DNA of 64,000 nt. It comes from a virus. The notes under the pieces were generated by a model, which worked only from the letters and a program-made list of their open reading frames with translations, searched no databases and was not told where the DNA came from. How positions within the stretch are numbered: position 1 is the stretch's first letter; every line of letters starts with the position of its first letter. Positions 1 through 64,000 of the stretch are shown here, in pieces. Both the position numbers and the translations under genes were made by a program. Where the stretch lies: positions 6,076 to 70,075 of the IMG/VR virus record IMGVR_UViG_3300019477_000133; one strand, 5' to 3'.

Positions 1-44
1 ACGATAATATATCAGAACCTTTCTCTAAGAGAGTAAAAGCACAG

Positions 45-584
45 ATGAAAGGTTATGCTTCAGAAGAAGCCGAAAAACTCCATAAAAATGATGAGTTTGG
101 AAATGCTACTTTTGGAACAGAAGATGCTGAGAAAGAACGTAAAGAACATGCTGAAAAGCTAAAGAAAGGTAAGACTACTGCTACTGAAATAGGACTTACT
201 GGAAGCAAACTTGACAAAAAAGAAGTAGAAAATTTACAAAAAACTGTTCACGAGAATAAAATTAAAAGATTAACGTTCCATAGAGCATTCTTATCAGAAA
301 ACCATATGTTATCAAATATTCCTGATAGCATGAAAGTTGAAAACAACCGCTTCATTATGAGAGATTCTAATAATACAGAATATCTTGTAGAATGGCATAA
401 TGAAGGTGCGGATGTAAAGAAGAAAATGGGTGATAAGATTATTAATGAAGAAATGAATCATATTAAACATTTGTTTAATTATAAGTGTTCCGATTATAAC
501 AAGAATAGTACCCCTAATAAGAGACTAAACGAGACAAAAGAGTTTGATGATATGCTTGATAAAGCACGTAAACTTATGAAATAA
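45..584 (+). CDS. hypothetical protein, Lys/Glu-rich; may be truncated at the window start
   Basis: 179-aa ORF with no recognisable motif. Confidence 0.4.
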   Translation: MKGYASEEAEKLHKNDEFGNATFGTEDAEKERKEHAEKLKKGKTTATEIGLTGSKLDKKEVENLQKTVHENKIKRLTFHRAFLSENHMLSNIPDSMKVENNRFIMRDSNNTEYLVEWHNEGADVKKKMGDKIINEEMNHIKHLFNYKCSDYNKNSTPNKRLNETKEFDDMLDKARKLMK

Positions 585-610
585 TCTGAACATAAAACAA
601 TGTTTTAAAA

Positions 611-1381
611 ATGAACAAAAATGAAACTGGAACATTGGGTAGGTGGGACAGTATACTAAATTATATTGTCAAAACTATCCAATGGATTGGACATGCAAAA
701 GTTAGCGAACTTGCAAAAATATTATCTTTCTTTACAATCGTAATACTTTTATCAGGTGTAGGTTGGTGGGTCTATAAAATAGGTAATGACCAGAATACTC
801 TTAATAAAATGCTAAATGAAATTGTAAGGAAAGAGAAAGAAGATGAAGCTAATATGAAAATTCGTGATGCGGTAACACCACAGATAAATAACGAATTAAA
901 AAAAATTCTATACACAAGTAATGCTTCAAGAGTTGCTATATTTGAATTACATAACGGTAAGGAAAATGCAACTAATTTACCATTTAGATATGTAGACATG
1001 TCTTATGAGGCAATAAACGAGAATGATAAAGATATAAATTTTGTAAGTGATAGATTTCAAAATATACCTTTAACTCATTATCAAATGCCTTATTATGTTG
1101 CTAAGAATGGTATGTTTATCGGTACTACAGAAGATGCAAGAATGATAGATTCAAGGTTTGCTGGGGTAGTAGATAGTATTGGTGGTAAATATATATCAAG
1201 TGTTATACTTAAAAGTGGTGGGCGTACTATTGGTTTTCTTTGCCTATTTTTTGATAAAAATTTACCATTAAGAAATAAACCCGAAATGAAACAAACTTTA
1301 GAAAAATTAGCAGATATAGTAAGTCCATTACTTGATTTAAAAGTTTTAAAATTAGAAAAAGATAGATATAAGACATGGTAA
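611..1381 (+). CDS. hypothetical membrane-anchored protein
   Basis: 256-aa ORF with a hydrophobic segment near the N-terminus (FFTIVILLSGVGWWVY). Confidence 0.45.
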   Translation: MNKNETGTLGRWDSILNYIVKTIQWIGHAKVSELAKILSFFTIVILLSGVGWWVYKIGNDQNTLNKMLNEIVRKEKEDEANMKIRDAVTPQINNELKKILYTSNASRVAIFELHNGKENATNLPFRYVDMSYEAINENDKDINFVSDRFQNIPLTHYQMPYYVAKNGMFIGTTEDARMIDSRFAGVVDSIGGKYISSVILKSGGRTIGFLCLFFDKNLPLRNKPEMKQTLEKLADIVSPLLDLKVLKLEKDRYKTW

Positions 1382-2073
1382 ATAAAATAAAAACCTTGAT
1401 AAGAAAATATTGGTATATTATTAGTATACTGTGTGTTACATTTTTACTCATTGTTTTAGCATCTAATTGTAATAATAAAATTTCAAAAAGAGATAAAGCA
1501 TTAGTCAATGTTGAATACACTGATAGTAATGGTACTTATCACAAAATATATCAAGAAAAAAAGTTCAAAGATTTAAAAAAGGAAAATAAAGACCTATATG
1601 ATTCTTTGAAAGCATACAAAGACCAAATATCATACTTGACTCAATTCAAATATCAAAAAACTTATAACACAGGTAAAATTACTAACAAACCAGTTAGAGA
1701 AGATGTAGAAAGAGTTATAAACAAGAAAGATACTATTAAGGTATACGAATATAAAAGTCAAGACAATGATAGTTTATCTTATACTTTGAAAATAGGAAGT
1801 ATATCAAGACCAGAATGGTACGAACTTAAAACTACCATCAAAGAGAAATTTACATTGGTAAATAAGACTGCAAGTGACGGAACCAATCACCTAACAATAG
1901 ATACATCTAATAAAGGTAATATAACAGATGTAACCACTTACAAAAAGAAAGAGAAGAAAGGTTTTTGGAAACGGTTTAAAGCTGGACCAAGTGTAAGTGT
2001 AGGGTATGACCCAATTCATAAAAATATGGGCATGACTATTGGAGTTGGAGTAATGTTCGATTTGACTAAATAA
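1375..2073 (+). CDS. hypothetical protein with an N-terminal transmembrane segment
   Basis: 232-aa ORF whose stop overlaps the previous gene; followed by an intrinsic terminator. Confidence 0.45.
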   Translation: MVNKIKTLIRKYWYIISILCVTFLLIVLASNCNNKISKRDKALVNVEYTDSNGTYHKIYQEKKFKDLKKENKDLYDSLKAYKDQISYLTQFKYQKTYNTGKITNKPVREDVERVINKKDTIKVYEYKSQDNDSLSYTLKIGSISRPEWYELKTTIKEKFTLVNKTASDGTNHLTIDTSNKGNITDVTTYKKKEKKGFWKRFKAGPSVSVGYDPIHKNMGMTIGVGVMFDLTK

Positions 2074-2085
2074 TTTTTTATTATA

Positions 2086-2127
2086 AAATCCTTAGATTAT
2101 ATATTGAAAATCTGAGGATTTTTTTTA
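2086..2127 (+). terminator. rho-independent terminator
   Basis: hairpin aatccttagat...atctgaggatt followed by a T8 run. Confidence 0.6.
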
Positions 2128-2146
2128 TTTTTTATAAAAATTATTT

Positions 2147-2341
2147 ATGGTAGTAAACGGTTTAATGTATTTAGAACTCTTTGTGTTCATACTTGCATTT
2201 TTAGAAGTATTCAGAGAAATATTCGGAGTTATAAAAGTAATAAAAATGAGAAGTGGTAAGGTTGAAATTACAGGATGGAGATTAACATATTTAGGTTTTT
2301 CTATATCATATATACTAACCATGATTATTCTTGGATTTTAA
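2147..2341 (+). CDS. small hydrophobic protein
   Basis: 64-aa ORF, two hydrophobic stretches. Confidence 0.3.
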   Translation: MVVNGLMYLELFVFILAFLEVFREIFGVIKVIKMRSGKVEITGWRLTYLGFSISYILTMIILGF

Positions 2342-2355
2342 ACAAAATATAGATA

Positions 2356-2874
2356 ATGTTACAAATAGAAGAATATATTAAAGAATTAGGGGACTATTTT
2401 GAAGGTATTGAACGTTACAATAAAGCCTTAATAGTTAAAGTACTTTTCCCAAATAAATGGGGAGTATATCCAAGTGAAGATGAACGTATCAAACCAGCAC
2501 AATCAGAAACTAATCCAAATGAATATTTCTATTATGCTGATTCAAATGACGTTAAATTAGAAGAGATTTTTCAACTCATTATAGAGACGAAAAATATGAA
2601 TGAAAGCGTGGTAAATAAAGTTCAACTATTAAAGGAAAAAATAGAAGAACTAAAAGACTTCTTTAAAGATAAAACAATTGAAGAATTAGAAACATTGAAA
2701 TTTGTAACTACAAAACCAAAGAAGAAAAGAAAAAAAACAACAAAGAAAATAGATAAGAACGGAGAAACAAATAAAGTTAATGATTTTGTAGAAACAAATG
2801 ATAAAGACACACCAGTAATTAATAATACTGATGCAAACGAATTAGAAATAACCGAAGATAAAGAAACAGAATAA
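2356..2874 (+). CDS. hypothetical protein with a basic KKKRKK patch
   Basis: 172-aa ORF. Confidence 0.4.
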   Translation: MLQIEEYIKELGDYFEGIERYNKALIVKVLFPNKWGVYPSEDERIKPAQSETNPNEYFYYADSNDVKLEEIFQLIIETKNMNESVVNKVQLLKEKIEELKDFFKDKTIEELETLKFVTTKPKKKRKKTTKKIDKNGETNKVNDFVETNDKDTPVINNTDANELEITEDKETE

Positions 2875-3218
2875 TGACACTTATAATTTATATTTTATTC
2901 GCATACGGTCTATCCAATATGCTTGTATATGCAAGTGGACCACTTGATATTATTGATATATTTAGAACAGCAACAAAACGTTATTTGGGACCAATAGGTA
3001 ATGTTTTTGATTGCATGATGTGTACAAGCGCAAATGTAGGATGGGTAACATCATTACTAAATATTTTTATATTCCCAACAATACCATTTACAGCAGGAAA
3101 TATTATCTTTGGTGATAGTTTACCATGGTATATTATTATTTTCATTGACTTATGCTTTACATCTGGTATTGTATGGCTTTTAAATAGCGTACAGGAGGCG
3201 TTAGAAGGTAATGACTAA
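2874..3218 (+). CDS. small membrane protein
   Basis: 114-aa ORF with an overlapping start and several hydrophobic segments. Confidence 0.4.
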   Translation: MTLIIYILFAYGLSNMLVYASGPLDIIDIFRTATKRYLGPIGNVFDCMMCTSANVGWVTSLLNIFIFPTIPFTAGNIIFGDSLPWYIIIFIDLCFTSGIVWLLNSVQEALEGND

Positions 3219-3450
3219 CAACAGTAGCTACGAACTAAATAAAGAGCTTAGAGGACTTAAAAACGACCAAAAAATGACTGAAAGAAATATTGCCCAACAG
3301 CAGGAAAATATAGCTAATAAATTAAATGGTGCAATGGGCAAAGATATGATGGAAGTTATAAGTGGTAAGAAAAAAATAACCATTTCTAAATTGGAAAAAG
3401 TTAAGTACTCTTTGAAAAGAATAACTGATAAAATTTTTGATTTTTTTTAA
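3211..3450 (+). CDS. hypothetical protein
   Basis: 79-aa ORF, start overlaps the previous gene. Confidence 0.35.
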   Translation: MTNNSSYELNKELRGLKNDQKMTERNIAQQQENIANKLNGAMGKDMMEVISGKKKITISKLEKVKYSLKRITDKIFDFF

Positions 3451-3452
3451 TC

Positions 3453-3713
3453 ATGGAACTTACATTAAATAGTTACAAAATATTTGAATTAGGTAATCAT
3501 ATTTCAACATTTCTTCATGATTGTGGCATAACAAAAGGTGGCGTACTCAATATAAAAGTTAATAAAGAAGAACTGAGAAAAATAGATGAAGACTTATATT
3601 ATAGACAAAATCCAAAAGGAGAAGATTTTATTCCATCAGATAATGAAATTCAAATCTCTTTTCCAAACGTTTCAATAATTATACAATGTGCCGTAAAACC
3701 CACAAGTCTTTAG
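3453..3713 (+). CDS. hypothetical protein
   Basis: 86-aa ORF; its 3' end overlaps conserved element A of the duplicated small-RNA locus. Confidence 0.35.
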   Translation: MELTLNSYKIFELGNHISTFLHDCGITKGGVLNIKVNKEELRKIDEDLYYRQNPKGEDFIPSDNEIQISFPNVSIIIQCAVKPTSL

Positions 3714-3966
3714 CTTATGGGATGTAAGGTACTATTTTTTTCTAAAAAAATGCAATAAAAATGTTGTAGTTTAAAAATTTCTTTGTATCTTTACAAAGTA
3801 ATAGCAATTACATCGGCAGGGACTGTCGATTACACGGGTGGAGAGGAAGTAAGAACTAACAATTAGGAAAGTCATTCCTCCGTGAAGCCCGAAGCACATA
3901 AGTCTTTAGACTGAGTGTAGTTCACACAAACAGAAAGCGACAACCATTTAGTTCGTCGCTTTTTTA
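3688..3966 (+). ncRNA. candidate small structured RNA, copy 1. Element A (3688-3733) is separated from the core (3812-3846, ATCGGCAGGGACTGTCGATTACACGGGTGGAGAGG) by a ~78-nt insert with a promoter-like tatctttacaaag. It ends at an intrinsic terminator (3937-3966).
   Basis: the same A and core sequences recur at 47791-47855; potential internal stems (ggagagga/ttcctcc); terminator hairpin gcgac...gtcgc plus T6. Confidence 0.4.
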
Positions 3967-4653
3967 ATTTCTCGTCTTTGTTCTTTTAACTTTTTCTCTA
4001 TCCCAACCAGTTTTCTCTTCAATCTTATTTATCCAATCACCCTTTAACTTGCTTTTATTTAAATCTCCACAAAAAGCAATATAACGAAATTTCTCGTTCT
4101 CACATTTATCCTGTATAGTATTATATAAACGTATACAGTCTTTTTTATTCTTTGTAAGAACTATTTCAATATTCCCATTGGTATCAATAAGTAATTTATT
4201 GTTGTAAACTAATATTTGTTTGAAATTATACTTATTCTTTTTATCCCGATTAATCAAATTGTCAAATATCCATTTAAAATCTTTACGTTCAAATAAAGGG
4301 TGATAACCATATACCCAAAATGTTTCTTCTTTGTCGTAATCATCTTTATCAAATACCCTCCAAGAATTATGGTTTGTTTCGTAATTTATAAACTTTCCAT
4401 ACTCATCTCGTAATCTTACAACTTCATTAGTATTAGAATCGTTATACTCTATAATGAATAATTCATATTTAGTTTCAACAAGTTTTTTATTCTGATGAGT
4501 CCATCGAACAGGGAAAAGTACTTTATTACTTTTACTCTTTAACTCTTCAAAACGTCTGTAAACTCTCTCGATATTACCACACCAGTAAATATCTTCAATC
4601 TGTTTACCATTCTTAGTTAATATAATGTGAAATTTATTCTTCTTAGGTTTCAT
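3964..4653 (-). CDS. hypothetical basic protein
   Basis: 229-aa ORF on the minus strand with no motif recognised. Confidence 0.5.
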   Translation of the reverse strand: MKPKKNKFHIILTKNGKQIEDIYWCGNIERVYRRFEELKSKSNKVLFPVRWTHQNKKLVETKYELFIIEYNDSNTNEVVRLRDEYGKFINYETNHNSWRVFDKDDYDKEETFWVYGYHPLFERKDFKWIFDNLINRDKKNKYNFKQILVYNNKLLIDTNGNIEIVLTKNKKDCIRLYNTIQDKCENEKFRYIAFCGDLNKSKLKGDWINKIEEKTGWDREKVKRTKTRN

Positions 4654-4718
4654 ATTATAAAAAATAAGAATGAAATGATTTTTTTCGATAAATATTTTGC
4701 TAATATTAAAAAGAATAT

Positions 4719-4743
4719 GTATCTTTGCAATGTTAATTTAAAA
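4719..4743 (+). promoter_or_regulatory. Bacteroidetes-type promoter with a -7 TAnnTTTG box. The 25-mer gtatctttgcaatgttaatttaaaa is repeated identically at 57180-57204.
   Basis: exact 25-nt duplicate; both copies sit upstream of an ORF start. Confidence 0.5.
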
Positions 4744-4754
4744 TTTTAATAAAT

Positions 4755-5228
4755 ATGGGCAAGAAAATTTTTGCTACAAGTTCAGACATCGTAGAGATTG
4801 CTGAAGAGAAATTCCAAGAGACTGGTCTTGCATCAGTAGGTGTTAGACTCAATGTCATGTCAACAACTAAGGCTAATAGCGTTGTAGAAGTACGACAGAT
4901 TGGTGCAACTGAGAAGTTTAAGACAAAGAGTGAGTCAGGTATTAATATGATTATCTATGAGGATGCATTTGATAGACTTTCAGATAAGATGAAAGAAGAC
5001 CTTATTGAGGGTGCTTTATCAAAGATAAGTTATGATTCAGAGAAAGACCGCCTTACAGTAGATAATAGTCAGTATGGAGAAGTTCTCCGTATGAGAATCA
5101 AGCATGATGATTATCTGGACACTATTGAGACCTCTTTAATCACTATCGAAGCTATTGCAGAAGAGGAGAAAGAGCGTAAGCGTGAAGAGAAAGAAGACAA
5201 GAAAAATAAAAAGAATATGCAAGCTTAA
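4755..5228 (+). CDS. hypothetical protein with an acidic, Lys-rich C-terminus
   Basis: 157-aa ORF downstream of the promoter motif. Confidence 0.5.
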   Translation: MGKKIFATSSDIVEIAEEKFQETGLASVGVRLNVMSTTKANSVVEVRQIGATEKFKTKSESGINMIIYEDAFDRLSDKMKEDLIEGALSKISYDSEKDRLTVDNSQYGEVLRMRIKHDDYLDTIETSLITIEAIAEEEKERKREEKEDKKNKKNMQA

Positions 5229-5295
5229 AGATTACGAGGACTGTTATAGATATTTTGTAGCAGTTCCTCATTTTATTTAACCAATACAGAATACA

Positions 5296-5901
5296 ATGGA
5301 AAAGAAGTATAAACTTTTAAAAGATGACTATATTGACTTTCATTTATACTATGATAGTGAAGATGAAAGTGAAATGCAAGAAGAATATAGACTTTATAGA
5401 ATACAAGCATTACGAGACTTTGGTGATGTTAAAAAAGGCGAATTAGGTGGATATATCCAAACCCAAAAGAATTTAAGTCATAGTGGAAATTGTTGGGTGT
5501 ATGATAATGCTATAGCTGGAGATGACTCTAAAGTTAAAAATAATGCTAAAGTGATGGATGGAGCTATTTTGAGAGGAGCAGCTGTTGTATCTAAGAACGC
5601 AGTGTTGACAAACAATGCTAAACTTGCGTCTTCTGCTATCGTTACTGATAACGCTGTCGTTGAATTTACTGATATTTATGGAGAAAACGTAATTAAAGAT
5701 AACGCTGTTTTGGATGGTGGTGAAATTTATGGCAATTTAGTTGTGAGTGGAAATGCTAAGTTATCTGGAGGTTTCATTTTCTTTGGTTATAAAAATGGTG
5801 AAATCAGTGGAAATATAGATTTAGAATTTAGTACGATTAGAAAATCATTCCGTGATAAATTTGAAACAAATGAAGAACTATTAAACTACATTAATAGTTA
5901 A
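5296..5901 (+). CDS. hexapeptide-repeat (left-handed beta-helix-like) protein
   Basis: repeats of the type NAKVMDGAILRGAAVVSKNAVLTNNAKLASSAIVTDNAVV... Confidence 0.45.
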   Translation: MEKKYKLLKDDYIDFHLYYDSEDESEMQEEYRLYRIQALRDFGDVKKGELGGYIQTQKNLSHSGNCWVYDNAIAGDDSKVKNNAKVMDGAILRGAAVVSKNAVLTNNAKLASSAIVTDNAVVEFTDIYGENVIKDNAVLDGGEIYGNLVVSGNAKLSGGFIFFGYKNGEISGNIDLEFSTIRKSFRDKFETNEELLNYINS

Positions 5902-5915
5902 TATAAATTAATAAA

Positions 5916-6806
5916 ATGGGCGATATAAGCTTACTAACTAAAATTAAGGACTTTAAAAGTCCATGGTGTTATCAATATCAAAGACGTTTAGATACTTTAG
6001 AAGAAGATAAAGAAATACTTGGATGGACTGATGATGATATAAAAAACATCAATCTTGACGAATTTGAATTTTCTTTTATTACCACCAAAGAAGAAAAGAA
6101 AGAAGCAACAGATTTTATCAAACGTTATGAATGGCTTGGTACTGTAGGTAGTTACCCAACACATTGGTTTGCAGCACGCTATAAAGGAATTTTAGGTGGT
6201 GTAATCATTATGGGTATGCCAAATGCTTTCAGTAAACTTTTAGGTGAGAAGACTAAAGATATAGAACGTCTTATAGCACGTGGCGCAAGTGCATCATGGA
6301 CACCGATGAATCTTGGAAGTAAGTTCTTAATGTGGTGTATCAAGTGGATGACTAAGAATACACAATATCGCCTATTTACCTGTTATAGTGACCTACAAGC
6401 GAAAGAAAATGGTTCGATATACCAAGCACTCAACTTTTACTTTTTAGGGGCTGGAAGTGGAACAAATGTAAGATGTGTTAATCCATATAATCCAGAAAAG
6501 ATTATGACGGATAGAGCTTTTAGGTCAAAAAGTTTCTACAAACGTTATGCTAAAGACCTTGGAATAGAATGGCAGAAGAACTGGTCAAATAGCCAACGTA
6601 TGCTTTGGGAAAATATCCCTGATGACATTGAAAAAGAATTAAGATATTATTCCAAAAAGATGTTTGCCGAATCTGAAAAGATTTATTTTCCATCAAAATA
6701 TAAATACGCTTTTATTTTAGGTAAAGATAAAAGAGAAACGAAACGTTTGAGAAATGAATTTTTAAATAAAAACAAAGTATATGAGTACCCCAAAAGAGAA
6801 AAATAA
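5916..6806 (+). CDS. hypothetical protein
   Basis: 296-aa ORF. Confidence 0.5.
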   Translation: MGDISLLTKIKDFKSPWCYQYQRRLDTLEEDKEILGWTDDDIKNINLDEFEFSFITTKEEKKEATDFIKRYEWLGTVGSYPTHWFAARYKGILGGVIIMGMPNAFSKLLGEKTKDIERLIARGASASWTPMNLGSKFLMWCIKWMTKNTQYRLFTCYSDLQAKENGSIYQALNFYFLGAGSGTNVRCVNPYNPEKIMTDRAFRSKSFYKRYAKDLGIEWQKNWSNSQRMLWENIPDDIEKELRYYSKKMFAESEKIYFPSKYKYAFILGKDKRETKRLRNEFLNKNKVYEYPKREK

Positions 6807-7071
6807 CGAGATTAAAATCGTGAAAAGGTTAGACCCTAAATATAATGAGGTAGGAATAACCGATTTTAAAATGACATATTGGCAGGAAGCTAACACAATA
6901 GATGGTGATGAATTGGAAGGTGAAAGTCTGACATTAACTATGATAAACGCATTAGTTGATGAGAAAAGTTGGTTCTTGAAAATAGAAACTGGTAAAGGTG
7001 GATTTTCTATTAATAAACCCGAAGATTTACAAGCCATCTTAAATGATTTCTATAAAAGATTTAGTGTATGA
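6781..7071 (+). CDS. hypothetical protein
   Basis: 96-aa ORF, overlaps its neighbours by a few nt. Confidence 0.4.
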   Translation: MSTPKEKNNEIKIVKRLDPKYNEVGITDFKMTYWQEANTIDGDELEGESLTLTMINALVDEKSWFLKIETGKGGFSINKPEDLQAILNDFYKRFSV

Positions 7072-7742
7072 AAAATTTAATAAAAGATTTTAGAAAATTT
7101 GCGTTAGATAAAACAAATGTGAAAAGAGACAGTTTGGATTATCTAACAAAAAATATGACACCATATATTCTTGAAGAAAGAAAATTAAACGTCACGCAAA
7201 TGGATGTATTCAGCCGACTCATGTTAGATAGAATAATCTATTTTAGTGGAGAAGTTACACCAGAAGTGTGCGATATGGTTAATGCACAATTATTATATCT
7301 TAATAATTCAGATGGTGATAACGGAAGAGATATACAGTTGTTTATAAACTCTCCTGGTGGTAGCGTTGTTGATGGCTTATCAGTAGTTGACACCATGAAC
7401 TTTATTGATTGTGACGTTTCTACTACTTGTATGGGTATGGCAGCTTCGATGGGGTCTGTATTACTCAGTAACGGTACTATTGGAAAAAGATATGTCTTAC
7501 CTCACTCTCGTGTTATGATTCATCAAGTTAGCAGTAGTATGCGTGGAACTGTTAGTGATATGGAGATTGAATTTGCAGAAACACAAAGATGTAAGAAAGA
7601 TGTGTACAATGTACTCGCACAAAATACAGGACATACATACGAAGAAATGGAAAAACTATGTGATAGAAACAATTGGTTTATTGGTAGTGAAGCCGTTGAC
7701 GAACTACATATTGCAGATAAAGTAATCGAATGCAATAAATGA
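7068..7742 (+). CDS. clpP: ATP-dependent Clp protease proteolytic subunit (ClpP-like, probable prohead protease)
   Basis: ClpP signature INSPGGSVVDGLSVVDTMNFI...TTCMGMAASMGSVLL...RYVLPHSRVMIHQ (Ser/His catalytic context). Confidence 0.85.
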   Translation: MKNLIKDFRKFALDKTNVKRDSLDYLTKNMTPYILEERKLNVTQMDVFSRLMLDRIIYFSGEVTPEVCDMVNAQLLYLNNSDGDNGRDIQLFINSPGGSVVDGLSVVDTMNFIDCDVSTTCMGMAASMGSVLLSNGTIGKRYVLPHSRVMIHQVSSSMRGTVSDMEIEFAETQRCKKDVYNVLAQNTGHTYEEMEKLCDRNNWFIGSEAVDELHIADKVIECNK

Positions 7743-7807
7743 TAAGATTCTGGCAATAAACGTTAATTATTGCCAGAATCCAACTATTTATAAGAAATAA
7801 AGTTTTT

Positions 7808-8218
7808 ATGAAAAAGATAATAAGATTAACAGAAAACGATTTACATAGTATAGTAAAAAATACGTTATCTAAAGTTATCAAAGAAAGTAACAACGAACCA
7901 ATTGATATTACAGAAGGGGTGATTTCTTCTATTTGGGATTCTAACTATGACTTTGATAGATGGGAAGACGGATGGCATAGAGAAGTAGATTTTGCAAATG
8001 AAGCAGGAGAATCATACATATTAGATATATATATTAATCGAGAAGTAAAACCAGGACTGAAGAGTCATGATTACGATGTACCTGACGACCCAGATGAAAT
8101 TAACGTAACCCTTGATATAGATAATATACGAGCTTTTGATGCTGATGGAGAAGAGATATATCCAATAACATTTAATGTAGAACGTATATTAGATAGTTTG
8201 TATGACTATGTTGGTTAA
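7808..8218 (+). CDS. hypothetical acidic protein
   Basis: 136-aa ORF. Confidence 0.45.
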   Translation: MKKIIRLTENDLHSIVKNTLSKVIKESNNEPIDITEGVISSIWDSNYDFDRWEDGWHREVDFANEAGESYILDIYINREVKPGLKSHDYDVPDDPDEINVTLDIDNIRAFDADGEEIYPITFNVERILDSLYDYVG

Positions 8219-8546
8219 ACAACTGTTAAATAAAATATAAGAAAAAAATAATTTAATATTATGGCTTGTGCATGTCAAAAAAGTAGAGTAAATAGTGGTG
8301 TTCCAAAAGTTAAGAGAACTATTACACGTCCTACTTCACCTATCAGAAATGGAAGTGCTGGTAGAAGACGTATTGATAGAAGAGTTCTTAAATAGTGTTA
8401 AAACTATTAGAAAAAATTGCAGGAATAAAACTTTTTTACTACCTTTGCAAAAGAATTAAAAACATATCAGATATTGGTTGAAAATAAAACTTGACAGTCA
8501 ACTATAAGTATACTTAATAGGAATAATTTAAACTAATCTGATATAT

Positions 8547-8632
8547 GGCTCGATGGTGAAACAGGTAAACACGTTGGATTTAAAATCCAATATTCAGAAA
8601 TGGATTTACGGGTTCGACCCCCGTTCGAGCTA
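8547..8632 (+). tRNA. tRNA-Leu(TAA), class II with a long variable arm
   Basis: hand-folded cloverleaf: acceptor ggctcga/tcgagct, anticodon stem ttgga/tccaa with loop ttTAAaa, T-arm acggg-ttcgacc-cccgt; promoter cctttgcaaaag upstream. Confidence 0.7.
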
Positions 8633-8664
8633 CTCTCGAATGTTTCACATTTAAACATAAACAA

Positions 8665-9054
8665 ATGGGAAAAATTATTGTTTATAATTGCAAAGAAGAA
8701 GACCATACTTCAAAACCAAATAACTTCTATATAGGAAGAAGTAAAAATGGAAATCCACTTGGTAATCCATATACATTTAATGGTAAAAGAAGTAATCTTG
8801 CTAAACTAACATTCAGAACACGAGATGAAGCAGTTGATGCTTATCGTAGATACTTTGATAGTGCTTATGGTGTAGACCCATATCTTACACATGATTTTGA
8901 TGAAATATATGAACATTATAAGAACGGAGAAGATGTGTATCTACAATGTTTCTGTAAACCGCTAAGATGTCACGGAGAAATCATAGCTGAGGAATTACAG
9001 AAAAAGTTACTTAGAGAAAAAATGAAAGAAATAAAAAGAAATGCAGAGAAATAA
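8665..9054 (+). CDS. hypothetical protein
   Basis: 129-aa ORF. Confidence 0.45.
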   Translation: MGKIIVYNCKEEDHTSKPNNFYIGRSKNGNPLGNPYTFNGKRSNLAKLTFRTRDEAVDAYRRYFDSAYGVDPYLTHDFDEIYEHYKNGEDVYLQCFCKPLRCHGEIIAEELQKKLLREKMKEIKRNAEK

Positions 9055-9073
9055 ATCTCTGCATTTTTCAATT

Positions 9074-9385
9074 TTAAAAGAAAGGGTTATCCTTTAATGA
9101 AACAATTATATTATGGTATTTCTTACATACTTCAGTGAATTTATCAACTTCTTCTTTACTTAAATTAAACCATTCATTTAAACGATTATATTTCCTATAA
9201 TGTCGATGTAACATCTGTTCCAACTTAAATGGTTTATCACATTCAAAATAATTTGCAATTAATAATTTCTCAGAATTACCAGTTTGTAATTCCTTTAAAC
9301 GTTCATTGATATCATTTTTACGTGTTGAACCTATTTTGTAATGGTTACTATCATTTTCTTCGGTAATTAGGTAAACAAATCCCAT
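9074..9385 (-). CDS. T5orf172 / GIY-YIG-like domain protein
   Basis: pattern GFVYLIT...YKIGST...RLKELQT...EWF typical of the T5orf172 (MUG113) family. Confidence 0.5.
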   Translation of the reverse strand: MGFVYLITEENDSNHYKIGSTRKNDINERLKELQTGNSEKLLIANYFECDKPFKLEQMLHRHYRKYNRLNEWFNLSKEEVDKFTEVCKKYHNIIVSLKDNPFF

Positions 9386-9502
9386 GTTTTTATTAAAAAG
9401 TAGTTACTTTAATAAATTTATCAATATATTTATTAAAGAGGATATAAAAAATAATAGGACATTTTTATGTTCAATAATAATACTTTTTAGTAAAATATAA
9501 AC

Positions 9503-12316
9503 ATGACAAGTAACGTAAAAAGGCATGTGCAGCTGCCAAGAAGCTCACAAAAAGGTAAGAAACCTACAGCAGAAGATTTAAAGTATGGCGAAATTGCTGT
9601 TAACTTTAACGTTGAAGACCCATTCCTCGCTATGAAGGGAAGTGACGACTCAATTATCACAATGGGTTTTAAAGATGGTAAAACTGGACCATGGAAAAAA
9701 GGTGAAGGTGAATATTCTGCAGTGTTAGATAATGGTACACCAACCAGTCCTATTGATACAGTGAATACTGCTACAAAAAGGTATGCTACAGCTGAGGGTA
9801 AAGGTAGTACAGCAAGTGGTGATTACTCTCATGCTGAAGGTAGAGGTACTACAGCAAGTGGTGAAAGTTCTCATGCTGAAGGACAAAATACTACAGCAAG
9901 TGGTGATTCTGCCCATGCTGAAGGCTATAATACTACTGCCAGTGGAATAAATTCTCACGCTGAGGGTAAACATACTACCGCAAGTTTATTTTATTCTCAT
10001 GCAGAGGGTAATAATACTACTGCGAGCGGTGAAAGTTCTCATGCAGAGGGTAATAATACTACTGCAAGCGGTAGTAGGTCTCATGCTGAGGGTAATAATA
10101 CTACTGCGAGCGGTGAAAGTTCTCATGCAGAGGGTAATGGCACTACAGCAAGTGGTAATGCATCTCATGCGGAAGGATATGAAACTACAGCAGATGGAGA
10201 AAATTCTCATGCTGAAGGTAATGATACTACAGCAAATGGAAGTCAATCACATTCTGAAGGTGCTGGTACTAAAGCAATAGGAAGACAATCACATGCGGAA
10301 GGTAATTACACAATAGCAAGCGGTGAAAATTCTCATGCTGAGGGAAATTACACCACAGTCAAAGGTACCAACTCTCATGGAGAAGGAAATCATAAGGTAG
10401 ATTTGATATTAGTTAAAAATATTGCAGTTGGTGATACAAAAATTATTATTGAAAGTAAACGAATGAATATTCCTTCTAATGAGGATTATATTAAAAATTG
10501 TTATATTACAGATGATAATAACATATATAATATTTTAACCATTTCATCATATAATGGAACATTGCCAGCTAATTTCCAAGGTCTTGCAAAAGAAATAACA
10601 GTAGATAAACCTTTGGAAAAAGTATCTAATAATGATACCAATAATCCTACATTTACTTCAGATATATATTCATTTGTAAATATAGCCGTAGGAGAAATAG
10701 ATGGTGGACATTCAGAAGGTAAAAATAATATTGTTTTAGGAGAAGCTGGGCATGCAGAAGGTAAATTTACGATGGCTAAAGGTAGAACATCTCATGCGGA
10801 AGGGTGTAAGACTACGGCAATTGGTGATTATTCACATGTGGAAGGATATACTACTACTGCAGAAGGTATATATTCTCATGCCGAGGGTTATCTAACTAAA
10901 GCAAAAGGTAAAATGTCTCATTCAGAAGGGCTTAGTACCACAGCAGAAGGCGAGAAATCTCACTCAGAAGGAGAGAGTACAACTGCAAGTGGCAGTTATT
11001 CTCACGCAGAAGGTAGTCGCTCCACAGCAAGTGGTAAGAGTTCTCACGCTGAGGGTAATAATACAACTGCAAGTGGACTTTCTTCTCACTCAGAGGGTGA
11101 TTCTACGAGAGCTACTGGTCGATATTCTCACGCAGAAGGTTTTAATACAAATAGTGCAGCAGACTACTCTCACACAGAAGGTGGTGGTGGTATTGCTATT
11201 AGTGTCGCAAGTCACGTAGAAGGTTTACATTATCATGCTTTACAAATAACAGATGACATTGCCGTTGGAAGTACTGAAATGTTTATCTTAGCTTCGGAAG
11301 ATTATTCAGTCAACTTAAATTATTATAAGAATTGTATAATAACGGATAATACTAATACCGTAGCTATTGATGTATTAAGTGCAGAATATGCCTATAATAC
11401 TAAGTTTACCGAATCGAATGAAAACAAACGTATAAAGTTAACTTTAAAAGAAGCATTACCTAAAGCATCTACACGTGCGGAACAAACTGAAGATAACCAA
11501 AAAGATGGATACTTTTATACATGGGATTACAGTATACAGAATAAGGGTACTATAGGAAATTATGGTAGCCACGCAGAAGGGTCATACACAATGGTATATG
11601 AAGATTCTGGTCACGCTGAGGGTAAACTTTCTATATCTAAGGGTAAAATGTCTCACGCTGAGGGTTATCGTACAATTGCAGATGGTAGTGCTGCTCATGC
11701 CGAAGGTTATCAAACAATAGCAAAGGGTGTTAATTCACATGCGGAGGGCGAAAATACTACAGCAAATGGTAATAATTCTCATGCAAGTGGGTTCCACACA
11801 ACAGTTGAAAATGATTCAGAATTTGCTTGTGGTAAATACAATAAGTTTAATGTAAATCAAATTTTTTCAATTGGTGTTGGTACAGCTGATAATGCGAGAA
11901 AAAATGCTTTATATATAACTACAGATGGTGTTATTGGTGGAGATTCACAATTAACTAATGGTGGCACTTCAATGTTTGGTTTGAAGATAAATGGTGGTAT
12001 TCAGGCAAGCGAGGGTATGATATCGCCTACTTATTTAAATTCTTCAGATGAGAGATTAAAGAAGGATATTGAAACAATATCAGAAGATGACATTGATAAA
12101 GTTAAAAATGTTAATTTAAAATCATATGTATTTAAGTCTGATAATAGCAAACATTATGGTGTTATTGCACAAGATGTTGAAAAAGCAGGTTTATCAGAAT
12201 TAGTTACCAATAGTTCTGATGGAATGAAATCTGTTGATTATATTTCTTTATTAATTTTGAAGATTTCAGAATTGGAAAATGAAATAAAGAATTTAAAAGA
12301 ACAGATTAAAAAATAA
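9503..12316 (+). CDS. tail fibre / tailspike with SHAEG-type repeats and a C-terminal intramolecular chaperone (peptidase S74) domain
   Basis: dozens of 14-aa repeats SHAEGnnTTASGxx; C-terminal ...SDERLKKDIETIS...GVIAQDVEK... resembles the S74 autoproteolytic chaperone. Confidence 0.65.
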   Translation: MTSNVKRHVQLPRSSQKGKKPTAEDLKYGEIAVNFNVEDPFLAMKGSDDSIITMGFKDGKTGPWKKGEGEYSAVLDNGTPTSPIDTVNTATKRYATAEGKGSTASGDYSHAEGRGTTASGESSHAEGQNTTASGDSAHAEGYNTTASGINSHAEGKHTTASLFYSHAEGNNTTASGESSHAEGNNTTASGSRSHAEGNNTTASGESSHAEGNGTTASGNASHAEGYETTADGENSHAEGNDTTANGSQSHSEGAGTKAIGRQSHAEGNYTIASGENSHAEGNYTTVKGTNSHGEGNHKVDLILVKNIAVGDTKIIIESKRMNIPSNEDYIKNCYITDDNNIYNILTISSYNGTLPANFQGLAKEITVDKPLEKVSNNDTNNPTFTSDIYSFVNIAVGEIDGGHSEGKNNIVLGEAGHAEGKFTMAKGRTSHAEGCKTTAIGDYSHVEGYTTTAEGIYSHAEGYLTKAKGKMSHSEGLSTTAEGEKSHSEGESTTASGSYSHAEGSRSTASGKSSHAEGNNTTASGLSSHSEGDSTRATGRYSHAEGFNTNSAADYSHTEGGGGIAISVASHVEGLHYHALQITDDIAVGSTEMFILASEDYSVNLNYYKNCIITDNTNTVAIDVLSAEYAYNTKFTESNENKRIKLTLKEALPKASTRAEQTEDNQKDGYFYTWDYSIQNKGTIGNYGSHAEGSYTMVYEDSGHAEGKLSISKGKMSHAEGYRTIADGSAAHAEGYQTIAKGVNSHAEGENTTANGNNSHASGFHTTVENDSEFACGKYNKFNVNQIFSIGVGTADNARKNALYITTDGVIGGDSQLTNGGTSMFGLKINGGIQASEGMISPTYLNSSDERLKKDIETISEDDIDKVKNVNLKSYVFKSDNSKHYGVIAQDVEKAGLSELVTNSSDGMKSVDYISLLILKISELENEIKNLKEQIKK
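9815..10390 (+). repeat. tandem 42-nt (14-aa) coding repeats inside the tail fibre gene; further blocks at about 10748-11183 and 11543-11813
   Basis: periodic tctcatgctgagggtaataatactactgcgagcggtgaaagt-type units. Confidence 0.6.
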
Positions 12317-12352
12317 TATAATAATTACATAACAGGGGTAAGAAAAATATCC

Positions 12353-13303
12353 TTGTTATGTTTTTTAATTTTATTAAACAATATGATATGTGCACATGAT
12401 TTATTTACATATGCAGGTGTAGACAATGGATTTCCAATAGGAGGAGTATTGAAAGGTTATAAAGGATTATGGAAATGTCAAGAACGCAATGAAGAACAGC
12501 TTTACAATTTAGGTGTAAGAGTTTTTGATTGTAGAATCTTTTGGGATGATAATTATTGGAGAGCGTGCCATGGTATTGTTAACCTAAGAGTTACATTTAA
12601 TACTTTGGATGACTTGTGTAAACATTTTGATGACATAGGTGATGGGGATTCTATATATAGAGTTATCTTAGAGAAAGATAATAATGGTGGTGAAACAAAG
12701 TTTAGGGAACAATCAGTAGGTTTATGTGCTAAACATCCTAATTTATGGACATTATTGATTAGATACAAGACCTCTAACTGGTTAAATGATGCTGGAATGG
12801 TAGACAACAATATAGATGGTTTAGTTTCTCGTGGGTATAATTTTGCTAAACTAATGGCATGGGAAAGACCAAATAAAGAATATAATGTACCACCTCCTAA
12901 TTTTAAAATAGAAAATATCACAAGGTATAGTGATTTTAGCATAAAAAGTAATGCTACTAATGGTTTTTTAGAGAATGGTGAATTTCATGAACCAAATCCT
13001 AACCCAACATCATGGGATATGGTTACTAATAAAAATTATGTATATTTTTTAGATTACGCTAACTTATTTATTGGTAATGATAGATGTTTAAATATAAAAG
13101 AATTATATAGTAGATTTGACCTTAATTATAAAGATAACAATGTGGATTTAAAAGAGGTTATTACTGAAAGTGATTTTGGACATAAATTATATAGAATACC
13201 AACAAAAAGTGAATTAAAAGAGATACCCCATTTTATTATCAACAATGAAGAAAGATATAAAGATAATCAATTAGTATTCGGTTCGGATATTACATACAGA
13301 TAA
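12353..13303 (+). CDS. PLC-like phosphodiesterase (PI-PLC X-domain-like) protein
   Basis: motifs CAHD and GVRVFDCRIF...ACHG resemble the bacterial PI-PLC catalytic region (HD ... RxFDxR ... HG); a paralog is at 34704-35348. Confidence 0.4.
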   Translation: MLCFLILLNNMICAHDLFTYAGVDNGFPIGGVLKGYKGLWKCQERNEEQLYNLGVRVFDCRIFWDDNYWRACHGIVNLRVTFNTLDDLCKHFDDIGDGDSIYRVILEKDNNGGETKFREQSVGLCAKHPNLWTLLIRYKTSNWLNDAGMVDNNIDGLVSRGYNFAKLMAWERPNKEYNVPPPNFKIENITRYSDFSIKSNATNGFLENGEFHEPNPNPTSWDMVTNKNYVYFLDYANLFIGNDRCLNIKELYSRFDLNYKDNNVDLKEVITESDFGHKLYRIPTKSELKEIPHFIINNEERYKDNQLVFGSDITYR

Positions 13304-13402
13304 AAAATCCTCCTATTTTATGGGGGATTTTTTTGGTTTTTATAAAAATATTTTGTATCTTTGCACATATTAATTAATTATACATTATATTTTAGAATAA
13401 TA

Positions 13403-14257
13403 ATGAAGAAGAAATATAAGGATATTCCTGGTATGTTTGAAATAAAAGGTGAACCGAAGATTGTAACCGAAATTCGTGCAACCATATTAGATAAGTTCAA
13501 AGATTTGGTTTTTGAAGAAGAACCACATATATATTATTTGAAGAATGACAGAAATAAATTATTCAAATCTGTCACAACACGACTTGGTGAATTTGAACAA
13601 GAGTTTGATTTAGAGACACGAGCTGCCAAACATGCTGAAAAATATGGTAATACTAAAGAGTATTGGAAAGATAATTGGAAAATTAATAATTTAAAAGCAA
13701 CTATAACGGGAACATTATGCCATGAGTATGGTGAATCTTTAGCATACGTAAACGCTGGACACCCAGAACTTATTTTAGATAGTTGCAAACGCAAATATAT
13801 TAAAGATAAAAACTGGTTGATTCCAACACACCCAAAGCAAGAAGCAATACATAAATTTCAATCAGAACTGCATCCAGACTTGCATTTAGTTTTAGCGGAA
13901 GCTAAGATGTTTACAGAAGGACTCAAACAAAATTTAGCAGGTACTGCGGATATATTGTTTTATTACGACGACCCAAAAGGAGAAAAGAGTGGGTTGTGCA
14001 TCTATGATTATAAGACGAATAAAGAATTAACCAAAGCATATAATCGACAAGTTGGTAAGACACTTTTACCTCCATTTGATGATTATATTGAAGAACCTCA
14101 ATCGGTATACACACTTCAATTATCCACATACGCTATCCCATTGCAAGACTTAGGTTTTAAAATTATAACAAGAAGACTAGTTTATTTAAAACCAGATGGC
14201 AACTATGAAATTATACCTCTTGCAGATGAATCAGAACGATTAAGAAAAATATTATAA
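13403..14257 (+). CDS. PD-(D/E)XK family nuclease. Start taken at the ATG at 13403 (MKKKYKD); the ORF track begins at a TTG at 13361.
   Basis: GTADILFYYDD...LCIYDYKT matches PD-(D/E)XK motifs II-III. Confidence 0.45.
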   Translation: MKKKYKDIPGMFEIKGEPKIVTEIRATILDKFKDLVFEEEPHIYYLKNDRNKLFKSVTTRLGEFEQEFDLETRAAKHAEKYGNTKEYWKDNWKINNLKATITGTLCHEYGESLAYVNAGHPELILDSCKRKYIKDKNWLIPTHPKQEAIHKFQSELHPDLHLVLAEAKMFTEGLKQNLAGTADILFYYDDPKGEKSGLCIYDYKTNKELTKAYNRQVGKTLLPPFDDYIEEPQSVYTLQLSTYAIPLQDLGFKIITRRLVYLKPDGNYEIIPLADESERLRKIL

Positions 14258-14259
14258 CA

Positions 14260-14478
14260 ATGGAACAGAAAAAGTATACATTAATCAAACCTTATACGGT
14301 TGATGGATTAGGAACCTTACCAGAGGGTTCAGATATTATTTTATTTAGAGGACTTGTTTATTTTAACGGTGGTTTGTGTAGTAATTATCATGCACAAATT
14401 TTAACTAATCTAATTAATGATAATAAGTTACGAAATGAATATTTGAAAGAGACTCCACCCATTATGAATAAAGTATAA
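14260..14478 (+). CDS. hypothetical protein
   Basis: 72-aa ORF followed by a terminator. Confidence 0.3.
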   Translation: MEQKKYTLIKPYTVDGLGTLPEGSDIILFRGLVYFNGGLCSNYHAQILTNLINDNKLRNEYLKETPPIMNKV

Positions 14479-14482
14479 TACG

Positions 14483-14519
14483 AAAGCCTGAATTAATAAT
14501 TCGGGCTTTAAGTTTTTTT
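14483..14519 (+). terminator. rho-independent terminator
   Basis: aagcctgaatt...aattcgggctt hairpin followed by a T7 run. Confidence 0.6.
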
Positions 14520-14583
14520 AATACTTTAAATTTGTGATATAATAAAAAATATTGTAATTTTGCAGTATTAAAATAATAAGATT

Positions 14584-15186
14584 GTGGATATAATACAAGA
14601 TATTAATTTGTATAATGAAATAGATAAATACGATGTTATATTGATAGGTACCAATATATATAACACTTTATCTCAAGGTTTTCAAAGAGATATAATGTTA
14701 CATTACCCTTTGGTTCATGAAACAAATCTAAGAACTAATTATGGTGATAGAAGAAAGTTAGGCACTATCAAAGAATGTAATATTGGACACACATTATTTT
14801 CATTGTGCTTTATTACTAAAAGTATGAATTTTAGACCAGACATCGAAAAGGATTACTTAGACTATGACGCACTTGAAAGGTGTTTAAAATTAGCATGTGT
14901 TTTGTATAAAGGTAAGAAGATAGCCACCACTCTTATTGGGGGTAGTAGATTTGATGGAAATGGAGATAAAGATAAAATACTCACGATTATAAAAAATACT
15001 TGTAAAGATGTAGATATAACAATATATGATTATCATCAACTATCTAAGCAAGAAAAGAAGAAATTAGAATACAAAGAAGAACAACTTTTGAAGAAAACAG
15101 ACTATAAGAAGTATCGAGAAGTAGTTTCAGAAAGAAAAAAACGAGAGAATAAAATAAAATCTCTCAACGGACATGTCAAATATTAA
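14584..15186 (+). CDS. hypothetical protein (GTG start)
   Basis: 200-aa ORF. Confidence 0.4.
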   Translation: MDIIQDINLYNEIDKYDVILIGTNIYNTLSQGFQRDIMLHYPLVHETNLRTNYGDRRKLGTIKECNIGHTLFSLCFITKSMNFRPDIEKDYLDYDALERCLKLACVLYKGKKIATTLIGGSRFDGNGDKDKILTIIKNTCKDVDITIYDYHQLSKQEKKKLEYKEEQLLKKTDYKKYREVVSERKKRENKIKSLNGHVKY

Positions 15187-15205
15187 AAAAAAATAGTTAT
15201 AAAAT

Positions 15206-15565
15206 ATGATTAAACATATAGAATTAACAAAAGACCACGTAAAGTTATTACATTTTCTTTATTGGCAAATTGATGGTGATAATAAAATTTTCGTAGATAG
15301 AACTCATCTATTCAATTTAGGTTCTCATTTATTAGAGGATATGGCTATGATACTTGGTATGCAAGATACTGCAATAAAGGGTACAGAGGAATCACCAGAC
15401 GGTCGTGCTTTTCCAGAAGAAATAGAGGAATATCTCCTTGGACTGCATAAATATATTGCCGATAACTTATATTATATATTAAGCCTGATTACGACATTCC
15501 AAGGTAATCTAACCGAAGGTAAGTATAAATGTAAGGATAATGATTTGATTTGGACAAAAGAATAA
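15206..15565 (+). CDS. hypothetical protein
   Basis: 119-aa ORF. Confidence 0.4.
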   Translation: MIKHIELTKDHVKLLHFLYWQIDGDNKIFVDRTHLFNLGSHLLEDMAMILGMQDTAIKGTEESPDGRAFPEEIEEYLLGLHKYIADNLYYILSLITTFQGNLTEGKYKCKDNDLIWTKE

Positions 15566-15626
15566 AGACAAAGTGTCATATTCATAAAGTTCCATCTGCC
15601 ATTTTGTCTAATTTAAATAGTCAAAT

Positions 15627-16526
15627 ATGTTCATAAACTTAAAGATTGGTGGTGGTATTAAAGAACGTTCTGAAAGTACCATCAGATATTTCAATGATAT
15701 AAAAAGCTTCCCTATTCTTTCTAAGAAAGAAGAAAGCGATTTGCTTTATACAGTTCATAACGGTTCTGAAAAAGAAGCAATAGAAGCAAGAAACAAACTT
15801 ATCAGTTGCCATCAACGCTTTGTTGTAGCATCTGCTAAACGCCAAATGACACCAGGAGTAGAATTGGTTGATTTAGTTAATGAAGCTAATATTGGTCTAA
15901 TGGAAGCAATTGAAAAGTTTGACCCTAAGAAAAATAGTAAACTTTTATCTTATGCTGCTTATTATATCAAAAGAAATATTGACCAATTCAAAATAAGTTA
16001 CGGAAAAGTAGTGCGTAAGAAAAATGGAGAAAGAATTTATCATTCAGTAGCTAAAACAAGAAGTAAATTAGCACAACAGTTAGAACGTGAACCAACTACA
16101 GATGAAATATCGCAAGCTTTAAAGAAACAATATGGTATCAGAGTACGAAATGCTAATGATATAATTGATGTTAGACTTACACGAATTGATAATAATGAAG
16201 ATAATGAAGAATGTAATGATTATTCATTATCAGAAATGTATGAATTTAACCAAGCAACAGCAGATTTAAATAACTATAATAATACTGTTAATAGGGAAGA
16301 TAAATTATATCGCTCTTCACTAATAATGAGTTGTTTAAATAAACGTGAACGAGATATTATTAAAGAAATATATGGTATAGGTAGTCTTAATAATGATAAT
16401 GAGGAAAGTGATTTAAAATATAACTCGTTGGCAAAAAAATATGGTCTAACAAAAGAAAGAATTAGACAAATACATAGAGAATCTATTCAGAAAATGAAAG
16501 AATATGTTGAAGAACATTCAATATAA
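15627..16526 (+). CDS. RNA polymerase sigma factor (sigma-70 family)
   Basis: region 2-like IGLMEAIEKFDPKKNSKLLSYAAYYIKRNI and region 4-like helix-turn-helix LAKKYGLTKERIRQIHRESIQKM. Confidence 0.75.
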   Translation: MFINLKIGGGIKERSESTIRYFNDIKSFPILSKKEESDLLYTVHNGSEKEAIEARNKLISCHQRFVVASAKRQMTPGVELVDLVNEANIGLMEAIEKFDPKKNSKLLSYAAYYIKRNIDQFKISYGKVVRKKNGERIYHSVAKTRSKLAQQLEREPTTDEISQALKKQYGIRVRNANDIIDVRLTRIDNNEDNEECNDYSLSEMYEFNQATADLNNYNNTVNREDKLYRSSLIMSCLNKRERDIIKEIYGIGSLNNDNEESDLKYNSLAKKYGLTKERIRQIHRESIQKMKEYVEEHSI

Positions 16527-16528
16527 TA

Positions 16529-16555
16529 AAAAAGGTGGTAAGATTACCACCTTTT
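16529..16555. terminator. bidirectional intrinsic terminator between convergent genes
   Basis: aaaaaggtggtaagattaccacctttt perfect hairpin flanked by A and T runs. Confidence 0.6.
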
Positions 16556-16558
16556 ATG

Positions 16559-17035
16559 CTATTTCACTGGTATAATACCTTGAGAAATCATTTTATTAAG
16601 TTTTCTTGCAACTTTATATGTCATAGGGCGTTCATGTTTAAGAATTTTTCTTAACTGAGACTGGGCACCTTCTGGAGTATGAGAAGAAAATACCTTTCTT
16701 GCTGCAGCTGCTAAATCTAAAGTATCCATATTAATTTTAGAAATAATACTATTGGCAAGGTCTTTATTAACTTCAATATTGCTTCGCTTCCAATCATTAA
16801 AGTCATAACGTTGAGTACCACCACCAGAAAGTTTACGTGTTTTAATATCCTTTGTCTTTACAGGTTTCTTCTTATCTTTATTTTTACCACCAACACTATC
16901 AGCAGCCTTATCTCCTTTACGGCTCTTTAAGAAACGTTTAAAAGCATCTAAAACTTCCTTACTAACAGGACGTTTTGCTTCATTAATAAATATCTTATTT
17001 AATTCCTCATTAATTATAGAATCTATTGTATTCAT
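16559..17035 (-). CDS. hypothetical basic (Lys-rich) protein
   Basis: 158-aa minus-strand ORF. Confidence 0.45.
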   Translation of the reverse strand: MNTIDSIINEELNKIFINEAKRPVSKEVLDAFKRFLKSRKGDKAADSVGGKNKDKKKPVKTKDIKTRKLSGGGTQRYDFNDWKRSNIEVNKDLANSIISKINMDTLDLAAAARKVFSSHTPEGAQSQLRKILKHERPMTYKVARKLNKMISQGIIPVK

Positions 17036-17204
17036 TCTTACTTTTATTTAAACTTTAATTATCATATATAAATATTATATCAACCGCTGTTTTAAATAAA
17101 ATATGAATATAAAATAAAAATAAATGTTAATTTTAAAAGATATATTTGGTTTAGTGAAAATAAAATAGTATCTTTGCAACATAAAATTAAAAAAAAATAA
17201 AGAT

Positions 17205-18857
17205 ATGTCACAGAATTTATTTATCGAGGCAACAAAGTACAAACAGTATACTTTTACTGAGAATGGTGCACTTACAATGGCTTCAACAGGAAGCGAGTTA
17301 GCTAATCAGTTTGGTTTAGCTGGTAATTATCGTGGACGTAATATTTCAGATGTATTCTCAGACCAAGAGAAACTTTGGAATGAATCACATGAATATTCTA
17401 CACGTTTTCCTTTCTATCTGCGAATGATTACACGAAAGGTTAAAGTTAATAATGATACCACTACAGACAATGTACAGAGTGGACAAGGTCAGCGTGACGA
17501 AACTTTTAAAAGACTTCTGTGGCTTGCAAAGTATCATAAGGATACTTTCAATAATAACGTGTGGATTTTGCCTCTTATTGGGTCTTGGAAGGATTTATGG
17601 GCTATCATGTATTACGATGAGAAATTTGAAATCAATGCTATTGATAGAGAAATCATCTACAGAATAATTCATGAAGGACTCAAGTGTGATGCACATGTAA
17701 ATCTTGTTAAGAAGTTTATGCCTCGCATTAAGTCAAAATCTCACATTAAGACTGATTGGAATAAGCTTACAAATAAGTATGCCAAAGAATTTGCTAAGTT
17801 ATTCTCATTGTCTTACAAAGAGTATAATCATCTTAAGACTTCTGGAACATCTCATGATTTCCAAAAGTTGATGTGTTCAAGAAATTATGATAAGATTAAA
17901 TGGAATACAATTCCAGGACGTGCATTGAGTATAATTACCAATGGTAAATTCTTAGAGAATCATAACCTTATTGATTCATACACAGAGTGGGTTCTTAAGC
18001 AGGATAATATCAAGTTTACAGGTTATCCATATGAGTTAATCAAAAACTTGAAGAAACATTGTTACATTTATTATAATAGAAAGAATAATATTTCAGTTCT
18101 TCCTAAGTACATTACGACAACCATTAATAAGCAATTTAATGAGTTGATAGAAAAAGGTAAGAATGTCGGTGGTATCAATGGAAATGTATGGTGTGCATTA
18201 GACACATCTGGTTCTATGAACACAGGTGTACATGGTGATACTACAGCATTAGATATATGTCTTTCATTAGGACTTTATTTTTCAACACTTAATACAGGTG
18301 CATTCCATAAGAATGTAATCATGTTTGATGATACCTCTCGTGTATTGCAGCTTAAGGGTGAGTTCTGTGATATGATGAAGCAGATTCCTGATAATGCAAT
18401 GGGTGGAACTAATTTCCAATCAGTTGTTGATGAAATAGTAAGAATAAGAACTAAACATCCAGAGATTCCACTTACAGATTATCCTCAAACACTTTTAGTT
18501 GTATCAGATATGCAATTCAATGCCACAAATAATTATTGGATTCAATCTACAGATGTAGAAAATACGACGAATTATGAAGAGGCTAAGAAGAAGTTGAAGA
18601 GTGTATTCCCAGAGGAATTTGTTGATGAGTTCAGATTCATTTGGTGGAATTGTGCTTCTCGGCATACAGACTTCCCTGCAACAATTAAGGACGGAGGATG
18701 TTATTTCTTGAGTGGTTTTGATGGTTCTATTATTTCTTTACTGTTAGGTGGAGAAGAAGTAGATACCAACACAGGTGAGAAGAAGAAGTTAAGTATGGAA
18801 GAGTTAATGCATAAAGCACTTACTCAAGAGATTCTTAATTATATTGTAGTTGAATAA
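17205..18857 (+). CDS. vWA-domain protein with a TROVE/DUF2828-like N-terminus (Ro60-like architecture)
   Basis: MIDAS motif in WCALDTSGSMN followed by vWA-like alpha/beta segments; ~320-aa N-terminal helical region; promoter tatctttgcaac at 17169. Confidence 0.5.
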   Translation: MSQNLFIEATKYKQYTFTENGALTMASTGSELANQFGLAGNYRGRNISDVFSDQEKLWNESHEYSTRFPFYLRMITRKVKVNNDTTTDNVQSGQGQRDETFKRLLWLAKYHKDTFNNNVWILPLIGSWKDLWAIMYYDEKFEINAIDREIIYRIIHEGLKCDAHVNLVKKFMPRIKSKSHIKTDWNKLTNKYAKEFAKLFSLSYKEYNHLKTSGTSHDFQKLMCSRNYDKIKWNTIPGRALSIITNGKFLENHNLIDSYTEWVLKQDNIKFTGYPYELIKNLKKHCYIYYNRKNNISVLPKYITTTINKQFNELIEKGKNVGGINGNVWCALDTSGSMNTGVHGDTTALDICLSLGLYFSTLNTGAFHKNVIMFDDTSRVLQLKGEFCDMMKQIPDNAMGGTNFQSVVDEIVRIRTKHPEIPLTDYPQTLLVVSDMQFNATNNYWIQSTDVENTTNYEEAKKKLKSVFPEEFVDEFRFIWWNCASRHTDFPATIKDGGCYFLSGFDGSIISLLLGGEEVDTNTGEKKKLSMEELMHKALTQEILNYIVVE

Positions 18858-18917
18858 ATAACTATCAGGATGGTGTGGGATTTAAAAATTTCACATCATC
18901 CATAAAATAAAAGTTCT

Positions 18918-19805
18918 ATGAAAAATTGGGAAAAAATTTTTAATACAATGGTATATTCTACCCTACAATATCTAAATGATTATGGAATTAATAATATGAT
19001 TTTAGGTATTTCTGGTGGTATAGATTCAACACTTGTAGCTGCTATTTGTCATGAAGTGGTAAAACGTTCTGATGGAAAAAAGAAGTTATTAGGATATTCT
19101 CTTATGTGTTCTACTAATCAATCAGATGAAGTAAAAGCAGCAGAAATGGTCGGTAAATCTTTATGCACGGAGTATCAGAGTATTAATTTGGAAGAAGATT
19201 ATAATACTATTTCAAGTAGTTTATCAAATCATTTCAAAGTAGATTCACCAATTGCTAATGGTAATATTAAAGCAAGATTGAGGATGCTATATCTTTATCA
19301 TTGTGCTTCAATTTATAATGGTATAGTTATGGACACTGATAACTATAGTGAACACCAACTTGGTTTTTGGACATTACATGGTGATGAGGGAGACTTTAAT
19401 CCTATTGGCGAATTATATAAGACCGAAATATATGAATTATGCGAATGGCTTTGTACTAAATATTACGTAAATGATAAAGATATCAGGCAAGCAATAGAAG
19501 AATCATATAAATTAACTCCTACAGATGGAAATGGTGTTAAGATGGGTGGTGACATGGCGCAGATTGCACCAGGACTAACTTATAAAGAAGTAGATAGAAT
19601 ACTTTTTGAAACTCAGATATGGGGTTGCCATAAGTATAATGACATCATTCTAAAAAGACTTTCTGAAGAGAAATGGTTTGATGAAGATATTGTCAAAGGC
19701 GTTATTAATAGAGTTAAAAATAGCGCATTTAAACGCAGACATCGTCCATTAAAAATTGATTTGGGGACAGGTGAAATAACACAGCAAATTTGTAAAGAAA
19801 AATAA
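18918..19805 (+). CDS. nadE: NH3-dependent NAD+ synthetase
   Basis: PP-loop LGISGGIDSTLVAAIC; NadE-specific NIKARLRMLYLY...MDTDNYSEHQLGFWTLHGDEGDFNPIG. Confidence 0.8.
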   Translation: MKNWEKIFNTMVYSTLQYLNDYGINNMILGISGGIDSTLVAAICHEVVKRSDGKKKLLGYSLMCSTNQSDEVKAAEMVGKSLCTEYQSINLEEDYNTISSSLSNHFKVDSPIANGNIKARLRMLYLYHCASIYNGIVMDTDNYSEHQLGFWTLHGDEGDFNPIGELYKTEIYELCEWLCTKYYVNDKDIRQAIEESYKLTPTDGNGVKMGGDMAQIAPGLTYKEVDRILFETQIWGCHKYNDIILKRLSEEKWFDEDIVKGVINRVKNSAFKRRHRPLKIDLGTGEITQQICKEK

Positions 19806-20074
19806 TGAATTTAGCACAAATTGAAGAAGTTTTTTCTGATAATAAAATTTCTGTAGGTAGTGTTAAAATAGCATTTTTAATAACTATAGGAGAGTATGTA
19901 CCATACACGCTTAAAATAGATGAAAATAATTTAGAATATTATTATTCTATTAACGTAGATGATATGACATATTCTCCACATATAGAAGAAATTATTAATC
20001 TGTTGAAAGATGACGGATGGGCATTAACAGAAGATAAAAAAGAATTAGTCAAATATATTGATTATACTTCTTAA
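19805..20074 (+). CDS. hypothetical protein
   Basis: 89-aa ORF. Confidence 0.35.
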   Translation: MNLAQIEEVFSDNKISVGSVKIAFLITIGEYVPYTLKIDENNLEYYYSINVDDMTYSPHIEEIINLLKDDGWALTEDKKELVKYIDYTS

Positions 20075-20119
20075 AAAAAATATTACAATTCACATTTTTA
20101 ATTTAAAAATATAAATAAT

Positions 20120-20566
20120 ATGACAAATGTTTTTTCAGTAGGTCGCTTGGGAAAGGACTCAGAGATTAAGAAGACAGGTAATGGTAAGGATTTCCTTTCA
20201 TTCACTGTTGCAGTAGACGAAAGACGTAAGGGTGAAACTGTTACAGATTGGTGGAACTGCTCATGGTATGGTGAGAACGCTATCAAGATGGCACAGTGGC
20301 TTAAGAAAGGTTCGCTTATCTCATTTAGTGGAGATTTTGCAGGTGCACGAATTTATCAGAATAAGAACAATGAGAATGTAGTCTCTTTGGACCTTATGAT
20401 TAATAGTGTAAGTTTTGTGTCAACAGGTAAGGGCAATGGTGAGAATAATACTCAGCAGGCAACTAATACTGGTACTTTTGGACCTACACCTGCAGCAAAC
20501 CCACAACCAACAGCTGCGCCTCAGCCTGCACCAGCACCTGTTAGTGATAATGATTTGCCTTTCTAA
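20120..20566 (+). CDS. ssb: single-stranded DNA-binding protein
   Basis: OB-fold-like N-terminus, Gly/Pro/Gln-rich linker, acidic C-terminal tail ...SDNDLPF. Confidence 0.75.
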   Translation: MTNVFSVGRLGKDSEIKKTGNGKDFLSFTVAVDERRKGETVTDWWNCSWYGENAIKMAQWLKKGSLISFSGDFAGARIYQNKNNENVVSLDLMINSVSFVSTGKGNGENNTQQATNTGTFGPTPAANPQPTAAPQPAPAPVSDNDLPF

Positions 20567-20624
20567 TAGATTTAGAAAGAATATAAAATGAATGGGAAGT
20601 ACTTGTGTACCTCCCATTTTTTGT

Positions 20625-21188
20625 TTACTCATAATGAAACATCTTTAAGCGATTAATCCAACCACTAAGAAAACGTTTTTGAGATTTTTCTTTAATTTCC
20701 TTATCAGTAAGTTTCCTACCTAATTTATTTTCTAATGCAATAACACTATTTTCGGCTATATTTTGGAAATGTTTTAAACGTCGATTCCATAATTTATCAA
20801 ATAATTCTTTTTGATTTGGATAGTCATTAATTTTCATAAGCGTAAGTTTTCCAACAATGCCATCCGCTTTTAACTCAAGTATTTGCTGTGGTAATTTAAT
20901 TCCGTTGATTCCACTCCCCCATAGCCAATCAACAACTAAATTAGCAATTGACTGATTATTAATTTTATCCGCTTGCCACTTATTCCAAAATCTATTTTTT
21001 AAAATATTATCCCACTGTTCTTCAGTTATATTCTTTAAGTCATTTACTGTTTTGTCGTTACCATAAGTTTCTCGAAAAGTTTTTAATGTGATACCATACA
21101 TTGTTGCGCCACCATTATCTATTGGGTCATTAACGAAGCCTCCTTCTACTTTTCTAATAATCGGTTTAAGTTTTCTAAAGTCTGCCAT
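20625..21188 (-). CDS. endolysin, glycoside hydrolase family 108 N-terminal domain plus a peptidoglycan-binding domain
   Basis: KVEGGFVNDPIDNGGATMYGIT matches the GH108 N-terminal signature. Confidence 0.7.
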   Translation of the reverse strand: MADFRKLKPIIRKVEGGFVNDPIDNGGATMYGITLKTFRETYGNDKTVNDLKNITEEQWDNILKNRFWNKWQADKINNQSIANLVVDWLWGSGINGIKLPQQILELKADGIVGKLTLMKINDYPNQKELFDKLWNRRLKHFQNIAENSVIALENKLGRKLTDKEIKEKSQKRFLSGWINRLKMFHYE

Positions 21189-21277
21189 AATATTATTTTA
21201 AGAATTTTTATATATAAATATTTTGTTTTATAACGCTATTTTCGTAACTTTGTGACGTAATTTTAAAAATAATAAAG

Positions 21278-22483
21278 ATGACAGTATCTAAGAAGAAGAG
21301 TAGTGGTAAGACTACAACAAAAACAAGAAAGTCAGATAATATTCAAAATGTAGAAATATCAAATCTTCCTGCAAAGAGAATTGATGAAAACGGAAACGTT
21401 GATACTACTGGTTTGACTACTATTGAGAAGAAGCGGTATAGAGATATAACATCAAGCTTGGATGTAAAGAATCCTATGACTGTTATGTCTTATGGTTCAG
21501 ATTTGCAAAAAGTAATGGATTCATATTCAAGTGAACTTCTCCAACACCAGATGTCATCAACAGTAAGTGGAGATACTTCAAAACTTATTAGTAAATTAAT
21601 GGGTGAACTGGAGAATATTGATGTTAATGATTTTAAGGTCCCTACACGCTTTAAAAAGTTCTTAATGTCATTTCCCCTAACTAAGAGTTTTGTTACCTCT
21701 GTAGCGGAAATAAAAGCGAAATATAACACAATCGAAAAGAATGTAGAGAATATCAAGCAAAAACTTGAAGCAACACGTACAATTGCTTTGCGTGACAACA
21801 ATCTTCTCGAACAACAATTCATTAATAACAAAGATTACGTAAACCAGTTGGAACAATTGATTATTGCAGGTAAGTTCAAAGTGGAAGAACTGGAAGAAGA
21901 ACTGAAAACTATGCGTACAAACGGTTCTGACATGATTGATATTAATGATACTAACAACTTTAAAGAAGCATTAGAAAAGCGTGTTACAGACCTTGTAATG
22001 CTACATCATGCTTTCAATCAATCATTATATCAGATTAGAATTATTCAACAAACCAACCTGCAAGATGCAAATAATACAGAATCACAGGTTTTAATGCTTA
22101 TTCCTTTTTGGAAAAATCAGTTATCACTAACAGTAGCATTATATAACCAGCAGCAAAGTATTAAAGCAAAACAAGCCGTTTATGATGCTATTAATAAGTC
22201 ATTAGTTAGCAACTCAGAAATGATGAAAACTCAATCAATAGAAGTTGCTAAACAGAACCAACGAACAGTTCTGGATGCTGAAACGTTAATGAAGACAACA
22301 AGAGATTTAATCGAAACTATCCAAGGTGTACAAAAAGTACAAGAGGAGGGTAAAAAGAAACGCATGGATGCAGAAGCAAAAATCATTGAATGGGAGAAGC
22401 AAATGAACCAAGCAATTCAAGGACTTACCAATAATAATGAAAGAATTGTGAGTCGAGAATTAATTGGTAATGAAAATAAATAA
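21278..22483 (+). CDS. hypothetical coiled-coil protein (possibly TelA-like)
   Basis: 401-aa, Gln/Asn-rich helical protein; family assignment uncertain. Confidence 0.45.
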   Translation: MTVSKKKSSGKTTTKTRKSDNIQNVEISNLPAKRIDENGNVDTTGLTTIEKKRYRDITSSLDVKNPMTVMSYGSDLQKVMDSYSSELLQHQMSSTVSGDTSKLISKLMGELENIDVNDFKVPTRFKKFLMSFPLTKSFVTSVAEIKAKYNTIEKNVENIKQKLEATRTIALRDNNLLEQQFINNKDYVNQLEQLIIAGKFKVEELEEELKTMRTNGSDMIDINDTNNFKEALEKRVTDLVMLHHAFNQSLYQIRIIQQTNLQDANNTESQVLMLIPFWKNQLSLTVALYNQQQSIKAKQAVYDAINKSLVSNSEMMKTQSIEVAKQNQRTVLDAETLMKTTRDLIETIQGVQKVQEEGKKKRMDAEAKIIEWEKQMNQAIQGLTNNNERIVSRELIGNENK

Positions 22484-22486
22484 TAA

Positions 22487-23020
22487 ATGAATTTGAGAAG
22501 AGAAATAAAAAGGATGACCTATGAATATCTTGATTTTGACCCACCAAGTAGTTTCTATAAATCTGATAAATGCAATCTAATTGAAGGAAAAGAATATCAG
22601 TTAATAGGTACTTCTTGTGAAGGTTTTGAAATGAAACCAAGAACATTTAAATTCATCAAATACATTCATTCTCATGGAGAAGTTATCATTGATGGCGTAA
22701 TCATGAAACAGATAGATGGAGAAACAGGTATACTTTTTTCTTTGTCTAAGAATGATTGCTCTATCTACGATATTCCGTATGAAAGTAATCTTCAAATTTT
22801 TCCATCAACAATGAAATGGAAAATAAAGGATAATAACATAAAATCAGTTAAAAAGAAACATAAAAAATCTGATTATATCCAAAATGCAATATATAAAAAA
22901 TATGCAATAAGAGAACATGATATGAAGTTTGATGAAGCAAAGAAAATATTTGATAACATTACTTGGGAAACCCATAAAACATGGAACGAAATATACGATA
23001 TAAATACATTAGATAAATAA
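22487..23020 (+). CDS. hypothetical protein
   Basis: 177-aa ORF. Confidence 0.4.
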   Translation: MNLRREIKRMTYEYLDFDPPSSFYKSDKCNLIEGKEYQLIGTSCEGFEMKPRTFKFIKYIHSHGEVIIDGVIMKQIDGETGILFSLSKNDCSIYDIPYESNLQIFPSTMKWKIKDNNIKSVKKKHKKSDYIQNAIYKKYAIREHDMKFDEAKKIFDNITWETHKTWNEIYDINTLDK

Positions 23021-23024
23021 ATAT

Positions 23025-24179
23025 ATGAACGAAATAATAGAAAACTTCAAGGAAGAAACAGGATATACCCTTATTATCAAGAATGGAGAACTGTTTTATG
23101 ATGGTAATATTGACTTGAGTGGTAGTGAGATTACTCAGTTACCAGATAACTTAACTGTTAATGGCGAACTTATTTTAAGAAACACAGATATTAAAGATTT
23201 ACCTAATAATCTGACGGTTGGTGATTATCTTGAATTATGGAATACACGTATTGAGAGTATACCTGACAACCTTATAGTAGGTGGTTCTCTTTATCTAAAT
23301 GATACAGGTATTAAGTCACTGCCTAAAAATCTGACAGTTGGTGGATATCTTGATTTATCCAATACACGCATCAAGTCTTTACCTGACAACCTTACAGTGG
23401 GCAGCTCTCTTTTTCTAAATAACACAGGTATTAAGTCTCTGCCTGACAACCTTACGGTGAGGCGTTCTCTTGGATTAAAAGATACAAGAATTACCTCATT
23501 ACCAGATAATCTTACAGTGGGTTGTGTTCTTGATATAAGAGATACACGCATTAAATCTCTACCTGACAACCTTACAGTGGGTGACTCTCTTGACCTAAGA
23601 GGTACTGGTGTCACCTCATTACCAGATAGCCTTACGGTTGGTGGAGTTCTTGATATAAGAGATACAAGAATTACAGATAACGTAGAAGTGAATACGACTC
23701 TTTCTCCAGAACAGCAAAAGAAAATTCATGATTTAGAAAATATGGCTCTTTTCTGGGAGAGAAATGGAGTGAGGTATATTAAAGCCGATGGTATTTTCTC
23801 AGTTATTGATTCTCACCATGGTAATGCATATAAGGTACATGCACTTGGACAAGAAGATAATCCACTTTATCTTATCACTGATGGTGAAGGTCATTGGTCA
23901 CATGGCGCTACTCTTGAGGAAGCTAAAGCTGACCTTATATATAAGATTAATGACAGAGATACTTCTGAATATGAAAAATTAACATTGGATGACACTTTAT
24001 CTTATGAGGATGCAATTGCAGCATATCGCTCTATCACTGGCGCATGTTCAGCAGGAACAATAGATTTCATTGAAAACCGATTACCTACACCGCATAAAGA
24101 AAAGTACACCATTAGGGAAATTATTGAGTTGACCAAAAACGAGTATGGAGGTAAAACTTTTGCAAAGTTTTTTGTATAA
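23025..24179 (+). CDS. leucine-rich-repeat protein (20-aa LPDNLTVGxxLxLxNTxIKS repeats) with a conserved C-terminal domain; paralog of 53309-54454 and 55383-56648
   Basis: about 11 tandem 20-aa LRR units; C-terminus ...KYTIREIIELTKNEYG shared with the paralogs. Confidence 0.55.
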   Translation: MNEIIENFKEETGYTLIIKNGELFYDGNIDLSGSEITQLPDNLTVNGELILRNTDIKDLPNNLTVGDYLELWNTRIESIPDNLIVGGSLYLNDTGIKSLPKNLTVGGYLDLSNTRIKSLPDNLTVGSSLFLNNTGIKSLPDNLTVRRSLGLKDTRITSLPDNLTVGCVLDIRDTRIKSLPDNLTVGDSLDLRGTGVTSLPDSLTVGGVLDIRDTRITDNVEVNTTLSPEQQKKIHDLENMALFWERNGVRYIKADGIFSVIDSHHGNAYKVHALGQEDNPLYLITDGEGHWSHGATLEEAKADLIYKINDRDTSEYEKLTLDDTLSYEDAIAAYRSITGACSAGTIDFIENRLPTPHKEKYTIREIIELTKNEYGGKTFAKFFV

Positions 24180-24337
24180 AAAAATACAAATAGTATTGAT
24201 ATAAAAATAAAATTCCATATATTTATGAATGGATGATGGATGAAAAATAACCATATTGTTGCTTAAAGTACACTTTGTTTTACTTTGATTTTTTAGGTTA
24301 TTTTTCAATGTGGATTTTAATAGAAAGAAGAAAAGGA

Positions 24338-24380
24338 AAGCTGATAATCTGAGAAGACATCAGCTTTTCGCATTTTTTTA
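24338..24380 (+). terminator. rho-independent terminator
   Basis: aagctgat...atcagctt hairpin plus a T-rich tract. Confidence 0.5.
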
Positions 24381-24393
24381 GAAAAAAGTTACC

Positions 24394-24461
24394 GAAAAAT
24401 TTGGAGGTTTCAAAAAAAGTTAGTATCTTTGCATCACAATTAAGAAATAAGAGTTCTTTGA
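24394..24461 (+). promoter_or_regulatory. 68-nt promoter block (gaaaaatttggaggtttcaaaaaaagttagtatctTTGcatcacaattaagaaa...gagttctttga) duplicated at 27324-27391, where it sits 19 nt upstream of tRNA-Lys
   Basis: near-identical duplication; contains the -7-like tatctttgca. Confidence 0.55.
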
Positions 24462-24479
24462 AAAGAAATATTTAGATTT

Positions 24480-24558
24480 GTCAAATATAATTAGGAAACG
24501 TACAGCAAAAGAATTTGAATAGGGTTCATGAGGGTTGGTTCGATTCCAAAATGTGACC
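24480..24558 (+). tRNA. tRNA-like element / possible pseudo-tRNA: acceptor-like pairing gtcaaat/atgtgac and a GGTTCGATTCC T-loop, but no canonical D or anticodon arm
   Basis: starts 19 nt after the promoter block, the same spacing as tRNA-Lys after the duplicate block; cloverleaf incomplete by hand. Confidence 0.2.
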
Positions 24559-24608
24559 GCAATAGGTACGTTTAGTGTATTGGTAGCACGCATTTTGTTT
24601 CCTTAACA

Positions 24609-24681
24609 TGTGACATGGAGAAGTGGCATCTCGGTGGCAAACTTATAGCTGCAGTCATTGGTTCGATTCCAATTGTCGCAA
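24609..24681 (+). tRNA. tRNA-like element, 73 nt: acceptor tgtgaca/tgtcgca, D-stem gaga/tctc, T-arm attgg-ttcgatt-ccaat, anticodon arm not foldable
   Basis: hand fold; likely a degenerate or non-canonical tRNA. Confidence 0.3.
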
Positions 24682-24711
24682 CATTTGAAAACCAATTTTA
24701 ATTTTTAAATA

Positions 24712-25764
24712 ATGAGAATGAAGAAGTTTATTTTTATGACACTCATCTCAATGATGAGTTTTGTTAGTGCAAATGCACAGACAGCACTTCAAAGTACAAA
24801 GTTGATGGATAACACTTATGTAGGTGTAATGGGTGGTGTACACACCAACATGAAGCTTAATAAGGTATTTCCTCTCAACAGTTCAGTTGGAGTACGTGTT
24901 GGAAAAGAGATTAGTCCAGTATTCGGTATCCAATTTGCAGGTGTAGCTGCTCTTGGTGACAATTACGTAAATGACTCTCATACATTTATTAAGGCAGTAA
25001 ACGCTGAAATGAATGGTACAATTAATTGGAGTAACCTCATTTTCGGGTATAATGGTGTTCCTCGCAGATTCGAAGTTAGTTCAGTAACTGGTATTGGATG
25101 GTTGGCATTCCTTAACGGTTCACATCGTTCATATAATAATAATATGGGTGATGGAGACGAACTCACTGCAAAGACAGCACTCGAGTTTGCCTTTAATCTT
25201 GGTAATGCAAGGGCATGGCGTATTTTCGTACAGCCTGGTGTTTATTGGAACATGACACATGGTCCAGGTGATGCTGTACAATTTGGTAGCTCAGCAGCAC
25301 AGATGGGTGTTCAGGTCGGTGTTGATTACAAGTTTAAGACATCTAATGGTACACATAATTTTAAGATGTATAACATTGGTGACTATAACAATGAAATCAA
25401 TACACTTCGTAACGACCTATCTAAGAAGCCAAAGGAAGTTACAAAGGTTGTAGAGAAGATTGTAGAAAAGCAGAATGTTGTTAAGCAGAATGTGTACGTT
25501 ATCGCTTTCGATAATGATAAAGCAGAACTTAGCAATGATGCAAAGAATGTTCTCAATAGTATCGCTGCAAATACAGATGTAACTGTAGAGGGCTATGCTG
25601 ATGGTGTAGGTAGTGATACCTATAATCAGAATCTATCAGAACGTCGTGCAACCACTGTGACTAATTATCTTACACAGCGAAACGTGAATGTACGTAGTTC
25701 AAATGGTTTTGGTAAGACAGGAAAGTACTCAGCACGAGTAGTTATTGTTGAGCCAGTACGCTAA
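24712..25764 (+). CDS. OmpA-family outer-membrane protein (signal peptide, beta-barrel region, C-terminal OmpA-like domain)
   Basis: signal peptide MRMKKFIFMTLISMMSFVSANAQTA; C-terminus ...GYADGVGSDTYNQNLSERRATTV is the OmpA_C signature; locally higher GC. Confidence 0.8.
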   Translation: MRMKKFIFMTLISMMSFVSANAQTALQSTKLMDNTYVGVMGGVHTNMKLNKVFPLNSSVGVRVGKEISPVFGIQFAGVAALGDNYVNDSHTFIKAVNAEMNGTINWSNLIFGYNGVPRRFEVSSVTGIGWLAFLNGSHRSYNNNMGDGDELTAKTALEFAFNLGNARAWRIFVQPGVYWNMTHGPGDAVQFGSSAAQMGVQVGVDYKFKTSNGTHNFKMYNIGDYNNEINTLRNDLSKKPKEVTKVVEKIVEKQNVVKQNVYVIAFDNDKAELSNDAKNVLNSIAANTDVTVEGYADGVGSDTYNQNLSERRATTVTNYLTQRNVNVRSSNGFGKTGKYSARVVIVEPVR

Positions 25765-25800
25765 TACCGAATTAACTGATACTATTAGGTTGTAAAGATT

Positions 25801-25923
25801 ACTATAGTGAGAAGGATGTTATGATTTTATTCACTGCAATGAGATTTTCAGACTCTCACGTTAAATAATAAAATGATTCGAGACTGGAGAGTCTTGCGTA
25901 CTTTTAACTACTTCTCACATAGT
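25801..25923. repeat. long imperfect nested palindrome: outer actatagtgagaag/cttctcacatagt, inner cagactctc/gagagtct
   Basis: inverted repeats read directly downstream of the OmpA-like gene. Confidence 0.5.
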
Positions 25924-26091
25924 GGTCAATACAATTAAAGAAAATAACTATTGGTTACGTACAGCACGAAAAATTATAGTATTTATTTAACTTCCGATGT
26001 ACATAAGTTTTATAAACTTATTCAGTTTGAAATCGCTGTGATGATTTCCGTAACCTAATTTAGTTATTAAACTAAAAGAATAGAAAAAAAT

Positions 26092-26301
26092 ATGAGAATT
26101 GTTATTATCTTGTTGATTATTCTAATTTTTATATCATTTGGTATATTTATCAATGGTATAAGAAATTCTAAACTTAGAACGATACATAATGTTATGGAAG
26201 ATAACGAACATAATGATGAATTACGTAAACGTTCAAATCGTAGAAAAAAAGTTACTATCATAGAAGAGATGCCAGATAATAATGATAACACGGTGGAATA
26301 G
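26092..26301 (+). CDS. small membrane protein (doubtful); its 3' end overlaps tRNA-Arg
   Basis: 69-aa ORF with a hydrophobic N-terminus. Confidence 0.25.
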   Translation: MRIVIILLIILIFISFGIFINGIRNSKLRTIHNVMEDNEHNDELRKRSNRRKKVTIIEEMPDNNDNTVE

Positions 26302-26365
26302 CTCAACTGAATAGAGCAACGGCCTTCTAAGCCGTAGGTTGCGAGTTTGAATCTCGCTTCCATCA
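26292..26365 (+). tRNA. tRNA-Arg(TCT)
   Basis: acceptor ggtggaa/ttccatc, D gctc/gagc, anticodon stem acggc/gccgt with loop ctTCTaa, T-arm gcgag-tttgaat-ctcgc. Confidence 0.75.
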
Positions 26366-26384
26366 CATCATAACTCAATTTTTA

Positions 26385-26425
26385 CCACAAGTTAGATTTG
26401 TTTCTGCTTGTGGTGATTTTTTTTG
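26385..26425 (+). terminator. rho-independent terminator after tRNA-Arg
   Basis: ccacaag...cttgtgg hairpin plus a T9 run. Confidence 0.6.
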
Positions 26426-26442
26426 TATAAAACAATATGCAA

Positions 26443-26500
26443 TTATCAATAAATCCAATTAATCAATAAAAAAGATTGATATGTTGATAAAAAAATCAAC
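26443..26500 (+). promoter_or_regulatory. operator-like direct and inverted repeats (ATCAATAAA x2, TTGATA x2, ATCAAC) upstream of the HTH regulator gene
   Basis: aattATCAATAAAtccaattaATCAATAAAaaagaTTGATAtgTTGATAaaaaaATCAAc. Confidence 0.35.
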
Positions 26501-26534
26501 TTAAGATATATTTATTAATAAAAAAAATAAATAT

Positions 26535-26741
26535 ATGAACGGATTTGAAAATTGGATAAAAGATATATGTAAGAGAAAACGCATGAAATTAAAAGATGTA
26601 TCAACAAAGATGGGTGTTGAACCAGCTTCTTTAACAAGAACATTAAAAGGTGGAAACCCACGATTAGATACATTGGTAAAACTATCAGAAGCGTTAGAAG
26701 TAGAAATAACAGCTTTAATTCCACAGGAAATTAAGCCATAA
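26535..26741 (+). CDS. XRE/Cro-type helix-turn-helix transcriptional regulator
   Basis: KLKDVSTKMGVEPASLTRTLKGGNPRLDTLVKLSEAL is an HTH_3-like helix-turn-helix. Confidence 0.6.
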   Translation: MNGFENWIKDICKRKRMKLKDVSTKMGVEPASLTRTLKGGNPRLDTLVKLSEALEVEITALIPQEIKP

Positions 26742-27079
26742 TAAAAAAAATATTTATAAAATAAGTAACTTTTGATACATAGGTTATATTTATAATAAAA
26801 TTCATATAAAAAATGATACGTACATCAAATAAACAAAGTAATCAGCATAACATATTTGTTACATCCAACAAGTATGATAATGATGCTATGTTTTTTGAAT
26901 ACGACATAAATAATAATAATAATAATAGTATTTCAACAATACGGAATTTATATGAATGTATAACCTAAATTAAAAAGGGTTTTTGCACTTACTTCACTAA
27001 ATATATTTCCAAGCTGTTGAATAAACTTAAACAAAAGTTGATTTAGCAGCTTTTTTAGTACATTTACAATTAGACAATA

Positions 27080-27313
27080 ATGACAGTAGATAACCTTATA
27101 CCATTATTAAATGGTCATGCAGAATTAAGATGTGTCATAGAAAAGAAAATAGCTGAATACAAAATTATAGCTACTGATGGACACGAGTACTTAATAGATA
27201 TAGATATTAGTGACAAGAAAGATGTAAAACCTCAAAAATGCATAAAATGTGAATATATTAACGATTTACTAAGGAAAATCAACCAAAATAATGATTTTAT
27301 AAAAATAAAATAA
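27080..27313 (+). CDS. hypothetical protein
   Basis: 77-aa ORF. Confidence 0.3.
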   Translation: MTVDNLIPLLNGHAELRCVIEKKIAEYKIIATDGHEYLIDIDISDKKDVKPQKCIKCEYINDLLRKINQNNDFIKIK

Positions 27314-27323
27314 AAAAAATCAC

Positions 27324-27391
27324 TGAAAAATTTGGAGGTTTCAGAAAAAGTTAGTATCTTTGCATCACAATTAAGAAACAAGAGTTCTTTG
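27324..27391 (+). promoter_or_regulatory. second copy of the 68-nt promoter block, driving the tRNA cluster
   Basis: duplicate of 24394-24461 with 2 mismatches. Confidence 0.55.
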
Positions 27392-27409
27392 ACTTATTGG
27401 AACAACAGA

Positions 27410-27482
27410 TGCGCTCATAGCTCAGTTGGTAGAGCACCACACTTTTAATGTGGGAGTCTTGGGTTCGAGCCCCAATGGGCGT
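27410..27482 (+). tRNA. tRNA-Lys(TTT)
   Basis: acceptor gcgctca/tgggcgt (two G.U pairs), D gctc-agttggta-gagc, anticodon stem ccaca/tgtgg with loop ctTTTaa, T-arm ttggg-ttcgagc-cccaa. Confidence 0.8.
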
Positions 27483-27496
27483 ACAACTGAAAAAAA

Positions 27497-27649
27497 TAAT
27501 AGGTAGCCGTACTACCGAATTTACGCTTGTGGACTATCCTCCTATGGATGACTGATTGTAGCAATACAATGTACTAAAAAGTAATGATAGGTTGAAGCAA
27601 GAAGTGAAAAGTACCCAAATCATATATTTGCGTAGATTTTCATATACGG
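27497..27649 (+). ncRNA. orphan copy of the ~155-nt structured RNA found immediately 3' of tnpB (omegaRNA-like scaffold); no adjacent tnpB
   Basis: about 95% identical to 33871-34029 apart from an internal hairpin that differs with compensatory changes (attgtagcaatacaat versus attgagtagtaaactactcaat). Confidence 0.55.
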
Positions 27650-27853
27650 TCCTGAGTTCGAGTCCCAGTGGGCAACTCATACATTTACAAAAAGTAATAC
27701 CCATGCAAATGGTTTCTTGGCTAAGAATGATGCTAATTGTAATTTTAAACAAAACTAATTCAGTAATTGATAGAATTTAGTCGACATAAATTCTTGATAG
27801 CTACGTTGGTAACGTTACAACCAAATTATATCCTATTACATATAGGAGAATCA

Positions 27854-27927
27854 CAGTGCATTAGTTCAGTAGGTTAGAATACTGCCCTGTCACGGCATAG
27901 GTCACGGGTTCGAGTCCCGTATGCACT
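27854..27927 (+). tRNA. tRNA-Asp(GTC)
   Basis: acceptor agtgcat/atgcact, anticodon loop ctGTCac, T-arm acggg-ttcgagt-cccgt. Confidence 0.75.
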
Positions 27928-27936
27928 GCATAAAAT

Positions 27937-28031
27937 CTTCTGTGTGCTGTTATGGTATCAGACGTGCGAAAGCAGCATTGGTTTAATCCAAAAGAGCAGA
28001 GCGTTTAGTTGGTTCGAATCCAACCACAGAA
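27937..28031 (+). tRNA. atypical 95-nt tRNA-like RNA: perfect 7-bp acceptor ttctgtg/cacagaa and T-arm gttgg-ttcgaat-ccaac, with an abnormal anticodon/variable region carrying the motif aaaagagcag
   Basis: hand fold; anticodon unresolved; may contain an intron or insertion or be a tRNA-like ncRNA. Confidence 0.3.
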
Positions 28032-28044
28032 GATACTTACAACC

Positions 28045-28166
28045 ACCTCACTTAGCTCAGTTGGTTAGAGCGACGTTACCAAGAATTTTTCCTGTATGGA
28101 AAAGAGCAGCAAAGTTTAAATTTGATTTGTAATCCGTGTGTCATCGGTTCAAGTCCGATAGTGAGG
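28045..28166 (+). tRNA. atypical 122-nt tRNA-like RNA: acceptor cctcact/agtgagg (7/7), canonical D-arm gctc-agttggtta-gagc, T-arm atcgg-ttcaagt-ccgat, ~50 nt extra in the anticodon/variable region. Internal hairpin ttttc-ctGTAtg-gaaaa could be a Tyr anticodon arm. Shares the aaaagagcag...gttta motif with 27937-28031.
   Basis: hand fold. Confidence 0.3.
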
Positions 28167-28176
28167 TGGAATTTTA

Positions 28177-28248
28177 TTAGGGGATGGAGCAGAGGTAGCT
28201 TGCTGGGCTCATAACCCAGAGGTCGGGGGTTCGACTCCCTCTCCCCCA
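28177..28248 (+). tRNA. tRNA-Met/Ile2-type (CAT), copy 1
   Basis: anticodon stem ctggg/cccag with loop ctCATaa, T-arm ggggg-ttcgact-ccctc; one A.C mismatch in the acceptor stem. Confidence 0.65.
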
Positions 28249-28317
28249 ACAACTTAGGAAACAAACAGCAGATTTTCTCTTTTTTTATGGAATAAAAATA
28301 ATAATGTTTCCTTAACT

Positions 28318-28388
28318 TTGAGATATGGTGTAATGGTAACACTGTAGGTTTTGGTCCTGCCATTATAGGTTCGACTCCTATTGTCTCA
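28318..28388 (+). tRNA. tRNA-Gln(TTG)
   Basis: acceptor tgagata/tgtctca, D gtgt/acac, anticodon stem gtagg/cctgc with loop ttTTGgt, T-arm atagg-ttcgact-cctat. Confidence 0.75.
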
Positions 28389-28393
28389 ACAAA

Positions 28394-28467
28394 TGCTTTA
28401 GTAGCTCAGCTGGTTAGAGCACCTGACTGTTAATCAGGAAGTCGCAGGTTCGAGTCCTGCCTGAAGC
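28394..28467 (+). tRNA. tRNA-Asn(GTT)
   Basis: acceptor gctttag/ctgaagc, anticodon stem cctga/tcagg with loop ctGTTaa, T-arm gcagg-ttcgagt-cctgc. Confidence 0.8.
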
Positions 28468-28495
28468 GCATGGAAGTATCTTAAGAAGACTTTCA

Positions 28496-28539
28496 AGAGA
28501 GTGCCACCGAGTAATGCAAGCATAGGTGGACAACACTCT
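28496..28539 (+). other. nested hairpin (gagagtg-ccacc...ggtgg-cactctc) between tRNA genes; possible processing or structural element
   Basis: inverted repeats read directly. Confidence 0.3.
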
Positions 28540-28601
28540 CGTCCAAAGAAGTATGGTATTATGACATTATAAAATAGAGTATTACCTGAATCGCATAATT
28601 A

Positions 28602-28673
28602 TTGCAGGATAGAGCAGTGGTAGCTTGCTGGGCTCATAACCCAGAGGTCGGGGGTTCGACTCCCTCTCCTGCA
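28602..28673 (+). tRNA. tRNA-Met/Ile2-type (CAT), copy 2, with encoded CCA
   Basis: acceptor tgcagga/tcctgca, D gagc-agtggta-gctt, anticodon loop ctCATaa, T-arm ggggg-ttcgact-ccctc, followed by ACCA. Confidence 0.8.
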
Positions 28674-28680
28674 ACCATTC

Positions 28681-28767
28681 TGGAGAGTTGGCTGAGTGGC
28701 TTAAAGCGCTGGTCTTGAAAACCAGAGGACAGTAAAATGTTCCAAGAGTTCGAATCTCTTACTCTCC
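28681..28767 (+). tRNA. tRNA-Ser(TGA)
   Basis: acceptor ggagagt/actctcc, anticodon stem ctggt/accag with loop ctTGAaa, long variable arm, T-arm aagag-ttcgaat-ctctt. Confidence 0.8.
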
Positions 28768-28775
28768 TCTTATAT

Positions 28776-28867
28776 TGGAGATTTAAGCCTAATTGGTAAG
28801 GCAGCAGTTTGCTAAACTGCCAGTAATCGTAGTAATATGGTGTATAGGTTCGAATCCTATAATCTCC
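28776..28867 (+). tRNA. tRNA-Ser(GCT)
   Basis: acceptor ggagatt/aatctcc, anticodon stem gcagt/actgc with loop ttGCTaa, long variable arm, T-arm atagg-ttcgaat-cctat. Confidence 0.75.
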
Positions 28868-29294
28868 GCATTTGCGATTTTTGAATGGAATAATAGAAAA
28901 ACAAAAATGAAGTATGGATTTTGTACCTAAATGGTTTTATTGAGGGATTTTCCCCACATACATTTTTTAGAATAAGGAAATATTTTAGTTTTTCGAAAGA
29001 TTCTATTTTAGAAAAGATTGTATTATTAATTTAAAGAGTAAGTTATGAAAAAGAATTATGTAACACCAGAGGTGGAAATTTACACGGCTTTAGTGGAGCA
29101 GCCATTTATGAGTTTATCTACAGTTAAATTTGGTGACGTGACAAATGGTGGAGAAAATACTGACGAGAACGGTGTACTGCCATCAGATACTCCTACAGAC
29201 GATGAGTGGGGTGAAATTGGTTGGGACTAATTACAACAACTATCGAGAGTATTAATTATCAAGCGTAACAAATTAAAAATGAATAATATAAAAA

Positions 29295-31175
29295 ATGAAT
29301 AAACTAATAGTAAAATCAATGCTACTTATTATAGTAGCAGTACCTATGCTGGTATCATGTAGTTCAGATGATATTGTTGACCACGTGCAATCGGTTGAAC
29401 AGCAAAGTAATGTAACAACTATTTATGTGCACACTCCGCAGAAGCCAGAGACTCGTGCTACGGTAGTGGGTGCTTATGATGTGCCTAATGTAGTAAACAG
29501 CACGTATCCAACATCAGGCAAAATAACAAGTTATAAGTACATTTGGTCCGTTGGCGACAAGCTTTATACGTATGACCCAATCAACGATTTTGTCAGCACA
29601 TTTATATGTAAGTCAGTTGATGGCGATGCAGGAGCTACATTTATTTCTACAAATGCTAAGTGGACTACAGGCAGTAAAATCTACCTGTTTGCATCAAGAG
29701 AGGAGCCTACAGTGATTAACCATAATGAGGTGAATTTCAATTATATCAATCCAGCTAACGCAGGCTTTGCATGGGGAGATGCTGACAAGAACACGGCAGT
29801 GCTTACCAATACAAACTTTACAGGTGTAGGCGAGATAGAAAAGTGCCCAGAACTTGCTAATAATGGTACTCCTGTAAGAATGGAATGTACACTTGATGTT
29901 ACGCCATCTATGACAATGTACTTCCGTGATATGATGCATGATTATCAGAGCGTTTCATTGACACAAAGTGTAAAGAAAGGTGCATACGATGGTTATTATG
30001 ACGGTGCAACATACAACTTGCTTACTAAGAAGTACACTCCAGGCATGCTTCGAAACACATGGCTTACTCTATCAAATAAGAATCCAGATAGTTTCGGCAA
30101 AGGAGTGATTTATATGCCTTTGGCTGAAACGAAGTACGACAAAGTAACTATCTCTCTTATTGGTAAAAACAAGAACATAGAGGGTGATGAGACTACAGTA
30201 CGCAGCATCAATATAAAGAAGAATTTTGATGCAACTGCACAGAGTAACTATTACAACCTCGGCGATATGGCTAAATGGCCTAAGGATGCAGACCATCTAT
30301 ACATCATTGGTGACGCAACACCTTTTGGATGGGCACAGTCTACTTCAAAAACTGATAATAGTACACGTATTTGGCCTTTTACTCAGAAGATGAAGAATGA
30401 AGGAAATGGCGTATTTACATATATTGGTCCAGCTTTAGGTTCTAATGCGCCAACACAAATGTACCAACCATTGGATACAATACATCGGAATATAAGTAGT
30501 GGCAATGGAACATTTAAGTTCTACTTCTTCAATAACGGTCTTTATGAGTGTGCAGGTCTTCTGCGTGATACAGGCAATGAAACTGATAATGTGACTACTG
30601 CTTACTATTCTACTTATGATAATGCAAAACGTTATGCAGATTCTAAGTGGAAAGTAAATGAAGCTAAGGTTCATAAGATTACGGTTAACGTGCGTACTAA
30701 TAAGGTGACAGTAGAACCTTACACAGGTGCACCACTGCCTGAACTGAAGATTACAAAACAAGATGGTGCTAAGGTAACTATCAATAAACTTTGGTTGTTC
30801 GGTTCAGCAACTCCTGATAATGTTAACTATATTTCTACCAGACCCCTCGCATTTAATTATAATGCAGTAGACGACCCAAATCACTTTGTATGGGAAGGCT
30901 ATTTGAAAGCTGGTTATGTTAAGTTTCCCTATATCTTTGGTGATTACGATTTTCATCAGTCAAGTTATTTGATGCCTATAGACGGTAATACTACAGCCCC
31001 ACTTACAGTTGGTGTGTTTTATGTACATCCAGCTTCTATTATAGATGGCACCCCTATGAAAATGAAAGTCGGGGTAGATGGAGGTCATGATAATCAGTGG
31101 AAAATAACTACTCCTGGTAAATACAGAATAGTTGTAGACGTAAATAAAATGGAAGTTACTTTTATAAAGAAGTAA
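29295..31175 (+). CDS. large surface lipoprotein (lipobox LVSCSS)
   Basis: signal peptide plus Cys: MNKLIVKSMLLIIVAVPMLVSCSSDD; 626 aa; locally higher GC than the phage average. Confidence 0.6.
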   Translation: MNKLIVKSMLLIIVAVPMLVSCSSDDIVDHVQSVEQQSNVTTIYVHTPQKPETRATVVGAYDVPNVVNSTYPTSGKITSYKYIWSVGDKLYTYDPINDFVSTFICKSVDGDAGATFISTNAKWTTGSKIYLFASREEPTVINHNEVNFNYINPANAGFAWGDADKNTAVLTNTNFTGVGEIEKCPELANNGTPVRMECTLDVTPSMTMYFRDMMHDYQSVSLTQSVKKGAYDGYYDGATYNLLTKKYTPGMLRNTWLTLSNKNPDSFGKGVIYMPLAETKYDKVTISLIGKNKNIEGDETTVRSINIKKNFDATAQSNYYNLGDMAKWPKDADHLYIIGDATPFGWAQSTSKTDNSTRIWPFTQKMKNEGNGVFTYIGPALGSNAPTQMYQPLDTIHRNISSGNGTFKFYFFNNGLYECAGLLRDTGNETDNVTTAYYSTYDNAKRYADSKWKVNEAKVHKITVNVRTNKVTVEPYTGAPLPELKITKQDGAKVTINKLWLFGSATPDNVNYISTRPLAFNYNAVDDPNHFVWEGYLKAGYVKFPYIFGDYDFHQSSYLMPIDGNTTAPLTVGVFYVHPASIIDGTPMKMKVGVDGGHDNQWKITTPGKYRIVVDVNKMEVTFIKK

Positions 31176-31187
31176 GTATGCTTAACA

Positions 31188-31216
31188 AAGGGGAATTTAA
31201 TATAGTTCCCCTTTTA
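31188..31216 (+). terminator. rho-independent terminator
   Basis: aggggaa...ttcccct hairpin plus TTTT. Confidence 0.55.
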
Positions 31217-31217
31217 A

Positions 31218-31291
31218 GGACTTGTAGCTCAGTTGGTCAGAGCAGCAGTCTCATAAACTGAAGGTCCCTGGTTCAAGCCCAGGCTGGTCCA
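31218..31291 (+). tRNA. tRNA with a CAT anticodon (third copy; Ile2-lysidine- or Met-type)
   Basis: D gctc-agttggtca-gagc, anticodon loop ctCATaa, T-arm cctgg-ttcaagc-ccagg; one mismatch each in the acceptor and anticodon stems. Confidence 0.6.
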
Positions 31292-31309
31292 CTTAAAAAA
31301 ATCAGTAAT

Positions 31310-31570
31310 ATGATAGAAATGATATTATGTTTATTACTTGGAATTATTATTGGAATCATACTTTTTCCAATTGGAATATTTTTAAGAGCAAAAAATTCAG
31401 GTTGGGATGACAGTAATGTTTTTAATATTTTTCATGTATTATTTCATTTGGCTTTGCATCCAGATGATTTCACTAAGATGTATTACAAGAATGGTAGTAA
31501 ACCATTCTGGTATCTGACGAAAGATGAGTTCTCAGAAGTTTTAAGAATAAGACCAACTTCAGAAGAATAG
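31310..31570 (+). CDS. small membrane protein
   Basis: 86-aa ORF with a hydrophobic N-terminus. Confidence 0.3.
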   Translation: MIEMILCLLLGIIIGIILFPIGIFLRAKNSGWDDSNVFNIFHVLFHLALHPDDFTKMYYKNGSKPFWYLTKDEFSEVLRIRPTSEE

Positions 31571-31594
31571 ATATTAATTTAAATCAAAGCATAT

Positions 31595-32422
31595 ATGAAG
31601 AAAATTGTTACGTTTATTGCTACTGCAATCTTTGCTGTAACAGCATTAACAAGCTGTTCATTTACAAACCCATCATACGATGAAGAAGTAGCTTTAAAGA
31701 TGAAGCCATGGTTTGTTGGTAGTACTGGTGTAGACCCTACCCCTGTTAATGACTTAACATGTATTGCATGGACAACATCAGCTGTGAGTTTCTATATTCT
31801 TCCTCAAAAGGTGGAGTTCAAATTCGATGACTTGCTTTCAAACGACAACACACCTTTGGATGTAAGCATGTATATGGTCTTGCAGGTTCAGAAAGGTCAT
31901 ACTCCTGAATTGTTACAAAACTATGGTGAAGACTGGTATAAGACATTCATTGAACCATATTTCAAGAATAAGGTACGTGAATACGTTTCTACATGTTCTC
32001 CATTTGATTTGATGAGTAATCGTGAAGTACTTATTCAACTTGACACTGAAATTGCTAAGTCAATGAGAATTTATATTCAGCAACTTTCAAAGACAAGAGG
32101 TAACTTCCCTGTTACTATTCAGCAGGTTACTACAGATAGGGTAATGCCTAACAAGGAACAACTTGATGAAATGAACAAGACAGCTGCTGCTATTCAAGCA
32201 AAGCAGACACAGGAGAAGAAAGCTGAAATGGAGTTAGCAAGAGCCAAAGCTGAAAAGAATAAGGCTATTGCAGATAAGGCTTATATGAACGAATTGGCAC
32301 TTTCTCCGCAGCAGTTTATTCAACTTCGTGTATGGGACGTTATCGCAAGTAAGCAGGGTGCTAATATTGATGTACTTGTTGGTTCTGGAGAAACTCCCAT
32401 GTGGAATATTAAACAGAAATGA
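31595..32422 (+). CDS. lipoprotein with a C-terminal coiled-coil (possibly SPFH/band-7-like)
   Basis: MKKIVTFIATAIFAVTALTSCSF lipobox. Confidence 0.5.
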   Translation: MKKIVTFIATAIFAVTALTSCSFTNPSYDEEVALKMKPWFVGSTGVDPTPVNDLTCIAWTTSAVSFYILPQKVEFKFDDLLSNDNTPLDVSMYMVLQVQKGHTPELLQNYGEDWYKTFIEPYFKNKVREYVSTCSPFDLMSNREVLIQLDTEIAKSMRIYIQQLSKTRGNFPVTIQQVTTDRVMPNKEQLDEMNKTAAAIQAKQTQEKKAEMELARAKAEKNKAIADKAYMNELALSPQQFIQLRVWDVIASKQGANIDVLVGSGETPMWNIKQK

Positions 32423-32439
32423 TAATTAAATAATTAATA

Positions 32440-32512
32440 GCTGAATGAGCACGATTGGTTGTGCAACTGATTTGTAATCAGTAGGCTGTGGGTTCGAGTC
32501 CCACATTCAGCT
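32440..32512 (+). tRNA. tRNA-Thr(TGT)
   Basis: acceptor gctgaat/attcagc, D gcac/gtgc, anticodon stem actga/tcagt with loop ttTGTaa, T-arm gtggg-ttcgagt-cccac. Confidence 0.8.
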
Positions 32513-32517
32513 CATAT

Positions 32518-32590
32518 TGAGTAGTAGCTCAGGTGGTAGAGCGATGGTTTGAAGGTCCATGCGTCGGTGGTTCGAATCCACCCTATTCAA
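32518..32590 (+). tRNA. tRNA-Phe(GAA)
   Basis: acceptor tgagtag/ctattca, anticodon stem atggt/tccat with loop ttGAAgg, T-arm ggtgg-ttcgaat-ccacc. Confidence 0.8.
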
Positions 32591-32615
32591 CTAAACATAT
32601 GAAAATATGATATTT

Positions 32616-32688
32616 AGCCCCATCGACAAGCGGTTTAAGTCGCCACTCTTTCACGGTGGAGTCACGAGTTCGAATCTCGTTGGGGTTA
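32616..32688 (+). tRNA. tRNA-Glu(TTC), copy A
   Basis: acceptor agcccca/tggggtt, anticodon stem ccact/ggtgg with loop ctTTCac, T-arm acgag-ttcgaat-ctcgt. Confidence 0.7.
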
Positions 32689-32716
32689 CTAACAATTCTA
32701 AAAAAAAATAATAAAA

Positions 32717-33859
32717 ATGTTAAGAGGGATTAAGATAAGATTATATCCAAACAATACACAAGAGCAGGTACTCAATAAGGTGCTTGGGTGTTACCGTTTT
32801 GTTTATAACCAAATGCTTGCTCGAAAACAGAATGCTTATAAAACAGATAAAACAAACTTATCTGTTACCGATTTATCAAAATGGTTTCATGGAACATTGT
32901 TAAAGGATGAACAATATGCTTGGCTGAAAGAACAGAACACGAAGGTGATGAAACAAGCAATCAGACAAATGGATGGTGCTTACCAAAACTTCTTCAAACA
33001 ACATAATGGTTTTCCAAAATTTAAAACAAAGAAGGATAAACAATCGGCATTATTCCCATATGAAGCCATTTCCAAAAAGAATACATTTGAAACCAAACAT
33101 ATCAGTTTGACAACCTCATTAAAGAATATTAAGTTCCGTTGTTCAGATTTGTATTTCAGAAGATTACAAAAGTATAATAAGAATATAAGAAGTGCTACCT
33201 TATCGAAGACCAAGAGTGGTAATTTCTTCTTATCTATCCTTGTTGAATTGGATGATACTGAATTAAAGAAATTTGAACATACAAACAAGCAAGTTGGTAT
33301 TGACCTTGGAGTCAAAGATTTTGTAATCACGTCTGATGGTGAGGTATTTGATAACAAACATTTTTTCAAAGAGAAAGAGAAAGAAGTAAGGATGCTTCAA
33401 AGACAATTGTCAAGAAAAGTTAAAGGTTCTAACAATTGGAATAAGCAACGTGTTAGAATTGCAAAAGCATTTGAAAGACTTACCAACCAAAAGGAAGCCT
33501 ATATACATAGTGTTGTGAATGAGTTATTAACTTATTATGACACTGTATTTATGGAAGACTTGAATGTGAAAGGAATGCTAAAAAATCATCATCTTGCCAA
33601 AGCTATACAAGAGGTTAGTTTCTATAAGTTCAAGGAAATATTGTTTAGCAAGTCACTTGTTAACGATAAAAGTGTTGTGTTTATTGAAAGATTCTATCCA
33701 TCAAGCAAGACTTGCTCACAATGCGGTTATAAGAAACGAGACTTGAAGTTAAGTGATAGATTTTGGATTTGCCCTGAATGTGGGACAAAACATGACAGAT
33801 ATGTTAATGCTGCCATAAACATATTGTTGGAAGGTCAACGAATACTGGCAGCGGTGTAA
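32717..33859 (+). CDS. tnpB: TnpB (OMEGA RNA-guided nuclease, IS200/IS605 OrfB family), catalytic motifs intact
   Basis: N-terminus IKIRLYPNNTQEQ; RuvC-I VGIDLGVKD; RuvC-II VFMEDLNVKGM; zinc finger CSQCG...CPECG; RuvC-III HDRYVNAAINIL. Confidence 0.85.
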   Translation: MLRGIKIRLYPNNTQEQVLNKVLGCYRFVYNQMLARKQNAYKTDKTNLSVTDLSKWFHGTLLKDEQYAWLKEQNTKVMKQAIRQMDGAYQNFFKQHNGFPKFKTKKDKQSALFPYEAISKKNTFETKHISLTTSLKNIKFRCSDLYFRRLQKYNKNIRSATLSKTKSGNFFLSILVELDDTELKKFEHTNKQVGIDLGVKDFVITSDGEVFDNKHFFKEKEKEVRMLQRQLSRKVKGSNNWNKQRVRIAKAFERLTNQKEAYIHSVVNELLTYYDTVFMEDLNVKGMLKNHHLAKAIQEVSFYKFKEILFSKSLVNDKSVVFIERFYPSSKTCSQCGYKKRDLKLSDRFWICPECGTKHDRYVNAAINILLEGQRILAAV

Positions 33860-33870
33860 TAAAAGAAATA

Positions 33871-34029
33871 ATTAGGTAGCCGTACTACCGAATTTACGCT
33901 TGTGGACTATCCTCCTATGGATGACTGATTGAGTAGTAAACTACTCAATGTACTAAAAAGTAGTGATAGGTTGAAGCAAGAAGTGAAAAGTACCTAAATC
34001 ATAGATTTGCGTAGATTTTCATATACGGT
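33871..34029 (+). ncRNA. candidate omegaRNA (right-end RNA) scaffold of TnpB; begins 11 nt after the tnpB stop codon
   Basis: conserved with 27497-27649 including a covarying hairpin; the position matches where IS605 omegaRNAs are encoded. Confidence 0.55.
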
Positions 34030-34065
34030 GTGACGGTTCGATTCCTTTCGTTCGCTCATTTTCAT

Positions 34066-34137
34066 AGCGCCATCGACAAGTGGTTAAGTCGCTAGCCTTT
34101 CACGCTGGAGTCACGGGTTCGAATCCCGTTGGCGTTA
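34066..34137 (+). tRNA. tRNA-Glu(TTC), copy B (diverged from copy A)
   Basis: acceptor agcgcca/tggcgtt, anticodon stem ctagc/gctgg with loop ctTTCac, T-arm acggg-ttcgaat-cccgt. Confidence 0.7.
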
Positions 34138-34272
34138 CTAATTTGAATGTTGTTCCAATAAGCAAAAAATATATATTCAACAAAATATTATGGATACAAG
34201 TTTTATCACTATTATTATTTGTATTATTGTTGGAATTTTATCAGCAAATTATCTTAAAAATAGTTTTAAAGA

Positions 34273-34707
34273 ATGATAGTACAAGATTTAAAGATAGGTT
34301 ATACGGTTTGTACAGTGACAAGTTTTGGGAGACTAACTATGCCAATGTACATTGCAGGCATTCTTAATGATGGTACTATTTATCTTGACTTCGATAATAA
34401 CGAAGGAGATATGTGGGAAGTTGATATTAAAGATATTGCGCCTGTTAGAATAACGGAAGATATTTTAAGCGATTTCAGTTTTAAAAGAGAATTAAATACT
34501 GAAATGCCTACATATAAAATACCAGATAGTACTATTGAAAGCTATATAGTTGCTACAGATAATGAATGTACATCTTTCTGGTTGACGAATGCTTGTAATG
34601 GAGAATATACAGATAAAAGTATAGGTAATAAGACCTTCAAGTACATACACGAATTGCAGGAATTATTTTATCAAAAATTCAATAAACTTTTACTTATCAA
34701 TATATGA
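34273..34707 (+). CDS. hypothetical protein
   Basis: 144-aa ORF. Confidence 0.35.
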   Translation: MIVQDLKIGYTVCTVTSFGRLTMPMYIAGILNDGTIYLDFDNNEGDMWEVDIKDIAPVRITEDILSDFSFKRELNTEMPTYKIPDSTIESYIVATDNECTSFWLTNACNGEYTDKSIGNKTFKYIHELQELFYQKFNKLLLINI

Positions 34708-35348
34708 AACTACTTGGTTCACATAATAGTTTAAGTTATCTTAGACCTAAAAAATGGTATATGTATCCTTTCATTTTTACTGCTAAATGTCAGAAAGTGA
34801 ATTATAAGGAACAATATAAAAACTATAATATTAGAGTATTTGACCTTAGAGTATGGTTTGACAAGGATGGTAACTTAGAAGTACGACATGGTGCAATGGT
34901 ATATAACATTGACCTAAATGGTGTGTACGAGTTTTTACATTATCTTAATAGTAAGACAGATTCCTATGTAAGAATTATACTTGAAGAAGATAATTTGTCA
35001 AAGCGAGAGAAAAATTCCGCTTGGAAAGAAATACTATTTGAAAAGTTTTGCACTTCTATTGAGACTTTATTTACAAATGTTTATTTCTTTGGTGGAAGAA
35101 GAAAGTTTGATTGGTTGAGAATACATGATTTTAAACATGATGATATTCCTCTTTTAGACTTATATTCAAGTACTACAAGATTTTTTGGTAAAGCAATTTT
35201 TGAAAAAGGAATTAATATGATTCTGAATATGGCAGATGATTGGTATCCTTGGTTGTATGCAAAATTTCACAATAAGAAAAATTATCAGGAATATATAAAT
35301 AATGATAAAGAAGAATGTCTTATGTGTGACTTTATAAACATTAGATAG
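34704..35348 (+). CDS. PLC-like phosphodiesterase (PI-PLC X-domain-like), paralog of 12353-13303
   Basis: GSHNSLSYL and IRVFDLRVWFDKDGNLEVRHG motifs. Confidence 0.4.
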   Translation: MKLLGSHNSLSYLRPKKWYMYPFIFTAKCQKVNYKEQYKNYNIRVFDLRVWFDKDGNLEVRHGAMVYNIDLNGVYEFLHYLNSKTDSYVRIILEEDNLSKREKNSAWKEILFEKFCTSIETLFTNVYFFGGRRKFDWLRIHDFKHDDIPLLDLYSSTTRFFGKAIFEKGINMILNMADDWYPWLYAKFHNKKNYQEYINNDKEECLMCDFINIR

Positions 35349-35351
35349 AAT

Positions 35352-35915
35352 ATGAAAATAGGATTTTTGCTTGGTAGTTTCGACCCGATACATATTGGTC
35401 ATGTGCAAATGATTAATAGTGTTCTGAATAGTGGCTTTGATAAAGTTATAGTTGTACCAACTGTTCAGAATCCATGGAAGGATTCTAAAGCTACTGATTT
35501 TGCTTATCGTTGCCAAATGATAGAGAATGCAATTTCACATTTTGGAGATAAATGCTGCCTTTCTAAGGATGAATTATTGGTTGATGGTACAAACTATTCA
35601 TATAAAGTATTATCGCTTCTTAGAGAGAAATACAAAGACAATGAGTTATTTATCATAGCTGGTTCTGATTGTGTTAATGACATACCGAAATGGAAAAATT
35701 ATAATTCAGATATAGAACCATATTTTTCTATTGCTGGATTAAAAAGAAATAAGACGGATGAAATTCCAGATTATGCGATACCAATAGAACAAGATATTGT
35801 TATTCCTATTTCCTCGACATACATAAGACGAATGGTAAAAGAAAAGAAAATTTTTTTTCCATATATAAATGCTGAAAATGAAAAGTTGATAAAAAAGTTG
35901 AATTTGTATCATTAA
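35352..35915 (+). CDS. nadD: nicotinate(amide)-nucleotide adenylyltransferase
   Basis: N-terminal nucleotidyltransferase motif GFLLGSFDPIHIGHV (GxFxPxHxGH). Confidence 0.7.
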   Translation: MKIGFLLGSFDPIHIGHVQMINSVLNSGFDKVIVVPTVQNPWKDSKATDFAYRCQMIENAISHFGDKCCLSKDELLVDGTNYSYKVLSLLREKYKDNELFIIAGSDCVNDIPKWKNYNSDIEPYFSIAGLKRNKTDEIPDYAIPIEQDIVIPISSTYIRRMVKEKKIFFPYINAENEKLIKKLNLYH

Positions 35916-36225
35916 CATTTTATTGAACGAGAAATACATATTCATCTACATTTTTTCAAACAACTTTGACTTTAATCAAGAATAATAGCATTTTTATAAA
36001 ATAGGCATATCAAAAACGATATATATTAAATTCAACAAATATATATTATTGCGAATGAGTTGATTAACAGCTTAATTTGGAAATAATTAGAAAAAATAGT
36101 GAAGTGAGAATTATGTTGAATTTATTAAAAAAAACATTCAAGTGGTATTGTAACAGAATGGAAATGACTTATGGTAAAGTTATCCAAGCAGGATTTACCC
36201 CTTGTATGTAACGAAACAAAAAGTA

Positions 36226-36253
36226 AAGAGTGGTTGTTAGCCACTCTTTTTTA
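36226..36253. terminator. intrinsic terminator at the 3' end of the minus-strand LRR gene
   Basis: agagtgg...ccactct hairpin with flanking T and A runs. Confidence 0.5.
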
Positions 36254-36258
36254 TTATA

Positions 36259-37227
36259 TTAATCTTCAATTGGTTTGATTAAATCTTTGTATTGTTCCCA
36301 ACCATTAGTTGCATTTTTGTATGCATCTACAGAATCTCTTGGAACAAGTACTTCTTTAAATTGCCAGCCACGTTCTATCGTAGGTGGCTCTTTAGCTAAA
36401 ATAGTTAATGATAGGTTGCTTCTATTAGTAGAACGACTAATATATTTAATTGTTGCTGGTAATGTTAATGTTTCCAATGATGTACACATTGAAAATACAT
36501 CATTTTCAATCCTTTCTAAATTGGTCGGTATAATTACTTCGGATAAACTCGGACAATCTGAGAAGAGAAGTCTATTCAACGTTACAAGATTACTAGGAAG
36601 TATGACACGTCTTAATAAGTGGGAATGATAAAACACAGCATAACCTAAATCAGCATTTGAACCAGTTTCAAAAACTACTTCGGTCAATTTAGGACAATAT
36701 CCAAATGCTGTAGCTATTATTCTTTCTAATGTATTTGGAATAAAAACTGTTTGTATATTAGTTTTTTCAAAAGCTTGATTGTATATCGTTTTTACTGTTC
36801 TTGGTATTGTAAGCGACGATATTGATGTATTATACAACATTTTGTTACCGATTACATCTCCTGTAAAATGAGTCATATCAGCTTCAGTAATTAATTTACT
36901 ATTATTTCCTTGAAATACTGTTGTAAAAGTATAACGAAATTCACCATCACAATCTAAAATGTTCCACCCTTTTTGTAATAATACGTCTTCTTCTGAAACT
37001 TTTAAGATTTCATCAGATAACAATGGATTAATCTTAACACCATCACCATCAACATAAAGTCTTATATAGTTATTGAGAGATGGTTTATTATAACTTACCC
37101 CCCCCCCATTTAGTACATAACTGACATGTGGTTCAATGTAATCTGAAGAGTTTAAGAATACATCACTTACTGATTTTTCTGCAAATAATTTTAAATGTTT
37201 CATATATACAATTTTAGTTATTATCAT
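36259..37227 (-). CDS. BspA-type leucine-rich-repeat surface protein
   Basis: repeats IPNTLERIIATAFGYCPKLTEVVF / LPSNLVTLNRLLFSDCPSLSEVIIPTNLERIENDVFSMCTSLETLTLP; contains a G10 tract on the coding strand. Confidence 0.6.
   Translation of the reverse strand: MIITKIVYMKHLKLFAEKSVSDVFLNSSDYIEPHVSYVLNGGGVSYNKPSLNNYIRLYVDGDGVKINPLLSDEILKVSEEDVLLQKGWNILDCDGEFRYTFTTVFQGNNSKLITEADMTHFTGDVIGNKMLYNTSISSLTIPRTVKTIYNQAFEKTNIQTVFIPNTLERIIATAFGYCPKLTEVVFETGSNADLGYAVFYHSHLLRRVILPSNLVTLNRLLFSDCPSLSEVIIPTNLERIENDVFSMCTSLETLTLPATIKYISRSTNRSNLSLTILAKEPPTIERGWQFKEVLVPRDSVDAYKNATNGWEQYKDLIKPIED
37098..37107 (-). repeat. homopolymeric tract: C10 on the + strand, G10 on the coding strand, encoding GGG inside the LRR gene
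   Basis: read directly: ttaCCCCCCCCCCattt. Confidence 0.8.
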
Positions 37228-37441
37228 TAATAAATATCTATCTGAATATATAATTTAATATTTGTTAACTATTAATATTTGGATAAATAAAAACATTTAG
37301 TTAACTTTGCAATTGTTATTTGAAAAGATGATGAAATAAAAAAAATTAGTAAATTAGACATAAATATGATGCATGATAGTAAATTTTTTAAAAGTAAAAT
37401 ATATTTTAAATGTTTGTTTTTCAACAAGCTATAGATAGTAT

Positions 37442-37741
37442 ATTGTTAGAAGTATTGTACCGAAAGGTAATCACAACTTGTGGGACATGGAGGAAAAACG
37501 ACCACTTATTGTTAGAAGTATTGTACCGAAAGGTAATCACAACTATGTCGCAGAACTATCAATTGAAACTGGAATTGTTAGAAGTATTGTACCGAAAGGT
37601 AATCACAACGGACAACAAGCAGATAACACACGTTATAAGATTGTTAGAAACTCTTTACCGCAAGGTAATCACAACGTAGGGCAAAAGACAATTAACGCCT
37701 TGAATGTTGTTAGAAATAATATACCGCAAGGTAATATAAAG
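37442..37741 (+). CRISPR. CRISPR mini-array 1: five 36-nt repeats (ATTGTTAGAAGTATTGTACCGAAAGGTAATCACAAC; the last two degenerate) and four 30-nt spacers; the repeat 3' end GGTAATCACAAC is Cas13b (VI-B)-like
   Basis: exact 66-nt periodicity, spacers all 30 nt and unrelated to each other; repeat hairpin TACC-GAAA-GGTA with a GNRA loop; repeats degrade toward the 3' end. Confidence 0.85.
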
Positions 37742-38112
37742 TCAAACCGTTACAATTTGTAACACCTTTTAAAAAAATACATATTAAACATATGACAAAT
37801 CAAGAAGAATATAATATAATAATGTCTGTAAAAAATAAAATAAAAAAACAGATATTAAGAAATTCATATCAGTTACAAAAGTTAGACATGAAGGATTACC
37901 CGATATATTATTTTCTTTCTTAACAACGAAAGAAAATGTATTAGATTACACTATTAGCTATAAACTATCCAGATATTCAAATACAGAAAGTGTTGTTATA
38001 TCATGTGGAGTTTTATCTGGCAATATTAGTAAGTTAGTTAACTTTTTTACAACAGTATGTAAAATATTAGATGATTCCCAATATTATAATATTGAAATAA
38101 TAGATTTAAAGG

Positions 38113-38727
38113 ATGAATAATTTTTCAATTAAAGACAATAAAGGACAAGAACATTGGATTAGTCGTTCTGTTAGTGTGGTCATGTTTGTGTTTTGCAAGA
38201 ACTTGCGTGGAGAATGGTGTGTCTTGGCTTCACAGCGTGGCGAAGGCACTCCAGACCCAGAGTATATAAATGCATGGAATTGTCAGTGTGGTTATCTTGA
38301 TTATAACGAAACAACCAAAGAAGCAGCACAACGTGAGACATTGGAAGAAACAGGAATAAAAGTACCATCACATTTAATTAAGTTTTGGTCCTTTAATGAT
38401 AACCCTAACGATGATAAACGTCAAAATATTACATTTAGATATTATGCGGTGTATCAGCATGCAATTATTGATGACTTTAAGTTTTCAAAACAGAATATGG
38501 AGAAGAACGAAGTCGGTGCGATTACTTGGGTTAACCTAAAAAATATAGATAAAATGCGTTGGGCGTTTAATCATGACAAACTGATTAAAGGTGCTGCAGT
38601 GAAAGCAGGTATTATACCTTTTAAAATGAAATTACGTTTATGGTGGGAAAATTTTAAATTAGGATTTCGCACAAGATTAATTGAGTTACGTCAAGAATTT
38701 CATCAAAAAGACAACTTTATATATTAA
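38113..38727 (+). CDS. Nudix hydrolase
   Basis: Nudix box GYLDYNETTKEAAQRETLEETGI (GX5EX7REUXEEXGU). Confidence 0.65.
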   Translation: MNNFSIKDNKGQEHWISRSVSVVMFVFCKNLRGEWCVLASQRGEGTPDPEYINAWNCQCGYLDYNETTKEAAQRETLEETGIKVPSHLIKFWSFNDNPNDDKRQNITFRYYAVYQHAIIDDFKFSKQNMEKNEVGAITWVNLKNIDKMRWAFNHDKLIKGAAVKAGIIPFKMKLRLWWENFKLGFRTRLIELRQEFHQKDNFIY

Positions 38728-39168
38728 ATTTGCAAAATAATTTGTATAATTGAAATAAATATAGTATATTTGCAAAGTGATTTTTAAATCACATAATAAT
38801 AATAACGGTTGAGGAGATTACTCTTAGACCATTTTTTAATTAAATATTTAAAATAAAATGAAGGCTTTAATTATTATGTTCACAGCTTGCGTAGCACTTA
38901 CTTTTGCTGCGTGTGGTAACAATGTAAAGACTAATACAACTCAGAAGGATTCTGATACGACTGTAGTTGATAGCGTTGATACTGTTACTGTAGATTCAGT
39001 TGTTGCAGATTCTATCGTGAAGTAAGTTTTTTTGCAACTTATGTTCAATATAGCTTTGAACAACATTTTAGCCTTGGTTATTCCAAGGCTTTTTTGTTTT
39101 TATTAACATTTTATTTTTGGTAGTAAAATATTTTGCTTGTATCTTTGCAACATAAAATATAAATTAAC

Positions 39169-39459
39169 ATGAATAGATTCGATTTAAATTTATCAAAACA
39201 TGCCATTCAAGAGATACTTGATGCAAATGGATATGAGATTAAGACATTATTGGTATATTATAGTCCTTTCAGTGATGCATATGATTGGGACAATAGAACA
39301 TCTTTTAGTGTACAACGAGAATATGCTTTCAAGAAGAATAATATGCCAGAAGAAGCAGAGCGTGAAAAGCCAATTTTAGAAGATTTAAAAGAATATGAAT
39401 TGGATAACGTTTTGAATAAAATAATAACTGAATCAATAGTAAGAATATGTTTAAGTTAA
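39169..39459 (+). CDS. hypothetical protein
   Basis: 96-aa ORF after the promoter gtatctttgcaacat. Confidence 0.35.
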   Translation: MNRFDLNLSKHAIQEILDANGYEIKTLLVYYSPFSDAYDWDNRTSFSVQREYAFKKNNMPEEAEREKPILEDLKEYELDNVLNKIITESIVRICLS

Positions 39460-39977
39460 TTGTTTGTACAAATTTGGTTGGTGCCATTGGAAAAGATAAT
39501 AAATTACTTTACCATATTAAAAATGATATGGATAATTTCAAGCGTTTTACCGATGGTAATACTGTGATTATGGGTATGAATACCTATTTGTCTTTACCTA
39601 ACCAGAAACCACTTAAGAATAGAACTAATATTGTTCTTACATCAAATCCTAAATTATGTACTGAGAAATTTGGTAATACAAGTGTCCACTTTGTAAACTC
39701 AATTAATGGTGCTCTCACGTTAATGCGTCATCTTAACATAAAGGATGAAGATGTATTTGTAATTGGAGGTTCTTCTATATATAATGCATTCTTGGATGAG
39801 AATCTTATCAGTGAAGCATATGTTACTGTTGTTGAAGATAAGACAGAAGGAGATGCTTATTTCCCTTTAAAAGAATTTTCTAAAAATAAGTGGAAGAAAA
39901 TTTATGAATCTTCACCTCAAGCAGACCAAGATTTAGTTTTTAAATTTTTAATTTATAAAAACATCGGTAATGAATAA
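39447..39977 (+). CDS. folA: dihydrofolate reductase
   Basis: LIVCTNLVGAIGKDNKLLYHIKNDMDNFKRFTDGNTVIMGMNTY...NRTNIVLTS matches the DHFR N-terminal signature. Confidence 0.75.
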   Translation: MFKLIVCTNLVGAIGKDNKLLYHIKNDMDNFKRFTDGNTVIMGMNTYLSLPNQKPLKNRTNIVLTSNPKLCTEKFGNTSVHFVNSINGALTLMRHLNIKDEDVFVIGGSSIYNAFLDENLISEAYVTVVEDKTEGDAYFPLKEFSKNKWKKIYESSPQADQDLVFKFLIYKNIGNE

Positions 39978-40242
39978 AGAAGAATTGAAATTTAACTGTA
40001 AATCTTTATCCAATTTATTCATATCTCAATATTTGGATAAAATCAATAAAAGTGATAGATTTTTATTAGACTATCATACTGTTGATGATAAAGTGAATTA
40101 TAAAGAAACAACTACAGAAAAATTGTCAGATGATTTGTTTGATGCACTTTTAGAATGTAAAAACAAGTATAAATCCATTGATATAGTAGTTGAGAATAAT
40201 GGTTTAAAAACTGTTTTAAACAGTATAGATATCAGACAATGA
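39970..40242 (+). CDS. hypothetical protein
   Basis: 90-aa ORF. Confidence 0.3.
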   Translation: MNKEELKFNCKSLSNLFISQYLDKINKSDRFLLDYHTVDDKVNYKETTTEKLSDDLFDALLECKNKYKSIDIVVENNGLKTVLNSIDIRQ

Positions 40243-40413
40243 GACTTTTTGTAATATCTTGCGTAGTTGCAACAACTATCATATATATACATTTCAGAAT
40301 AACACAATATGTTAGCGCAATTGTGTTTAAAAATGAAGAGAGTGGACTTAGTGTCATCTCCAATCTAATCTTAGTATTCTTGATGATAATTTCATGGATA
40401 CTATATCTCTATT

Positions 40414-41757
40414 ATGAATTTTAGAATGAATTATTCAAAGAAAATATTAAATCCATTAATCACCAAACTCAATATAAACACAGACGAGGATAACACATTC
40501 AAAGAACTTATTTCTTTGACCTATGACAGTCCAAATTATCAGTTATGGGCAGTTAATGCAGTGTATTCAAAATATTGCACTGTAGAGGAAATAAAGAGTG
40601 TTTTAGCATGGGCAAAGTCACATAAACAGTTGATATGTCAATTAAGTAAGCGGACAATTACTGCTTATACATCTCGTTATGCAATTACAATTTTAAAGAA
40701 AGAAATAAAGAACATTCAGTTAATTGACGATGTTAAATCTTTCATTAATAAATTTAATACAATACAGAGAAATTTATTGAAAGAATATCTCAATTTAGAT
40801 AGCTATTCAATATTAAATATTAGTAAAGAAAGAGAGTTAAAAAAGTGGAATAAGATATTTACAAAACTTCAGAAGTTACCAGAAGAACAATTAAATAACT
40901 TTATTTCTACATGTTCTTCACTCCATAATATTACGGAACTATTAGATGCATTCACTTGGTGTATGGATTTAAGTTATAAATGGAATAAAAAAGATTTCAT
41001 AAGTTTTGTTACTAAATCCACTCCTAATTCTCCTATTGTGTACAACAAGGATAATGTAGTTATAGTACATGTAACATCACATAAAGATTGTAACAAATTA
41101 GTAGGAAGTGAAGGACGTACCAAATGGTGTTTCAATTGTAATAAAACGTGCTGGGAATCGTATGTGAATGATACCAATAGTAAGCAGTATTTCTTATTTG
41201 ATTTCTCAAATAAAGAAAGTGAAGAAACATCACATATAGCGTTTACCATTAACAAAGAACTCGGTCTTACAGAGGCATATACAACACATAATTTAAATAT
41301 TATAGAACATGGTAACGATTATGTTAATGAAGTTTTCAATAAAAAAGGAATTAATATAAGTGACTTTATAACTTTAAAACGACCTATTGGATATAAATGG
41401 GAAGAAGAAAGTATAAAAGAAATATTAGAAGATAATGAAAAGGTTAAAGTAATTAATTGTGATAATAATAGATTGCTTATCAGTTCAGAAAATTATGAAG
41501 TATCGCAAAGATTAATACAACATACAATTCTTTATAAACGTTTAATAAAAGAGATACTACATAGAAAGTTATATTTCCTTTATGATTTAAATCTCAAAGA
41601 AGATGACCCTAATTCATTAATATGTATTAAAACGACATTATCGTCTAATGGCAAAGAAGAATTTTTAATGGCGCTTAATCAATGTTATCTAAAAATAGAC
41701 GAAGAATATTTTAAAGAAATACATGTTGAAATTCAAAATATTAGCATCGCTGAATAA
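40414..41757 (+). CDS. hypothetical protein
   Basis: 447-aa ORF. Confidence 0.5.
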   Translation: MNFRMNYSKKILNPLITKLNINTDEDNTFKELISLTYDSPNYQLWAVNAVYSKYCTVEEIKSVLAWAKSHKQLICQLSKRTITAYTSRYAITILKKEIKNIQLIDDVKSFINKFNTIQRNLLKEYLNLDSYSILNISKERELKKWNKIFTKLQKLPEEQLNNFISTCSSLHNITELLDAFTWCMDLSYKWNKKDFISFVTKSTPNSPIVYNKDNVVIVHVTSHKDCNKLVGSEGRTKWCFNCNKTCWESYVNDTNSKQYFLFDFSNKESEETSHIAFTINKELGLTEAYTTHNLNIIEHGNDYVNEVFNKKGINISDFITLKRPIGYKWEEESIKEILEDNEKVKVINCDNNRLLISSENYEVSQRLIQHTILYKRLIKEILHRKLYFLYDLNLKEDDPNSLICIKTTLSSNGKEEFLMALNQCYLKIDEEYFKEIHVEIQNISIAE

Positions 41758-42059
41758 CTATAATTCAGTGGTGCTATTTTTTTATTAAAAAAAGTTACTA
41801 AAAATTTGTTAAATCAAATAAATTTATGTATCTTTGCATAGATAAAAAAACTTTTATGAATAATGATAAAAAGAAATGGTTAGACGAAATATGCAGTTTA
41901 ACATATAGAGATATATTTAATTTCCTTAAAGATTATTTGGAAGAAAATACATCTATAGAAGAAGATAAATGTATTGCTAATTCATTTGAATATATAATGA
42001 AAATATATAAGGAAAGTACAGGTAATTTCCCATATTAATTAATAAAAATAAAAAGAGAA

Positions 42060-42824
42060 ATGAGTGCAAACGGAAGTAAATTCTTTACCGCTATGGTCAT
42101 TGGAGAGGAACCTGATAAGTTGATGAAGAAATATGATAAATCCTTAAAAGTTGAACCATACGTTAAATACAAGTATCTTGATGCAAAAAAGATGCAGAGT
42201 GCAACTATTAAATCTATCGAAGCAATTTTGTCAGACCCAAAGAAATTTGGACTCAGCCAGTTTAGTATTGATATGCTGACTGAAAGAAAGAAGATTATAA
42301 ATAATATGACATCTTTCGAGTATTACCAAAGTGTTACAGATGGCATGTTTTATGACGGAGAAGGTAATGCGTTATGTGAAGATAATCCAAACGGAAAATG
42401 GGATAATTGCTCATTAGGTAAGAATTTTGCTGTACCAATTATTACAAAAGACGGCAAAGAGGTCTATCAAGCAAGAAACAAGGATATTGACTGGGACTCA
42501 GTAATGACACGTGATGAGTCGTTATATAATGCTACATGGGAAATGATAGTAGAAGGGCGTGACCCAGAAACTCCAGAGGAAACTTCTATATATCATGCAA
42601 TGAATGATAAACAGGAATATTTTTCCAACTTTAAGAATAAAGAAGATTACGTAACTTATTCTTGTTCTTATTGGAATTATGCTTATTTAGATGAGAATGG
42701 ATGGAAAGATATTGATGATACAGGAAAAGAACAAGAATGGATTAAAAAGTTTTATAATAACTTTATAAAACAACTTAAACCAGACGCTCTTATCAGTATA
42801 TACGAATATAGTAGAAGAAATTAA
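42060..42824 (+). CDS. hypothetical protein
   Basis: 254-aa ORF. Confidence 0.5.
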   Translation: MSANGSKFFTAMVIGEEPDKLMKKYDKSLKVEPYVKYKYLDAKKMQSATIKSIEAILSDPKKFGLSQFSIDMLTERKKIINNMTSFEYYQSVTDGMFYDGEGNALCEDNPNGKWDNCSLGKNFAVPIITKDGKEVYQARNKDIDWDSVMTRDESLYNATWEMIVEGRDPETPEETSIYHAMNDKQEYFSNFKNKEDYVTYSCSYWNYAYLDENGWKDIDDTGKEQEWIKKFYNNFIKQLKPDALISIYEYSRRN

Positions 42825-42900
42825 CATATATTAATATGAAATCCTTGATGAAATAAATTATTTTTATTACCTTTGCAACATAACTTTTAAATACATAAAA

Positions 42901-43881
42901 ATGGAAGATTTAGTTACAAAGCAACTTAGGAAACGTTTCCTCAAGGATTTTAATCTACCTATCCAAGTAATACAAGACCCTTACTTTACAGAGCGTCTTG
43001 AACTATGCGGTGCTACTCAAGATTATAATAATCTTCTTGAATACATCGACACCAATTATAGTGGTAGTTATAGAGCATTCTTAGATGCTTATGCACAAAT
43101 AAGAGATGAAATTGTTACTTCATGTTACAACTCAGAAGCGTTTAAACTGTTCAACAACAGTGACATTAAAGGTGAAAATCCATTGATTCCACAACGGAAC
43201 TTGTATACTGAAGAACAAGATGGAAATAGTTTTGTAAGCGTTGATTTAAAGAAAGCAAACTTTCAAGCACTTAAATATGTTAATTCCGAAATAGTCCTTA
43301 ATACTGATACATATGAAGGATTTATAGGAAAGTTCACGGATAGTGAATATATTAAGAAGTCAAAATATACAAGACAAGTTATCTTTGGAAAACTTAATCC
43401 GAAAAAGACAATTAGTATAGAGAAACGTATTATTAATAAAATTTATAAGACGCTTAATGATAAGTTCAATCTGACTGAATATTTAGAACCATATTCTATG
43501 TGTACAGATGAAATTATCTACAAAGTGAAAGATAACAATAATAACGTATTGACAGATTTGCTGTGTGATAAATCTTTAATGATGATGGAACAAATTATTA
43601 AAGACACACTCGGGTTTGAAGTACGCATTAATTATTTCGGTCTTAAGTTACATCAATTCAAGCTTGCTACATCGGAAGCAAAAGTCAATTCTTTCACTAA
43701 ATTGAATCATGTAACAAATGAGGTGTCTTATGCGTGTATTCCATCTACATACTATCCACAGATTTACAAATTAATTAATGGTTTAGATGTAACTAAGAAT
43801 GACCTTGTTTTTTATTATGAACATGAGTTGGCGACATTCTTAAACCCATTGGTAAAATTAAATAAAGATAATGAAATTTAA
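42901..43881 (+). CDS. hypothetical protein
   Basis: 326-aa ORF after the promoter acctttgcaacat. Confidence 0.5.
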   Translation: MEDLVTKQLRKRFLKDFNLPIQVIQDPYFTERLELCGATQDYNNLLEYIDTNYSGSYRAFLDAYAQIRDEIVTSCYNSEAFKLFNNSDIKGENPLIPQRNLYTEEQDGNSFVSVDLKKANFQALKYVNSEIVLNTDTYEGFIGKFTDSEYIKKSKYTRQVIFGKLNPKKTISIEKRIINKIYKTLNDKFNLTEYLEPYSMCTDEIIYKVKDNNNNVLTDLLCDKSLMMMEQIIKDTLGFEVRINYFGLKLHQFKLATSEAKVNSFTKLNHVTNEVSYACIPSTYYPQIYKLINGLDVTKNDLVFYYEHELATFLNPLVKLNKDNEI

Positions 43882-45172
43882 AATCAAAGATAAAAAGATA
43901 GAAAAAACCATCCATACAATACGTGCACTTATCAAAGGAACCAAATTTGAAGGTGTTACGTATGTTGTAGGTGGTTTTGTACGTGATACGTTAATGGGAG
44001 AAGTATCTAATGATTTAGACATTGTTGTTAATCTCCCGTCTGGTGGAATAGATTTAGCGAATACTTTAACAGAGTTGGATAATAGTCATAGTGACTCTAA
44101 TCCTATTGTATATCCTAAGTATGGTACCGCAAGCTTTCATTTAAAGAATAATGATGAATATTCTGATGTTGTTATTGAGTCTGTGGAAACACGGAAAGAA
44201 CAATATCATTCAGAATCACGTAATCCAGAAACATGTTTTGGAACTTTAGAAGAAGATGCATTTAGAAGAGACCTTACAATTAACGCATTGTATTACAATA
44301 TCTCAACAGATAAAGTAGAAGATGTTACTGGAAAAGGACTTGATGATTTGAAAAATCATGTTATCAGAACTACAAATGATAACCCTAACATAGTTTTCTT
44401 TGATGACCCATTGCGTATAATGAGAGTTATCAGATTTGCAAATAGATATGGCTGGAATATAGAAGAGAAGACGTGGAAATCATTGCAAGAATGTGCTTCA
44501 AGAATAAAGATTATTTCTAAAGAAAGAATACGTAATGAGTTGAATAAGATAATTGCCAATAAAGACTGTATAAATGGTTTGAATTATTTAAAAGATAGTG
44601 GTATTTTATCTTATATTCTTCCCGAACTATTTGAACAATGTTTTGTTCCATGTTCACAGGACTTTAATAGTATGTTTGATAAAATAGTTACAATATGTAG
44701 TCAAGCACCTATATGTTTATATACTCGTCTTTCAATTCTATTATCATTTTGCAAAACAGATAGCGCATGTGAAACTATTCTATCTCATCAAAAGCAACCG
44801 AATGTAATAATAAAGCATGTGCAGAATGCACTGTTAGGTAAAAACTTCAGAAGAGAAGACGAAGAATTAGAAGTATCTTTACGTAGATTATATAAGAAAT
44901 GTAACCAAAATATAGATAATGCATTATGGGTGTATCGAGTTTTTACAGATGAAGAAACTTATAACGAAACGGTAAATACGTGGCTAAAGATAAAAGATAG
45001 TGCTAAAATTTATCTTCCGATAGATGGAAATGAAATCTTCTCATATCGTGCAGATATTACAAATAATGACAGAAAATTATTAATTGATTATCTACACGAA
45101 GAACAATGCAAAAATCCTTTCTTAACAAAAGAAGAATGTGTTGAATTAATTAAACAATATCAGTTACATTAA
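43871..45172 (+). CDS. cca: tRNA nucleotidyltransferase (CCA-adding enzyme) / poly(A) polymerase family
   Basis: head-domain motif YVVGGFVRDTLMG...NDLDIVV (GGxVRD ... DxD); FRRDLTINALYY matches motif RRDxTINA. Confidence 0.7.
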   Translation: MKFKIKDKKIEKTIHTIRALIKGTKFEGVTYVVGGFVRDTLMGEVSNDLDIVVNLPSGGIDLANTLTELDNSHSDSNPIVYPKYGTASFHLKNNDEYSDVVIESVETRKEQYHSESRNPETCFGTLEEDAFRRDLTINALYYNISTDKVEDVTGKGLDDLKNHVIRTTNDNPNIVFFDDPLRIMRVIRFANRYGWNIEEKTWKSLQECASRIKIISKERIRNELNKIIANKDCINGLNYLKDSGILSYILPELFEQCFVPCSQDFNSMFDKIVTICSQAPICLYTRLSILLSFCKTDSACETILSHQKQPNVIIKHVQNALLGKNFRREDEELEVSLRRLYKKCNQNIDNALWVYRVFTDEETYNETVNTWLKIKDSAKIYLPIDGNEIFSYRADITNNDRKLLIDYLHEEQCKNPFLTKEECVELIKQYQLH

Positions 45173-45180
45173 AAAAATAA

Positions 45181-45747
45181 ATGAATATGAATAAATTACT
45201 ATTGATTGTTGACCCACAATACGATTTCATTAATGGAACGTTGCCTGTGGATAAAGCTGAACAGAAGATGAATGCTTTGTGTGAATACATTAAGAAACAC
45301 AATGACTACAAGACTATAGTTATTACAGCAGACTGGCACCCAGAGAGCCATTGCTCTTTTAAAGAAAATGGTGGAGAGTGGCCTAAACACTGTATCGCCT
45401 ATACACATGGTGCTGCCATTTATGAACCAATTATTCAAATTCTAAGAGATTTAAAAATAAATTATAAAGTTCTTACTAAAGGAACGGACTCTAAAGAAGA
45501 AGAATATTCTGTTTTTCTTAATGATGAGTCATATGATTGGTTGACTAAAACAGTAGCTAAAGAAAATATTGACCAGATTGATATCTGTGGTATTGCTGGA
45601 GATGTTTGTGTACATGATACATTAGTAAGTGGTATAAATGAGTTTGGAAACGAGAAATTTAATATACTTATGGATTACTGCCCATGTATAAATGATGATT
45701 TTTTACTTAAATCTCTTAATGTAAATAAAACTTATGGCAAGAATTGA
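45181..45747 (+). CDS. pncA: nicotinamidase / isochorismatase-family hydrolase
   Basis: LLLIVDPQYDFINGTLPV N-terminus plus a conserved Lys/Cys context (ITADWHP...H, GIAGDVCV). Confidence 0.6.
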   Translation: MNMNKLLLIVDPQYDFINGTLPVDKAEQKMNALCEYIKKHNDYKTIVITADWHPESHCSFKENGGEWPKHCIAYTHGAAIYEPIIQILRDLKINYKVLTKGTDSKEEEYSVFLNDESYDWLTKTVAKENIDQIDICGIAGDVCVHDTLVSGINEFGNEKFNILMDYCPCINDDFLLKSLNVNKTYGKN

Positions 45748-45955
45748 AATGGAATATGATGAGTATGAACGATTAGAAAAAAGTGTGAAAGTACTTCAAG
45801 ATAACGTTTATACATTACAGAACGAAATCAATGAGAAAAATAACTTAATTGACAGTTATAAAGAAACTCTTAAAGATATTAAAGAAAGTACACTTATTGA
45901 TAGAGTTCTAAATTGGAAAGATTATTTGAATGATATTAATGAGTTAAACAATTAA
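45734..45955 (+). CDS. hypothetical small coiled-coil protein
   Basis: 73-aa ORF. Confidence 0.3.
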   Translation: MARIEMEYDEYERLEKSVKVLQDNVYTLQNEINEKNNLIDSYKETLKDIKESTLIDRVLNWKDYLNDINELNN

Positions 45956-45967
45956 AATTAAACAAAA

Positions 45968-47149
45968 ATGATTAAATCAATTTTAGATACAGATTTGTAT
46001 AAATTCAGTACTTCATATGCTTATTTTCATAAGTTTAATAGAGCGGAGGGAACATTTAAGTTTAACGACAGAAACAAAGAAGATTGGAGAAACTATCCAA
46101 ACTTTATGGATGAGATTGAGATACAAATTGAAAACTTATCCAATATTCGTCTTACAAATGAAGAAAGAGATTGGTGTGTTGAGAACATTGATTATATACC
46201 AGAGAATTATTGGGAATGGCTAAGTACTTTTCGTTTCAAACCAGAACTTATTAAGATGTGGCTGGATGACGATGGTGTCTTCCAGTGTGAGGTGACGGAT
46301 AAACTCTATCGTGTGACATTATATGAGATAGCTATTCTTGCCACATATGCCGAAGTAAGAAATCGAGTATTAGGAAATAAGATTAACATGGAGAAAACTA
46401 TGTTAAAATTAGAAGATAAGATTTCTTATGCTAATATGAATAGCCTCTGTTTTTCTGAATTTGGAACACGTAGACGATATAGTTTTAATGTACAAAATGA
46501 AGTCGTTAAACGACTAAAAGAAAAGTGCCCTGTATGTGCTGGAACAAGTAATGTGTATTTGGCAAAGAAACACCACATGCGACCTACTGGTACATTCCCT
46601 CACGAATGGATGATGTTTCATGCTGCTGTGTATGGATATAAGCGTGCGAACTACATGGGGCTTGAGGACTGGATTGATGTATATGAAGGTAATCTTGGTA
46701 CTGCGCTAATTGATACATATACTACTGAGTCGTTTCTTAGAACCTTAACCTTGCAGCAAGCTTTGCTTTTGAGAGGTTTCCGCCAAGATAGTGGTGATGA
46801 GTTTAAGATTGGTAATATGATTATTAAACGTTTACAAGAATTAGGAATCGACCCTAAGACTAAATTGCTTATCTTCTCAAATGCCCTTACATTTGAAAAG
46901 TATAAAGAAATTCATGATTACTTTAATGGACGTATTATGGTCTCAGCTGGAGTTGGCACAAATCTAACTTGTGATACAGATATCAAAGATTACAAACCAG
47001 CAAATATTGTCATGAAATTATCAAGAGCGAGATATAGTAGTAAAGACCCTTGGGAAAAGTGTATCAAAATTAGTGATGATATAGGCAAACACATGGGAGA
47101 TGCTAAGGAATTTGATAAAGCCATGAGTGATTTGCATTTGTCTGAATAA
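45968..47149 (+). CDS. pncB: nicotinate phosphoribosyltransferase
   Basis: N-terminus ILDTDLYKFSTSYAYFHKF matches the NAPRTase signature (LDTDxYKxxM). Confidence 0.7.
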   Translation: MIKSILDTDLYKFSTSYAYFHKFNRAEGTFKFNDRNKEDWRNYPNFMDEIEIQIENLSNIRLTNEERDWCVENIDYIPENYWEWLSTFRFKPELIKMWLDDDGVFQCEVTDKLYRVTLYEIAILATYAEVRNRVLGNKINMEKTMLKLEDKISYANMNSLCFSEFGTRRRYSFNVQNEVVKRLKEKCPVCAGTSNVYLAKKHHMRPTGTFPHEWMMFHAAVYGYKRANYMGLEDWIDVYEGNLGTALIDTYTTESFLRTLTLQQALLLRGFRQDSGDEFKIGNMIIKRLQELGIDPKTKLLIFSNALTFEKYKEIHDYFNGRIMVSAGVGTNLTCDTDIKDYKPANIVMKLSRARYSSKDPWEKCIKISDDIGKHMGDAKEFDKAMSDLHLSE

Positions 47150-47211
47150 TTTGGCATAGATATTGTAATAATGAAAGTAAAAAATAATTTATTAATAAAA
47201 TATATAAAGTT

Positions 47212-47754
47212 ATGAGATTAGAAGATTTAATTTTTACGACTCCAAAAAATCTTGAAGATGTATTTAAAAGTGTTTGGGAAATGGATAAAAAGAAAGATTT
47301 ACATAAAGGTGTAAAGAGTGCTTGTGAAACAGGTTTCGATAAAACCTGTGGAGGCATTGGCTCATTATTGGGTTTGAAGAAAAAGTGGAATGAAGATGAT
47401 ACCACATATTCTGTTTGTGTGAATTATAATAAGGAAACTGACCTTATTAGCCATAAGTACACAAACGATACTTTAACTATAAATGTAAGTTCAAAAGATG
47501 ATACAGATAGTTCTTCTTACATGCTTTCTATCCCTGAAGATGCACGTAATTCCAAACTTCTCTATGAATATCTTGAAGATAGGAAAAAGATGAAGTTTAC
47601 TATTACAAAGGATGTTAATACAAAACGTAAGCAAGAGTATGAAAAGACAATGCAGGATTATCGTCAGAAACTCAAAGAAGTTGAAGAACTTAAGAAGAAG
47701 GAAACTGAGTTGAACGAGTTGCGAAAGAAGTTGTCTGAGTTCAATCAAAAGTAA
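47212..47754 (+). CDS. hypothetical protein with a C-terminal coiled-coil
   Basis: 180-aa ORF. Confidence 0.4.
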   Translation: MRLEDLIFTTPKNLEDVFKSVWEMDKKKDLHKGVKSACETGFDKTCGGIGSLLGLKKKWNEDDTTYSVCVNYNKETDLISHKYTNDTLTINVSSKDDTDSSSYMLSIPEDARNSKLLYEYLEDRKKMKFTITKDVNTKRKQEYEKTMQDYRQKLKEVEELKKKETELNELRKKLSEFNQK

Positions 47755-47790
47755 TATATGATTCACCATATAAATGGAAATTTATAATAT

Positions 47791-48009
47791 GTGCCGTAAA
47801 GTCCACAAGTATTTAGATTGTGGAATGTAAGACACTATCGGCAGGGACTGTCGATTACACGGGTGGAGAGGGGGTAAGAGCCGACCTTTTGGAAAGCCAT
47901 TCCTCGGTGAATCCCGAAGCCTATGAACATTTAACTCATGGGTAGTCCACGAACCATTACATTAAATAATGTTAAAAACGGAGCTATAATTTGGTAGTTC
48001 CGTTTTTTT
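47791..48009 (+). ncRNA. candidate small structured RNA, copy 2: element A fused directly to the conserved core (47829-47863), a divergent 3' part, and an intrinsic terminator (47976-48009)
   Basis: shares A and core with 3688-3846; terminator hairpin aacggagct...agttccgtt plus a T7 run. Confidence 0.45.
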
Positions 48010-48162
48010 ATTGTATCTTTGTAGTGTAAAATTAATATTAAATCAATAAAGAAATGGAAAAAGAAGAATACGTTTTTGAATCAACCATTATTAGTCTATC
48101 TAATAATGATACAGAAACAGTTAGTACAACAAATGGATTTAAAGAATATTACTATTAGTGTT

Positions 48163-48534
48163 ATGGATAAGTTTAAATTAGTTTTTATTGGCATGATAAC
48201 TTTATTAACTTTAGCTTCATGCACTTCAGATTATTATTACGATGATTATTACCACGATATTCCAACACCTGAAATAATGATAGGAAAGTGGGTTAATCAA
48301 GATTATACATCGCCATACAAAGAGATATACCTATATCGTAATGGTACATACAATGTTAGATATCATTCAAACATTTTAACCACAACATTTACTGGACGGT
48401 GGTATTACAGAGATAGGTACTTATATTTTGCAGGAGAAATCAAAGATAAATTATACATATATTCTTTAGAATACCCACATATATATTTCTCAAACGGTTC
48501 TGTTTGGAGAAAGATAAGAGTTGAAGGGTGTTAG
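48163..48534 (+). CDS. small lipoprotein (start adjusted to the internal Met MDKFKLVFIGMITLLTLASC)
   Basis: lipobox LASCTSD; first of three tandem small lipoproteins. Confidence 0.45.
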   Translation: MDKFKLVFIGMITLLTLASCTSDYYYDDYYHDIPTPEIMIGKWVNQDYTSPYKEIYLYRNGTYNVRYHSNILTTTFTGRWYYRDRYLYFAGEIKDKLYIYSLEYPHIYFSNGSVWRKIRVEGC

Positions 48535-48577
48535 TTAGTTAATTAGTTAGTTTTTTTATTAAAAATTTATCAAAGTT

Positions 48578-48913
48578 ATGAAGACATTTATTAAAGTCAC
48601 AGTTTTTTTATTTGCATTAGTACTCACATTTACCTCTTGCAGTAAGGATGATATTGCACAAGAGTATAACCATCCAGAAGTAATTGTTGGAACATGGTTT
48701 CAGCATGGTGGCGAAAGCTATATAAAGTTTGAATCCAATGGAAAGTATAATAAGGTGGATAAGTCAAAGCGTCCGTTTAGAAGTAGTAACGGTGATTGGG
48801 GTCAGAAAGGTAAGTACGTATACTTAATCCAATATAATCACATCATTGATAGTTTGGAAATACAGTCATATACTCAACTTAAGGACTCAAAGGGAAATTA
48901 TTATACACGATAA
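48578..48913 (+). CDS. small lipoprotein
   Basis: MKTFIKVTVFLFALVLTFTSCSKDD. Confidence 0.45.
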   Translation: MKTFIKVTVFLFALVLTFTSCSKDDIAQEYNHPEVIVGTWFQHGGESYIKFESNGKYNKVDKSKRPFRSSNGDWGQKGKYVYLIQYNHIIDSLEIQSYTQLKDSKGNYYTR

Positions 48914-48925
48914 AAAAATAGAGTT

Positions 48926-49204
48926 ATGAAAAAGATTATATTATTATTAGTATTAGTATCTTCATTGATGTTAACTGCTTGTGAAAAAGCAGGAACACCA
49001 GTACAAACTAATGGAGCAAAACATGAATTTGATGTACAACTTCTATTTGAAGTTGATGGAGTAAAAGTATATCGCTTCTTCGATTTAGGAGAATATATTT
49101 ACTTTACTAATGCCAATGGTAAGACATCATATGTAACGGGCAGTAAAGTTAGTGAAAGAAAGACGAGTCTTAATAACAGATTAGAAAATGATGACAATGA
49201 TTAA
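48926..49204 (+). CDS. small lipoprotein
   Basis: MKKIILLLVLVSSLMLTACEKAG. Confidence 0.45.
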   Translation: MKKIILLLVLVSSLMLTACEKAGTPVQTNGAKHEFDVQLLFEVDGVKVYRFFDLGEYIYFTNANGKTSYVTGSKVSERKTSLNNRLENDDND

Positions 49205-49709
49205 AGATAAATTAGATGAACTGATTAAGAATGCAACCAAGTCAGGAAATGTTAACGCAAGAAGAATACTTAAACTCTTCAAATCAGAATTAATTGATTA
49301 TACTTTAAGTGAAATTAAAGATTCGCAAATTCAAGTACCAACTAATCTAACTGATGAAGAGAAAACAGAATACATCTCCAATAAGAAGAAAGAAATGAGA
49401 ACACTGACTGATGCAGTGGAAATAAATATTCTTCAAAAGTTGATTAAGAAACTGAACGATGAATTAACTTATGCCATTAAGTTGAATAGATATGAAACTG
49501 TAAATGATGTAAATGAACAACTCTTAATTCTCAAAGAACTTCTCCCTCCACAACCATCAGAGAATGAAATTGTGGAATTTATTAATAACGAATTTCCAAA
49601 TGGTTTCACTAAGAAACAAATGAGAGATGTTATAACAAGTGTGAAAAATAAATTCTCTTGTATAGATGGTGGATTAGTTGCGAAATTGTGTAGTAGCTTA
49701 GCAAAGTAA
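49188..49709 (+). CDS. hypothetical protein
   Basis: 173-aa ORF. Confidence 0.4.
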   Translation: MMTMIKDKLDELIKNATKSGNVNARRILKLFKSELIDYTLSEIKDSQIQVPTNLTDEEKTEYISNKKKEMRTLTDAVEINILQKLIKKLNDELTYAIKLNRYETVNDVNEQLLILKELLPPQPSENEIVEFINNEFPNGFTKKQMRDVITSVKNKFSCIDGGLVAKLCSSLAK

Positions 49710-49818
49710 TAGAATAAAAAAAAATGAGTAGAAGTTCTGTAAAAGTGATGTCTTATAGTTATTTTTTGAAATTAAAATCATATATAAATACTTATATATC
49801 AGTCACTTATACAGAGCC

Positions 49819-50249
49819 TACTGTTAGAAACGTTAAACCGCAAGGTAATCACAACGTCAATCATGGTAATGAATTGGCAATAAACACTGTTAGAAACGTT
49901 AAACCGCAAGGTAATCACAACTGTAACGTAATTGTCTGAAATATTTGTATTACTGTTAGAAACGTTAAACCGCAAGGTAATCACAACAGCACTACCAATT
50001 ATTATTTGATTTTTTTACTGTTAGAAACGTTAAACCGCAAGGTAATCACAACAGTCATTTACTAATTCAAATACTTCAATCGACTGTTAGAAACGTTAAA
50101 CCGCAAGGTAATCACAACGGCGTGGCAAGTGTTAAGGCAGCGTCTGAGACTGTTAGTAACCATTTACCGAAAGGTAATCACAACAATTATGACATTGCAA
50201 GGGAAGTAATGAAGACTGTTAGTAATATTAAACCGAAAGGTAATTCAAA
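49819..50249 (+). CRISPR. CRISPR mini-array 2: seven 36-nt repeats (ACTGTTAGAAACGTTAAACCGCAAGGTAATCACAAC; the last two degenerate) and six spacers of 29-30 nt
   Basis: five identical repeats then two decayed repeats; hairpin AACC-GCAA-GGTA; followed by hairpin ggggt...acccc. Confidence 0.85.
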
Positions 50250-50301
50250 GGGGTTTAATTCGACCCCTATATAAAATAAAGAAATTAAACATATTATATT
50301 T

Positions 50302-50925
50302 ATGGTGGATTTAAATAAGAAAATTTTAAACGAGGCTATAGAGGCTTGTTTAAAAGAAATGTACAGATGTAGTCAACCTTCAGCTGATTATGACAAGTTA
50401 AAGGAGGGAGCTAAAGAACACCCAGAAGAAGAGAAAGAATTTCCAACATTTAAACGTTATTACCTGTCAACAGAACAGTTTAAGTATATTTTAAAGAAAT
50501 ATGCTGAAGCTTATCATCTTACTCCTGAGTGGAGAAATAACATAGAAACTATCATAAGTGACTTTGAAACAGGAAGCATTAAACGAGATTATAAGAAAGA
50601 TAGCTATGGAAATATGGTTTGCGAGTATATTCCTACACCTCCTTTAAAAGAACGTATTGGGCAAGAAAATACCAAAAAAGTATTAGAAATGATAGATGAA
50701 ATATCTCATTTCTGTAAACGAGATATGGATGCACAGTATTTTTCTTCTGCAATTAGTCTTGGTCATTCTCCATCTTCCAATCTTAAGGAAGTGAAGGAAT
50801 ATTGGAATAATAGAGGCGTTGAAATAGAATTTGAAGAAAGAAATTGTGAGGAAGATACTTTCTTTGATATGGATTGGTTTGAGGTAACTTCATTAAAAGA
50901 ATTAGAAAAACATTTAAACGAATAA
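50302..50925 (+). CDS. hypothetical protein
   Basis: 207-aa ORF. Confidence 0.45.
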   Translation: MVDLNKKILNEAIEACLKEMYRCSQPSADYDKLKEGAKEHPEEEKEFPTFKRYYLSTEQFKYILKKYAEAYHLTPEWRNNIETIISDFETGSIKRDYKKDSYGNMVCEYIPTPPLKERIGQENTKKVLEMIDEISHFCKRDMDAQYFSSAISLGHSPSSNLKEVKEYWNNRGVEIEFEERNCEEDTFFDMDWFEVTSLKELEKHLNE

Positions 50926-50926
50926 A

Positions 50927-51178
50927 ATGATTAGAAGGAAATCTCCGTTAACTAAGAAAAAGAAAGAACCTATTGTTATCGGACTATGCCGAGATTGTGC
51001 GCATGCAACATTACTACAATGGGATAAGGACCCTTTAATTACTGATTGTGAACGTGGTAGAATGGTCGGTAGCATGACTGGTTGCGAAAAATGGGTGGAA
51101 TGTAAGGACAAAAGAGAACCAATACATTTAACACGTGGTCAAATCTTCGCTGATAATCAAATTAAAAATAAGGAGTAA
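50927..51178 (+). CDS. small Cys-rich (zinc-ribbon-like) protein
   Basis: CRDC...CERG...CEKWVEC cysteine pairs. Confidence 0.35.
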   Translation: MIRRKSPLTKKKKEPIVIGLCRDCAHATLLQWDKDPLITDCERGRMVGSMTGCEKWVECKDKREPIHLTRGQIFADNQIKNKE

Positions 51179-51549
51179 TGAAGTACATAAAAGAAATAAT
51201 ACAGTTAGAAGTGTTTGATGAAAGAGAAATAACTTATATCAGATGTAAATCATATCCAGGTAAAGTTACTGGCTTTAAATTATTTGGTATTAATTTTTTC
51301 GGAAAAGTTTCATCTGAATGGCGTTTTTCGGACGGAATAGATGATTATACTGAAGAAGAATTAGTTAGAACCTATCATTGCTGGATTGATAAAGATAATA
51401 AATGTGCCATTAGAAAACCATATATCACAATTCAATATGGCATTCATGATTATGATACAGAAAAAGTATATTTTGAACATTACAGAGAAGCACAAATAGA
51501 AGCAGAAAAACTTGCGATGCTATTTAATTTAAAAAAGATTGATAAATAA
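51178..51549 (+). CDS. hypothetical protein
   Basis: 123-aa ORF. Confidence 0.4.
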   Translation: MKYIKEIIQLEVFDEREITYIRCKSYPGKVTGFKLFGINFFGKVSSEWRFSDGIDDYTEEELVRTYHCWIDKDNKCAIRKPYITIQYGIHDYDTEKVYFEHYREAQIEAEKLAMLFNLKKIDK

Positions 51550-51792
51550 AAATATGAGATTTATTATTAATGAAAACATCCCTTTAATTTGTAATTATCC
51601 CAAGGGTTTAAAAAGAATATCTAATAAATATGTAAATCCAAAATTGTATGGAAAGATAAAAACTCTTAAAGATAATGATAGATAAATGTAGAACATGTAT
51701 TTATCAAAACAGTTGTGCCATAGCCTATTCTCATAATACTATGTGTGATGGAATTAAATTGGCAACTAATTGTACAAAATATCAGCCGATAA

Positions 51793-52458
51793 ATGCAAAG
51801 TAAAAGAAAAGATGATATGAATATTGAACGTGAAGTGGCAGGCTTTACAGACAAATATTTATATCCCAAACTTAAATTAAACATAACACGTACAGATAGT
51901 AAGCAAGAACAACTACAAGGTTATGATTTAATCGTAGATGTGGGTGACAAGAAATGGTATGTGGATGAAAAAGCAGCTATACATTTTGCTAACATACGAC
52001 TTGATAGTTTTGCTTTAGAAGTAAGTAGCCTAAATAACCCTAATGGCTTAGGTTGGTTGTTGGATGAATCTAAAAAAACAACTCACTTTGTATTTCTATG
52101 GTTAGATAAAGCAGAAATTCCAAAACTACCCAACGAATTTAAATATGATTATACTAAAATAACAAGTAGTAATATAAAACAAATACATTATGCATTTGTT
52201 AAGAAGACTGATTTACTTAACTACTTGAATGGAATTGGTTGGGAGAAAGAAACAATAAACCGTCAATCGGCTATTATAAGACAGCGTGACTGCTTAAAAT
52301 CCAACCAATGGGTAAATATGTCTGGAGATAACAAAAAGAGTTCAGAAGTGAAATTTTATTATTCTAAGCATCTAAAAGAAAAACCTATTGGAATAATGTT
52401 ACATAGATGTGCATTTGATAAGATTGCAGGCAATATGTGTGGTAATATAATTTTATAA
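51793..52458 (+). CDS. hypothetical protein
   Basis: 221-aa ORF. Confidence 0.4.
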   Translation: MQSKRKDDMNIEREVAGFTDKYLYPKLKLNITRTDSKQEQLQGYDLIVDVGDKKWYVDEKAAIHFANIRLDSFALEVSSLNNPNGLGWLLDESKKTTHFVFLWLDKAEIPKLPNEFKYDYTKITSSNIKQIHYAFVKKTDLLNYLNGIGWEKETINRQSAIIRQRDCLKSNQWVNMSGDNKKSSEVKFYYSKHLKEKPIGIMLHRCAFDKIAGNMCGNIIL

Positions 52459-52470
52459 AACAAAAAATAT

Positions 52471-53193
52471 ATGGAAAAAATTAATGTTATAATGTTTACG
52501 GACAAGTTTAATGATTCTCAAGAAAATGAGCCAAAGAAAGAATGTTGTAAATCTAATTTAAATGTAGATTTCTTCAAAGAGTTACTTAATAACTGTGATT
52601 ATCAATACTTACCATCAGTTATTAAATGCTATTGTAATAGACTTAAGAAATTGGGCTATGCAGAAATTGCCATTCAACTTGAGATAGAATTACTTAAAAT
52701 TTATCAGCGTAATAATGGTATGACTACGAGAGAAGTTGATAATATTACAGAACATCCAACTTTTACTCAAAATTATATTACATTTAAAACTGGACATAAT
52801 AGACATCATGAAGTTAGTCGTAGATTAGCTAATAGATTGAAGAGAGAATATAATATTCCAGAAGAGAATATTACATGGCTTCCTCACAATCAAACTTTAA
52901 AGTTTAAACACTTCAATTTTGATGTAACGCTTGATTCAACTATTAATAAGATTATTCAACAGTTGTTTACATCAGACAATCATTCTGTTAAGTTGGATAA
53001 TATATACAAGGCTGATTGGGAAATTTTATTCCTCATGGTTTCACAACGTCTTACTAACGAACATCGGTGGGTTAACTTCGAATGGATTGCTAATGATAGA
53101 ACTATTCGTCTTACAGGTAACTTCAAAGAAACAGAAGAATATAAACGTGGATTAATGGTTGATGCATTCAATTTTATAATGAAAACTGTATAG
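52471..53193 (+). CDS. hypothetical protein
   Basis: 240-aa ORF. Confidence 0.45.
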   Translation: MEKINVIMFTDKFNDSQENEPKKECCKSNLNVDFFKELLNNCDYQYLPSVIKCYCNRLKKLGYAEIAIQLEIELLKIYQRNNGMTTREVDNITEHPTFTQNYITFKTGHNRHHEVSRRLANRLKREYNIPEENITWLPHNQTLKFKHFNFDVTLDSTINKIIQQLFTSDNHSVKLDNIYKADWEILFLMVSQRLTNEHRWVNFEWIANDRTIRLTGNFKETEEYKRGLMVDAFNFIMKTV

Positions 53194-53308
53194 TAATAAG
53201 AGAGAGAATTATAAAAATATTCTCTCTTTTTTATTTTTTAACATATCATTTTCTATTAATTAATATTTTATTCGTATATTTGCATAGAATATTAAAAACA
53301 ATAATGTT

Positions 53309-54454
53309 ATGAAGAAAGAAAAAGATAATGTTCAAAATAGTAGCGATTATGATAAGCTATTGAAACAAAATGACGGAACCTGTAAAGTGACCATAGAAAA
53401 TAAAGAGGGAGTAATATTGCCCGACAATTTATTTATCAAAGAATTGCATATAAATAACTGTAGTAACATAGTATTACCAGCTAATCTTCATGTGACAGGT
53501 GATTTATTTATAGGTAATTCCAATAATATTACATTCGATGAGTCTACACAAATAGATAAAGATTTAATTTTAAAATATTGCTACGATATTAGTATTCCTT
53601 CATCTGTTAAACTTAATGGAGGTGTTAAAGTACGCAATGTTCAATTTAATACATTTACTTTACCATTAGTTGTAAAAGGAAGTTTGTATCTAATAAATAC
53701 GAACATCTCCTCATTACCTGACAATTTAATCATTAGAGATGATTTTAGGATAGAAAGTAACTCTATTAAAGAACTTCCATTAAATCTAAGAGTTGGTCAT
53801 AGTATTTATCTCCAGCACAGTACAATTAATAGAATACAAAATGGTCTTATCTGTGAAAGACTTATTCTACCAGATAATGTAGTTACATTTCCAGACGAAT
53901 ATATTATTACAAATGAGATAGGTGGTAAGTATGAGACGTTAGATAAATTAGATTTTAAGAAACATCCATGTCAGACTATTGCTATTCCTGATAATGGTTT
54001 CTACGAGCATCCTATTTACGAAGGATATAGAGCTAACATTTGTATGGGTTTGCCTATTTTGATAGAGAAGGAAAAAACTCGTATTTGGACAATGTATGAT
54101 AAAGAATATATGTATCCTAATGGACGTATATTAGAAATTATCAAGAAGAATGGGAATGTATATTTTTGTAAAAGTATTGTAAATAATAAAAGAAATTTCT
54201 GTATAATTCAAATTGATGAAGATGTGTTCATTTGTGGTAAAAATTTAACAGATGCTAAACTAAAATTAATAAGATATTCTTTCCAAAAAACATTTTGGAA
54301 GATTATGTATTTTGACACCAATATGAAAGTTCCGCATGATATAGCCAAAGCAATATTAGGAATGTTTAAACATTATTTAAAAATCAACAATGATGTATCA
54401 TTACCAGTTAAAGATGAATATACAATTGGAGAAATTATAGAATTAACGAATTAA
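53309..54454 (+). CDS. LRR-like protein with a conserved C-terminal domain (paralog family of 23025-24179)
   Basis: LPDNL/LPANL repeats; C-terminus EYTIGEIIELTN. Confidence 0.5.
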   Translation: MKKEKDNVQNSSDYDKLLKQNDGTCKVTIENKEGVILPDNLFIKELHINNCSNIVLPANLHVTGDLFIGNSNNITFDESTQIDKDLILKYCYDISIPSSVKLNGGVKVRNVQFNTFTLPLVVKGSLYLINTNISSLPDNLIIRDDFRIESNSIKELPLNLRVGHSIYLQHSTINRIQNGLICERLILPDNVVTFPDEYIITNEIGGKYETLDKLDFKKHPCQTIAIPDNGFYEHPIYEGYRANICMGLPILIEKEKTRIWTMYDKEYMYPNGRILEIIKKNGNVYFCKSIVNNKRNFCIIQIDEDVFICGKNLTDAKLKLIRYSFQKTFWKIMYFDTNMKVPHDIAKAILGMFKHYLKINNDVSLPVKDEYTIGEIIELTN

Positions 54455-54472
54455 ACGAATCATTAAAAGTTT

Positions 54473-54937
54473 ATGACAAAGAAAGATATTATAAATTTTT
54501 TAGAAAAGTATAATGATGACGATGAATTGTGTATCGTTTTAGATGAAGATAAAGAGAACAACTTTGTTTATACATCTAAAGAAAAAGATATGCTTGGTGT
54601 ATATAAGGAAGTTATCCGATTCCTTTCAGAAAATCATATAACATTCGATATCATGGCTTTATGCGAAATGATTTGTTCTGACAATATTGATAGTCTCTAT
54701 TCTCTTGGATATGTGAATGTAAATCATGTAATCAAGGATAATAAATTACATTTCAGAATATCTCCAAAAGACTTGGAAGAAAATGATAAACTTGAAGATG
54801 TACTTTTCGACTACCAAGATGGTATGGGCATATATCAAAGAACTCAATGGGAAGATAGCTATTATGGTTATTTACTTCTTCCATTAGGTACTGGTCTTCG
54901 AATGGATAGATTCTTTTGCGTTTATTTTACGTGCTAA
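54473..54937 (+). CDS. hypothetical protein
   Basis: 154-aa ORF. Confidence 0.35.
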   Translation: MTKKDIINFLEKYNDDDELCIVLDEDKENNFVYTSKEKDMLGVYKEVIRFLSENHITFDIMALCEMICSDNIDSLYSLGYVNVNHVIKDNKLHFRISPKDLEENDKLEDVLFDYQDGMGIYQRTQWEDSYYGYLLLPLGTGLRMDRFFCVYFTC

Positions 54938-55113
54938 AAATTAAAAATAATATAATATATGACACAAGAACAACAAATTTTCATTGCAACTTTACACTTT
55001 GTAACTTCATGGGCGGTGAGAAATGGTAAAAGCCCAATAGATATACCTGAAGATGTGCTAAAACAATATAAAGAAGAAGCAGAAGTTTTATGTAAAGTAT
55101 ATAATCTGTTGTA

Positions 55114-55410
55114 ATGGAACAAATTATTTGCTCTGCCATTTGGTATAATGATAACAATTACTATCCACATCAAGAAATATATGGTGTGGATAGTGGATTT
55201 GTAATTGGTGGTTTTAGACATAATAATATTATTGGTGCTTTTCCTACCAATAATAAACATAGAAATGATGAGAAAGAATATAAAACTATACAAGGATTTA
55301 TAACATCTACTGGTAGATTCGTGGATAGAAAAGAAGCAGCTGTAATCGCATATAATTCAGGTCAAATTAAAGAACAAGTTAAGTGGTTATTTTCCGAAGA
55401 TTTATATTAA
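55114..55410 (+). CDS. hypothetical protein
   Basis: 98-aa ORF. Confidence 0.3.
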   Translation: MEQIICSAIWYNDNNYYPHQEIYGVDSGFVIGGFRHNNIIGAFPTNNKHRNDEKEYKTIQGFITSTGRFVDRKEAAVIAYNSGQIKEQVKWLFSEDLY

Positions 55411-56648
55411 ATAGTATGACGAATAGTGAAATTATACTTAAATTCAAAGAAGAATATAATAAAGAACTTCAATATATTGATGAACGCTTTATTTGTGATG
55501 GAGATATAACGATTACTCATAAAGATGAAGTTTGGTTGCCAAACAACTTAACTATCAATGGATGTTTAACTATCAAGTTGTGTTGTTTAGTATTTCTTCC
55601 AGACAACCTATATGTTAGAGATGATATTTGTGTTGAATGTTGTAAAATTCTATTGATTGGTAATCATACAACATTTAACGGAGTTACCACTATTTCATAT
55701 TGTTATATAACTTCATTACCAACAAACTTAAAATTAAACGGAAGTGTCAATTTATCATTTTTACCATTAAGAATATTACCTGACTGGAAAGAAATAAATG
55801 GAACTTTATCTATTGATAATGTATCTATTGAAGAATTACCAAAAAATTTGATTATTAAAGGTTATCTAAATATAAAAGGTGGCTCTTTGAATAAACTTCC
55901 AGAAAATTTAGTTGTGTATAATACAATTGATATATCAATGAGTAATATAAGTGAGTTACAAAATGGATTAATATGTAGAAATATAATTTTACCTGATAAT
56001 AGGGTTTGCTTCCCAGAAGAATTTATCGCTATAGATTCGTTAAAAGGAACACCTGAAAGTTTACGGGGTCTATCATTACTTAAATGTCCAACACGTAAAT
56101 TGATTGTAGATAAACCTTGGTTATTCAAACCTAAACATAAATCACAATATGAATACTTTAGTAGAGAAAATAGAGAATTATGGGTATTAAAAAATTTAGG
56201 TGTTATCTGGAAAATTAATGGCAAAGAATATTTTCATAGCGATTATGATTCTTTTTTAGGTGAAATAATTGAACAAAATGATAATGTGTTTAAAATAAGG
56301 CATTTCTATAATAATAAAGAATACGTAGTTACAACTGATGGGGTTGATAATTGGGGAAGAGCAGAAACTGTGGAAGAAGCAAAGAGCAATCTGAACCAAG
56401 TACTTAAGAGGAGATATGTCCACGACTACAAATATTATACACAAGCAAAACGTCTTTCTATCTCGGATATATCAGAGTGTTTTCAAAACATCACAGGTTT
56501 AAGTCAAACTGAAACTTTTAATACTCTTTATAAAGTTCTACCAAAACCAATCCAAGATACATATACAATTGGAGATATAATGGAATATACATCAGACGAA
56601 CATTGCACTTTCAATTTTACAGAATATTTTAAAAATAAAAATGAATAG
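55383..56648 (+). CDS. LRR-like protein with a conserved C-terminal domain (paralog family)
   Basis: LPDNLYV / LPKNLII repeats; C-terminus DTYTIGDIMEYTSDE. Confidence 0.5.
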   Translation: MVIFRRFILNSMTNSEIILKFKEEYNKELQYIDERFICDGDITITHKDEVWLPNNLTINGCLTIKLCCLVFLPDNLYVRDDICVECCKILLIGNHTTFNGVTTISYCYITSLPTNLKLNGSVNLSFLPLRILPDWKEINGTLSIDNVSIEELPKNLIIKGYLNIKGGSLNKLPENLVVYNTIDISMSNISELQNGLICRNIILPDNRVCFPEEFIAIDSLKGTPESLRGLSLLKCPTRKLIVDKPWLFKPKHKSQYEYFSRENRELWVLKNLGVIWKINGKEYFHSDYDSFLGEIIEQNDNVFKIRHFYNNKEYVVTTDGVDNWGRAETVEEAKSNLNQVLKRRYVHDYKYYTQAKRLSISDISECFQNITGLSQTETFNTLYKVLPKPIQDTYTIGDIMEYTSDEHCTFNFTEYFKNKNE

Positions 56649-56736
56649 AAGACATATAATATTGATATATAAAGGTGAATTTTTGAGTTTTATTTTCTCT
56701 GTAAACAATTATATATTAAATACTTACATGTAGTTT

Positions 56737-57102
56737 ACTGTTAGAAGTATTATACCGCAAGGTAATCACAAGAAATCAATTGACGATATAATGAGAATTG
56801 ACACTGTTAGAAGTATTATACCGCAAGGTAATCACAACATGCACGAACATTTCAAAGGTTTTAATTACGTTGTTAGTAATCCTTTACCGCAAGGTAATCA
56901 CAACGAACACCCTGCACACTATTGAAGAGAACGAGTTATTAGTAATACTATACTGAAAGGTAATCACAACTACAATTGGTCATACCTCAGACGTGCAGCA
57001 ACTGTTAGCAATACTGTACCGCAAGGTAATTACAATGAGATAATCGTGGACCATTATACACGTGCTGATTTTAGTAATACCTTACCGAAAGGCAACTACA
57101 AT
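56737..57102 (+). CRISPR. CRISPR mini-array 3: six 36-nt repeats (ACTGTTAGAAGTATTATACCGCAAGGTAATCACAAC, progressively degenerate) and five 30-nt spacers
   Basis: exact 66-nt periodicity; spacers unrelated to each other; repeats decay toward the 3' end. Confidence 0.85.
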
Positions 57103-57179
57103 TCATAGAAAACTATTATTAACGCAATATCTTAAGAAAAAAGATACATAATTATTTGGTATTTACTAAATTTATTCGT

Positions 57180-57204
57180 ATCTTTGCAATGTTAATTTAA
57201 AACA
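57180..57204 (+). promoter_or_regulatory. promoter; exact duplicate of the 4719-4743 25-mer, with a -7 TAnnTTTG box
   Basis: gtatctttgcaatgttaatttaaaa. Confidence 0.5.
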
Positions 57205-57212
57205 TAAATAAA

Positions 57213-58004
57213 ATGGAAAAGGAAATTACACCTCATGAGTATTTTCTACAGTTAAAGACTAATGTAGAAAGTATTGACAATGAAAAGTTAAAGCAATCAT
57301 TTAATAACATCTGCTTATTGGCAGAAAAGTATAAAAAGACAGGTCAAATTAAATCTTTGGAGAAACTTAAATTCCTTGCAGAAGTAATGCAGAAGGAAGA
57401 AAAGTTGTTGGAAATTGGCGTTGATAAATTTATTTATAGAAGTGTTATCGAAGATTATATTGATAATGTTTCAAAAGATGTAGTAAAGATACAAGATTTG
57501 GAAGTGTACATGCGTGAGGTACCAGATGAAATCGTAGAAGTTATAGAAAAAACAAAAGACATCTTTGATAAATTTTATGTAGTGTTTACTGATTATACTG
57601 GTCAAGAAGAAAGAAAAGTAGAACAAGAACGTAGAGATAGAGACCCGATTCTGTTTGGTGTTTTTACCGATAGAAAAGTTGTGTCTGATAGATTCTATTA
57701 TCTGGGTGATTGGGAGGATGAATTTTGTGACCTTACATTAGATAAATTGGTTGCTGAATATAAAGCTGAGAAGCATCAAGACCCAGCAATAACTATCACA
57801 ATGCCTGCTACGACAGATGAATTGATTAATACTCTTAAACAATATACTGAAACTAACAAGAGCAATACACCTGACGATATTCATCGTAATAATAATCATT
57901 TTACATTAAGTAGCAATCGGGATTTATCATCAAATGAATATTTTAAAAAGAATAAAGGTTTCTTTGGTCGTATAAAATCCATTTTCAGTAAAAATGAAAA
58001 GTAA
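57213..58004 (+). CDS. hypothetical protein
   Basis: 263-aa ORF. Confidence 0.45.
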   Translation: MEKEITPHEYFLQLKTNVESIDNEKLKQSFNNICLLAEKYKKTGQIKSLEKLKFLAEVMQKEEKLLEIGVDKFIYRSVIEDYIDNVSKDVVKIQDLEVYMREVPDEIVEVIEKTKDIFDKFYVVFTDYTGQEERKVEQERRDRDPILFGVFTDRKVVSDRFYYLGDWEDEFCDLTLDKLVAEYKAEKHQDPAITITMPATTDELINTLKQYTETNKSNTPDDIHRNNNHFTLSSNRDLSSNEYFKKNKGFFGRIKSIFSKNEK

Positions 58005-58344
58005 TGTTGATTTAACCATAAATAGAGATTTTTCAAGACGTTTGTTAAATTTAGACATAACAGATACTCGTTTAGAAGGAAGAAGAAAACCTTTTGACCA
58101 AGATGAAATAGAAGATTTTGTCTATATCGCACCATGGTTTCCAAAAGGGAAAAGAGTTATGTGGCAAGGAAACAATTACTTTGAGACAATAGAATATGAA
58201 TGTGTCAAAGAAGACGAAGAAAAAATTCCTTGGAAATTTAATAACCCAAATTGTAATATAGATGATTATTATGAATCATGGTTTACCGAACATTTATTTG
58301 ACAAACCAGTGATTAAAAGTGAAACTGAGATATTAATTAGATAA
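57994..58344 (+). CDS. hypothetical protein
   Basis: 116-aa ORF. Confidence 0.35.
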   Translation: MKSNVDLTINRDFSRRLLNLDITDTRLEGRRKPFDQDEIEDFVYIAPWFPKGKRVMWQGNNYFETIEYECVKEDEEKIPWKFNNPNCNIDDYYESWFTEHLFDKPVIKSETEILIR

Positions 58345-58347
58345 TGT

Positions 58348-58878
58348 ATGGGTGTAAATTATTATTTAAAGAAAATCCCTTCTAAAGAACGAAAAGAAGA
58401 ACTTATAGAGGCTGTTAAAAAAGATGATGTTAATACAATAAGAAACCTTACCAATAATATGTATAACAATCTTATACATTTAGGTAAGAGTTCTATCGGT
58501 TGGCAGTTCAATTTTAATCCGAATTACGAATTACAATTTAATTATGAAACTGGTGAAATAGAAATTATCTATGCTTTTCCATTAACAAGAGAAGGAATTG
58601 ATAAATTTATACGTCAAGACGGATATATAATTGTAGACGAAGATGAAGAAGATTCTATGATTCCAACTATTAGTCCTGATGAGTTTTGGAAAAAGGTTGA
58701 CAGCAAAAAGAATGATATTGTTGAGATGGATGATGCAAGTAATTCTTATTGGAGAGATACTAACAAGAATACTTATATTAACTTTCTGAAAAAAGATTAT
58801 CCTAACGGAGATTATAGTTACCATAATAGTTTTGTTAACGATGGACTTCGTTTCTCATACAGTACTGAATTTTCGTAA
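58348..58878 (+). CDS. hypothetical protein
   Basis: 176-aa ORF. Confidence 0.4.
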   Translation: MGVNYYLKKIPSKERKEELIEAVKKDDVNTIRNLTNNMYNNLIHLGKSSIGWQFNFNPNYELQFNYETGEIEIIYAFPLTREGIDKFIRQDGYIIVDEDEEDSMIPTISPDEFWKKVDSKKNDIVEMDDASNSYWRDTNKNTYINFLKKDYPNGDYSYHNSFVNDGLRFSYSTEFS

Positions 58879-59005
58879 AAATATATAATAATCCACTAAT
58901 ATTTTGGTGGATTATTTTTGTTTTATATATTTTAACTAAATTTATTTTGTAGTATCCAATTCTTTTCTTAACTTTGCAAATATAATAATCAAATAAAAAT
59001 AAATT

Positions 59006-61153
59006 ATGCGTACTTTACTAATTCTTAGAGGTTGTATGGGCAGTGGTAAGTCTACTTTCATTAAGGAAAATGGTCTTACTGATTACACATTGTCAGCCGA
59101 TGATATACGTTTAATGTTTCATTCTCCAAAGATGAATGAAGAGGGCGATATGACTATTAGCGCACGTTCCGATAAAATGGTATGGGATACATTGCATACT
59201 ATGCTTGAGAACCGTATGCGTAATGGTGATTTCACTGTTATTGATGCTACACATAAGACATCTAAGGCTGTATCTAAGTATGTAGAATTAGCTGACAAGT
59301 ATCGCTATAATTGTTATCAGCATAATGTCGAGGCAACCTTGGATGAATGTTTGGAACGTAATTTGTTACGTGACCCAGTAAGACGTGTTCCAGACATTGA
59401 TATTCGTCGTGCATACAATATGCTTCAAGAAAATAAGTTGTCTAATCGTTTCAAGGAAGTTAATGATGTAGATGACATTCTCAATTATTACATTACCGAT
59501 GCTTCTGCATACAAGGAAGTAAAGATTATAGGTGATGTACATGGTTGTCACACATGCCTTTTAGAAGCTATTGGTGGCTCTTTAAACCCAGACGTGTTAT
59601 ATGTATTCGTTGGTGATTATTTCGACCGTGGTATCGAAAATAAAGAAGTGTATGAGTTCCTATTGTCACATTATAATGATGACAACGTGGTCCTTCTTGA
59701 AGGAAATCACGAGAAGCATATCTGGCGTTTGATTAACGGTGAGGAGATAACTTCAGAATACTTCAAGATGACACTTGATGAGATAACCAAGGTTTATCCA
59801 TTGGAACAGGTTCGTAAGGAGTTAAAGAAAATTTACTATCGTATGCGTCAGTGTTTTGCATTCACATACCGTGGTAAGAAATACTTGGTAACACATGGTG
59901 GACTTACATCTGTTCCAAATCTTACAACTATTCCAACAAACGACATGATTAAGGGTGTTGGGGGATATGATATGGAAGTAGATAAGATATATGAAGATAA
60001 TTATTTGCTTGGGAAGTGTCAGGACTTTATACAAGTACATGGTCATCGCAATACTCTTTCTACCGAACATTCAATTTGTCTTGAAGATTGTGTTGAATTT
60101 GGCGGTAACTTAAAGGTTTTCTCTATAACACCAGAATATGCTTCTATATTAAAATACGAAAATAAAGTGTTTAGTATAGATAATATGAATGCTTTTCAGC
60201 AAGTAGTATATAAGGTTGATGACCCAGAAGTTAAGAAGATAATGAATAGTCGTCTTGTTAATGTAAAGGGTTGTAAGCATAACATGTACTCTATCAACTT
60301 TAATCGTAATGCATTTATTGGAAAGAAATGGAACTTTGCTACTATCAAGGCACGTGGTTTATTTGTTGATAAGAATACAGGAGAAGTAAAGATGCGTTCT
60401 TATGATAAGTTCTTTAATATTGATGAACATAAGACAACTAAGAGAAATAAACTTGAAGAAACTCTTAAGTTCCCAGTAAAAGTAACGATAAAGGAGAATG
60501 GATATCTTGGAATTATGTCAGTAGTAGACAATCAGTTAGTATTTGCTTCCAAAACAACTGACAGTGGTCCTTTTGCTGAACGTTTTGAACGTATTTTTAA
60601 CGAAACTGTTAGTAAGCACGATAAAGACCTATTGAAGAATATCCTGAAGAAAGAGAATGCTTCGGCTGTGTTTGAAGTGATTAGTCCTACAGAAGACCCA
60701 CATATTATTAGATATGAAAAGGAAGAAGTGGTATTGCTGGACATTATCCATAATGTGCTTAACCTTGGTGAAAACTATACAGAAGAGTCAGATAAGTTCA
60801 AGAATTTCTTAAGAGAAAATACATCTTTGAGAATGCCAGACGAATTAGTTATTAATACTAATGATGAGTTATGGGAATACCTACGGACTAATATAGGAAC
60901 TAATGATTCCGTAGAAGGTGTTGTAGTCACAGATGCTACTGGATTCAAGTTTAAAGTAAAGTTCAATTACTATCTAATGGTGAAGAACCTTAGACGTATT
61001 ACTCAGATATTCAGAAAGTGTAAGCGTGATGGTACGCCATTTAACGAAAAAATATGTCGTAATGATATGGAAAAGAATTTCGTTAATTTCCTTGAAAAAG
61101 AAGATGATGGAGAAATGAGTATCATTGATTTATATGATAAATTTCAAAAATAA
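59006..61153 (+). CDS. pnkP: polynucleotide kinase-phosphatase with a C-terminal nucleotidyltransferase (ligase-like) domain (bacterial Pnkp-like RNA repair enzyme)
   Basis: P-loop LILRGCMGSGKSTF; calcineurin-like phosphoesterase motifs GDVHGC / GDYFDRG / GNHE; ligase motif I-like KVTIKENGYLG. Confidence 0.65.
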   Translation: MRTLLILRGCMGSGKSTFIKENGLTDYTLSADDIRLMFHSPKMNEEGDMTISARSDKMVWDTLHTMLENRMRNGDFTVIDATHKTSKAVSKYVELADKYRYNCYQHNVEATLDECLERNLLRDPVRRVPDIDIRRAYNMLQENKLSNRFKEVNDVDDILNYYITDASAYKEVKIIGDVHGCHTCLLEAIGGSLNPDVLYVFVGDYFDRGIENKEVYEFLLSHYNDDNVVLLEGNHEKHIWRLINGEEITSEYFKMTLDEITKVYPLEQVRKELKKIYYRMRQCFAFTYRGKKYLVTHGGLTSVPNLTTIPTNDMIKGVGGYDMEVDKIYEDNYLLGKCQDFIQVHGHRNTLSTEHSICLEDCVEFGGNLKVFSITPEYASILKYENKVFSIDNMNAFQQVVYKVDDPEVKKIMNSRLVNVKGCKHNMYSINFNRNAFIGKKWNFATIKARGLFVDKNTGEVKMRSYDKFFNIDEHKTTKRNKLEETLKFPVKVTIKENGYLGIMSVVDNQLVFASKTTDSGPFAERFERIFNETVSKHDKDLLKNILKKENASAVFEVISPTEDPHIIRYEKEEVVLLDIIHNVLNLGENYTEESDKFKNFLRENTSLRMPDELVINTNDELWEYLRTNIGTNDSVEGVVVTDATGFKFKVKFNYYLMVKNLRRITQIFRKCKRDGTPFNEKICRNDMEKNFVNFLEKEDDGEMSIIDLYDKFQK

Positions 61154-61549
61154 AAAATATGATTTGTAAAATTATTATTTTAGCAGTGCTAATGATGCGA
61201 TTAGGTGTAAATTTAGCTTGGCACGGTCAGACAAGACAAGTTAAATTTAGTTTTTGGTGGACTTTAGTGTCAACTACTATATCTGTAGGACTTCTGTATG
61301 GTGCTGGGTTATTTGATTAATTAACGTAATTTAACGTGGGTTATTTGCATAATCCACGTTTTTTGTTTATCTTTGTAGCGTCAATAAATGAATTGAAGTT
61401 ATGAATTTAGATTTTACTTACTGTAAAGGTGGGAAGTTAAATACTTGCAAAAGCTGTAAACGATTTACAAACGAACTTCCTCAAGAAATGGTCATGATGT
61501 ATGTACCAAATGATTATATCAAAGAGTGTGATTTGTTCATAAATAATGA

Positions 61550-62305
61550 TTGATAGATATGGAGACAGAAAATATAAATTATGAAAAGTTTTTGGTTGTG
61601 GAAAACAAAAAACATTACTCTATAGCATATAACTCTTCCAATTACTCTACAGCATTAAATAATGCGAGTGAGTCTATATCTGTCAATACAGGTGGAAATG
61701 CTTGGGCTTGTAGTTGTGGTGAGTTTTCCATTTCCGCTACATTAGCTTATAAATCTTGTTCATTAAATAATGGTAGGGCTTCTTTAGCTATTTCTTCTGG
61801 TGCATATTCAAAAGTTATTACGTCTGGATATGAAACAATAGGTTCTATAACTGGTAGCCGTTCAGAATGTCACGTAAAAGGAGATAGAAGCATTTCGGCA
61901 TCTACAGCCATAGAAAGTTCGTGTAAAAATAATGGTTATTGGGCAATTAGCTGTGCAACCGCAGATTATTCTGAAGCATCTAATTATGGAATTTGGTCGT
62001 TGTCAGCTGTTACAGGATATGGTAGTGTTGCTTTAAATAGTGGAGATTGTTCAACATCCGTAGCAAGCACTCATAATTCAAAAGCTGTTGTTGAAGGTAA
62101 GGAATCAGTTGCCATTACTACGGGAGTTAATTGTGCAGCAAAAGGAAATGTTGGATGCTGGTTAGTTTTAACAGAAAGAGAGAAAAGACGAAAAGAACTT
62201 AGTCCTATCAAAAATATTAAAGTTGTGAAAGTTGATGGTGAAATTATTAAACCAAATACATTTTACATTTTAAAAGATAATGAAATTGTCGAAATTAAAG
62301 AATAA
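61550..62305 (+). CDS. hypothetical Ser/Cys/Gly-rich repeat protein
   Basis: 251-aa ORF with quasi-repeats SxxAxxSGxxS and multiple Cys residues. Confidence 0.4.
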   Translation: MIDMETENINYEKFLVVENKKHYSIAYNSSNYSTALNNASESISVNTGGNAWACSCGEFSISATLAYKSCSLNNGRASLAISSGAYSKVITSGYETIGSITGSRSECHVKGDRSISASTAIESSCKNNGYWAISCATADYSEASNYGIWSLSAVTGYGSVALNSGDCSTSVASTHNSKAVVEGKESVAITTGVNCAAKGNVGCWLVLTEREKRRKELSPIKNIKVVKVDGEIIKPNTFYILKDNEIVEIKE

Positions 62306-62310
62306 AGTAT

Positions 62311-62652
62311 ATGAAAGAAAAAATAGACAAACTGGTAAATGAAGTTAGAAAGAATTTTTCTATTATTAATAAAACTTTAAAAGAAATGGAAGAATCTTTT
62401 ATTTTCAAAGGCTTTGAAGATAATTTACCAACAGTTGAACAATATAGTGATGGGTATTCAATTTACTTATTAGACGAAAATGAGACAGAATTACCTGTTG
62501 AATATGCTGCTGTTATAATGGATGAAATAGGTTACATCACTCCAGAATGTTTTGAACCAATTATCTGCAGCAAAATTATGCGAGGAGAATATAAAGAGAA
62601 AGACTTATTAAATTTTCAAGAATTTTGTAAACATCTTTTAATTAAGAAATAG
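62311..62652 (+). CDS. hypothetical protein
   Basis: 113-aa ORF. Confidence 0.35.
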   Translation: MKEKIDKLVNEVRKNFSIINKTLKEMEESFIFKGFEDNLPTVEQYSDGYSIYLLDENETELPVEYAAVIMDEIGYITPECFEPIICSKIMRGEYKEKDLLNFQEFCKHLLIKK

Positions 62653-62653
62653 T

Positions 62654-63634
62654 ATGATTAAAGAATTTAAAACGAGAACAGGATGTATCTTTAGTGATGA
62701 TGTTAATCGCTTAGAATGGCTTTACGTTGGTGACTATGGTAAGGAGAATAACATCAAGGCGAATTTCTTAGGACTTAATAAAGAGATTAATGGCGTGAAA
62801 CATCATGACGTAGATTTGACTGACAAAATGGTCGTTACTATCTCTACTCAAAAAGGTTGTCCTATGCGCTGCATGTTCTGTGATTGTCCTAAAGTAGGTT
62901 ACAATGGTAATGCAAGTATGGAGGACTTATGGTTCCAAGTTGCTCATGCTATCAGGAATAGTGGTTGTGAATATACCAAACGTTTTAACCTCCATTTGGC
63001 AAGAATGGGAGAACCTTCTTTTAATGCTTCGAGAGTTTTATCTTTTCTCGATAAGAAGTTACAAAATACTGTTTCAAATAGTATGAAAGCTGATGTTATT
63101 CATCCAGTATTTACGACAATGCTACCAAAAGCAAAAAAAGATGATTTAACTTCAATTCTGAATGATTTTTGTGCTATTAAGAATGAAACTTATTTAGGTG
63201 AAGCAGGACTACAGTTGTCAATTAATTCTACAAGTGATAATCAACGTAATGCGTTATTTCGTAATCGTTCTTGTTCGCTTGTTACTATTTCTAAGATAGC
63301 AGATAGATTACCTATGCCTGTTGGACGTAAATACACATTGAATTTCCCAGTAACAGCTGAGACTAAACTTGACCCAGTCGTTTTAAATAATCTGTTCGAT
63401 AAAGATAAATTCATAGTAAAAATTACTCCTATTCATGAAACAAATGAAGCAAAAGATTTCAATCTTCAGACACAAATGGGATACTACAAATACGATGTTT
63501 ATCGTCAGTTTGAACAACCGCTTTTAGATGCAGGATGGGATGTAATCGTCTTTATTCCATCATTGGAAGAAGACGAAGATAGAATTACATGTGGAAATGC
63601 TTTGTTGCATGATTTTATTAATAAACAGTATTAA
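62654..63634 (+). CDS. radical SAM domain protein
   Basis: CxxxCxxC cluster motif in TQKGCPMRCMFCDCP. Confidence 0.65.
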   Translation: MIKEFKTRTGCIFSDDVNRLEWLYVGDYGKENNIKANFLGLNKEINGVKHHDVDLTDKMVVTISTQKGCPMRCMFCDCPKVGYNGNASMEDLWFQVAHAIRNSGCEYTKRFNLHLARMGEPSFNASRVLSFLDKKLQNTVSNSMKADVIHPVFTTMLPKAKKDDLTSILNDFCAIKNETYLGEAGLQLSINSTSDNQRNALFRNRSCSLVTISKIADRLPMPVGRKYTLNFPVTAETKLDPVVLNNLFDKDKFIVKITPIHETNEAKDFNLQTQMGYYKYDVYRQFEQPLLDAGWDVIVFIPSLEEDEDRITCGNALLHDFINKQY

Positions 63635-63689
63635 TTCAATATTCTAAATAAATTAGGATATATTAAATAACCGTATAAAGATATCAATT

Positions 63690-63977
63690 ATGTTTAAACC
63701 AAATTTTGAACCAGAGAAGTGGCAAACAGGTATTCCACCAAAGTCAACCAATATGTATGGATTACCAAAATTGTATTTGTGTCAGACGTTAAATCTTGAT
63801 TCCGCATTTGGTTATAGATATTCCTACCAAGTAGGGTTTGTAAACGAAGATAATAAATGGAATTTGGAGGATAATAGTATGTGTCATGTTACAAGATATA
63901 CACAAATTATTTGTAAAGAAACGATAGAACAACTTGTCGAAGATATACAGAAAGTTCAAGAAAAAGAAAAACAATAA
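63690..63977 (+). CDS. hypothetical protein
   Basis: 95-aa ORF. Confidence 0.3.
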   Translation: MFKPNFEPEKWQTGIPPKSTNMYGLPKLYLCQTLNLDSAFGYRYSYQVGFVNEDNKWNLEDNSMCHVTRYTQIICKETIEQLVEDIQKVQEKEKQ

Positions 63978-64000
63978 ATTTTAATTTACACTAATATGGA

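What the first reader, a model, noticed from the sequence alone, without database searches (positions are those of the whole stretch)
59006..61153. Pnkp-like tri-functional RNA repair enzyme (kinase-phosphatase-ligase) alongside a CCA-adding enzyme and a tRNA set matching anticodon-nuclease targets
The N-terminal P-loop kinase (GSGKST), the central calcineurin-type phosphoesterase (GDVHGC, GDYFDRG, GNHE) and the C-terminal nucleotidyltransferase motif (KENG) reproduce the domain order of bacterial Pnkp, which heals 2',3'-cyclic-phosphate/5'-OH RNA breaks. The phage also carries a CCA-adding enzyme (43871-45172). Its tRNAs include Lys(TTT), Glu(TTC), Gln(TTG), Asp(GTC) and Asn(GTT), the isoacceptors targeted by PrrC, RloC, zymocin-like and colicin E5/D-type anticodon nucleases. 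Together these indicate a tRNA-centred anti-defence strategy of repair plus replacement. No Hen1 methyltransferase partner is visible in the window.
Basis: partly seen in the sequence, partly recalled or inferred. Interest (0 to 1): 0.7.

Follow-up and report, generated by a model that had tools for sequence, protein, structure and literature searches.

The report
Phage three-in-one RNA repair enzyme
One phage protein carries all three activities needed to mend a cut RNA (probably tRNA): a bacterial-type end-healing half joined to a ligase whose closest solved relative is the fungal tRNA-splicing ligase, in a family that is common in phages but that I found no biochemical test of.

The parts
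59006..61153 (+). Whole gene: 715-aa trifunctional RNA heal-and-seal enzyme (kinase, metallophosphoesterase, ligase)
   Evidence: ORF; three Pfam domains; PHROG 8238 matched over the full length, 1e-188; the identical protein is present in four independent metagenome assemblies
59006..59485 (+). Polynucleotide 5'-kinase module (residues 1-160). P-loop GSGKST at 59039-59056 (K15, S16); SADDIR at 59093-59110 (general-base D32, R35); RNLLRD at 59357-59374 (R118, R122)
59498..60187 (+). Binuclear metallophosphoesterase module (residues ~165-394). GDVHGC 59531-59548 (D177, H179); GDYFDRG 59612-59632 (D204, R208); GNHE 59702-59713 (N234, H235); THGG 59891-59902 (H297); HGHR 60038-60049 (H345, H347)
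60203..60964 (+). ATP-dependent RNA ligase adenylyltransferase domain (residues 400-653). Motif I KENG 60491-60502 (K496 nucleophile, N498); Ia ASK 60545-60553 (K516); III FEVIS 60671-60685 (E557); EDPHII 60692-60709 (H566); IV EGVVV 60914-60928; V FKVK 60950-60961 (K650, K652)
   Evidence: Pfam PF09511 1.1e-35; profile alignment to Trl1-LIG and T4 Rnl1; model pLDDT 95.4; K496, K516, E557, H566, E637, K650 and K652 are invariant in 157/157 relatives
60965..61150 (+). All-helical ligase C-domain (residues 654-715), homologous to the Rnl6-defining C-domain of fungal Trl1-LIG. It carries K660 and R663 (within 60968-60997) and the terminal SIIDLYDKF helix (61118-61144)
43871..45172 (+). Class II tRNA nucleotidyltransferase (probable CCA-adding enzyme)
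   Evidence: Pfam PolyA_pol plus PolyA_pol_RNAbd; best NCBIfam hits are CCA tRNA nucleotidyltransferases, all below curated cut-offs
24609..34138 (+). tRNA island with 15 tRNA genes (a 16th, Leu-TAA, lies at 8547-8633), interrupted by a TnpB gene
   Evidence: ARAGORN; Rfam; at least 14 of 16 lack an encoded CCA; relation to codon usage
17205..18857 (+). Possible further RNA-maintenance factor: DUF2828/DUF7788 protein, PHROG 850 'RNA-binding protein' (may be Ro/TROVE-like; not established here)
   Evidence: Pfam DUF7788 4.9e-20 and a weak DUF2828 hit; PHROG 850 5e-57; no Y RNA found by Rfam

Best explanation
The gene encodes a self-contained heal-and-seal RNA repair enzyme with a chimeric make-up: a bacterial Pnkp-type healing cassette fused to a Trl1/Rnl1-type ATP-dependent RNA ligase. 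[quoted passage not shown] (1) The N-terminal P-loop kinase phosphorylates the 5'-OH (K15/S16 bind NTP, D32 is the general base). (2) The binuclear metallophosphoesterase opens the cyclic phosphate. By analogy with CthPnkp it cleaves the P-O3' bond to give 3'-OH,2'-PO4. Because H179 and R208 are retained, it probably then removes the 2'-PO4. (3) The ligase is adenylylated on K496, transfers AMP to the 5'-PO4, and joins it to the 3'-OH. No Hen1 partner is needed, because the ligase is not the Rnl4 type. The three active sites and their homologies are shown by the analyses here. The RNA substrate (tRNA anticodon loops), the order of steps and the product chemistry are inferred. I commit to the T4-like outcome (2'-OH ends sealed, ordinary phosphodiester) as somewhat more likely for this His-bearing protein, at about 55-60%. 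The yeast-like outcome is a serious alternative and is listed below.
Against: No activity has been measured for any member of this family in the literature I could search. The Burroughs and Aravind 2016 survey of RNA repair systems was not available. The target RNA is inferred. The strict conservation of a Trl1-type 2'-PO4 pocket (H566 157/157, R663 155/157, K660 153/157) is hard to explain if only 2'-OH ends are sealed. 27 of 119 relatives carry Gln at the monoesterase-essential histidine. The relative arrangement of the domains is not predicted with confidence (full-length pTM 0.53). At the sequence level the phosphoesterase matches PP1, PP2A and lambda-Pase better than the solved CthPnkp phosphatase.
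Confidence: 0.8

Rival explanations
1. Yeast-type chemistry in a phage. The phosphoesterase acts mainly as a cyclic phosphodiesterase and gives a 3'-OH,2'-PO4 end. The Trl1-like ligase recognises that 2'-PO4 through H566, K660 and R663 and seals it, leaving a 2'-PO4 at the junction. That phosphate is later removed by a host or phage Tpt1/KptA using NAD+, or by the enzyme's own monoesterase.
For: The ligase shares with Trl1-LIG the C-domain and the residues shown by mutagenesis to enforce 2'-PO4 specificity: Cth H227A is 420-fold slower, R334A 120-fold, R337A 60-fold (PMC11404444; PMC6379707). These residues are as invariant as the catalytic residues across 157 relatives. T4 Rnl1, which does not ligate 2'-P ends (PMC12440814), has Ile165 (Arg164 adjacent), His250 and Lys253 at these positions and lacks the C-domain. 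The CthPnkp-type cyclic phosphodiesterase cleaves P-O3' to give a 2'-phosphate, and His189 is needed only for the following monoesterase step (PMC2190708; PMC1920235). 27 of 119 relatives have Gln there.
Against: The window protein, Twort ORF008 and Goe11_c00950 all keep the histidine and the R237-equivalent arginine. No Tpt1 lies in the window or within 10 kb of five homologues. Phage-encoded KptA (98 records) is absent from Staphylococcus and Fusobacterium phages. R334 is Lys here, not Arg. Plant Trl1 lacks both arginines yet is strictly 2'-P dependent, and Cth LIG shows a preference rather than an absolute requirement, so the triad is not a reliable predictor. In CthPnkp, H189Q also lowers cyclic phosphodiesterase activity.
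Confidence: 0.4
2. One reading: a member of the bacterial Pnkp family whose ligase works like CthPnkp's (Rnl4), with a Hen1 partner lying outside the window.
For: The domain order is the same as in Pnkp. The kinase and phosphatase are the closest structural relatives of the CthPnkp domains. TIGR04075 is the top NCBIfam hit.
Confidence: 0.03
3. The tRNA genes and the CCA enzyme are not an anti-anticodon-nuclease 'replacement' arm. They supply decoding capacity for an AT-rich (31% GC) phage genome, and the nucleotidyltransferase matures phage tRNAs that lack an encoded CCA.
For: The phage tRNAs decode the four most-used codons and 54.7% of all codons, against 37.7 +/- 5.7% for random sets (P about 0.001). 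Only 1-2 of 16 tRNA genes encode a 3' CCA. The set also includes tRNAs the finding does not list as nuclease targets: three Met, two Ser, Thr, Phe and Leu.
Against: The two explanations do not exclude each other. Phage tRNAs have been shown to evade tRNA-targeting defences (PMC10264068, listed). A repair enzyme in the same genome shows that tRNA or RNA damage is a selective pressure. The host and its codon usage are unknown.
Confidence: 0.5
4. The protein is not an RNA repair enzyme. It could be a protein Ser/Thr phosphatase/kinase (NinI or lambda-Pase-like), a DNA end-processing enzyme, or a T4-Rnl1-like tail-fibre attachment factor.
For: At the sequence level the phosphoesterase matches PP1, PP2A and lambda-Pase and PHROG 246 'NinI-like phosphatase'. 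PHROG 562 carries T4 Rnl1's second annotation.
Against: The three domains are fused in 113 of 157 relatives, with all polynucleotide-kinase and ligase catalytic residues invariant. The structurally closest phosphoesterase is the RNA 2',3'-phosphatase of CthPnkp. The kinase is closest to RNA and polynucleotide kinases.
Confidence: 0.05

Closest known systems
Clostridium thermocellum Pnkp (bacterial Pnkp-Hen1 RNA repair system)
Fungal tRNA ligase Trl1, ligase domain (Rnl6 clade)
   Different: Domain order and healing modules differ. Trl1 is LIG-KIN-CPD with a 2H cyclic phosphodiesterase; here the order is KIN, metallophosphoesterase, LIG. The C-domain is shorter (3 predicted helices over ~62 aa, against 5 over ~79 aa). 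R334 is replaced by Lys. No Tpt1 partner was found. Dependence on 2'-PO4 is untested.
Phage T4 Pnkp plus Rnl1 (the classic anti-PrrC tRNA repair pair)
   Different: T4 uses two proteins. Its 3'-phosphatase is of the HAD/DxDxT type, not a metallophosphoesterase (PMC3592404 abstract). Rnl1's tRNA-binding C-domain is not shared, as the alignments stop at about residue 256. T4 lacks the His566 equivalent.
Baculovirus AcNPV Pnkp/Rnl trifunctional enzyme (from my own knowledge: Martins and Shuman 2004; not checked here)
   Same: [quoted passage not shown]
   Different: As I recall, its ligase is N-terminal and Rnl2-like and its phosphatase is HAD-type, so both the order and the module families differ. 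This comparison rests on memory only.
PHROG 8238 and its homologues in sequenced phages (Staphylococcus phage Twort ORF008, Bacillus phage Goe11_c00950, Fusobacterium phage Fnu1/phiKSUM 'RNA ligase')
   Same: The same family and the same three-domain architecture: full-length PHROG match 1e-188, and 112 phage records covering at least 80% of the query at 35-43% identity. The catalytic residues and the triad are conserved.
   Different: These are annotated only as 'RNA ligase', 'metallophosphoesterase' or 'hypothetical protein', and I found no functional study. The window protein is at most 43% identical to any cultured-phage member. Its near relatives (72-98%) are metagenomic, on contigs of about 325-341 kb.

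Membership tests
Bacterial Pnkp (TIGR04075, Pnkp-Hen1 system) | N-terminal P-loop polynucleotide 5'-kinase with a general-base Asp and an Arg | tested here: met
Bacterial Pnkp (TIGR04075, Pnkp-Hen1 system) | Central binuclear metallophosphoesterase with the 2',3'-phosphatase active-site residues | tested here: met
Bacterial Pnkp (TIGR04075, Pnkp-Hen1 system) | C-terminal Rnl4-type ligase domain | tested here: not met
Bacterial Pnkp (TIGR04075, Pnkp-Hen1 system) | Whole-protein score above the curated cut-off (750 bits) | tested here: not met
   87.2 bits.
Bacterial Pnkp (TIGR04075, Pnkp-Hen1 system) | Adjacent Hen1 methyltransferase partner | tested here: not met
   No Hen1 or methyltransferase partner next to the gene in the window or within 10 kb of homologues in five other contexts. 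The rest of the ~340 kb genome was not visible.
[quoted passage not shown] | Adenylyltransferase domain with motifs I, Ia, III, IV and V and the Rnl1-like N-subdomain ATP contacts | tested here: met
   K496, K516, E557, E637/G638, K650/K652 and R450, K468, F469 align to Cth K148, K169, E218, E300/G301, K323/K325 and R99, K120, F121. They are conserved in 155-157 of 157 relatives.
[quoted passage not shown] | The distinctive all-helical C-domain that defines the clade | tested here: met
[quoted passage not shown] | His-Arg-Arg triad that enforces 2'-PO4 end specificity (Cth H227, R334, R337) | tested here: inconclusive
   The aligned residues are H566, K660 and R663: His and the second Arg are identical, and the first Arg is Lys. 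They are near-invariant. The T4 Rnl1 control has I165, H250 and K253. Plant Trl1 lacks both arginines, so the triad is not universal among 2'-P-dependent ligases.
[quoted passage not shown] | Biochemical requirement or strong preference for a 3'-OH,2'-PO4 end | not testable with these tools
   Needs ligation kinetics on pRNA-2'PO4 against pRNA-2'OH.
Fungal/plant trifunctional Trl1 (LIG-KIN-CPD) | 2H-type cyclic phosphodiesterase and LIG-KIN-CPD domain order, with a Tpt1 partner in the pathway | tested here: not met
T4 Rnl1 family (sensu stricto) | Rnl1-specific C-terminal tRNA-binding domain | tested here: not met
   hhalign stops at T4 residue 256 and the HMM alignment at about 259. Only 242-243 residues superpose.
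CCA-adding enzyme (class II tRNA nucleotidyltransferase), ORF 43871-45172 | PolyA_pol head domain plus RNA-binding domain, and a score above the curated equivalog cut-off | tested here: inconclusive
   Both Pfam domains are above their cut-offs. All NCBIfam CCA and PcnB equivalogs score below theirs (best 147.5 against 438.8 bits). Class II membership is therefore secure, but CCA-adding as opposed to A-adding or poly(A) specificity is inferred.

The most novel reading that the evidence does not exclude
This abundant phage and bacterial family is the prokaryotic counterpart, and possibly the ancestor, of the eukaryal tRNA-splicing ligase, and it works by yeast-type chemistry. The Pnkp-type phosphoesterase stops at, or passes through, a 3'-OH,2'-PO4 end. 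The ligase reads that 2'-phosphate through His566, Lys660 and Arg663 and leaves a 2'-PO4 junction. This would be the first known prokaryotic pathway that produces the substrate of Tpt1/KptA. That enzyme is widespread in bacteria, which are stated to lack a yeast-like splicing pathway, and its functions there are described as partly unknown (PMC10946435). The roughly 23% of family members with Gln at the monoesterase-essential histidine would be natural equivalents of the engineered CthPnkp-H189D, which makes ends that only yeast ligase can seal.
Probability: 0.35. Interest if true: 0.85.

Novelty: new variant of a known kind. Interest (0 to 1): 0.55.

Why it matters
RNA heal-and-seal repair is known in three main forms: T4 Pnkp plus Rnl1, bacterial Pnkp-Hen1, and fungal/plant Trl1 plus Tpt1. 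This protein mixes two of them, with Pnkp's healing cassette wired to a Trl1-type ligase, and it does so in a family with hundreds of divergent lineages in phages and in Fusobacterium chromosomes. The papers on Trl1-LIG that I read present its C-domain and 2'-phosphate triad as features of fungal enzymes and as antifungal drug targets, and they do not mention prokaryotic or viral relatives. If the ligase reads a 2'-phosphate, it would give bacterial Tpt1/KptA a substrate source and would bear on where the eukaryal tRNA ligase came from. If it does not, the family shows that the 'specificity' pocket has another role, which matters for inhibitor design. In either case, tractable members (Twort in Staphylococcus, SPbeta-like Goe11 in Bacillus subtilis) make the question directly testable. 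For phage biology, it is a compact one-gene counter to RNA-cleaving defences.

Tried and rejected
(1) Near-identity DNA search of window 50000-64000 against 50,697 phage records found nothing, so the phage has no close sequenced relative. (2) Co-occurrence of phage-encoded Tpt1/KptA with the fusion: KptA is found in 98 phage records (Erwinia, Dickeya, Klebsiella, Serratia, Clostridioides) but in no Staphylococcus or Fusobacterium phage. In phiCD211, kptA is not next to any RNA ligase. This gave no support for an obligatory phage Tpt1 partner. (3) Conserved gene neighbourhood: none in the window phage, three divergent metagenomic lineages, Twort, Goe11 or the Fusobacterium chromosome. There was only a faint Macro hit 4 kb away in one lineage. 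(4) Six-frame KptA search of the window and all fetched loci gave only chance hits, E > 3. (5) Rfam scan for a Y-RNA-like partner of the PHROG 850 RNA-binding protein found only tRNAs. (6) The Burroughs and Aravind 2016 RNA-repair survey, which may already catalogue this architecture, is not in the library, so prior description cannot be excluded. (7) Sequence-only comparison of the phosphoesterase with the PDB ranked PP1, PP2A and lambda-Pase above CthPnkp. Only the structural comparison showed CthPnkp as closest. (8) I considered reading the triad as a clean discriminator and rejected that, because T4 Rnl1 has His and Lys at two of the three positions and plant Trl1 lacks both arginines.
Full report
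OBSERVATION. Every quoted motif is present at the expected place. Pfam reports three domains above their gathering scores, in the stated order: AAA_33 (residues 4-126), Metallophos (172-351) and RNA_lig_T4_1 (448-656, 1.1e-35). The identical protein occurs in four independent metagenome assemblies, so it is not an assembly artefact. One caveat applies. The string KENG occurs twice, at residues 20-23 and 496-499. The alignment, not the string, identifies K496 as the ligase nucleophile. The neighbouring claims also hold. ORF 43871-45172 is a class II tRNA nucleotidyltransferase. The window has 16 tRNA genes, including all five named isoacceptors. No Hen1 is visible.

Sequence evidence agrees for the kinase. 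Only CthPnk is found at E = 4e-10, with K15, S16, D32 and R35 aligned on Cth K21, S22, D38 and R41. For the phosphoesterase, sequence search alone ranks PP1, PP2A and lambda-Pase higher. The module is therefore best described as a lambda-phosphatase-class binuclear metallophosphoesterase whose closest solved structure is CthPnkp's. All residues reported as essential in CthPnkp (D187, H189, D233, R237, N263, H264, H323, H376; PMC3675462) have counterparts: D177, H179, D204, R208, N234, H235, H297 and H345/H347.

THE 2'-PHOSPHATE SITE. In Chaetomium Trl1-LIG, a sulfate taken to mimic the RNA 2'-PO4 is held by N150, H227, R334 and R337. The mutations H227A, R334A and R337A slow RNA adenylylation 420-, 120- and 60-fold (PMC11404444). 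In the profile alignment these residues correspond to N498, H566, K660 and R663 of the window protein. I aligned 157 divergent family representatives (50%-identity cluster representatives, plus hits) to the family HMM. H566 is present in 157/157, R663 in 155/157, and K660 in 153/157 (Arg in three more). That is as conserved as the catalytic K496, E557, E637, K650 and K652.

The control is informative but not clean. T4 Rnl1, which does not ligate 2'-P ends (PMC12440814), has Ile165 (Arg164 adjacent), His250 and Lys253 at these positions. The histidine is therefore the real discriminator. Two further cautions come from the same paper. Fungal LIG shows a strong preference for 2'-P rather than an absolute requirement. 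Plant Trl1 lacks both arginines even though it depends strictly on 2'-P. The triad suggests 2'-phosphate recognition but does not prove it.

WHAT THE HEALING MODULE SHOULD PRODUCE. The CthPnkp cyclic phosphodiesterase cleaves the P-O3' bond, giving a 2'-phosphate. His189 and Arg237 are needed only for the subsequent phosphomonoesterase step. H189D yields 3'-OH,2'-PO4 ends, which yeast ligase can seal but T4 Rnl1 cannot (PMC2190708; PMC1920235; PMC3675462). A Pnkp-type healing module therefore passes through the very end structure that Trl1-type ligases prefer. The window protein, Twort ORF008 and Goe11_c00950 retain both residues, which predicts complete dephosphorylation. However, 27 of 119 relatives have Gln at the His189 position, two have Asn and one has Glu. 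By analogy with CthPnkp those proteins should lack the monoesterase, although in CthPnkp H189Q also lowers diesterase activity.

IS THERE A Tpt1? A yeast-type pathway needs the junction 2'-PO4 to be removed. I found no Tpt1/KptA among about 50 window ORFs scanned with Pfam, and none in six-frame searches with verified E. coli and phiCD211 KptA sequences. None lies within 10 kb of homologues in three divergent metagenomic lineages or on a Fusobacterium chromosome, nor in the annotated flanks of Twort and Goe11. Phage-encoded KptA exists in 98 records but not in Staphylococcus or Fusobacterium phages, which are the main cultured carriers of the fusion. The window is about 64 kb of a genome that is probably ~340 kb (relatives' contigs), and hosts were not examined, so this is evidence against an obligatory partner but does not exclude one.

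MOST LIKELY MECHANISM. [quoted passage not shown] The kinase makes the 5'-PO4, the metallophosphoesterase opens and probably clears the 3' end, and the ligase seals through K496-AMP. The three intact active sites, their homologies, and the joint conservation of the architecture (113 of 157 representatives carry all three domains; 38 are ligase-only) are shown. The substrate, the order of events and the junction chemistry are inferred. For this His-bearing protein I put the T4-like outcome at roughly 55-60% and the yeast-like outcome at 35-40%. The near-absolute conservation of the Trl1-type pocket is the main observation that the T4-like reading leaves unexplained.

THE WIDER 'REPAIR PLUS REPLACEMENT' CLAIM. 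The components are real, but the argument is weaker than stated. The window is 31.1% GC. The four most-used codons in its ORFs are AAT, AAA, GAA and GAT, which are Asn, Lys, Glu and Asp, the very isoacceptors cited as nuclease targets. The tRNA set decodes 54.7% of all codons, against 37.7 +/- 5.7% for random codon sets of equal size (P about 0.001). Codon supply and nuclease evasion cannot be separated here. Only one or two of the 16 tRNA genes encode a 3' CCA, so the nucleotidyltransferase may be needed simply to mature the phage's tRNAs. In favour of an RNA-maintenance theme, the window also encodes a PHROG 850 'RNA-binding protein' (DUF2828/DUF7788). This may be the Ro/TROVE-type factor that the jumbo-phage survey associates with RNA repair (PMC7824862).

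HOW NEW IS IT? The family is not new to databases. PHROG 8238 ('RNA ligase') matches over the full length at 1e-188. 112 sequenced phages encode a protein covering at least 80% of the query at 35-43% identity, including Twort-like, SPbeta-like and Fusobacterium phages. An exhaustive search with the ligase domain finds 424 clusters at E <= 1e-30. In Fusobacterium animalis the gene sits among housekeeping genes rather than in a prophage. Comparative-genomics surveys note that jumbo phages combine Rnl1-type ligases with kinases and, in a small number of cases, calcineurin-like phosphatases, and that some use KptA (PMC7824862; PMC9503650).

What I did not find in the searchable literature is any biochemical study of this fusion, or any statement that prokaryotic or viral ligases share the Trl1-LIG C-domain and 2'-phosphate triad. 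The Trl1 papers I read treat these as features of fungal enzymes and do not mention prokaryotic or viral relatives. I therefore class the finding as a new variant of a known kind: a catalogued but, as far as I could find, uncharacterised hybrid of the Pnkp and Trl1 repair systems. The window gene itself is a new and fairly divergent member of that family.

VERDICT. Interest is moderate (0.55). The gene is ordinary in being a member of a common phage family with an easily predicted general role. The specific make-up of its ligase, however, raises a sharp and cheaply testable question about 2'-phosphate-dependent RNA ligation outside eukaryotes.

Noticed in passing
window 18918-19805, 35352-35915, 38113-38727, 45181-45747, 45968-47149: A complete Preiss-Handler-type NAD+ route is encoded, scattered across the window: nicotinamidase PncA-like (45181), NAPRTase PncB (45968, 1e-42), nicotinate-nucleotide adenylyltransferase NadD-like (35352; TIGR00482 103 bits against a cut-off of 112) and NAD synthase NadE (18918, 2e-43), plus a NUDIX hydrolase (38113). 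It is probably a counter to NAD+-depleting defences. It would also replenish NAD+ used by a Tpt1-type step, but that link is speculative. A distant relative's locus (L010) also has an NAPRTase near its ligase gene.
   Followed up: partly
family-wide; e.g. P0030 residue ~179 (GDIQGC), L010:10001-12154: 27 of 119 family members have Gln (2 have Asn, 1 has Glu) in place of the metal-ligand histidine equivalent to CthPnkp His189. That residue decides whether healing stops at a 2'-PO4. These may be natural diesterase-only variants.
   Followed up: partly
window 32717-33859: A TnpB/OrfB_IS605 gene (HTH, OrfB and Cas12f-like TNB domains) lies inside the tRNA island, between two diverged tRNA-Glu(TTC) paralogues (32616-32689 and 34066-34138). 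The paralogues are about 90% identical and differ by compensatory stem changes, so both look functional.
   Followed up: partly
window 17205-18857: A 550-aa DUF2828/DUF7788 protein matches PHROG 850 'RNA-binding protein' (5e-57). It may be a Ro/TROVE-like RNA quality-control factor. Rfam found no Y-RNA-like partner.
   Followed up: partly
L013:10001-12681 (Fusobacterium animalis CP084134.1): The bacterial homologue sits in a chromosomal housekeeping context (purA upstream) rather than in a prophage. It is immediately followed by a 2-thiouracil-desulfurase-family gene (PF04463). Whether that neighbour relates to s2U34-containing tRNAs is unknown.
   Followed up: no
window 24609-24682: tRNA-Lys(CTT) is called by ARAGORN but does not reach the Rfam tRNA gathering score (15 of 16 confirmed).
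   Followed up: no
window 8547-34138 (all tRNA genes): Only the tRNA-Met at 28603-28677 clearly ends in an encoded CCA. At least 14 of 16 tRNA genes need post-transcriptional CCA addition.
   Followed up: yes
window 15627-16526, 7068-7742, 5916-6806, 21278-22483: Other notable genes: a sigma-70-family factor, a ClpP protease (2.5e-55), a Mom-family protein (a possible DNA modification enzyme) and a TelA-like protein. TelA also lies near the ligase gene in the 341-kb relative (L007).
   Followed up: no
window 62654-63634: A 326-aa protein with a CxxxCxxC-like motif (CPMRCMFCDC) gives a weak radical-SAM hit (0.009) and a strong match to PHROG 24834 of unknown function (1e-91). It is conserved downstream of the ligase gene in all four metagenomic copies.
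   Followed up: no
window 57213-58004: The ORF three genes upstream of the ligase matches PHROG 10081, annotated 'transposase' (3e-76), but has no meaningful Pfam hit.
   Followed up: no
L010:6756-6908: A distant relative's phage contig encodes an ArfA-like ribosome-rescue factor 3 kb upstream of its heal-and-seal gene, which is another translation-rescue function in the same neighbourhood.
   Followed up: no
L012:4001-6199 (Bacillus phage Goe11, MT601272.1): The annotated CDS Goe11_c00950 starts at locus position 4037, which cuts off the N-terminal strand and part of the kinase P-loop. The tblastn match begins at 4001, so the deposited start codon is probably too far downstream.
   Followed up: no
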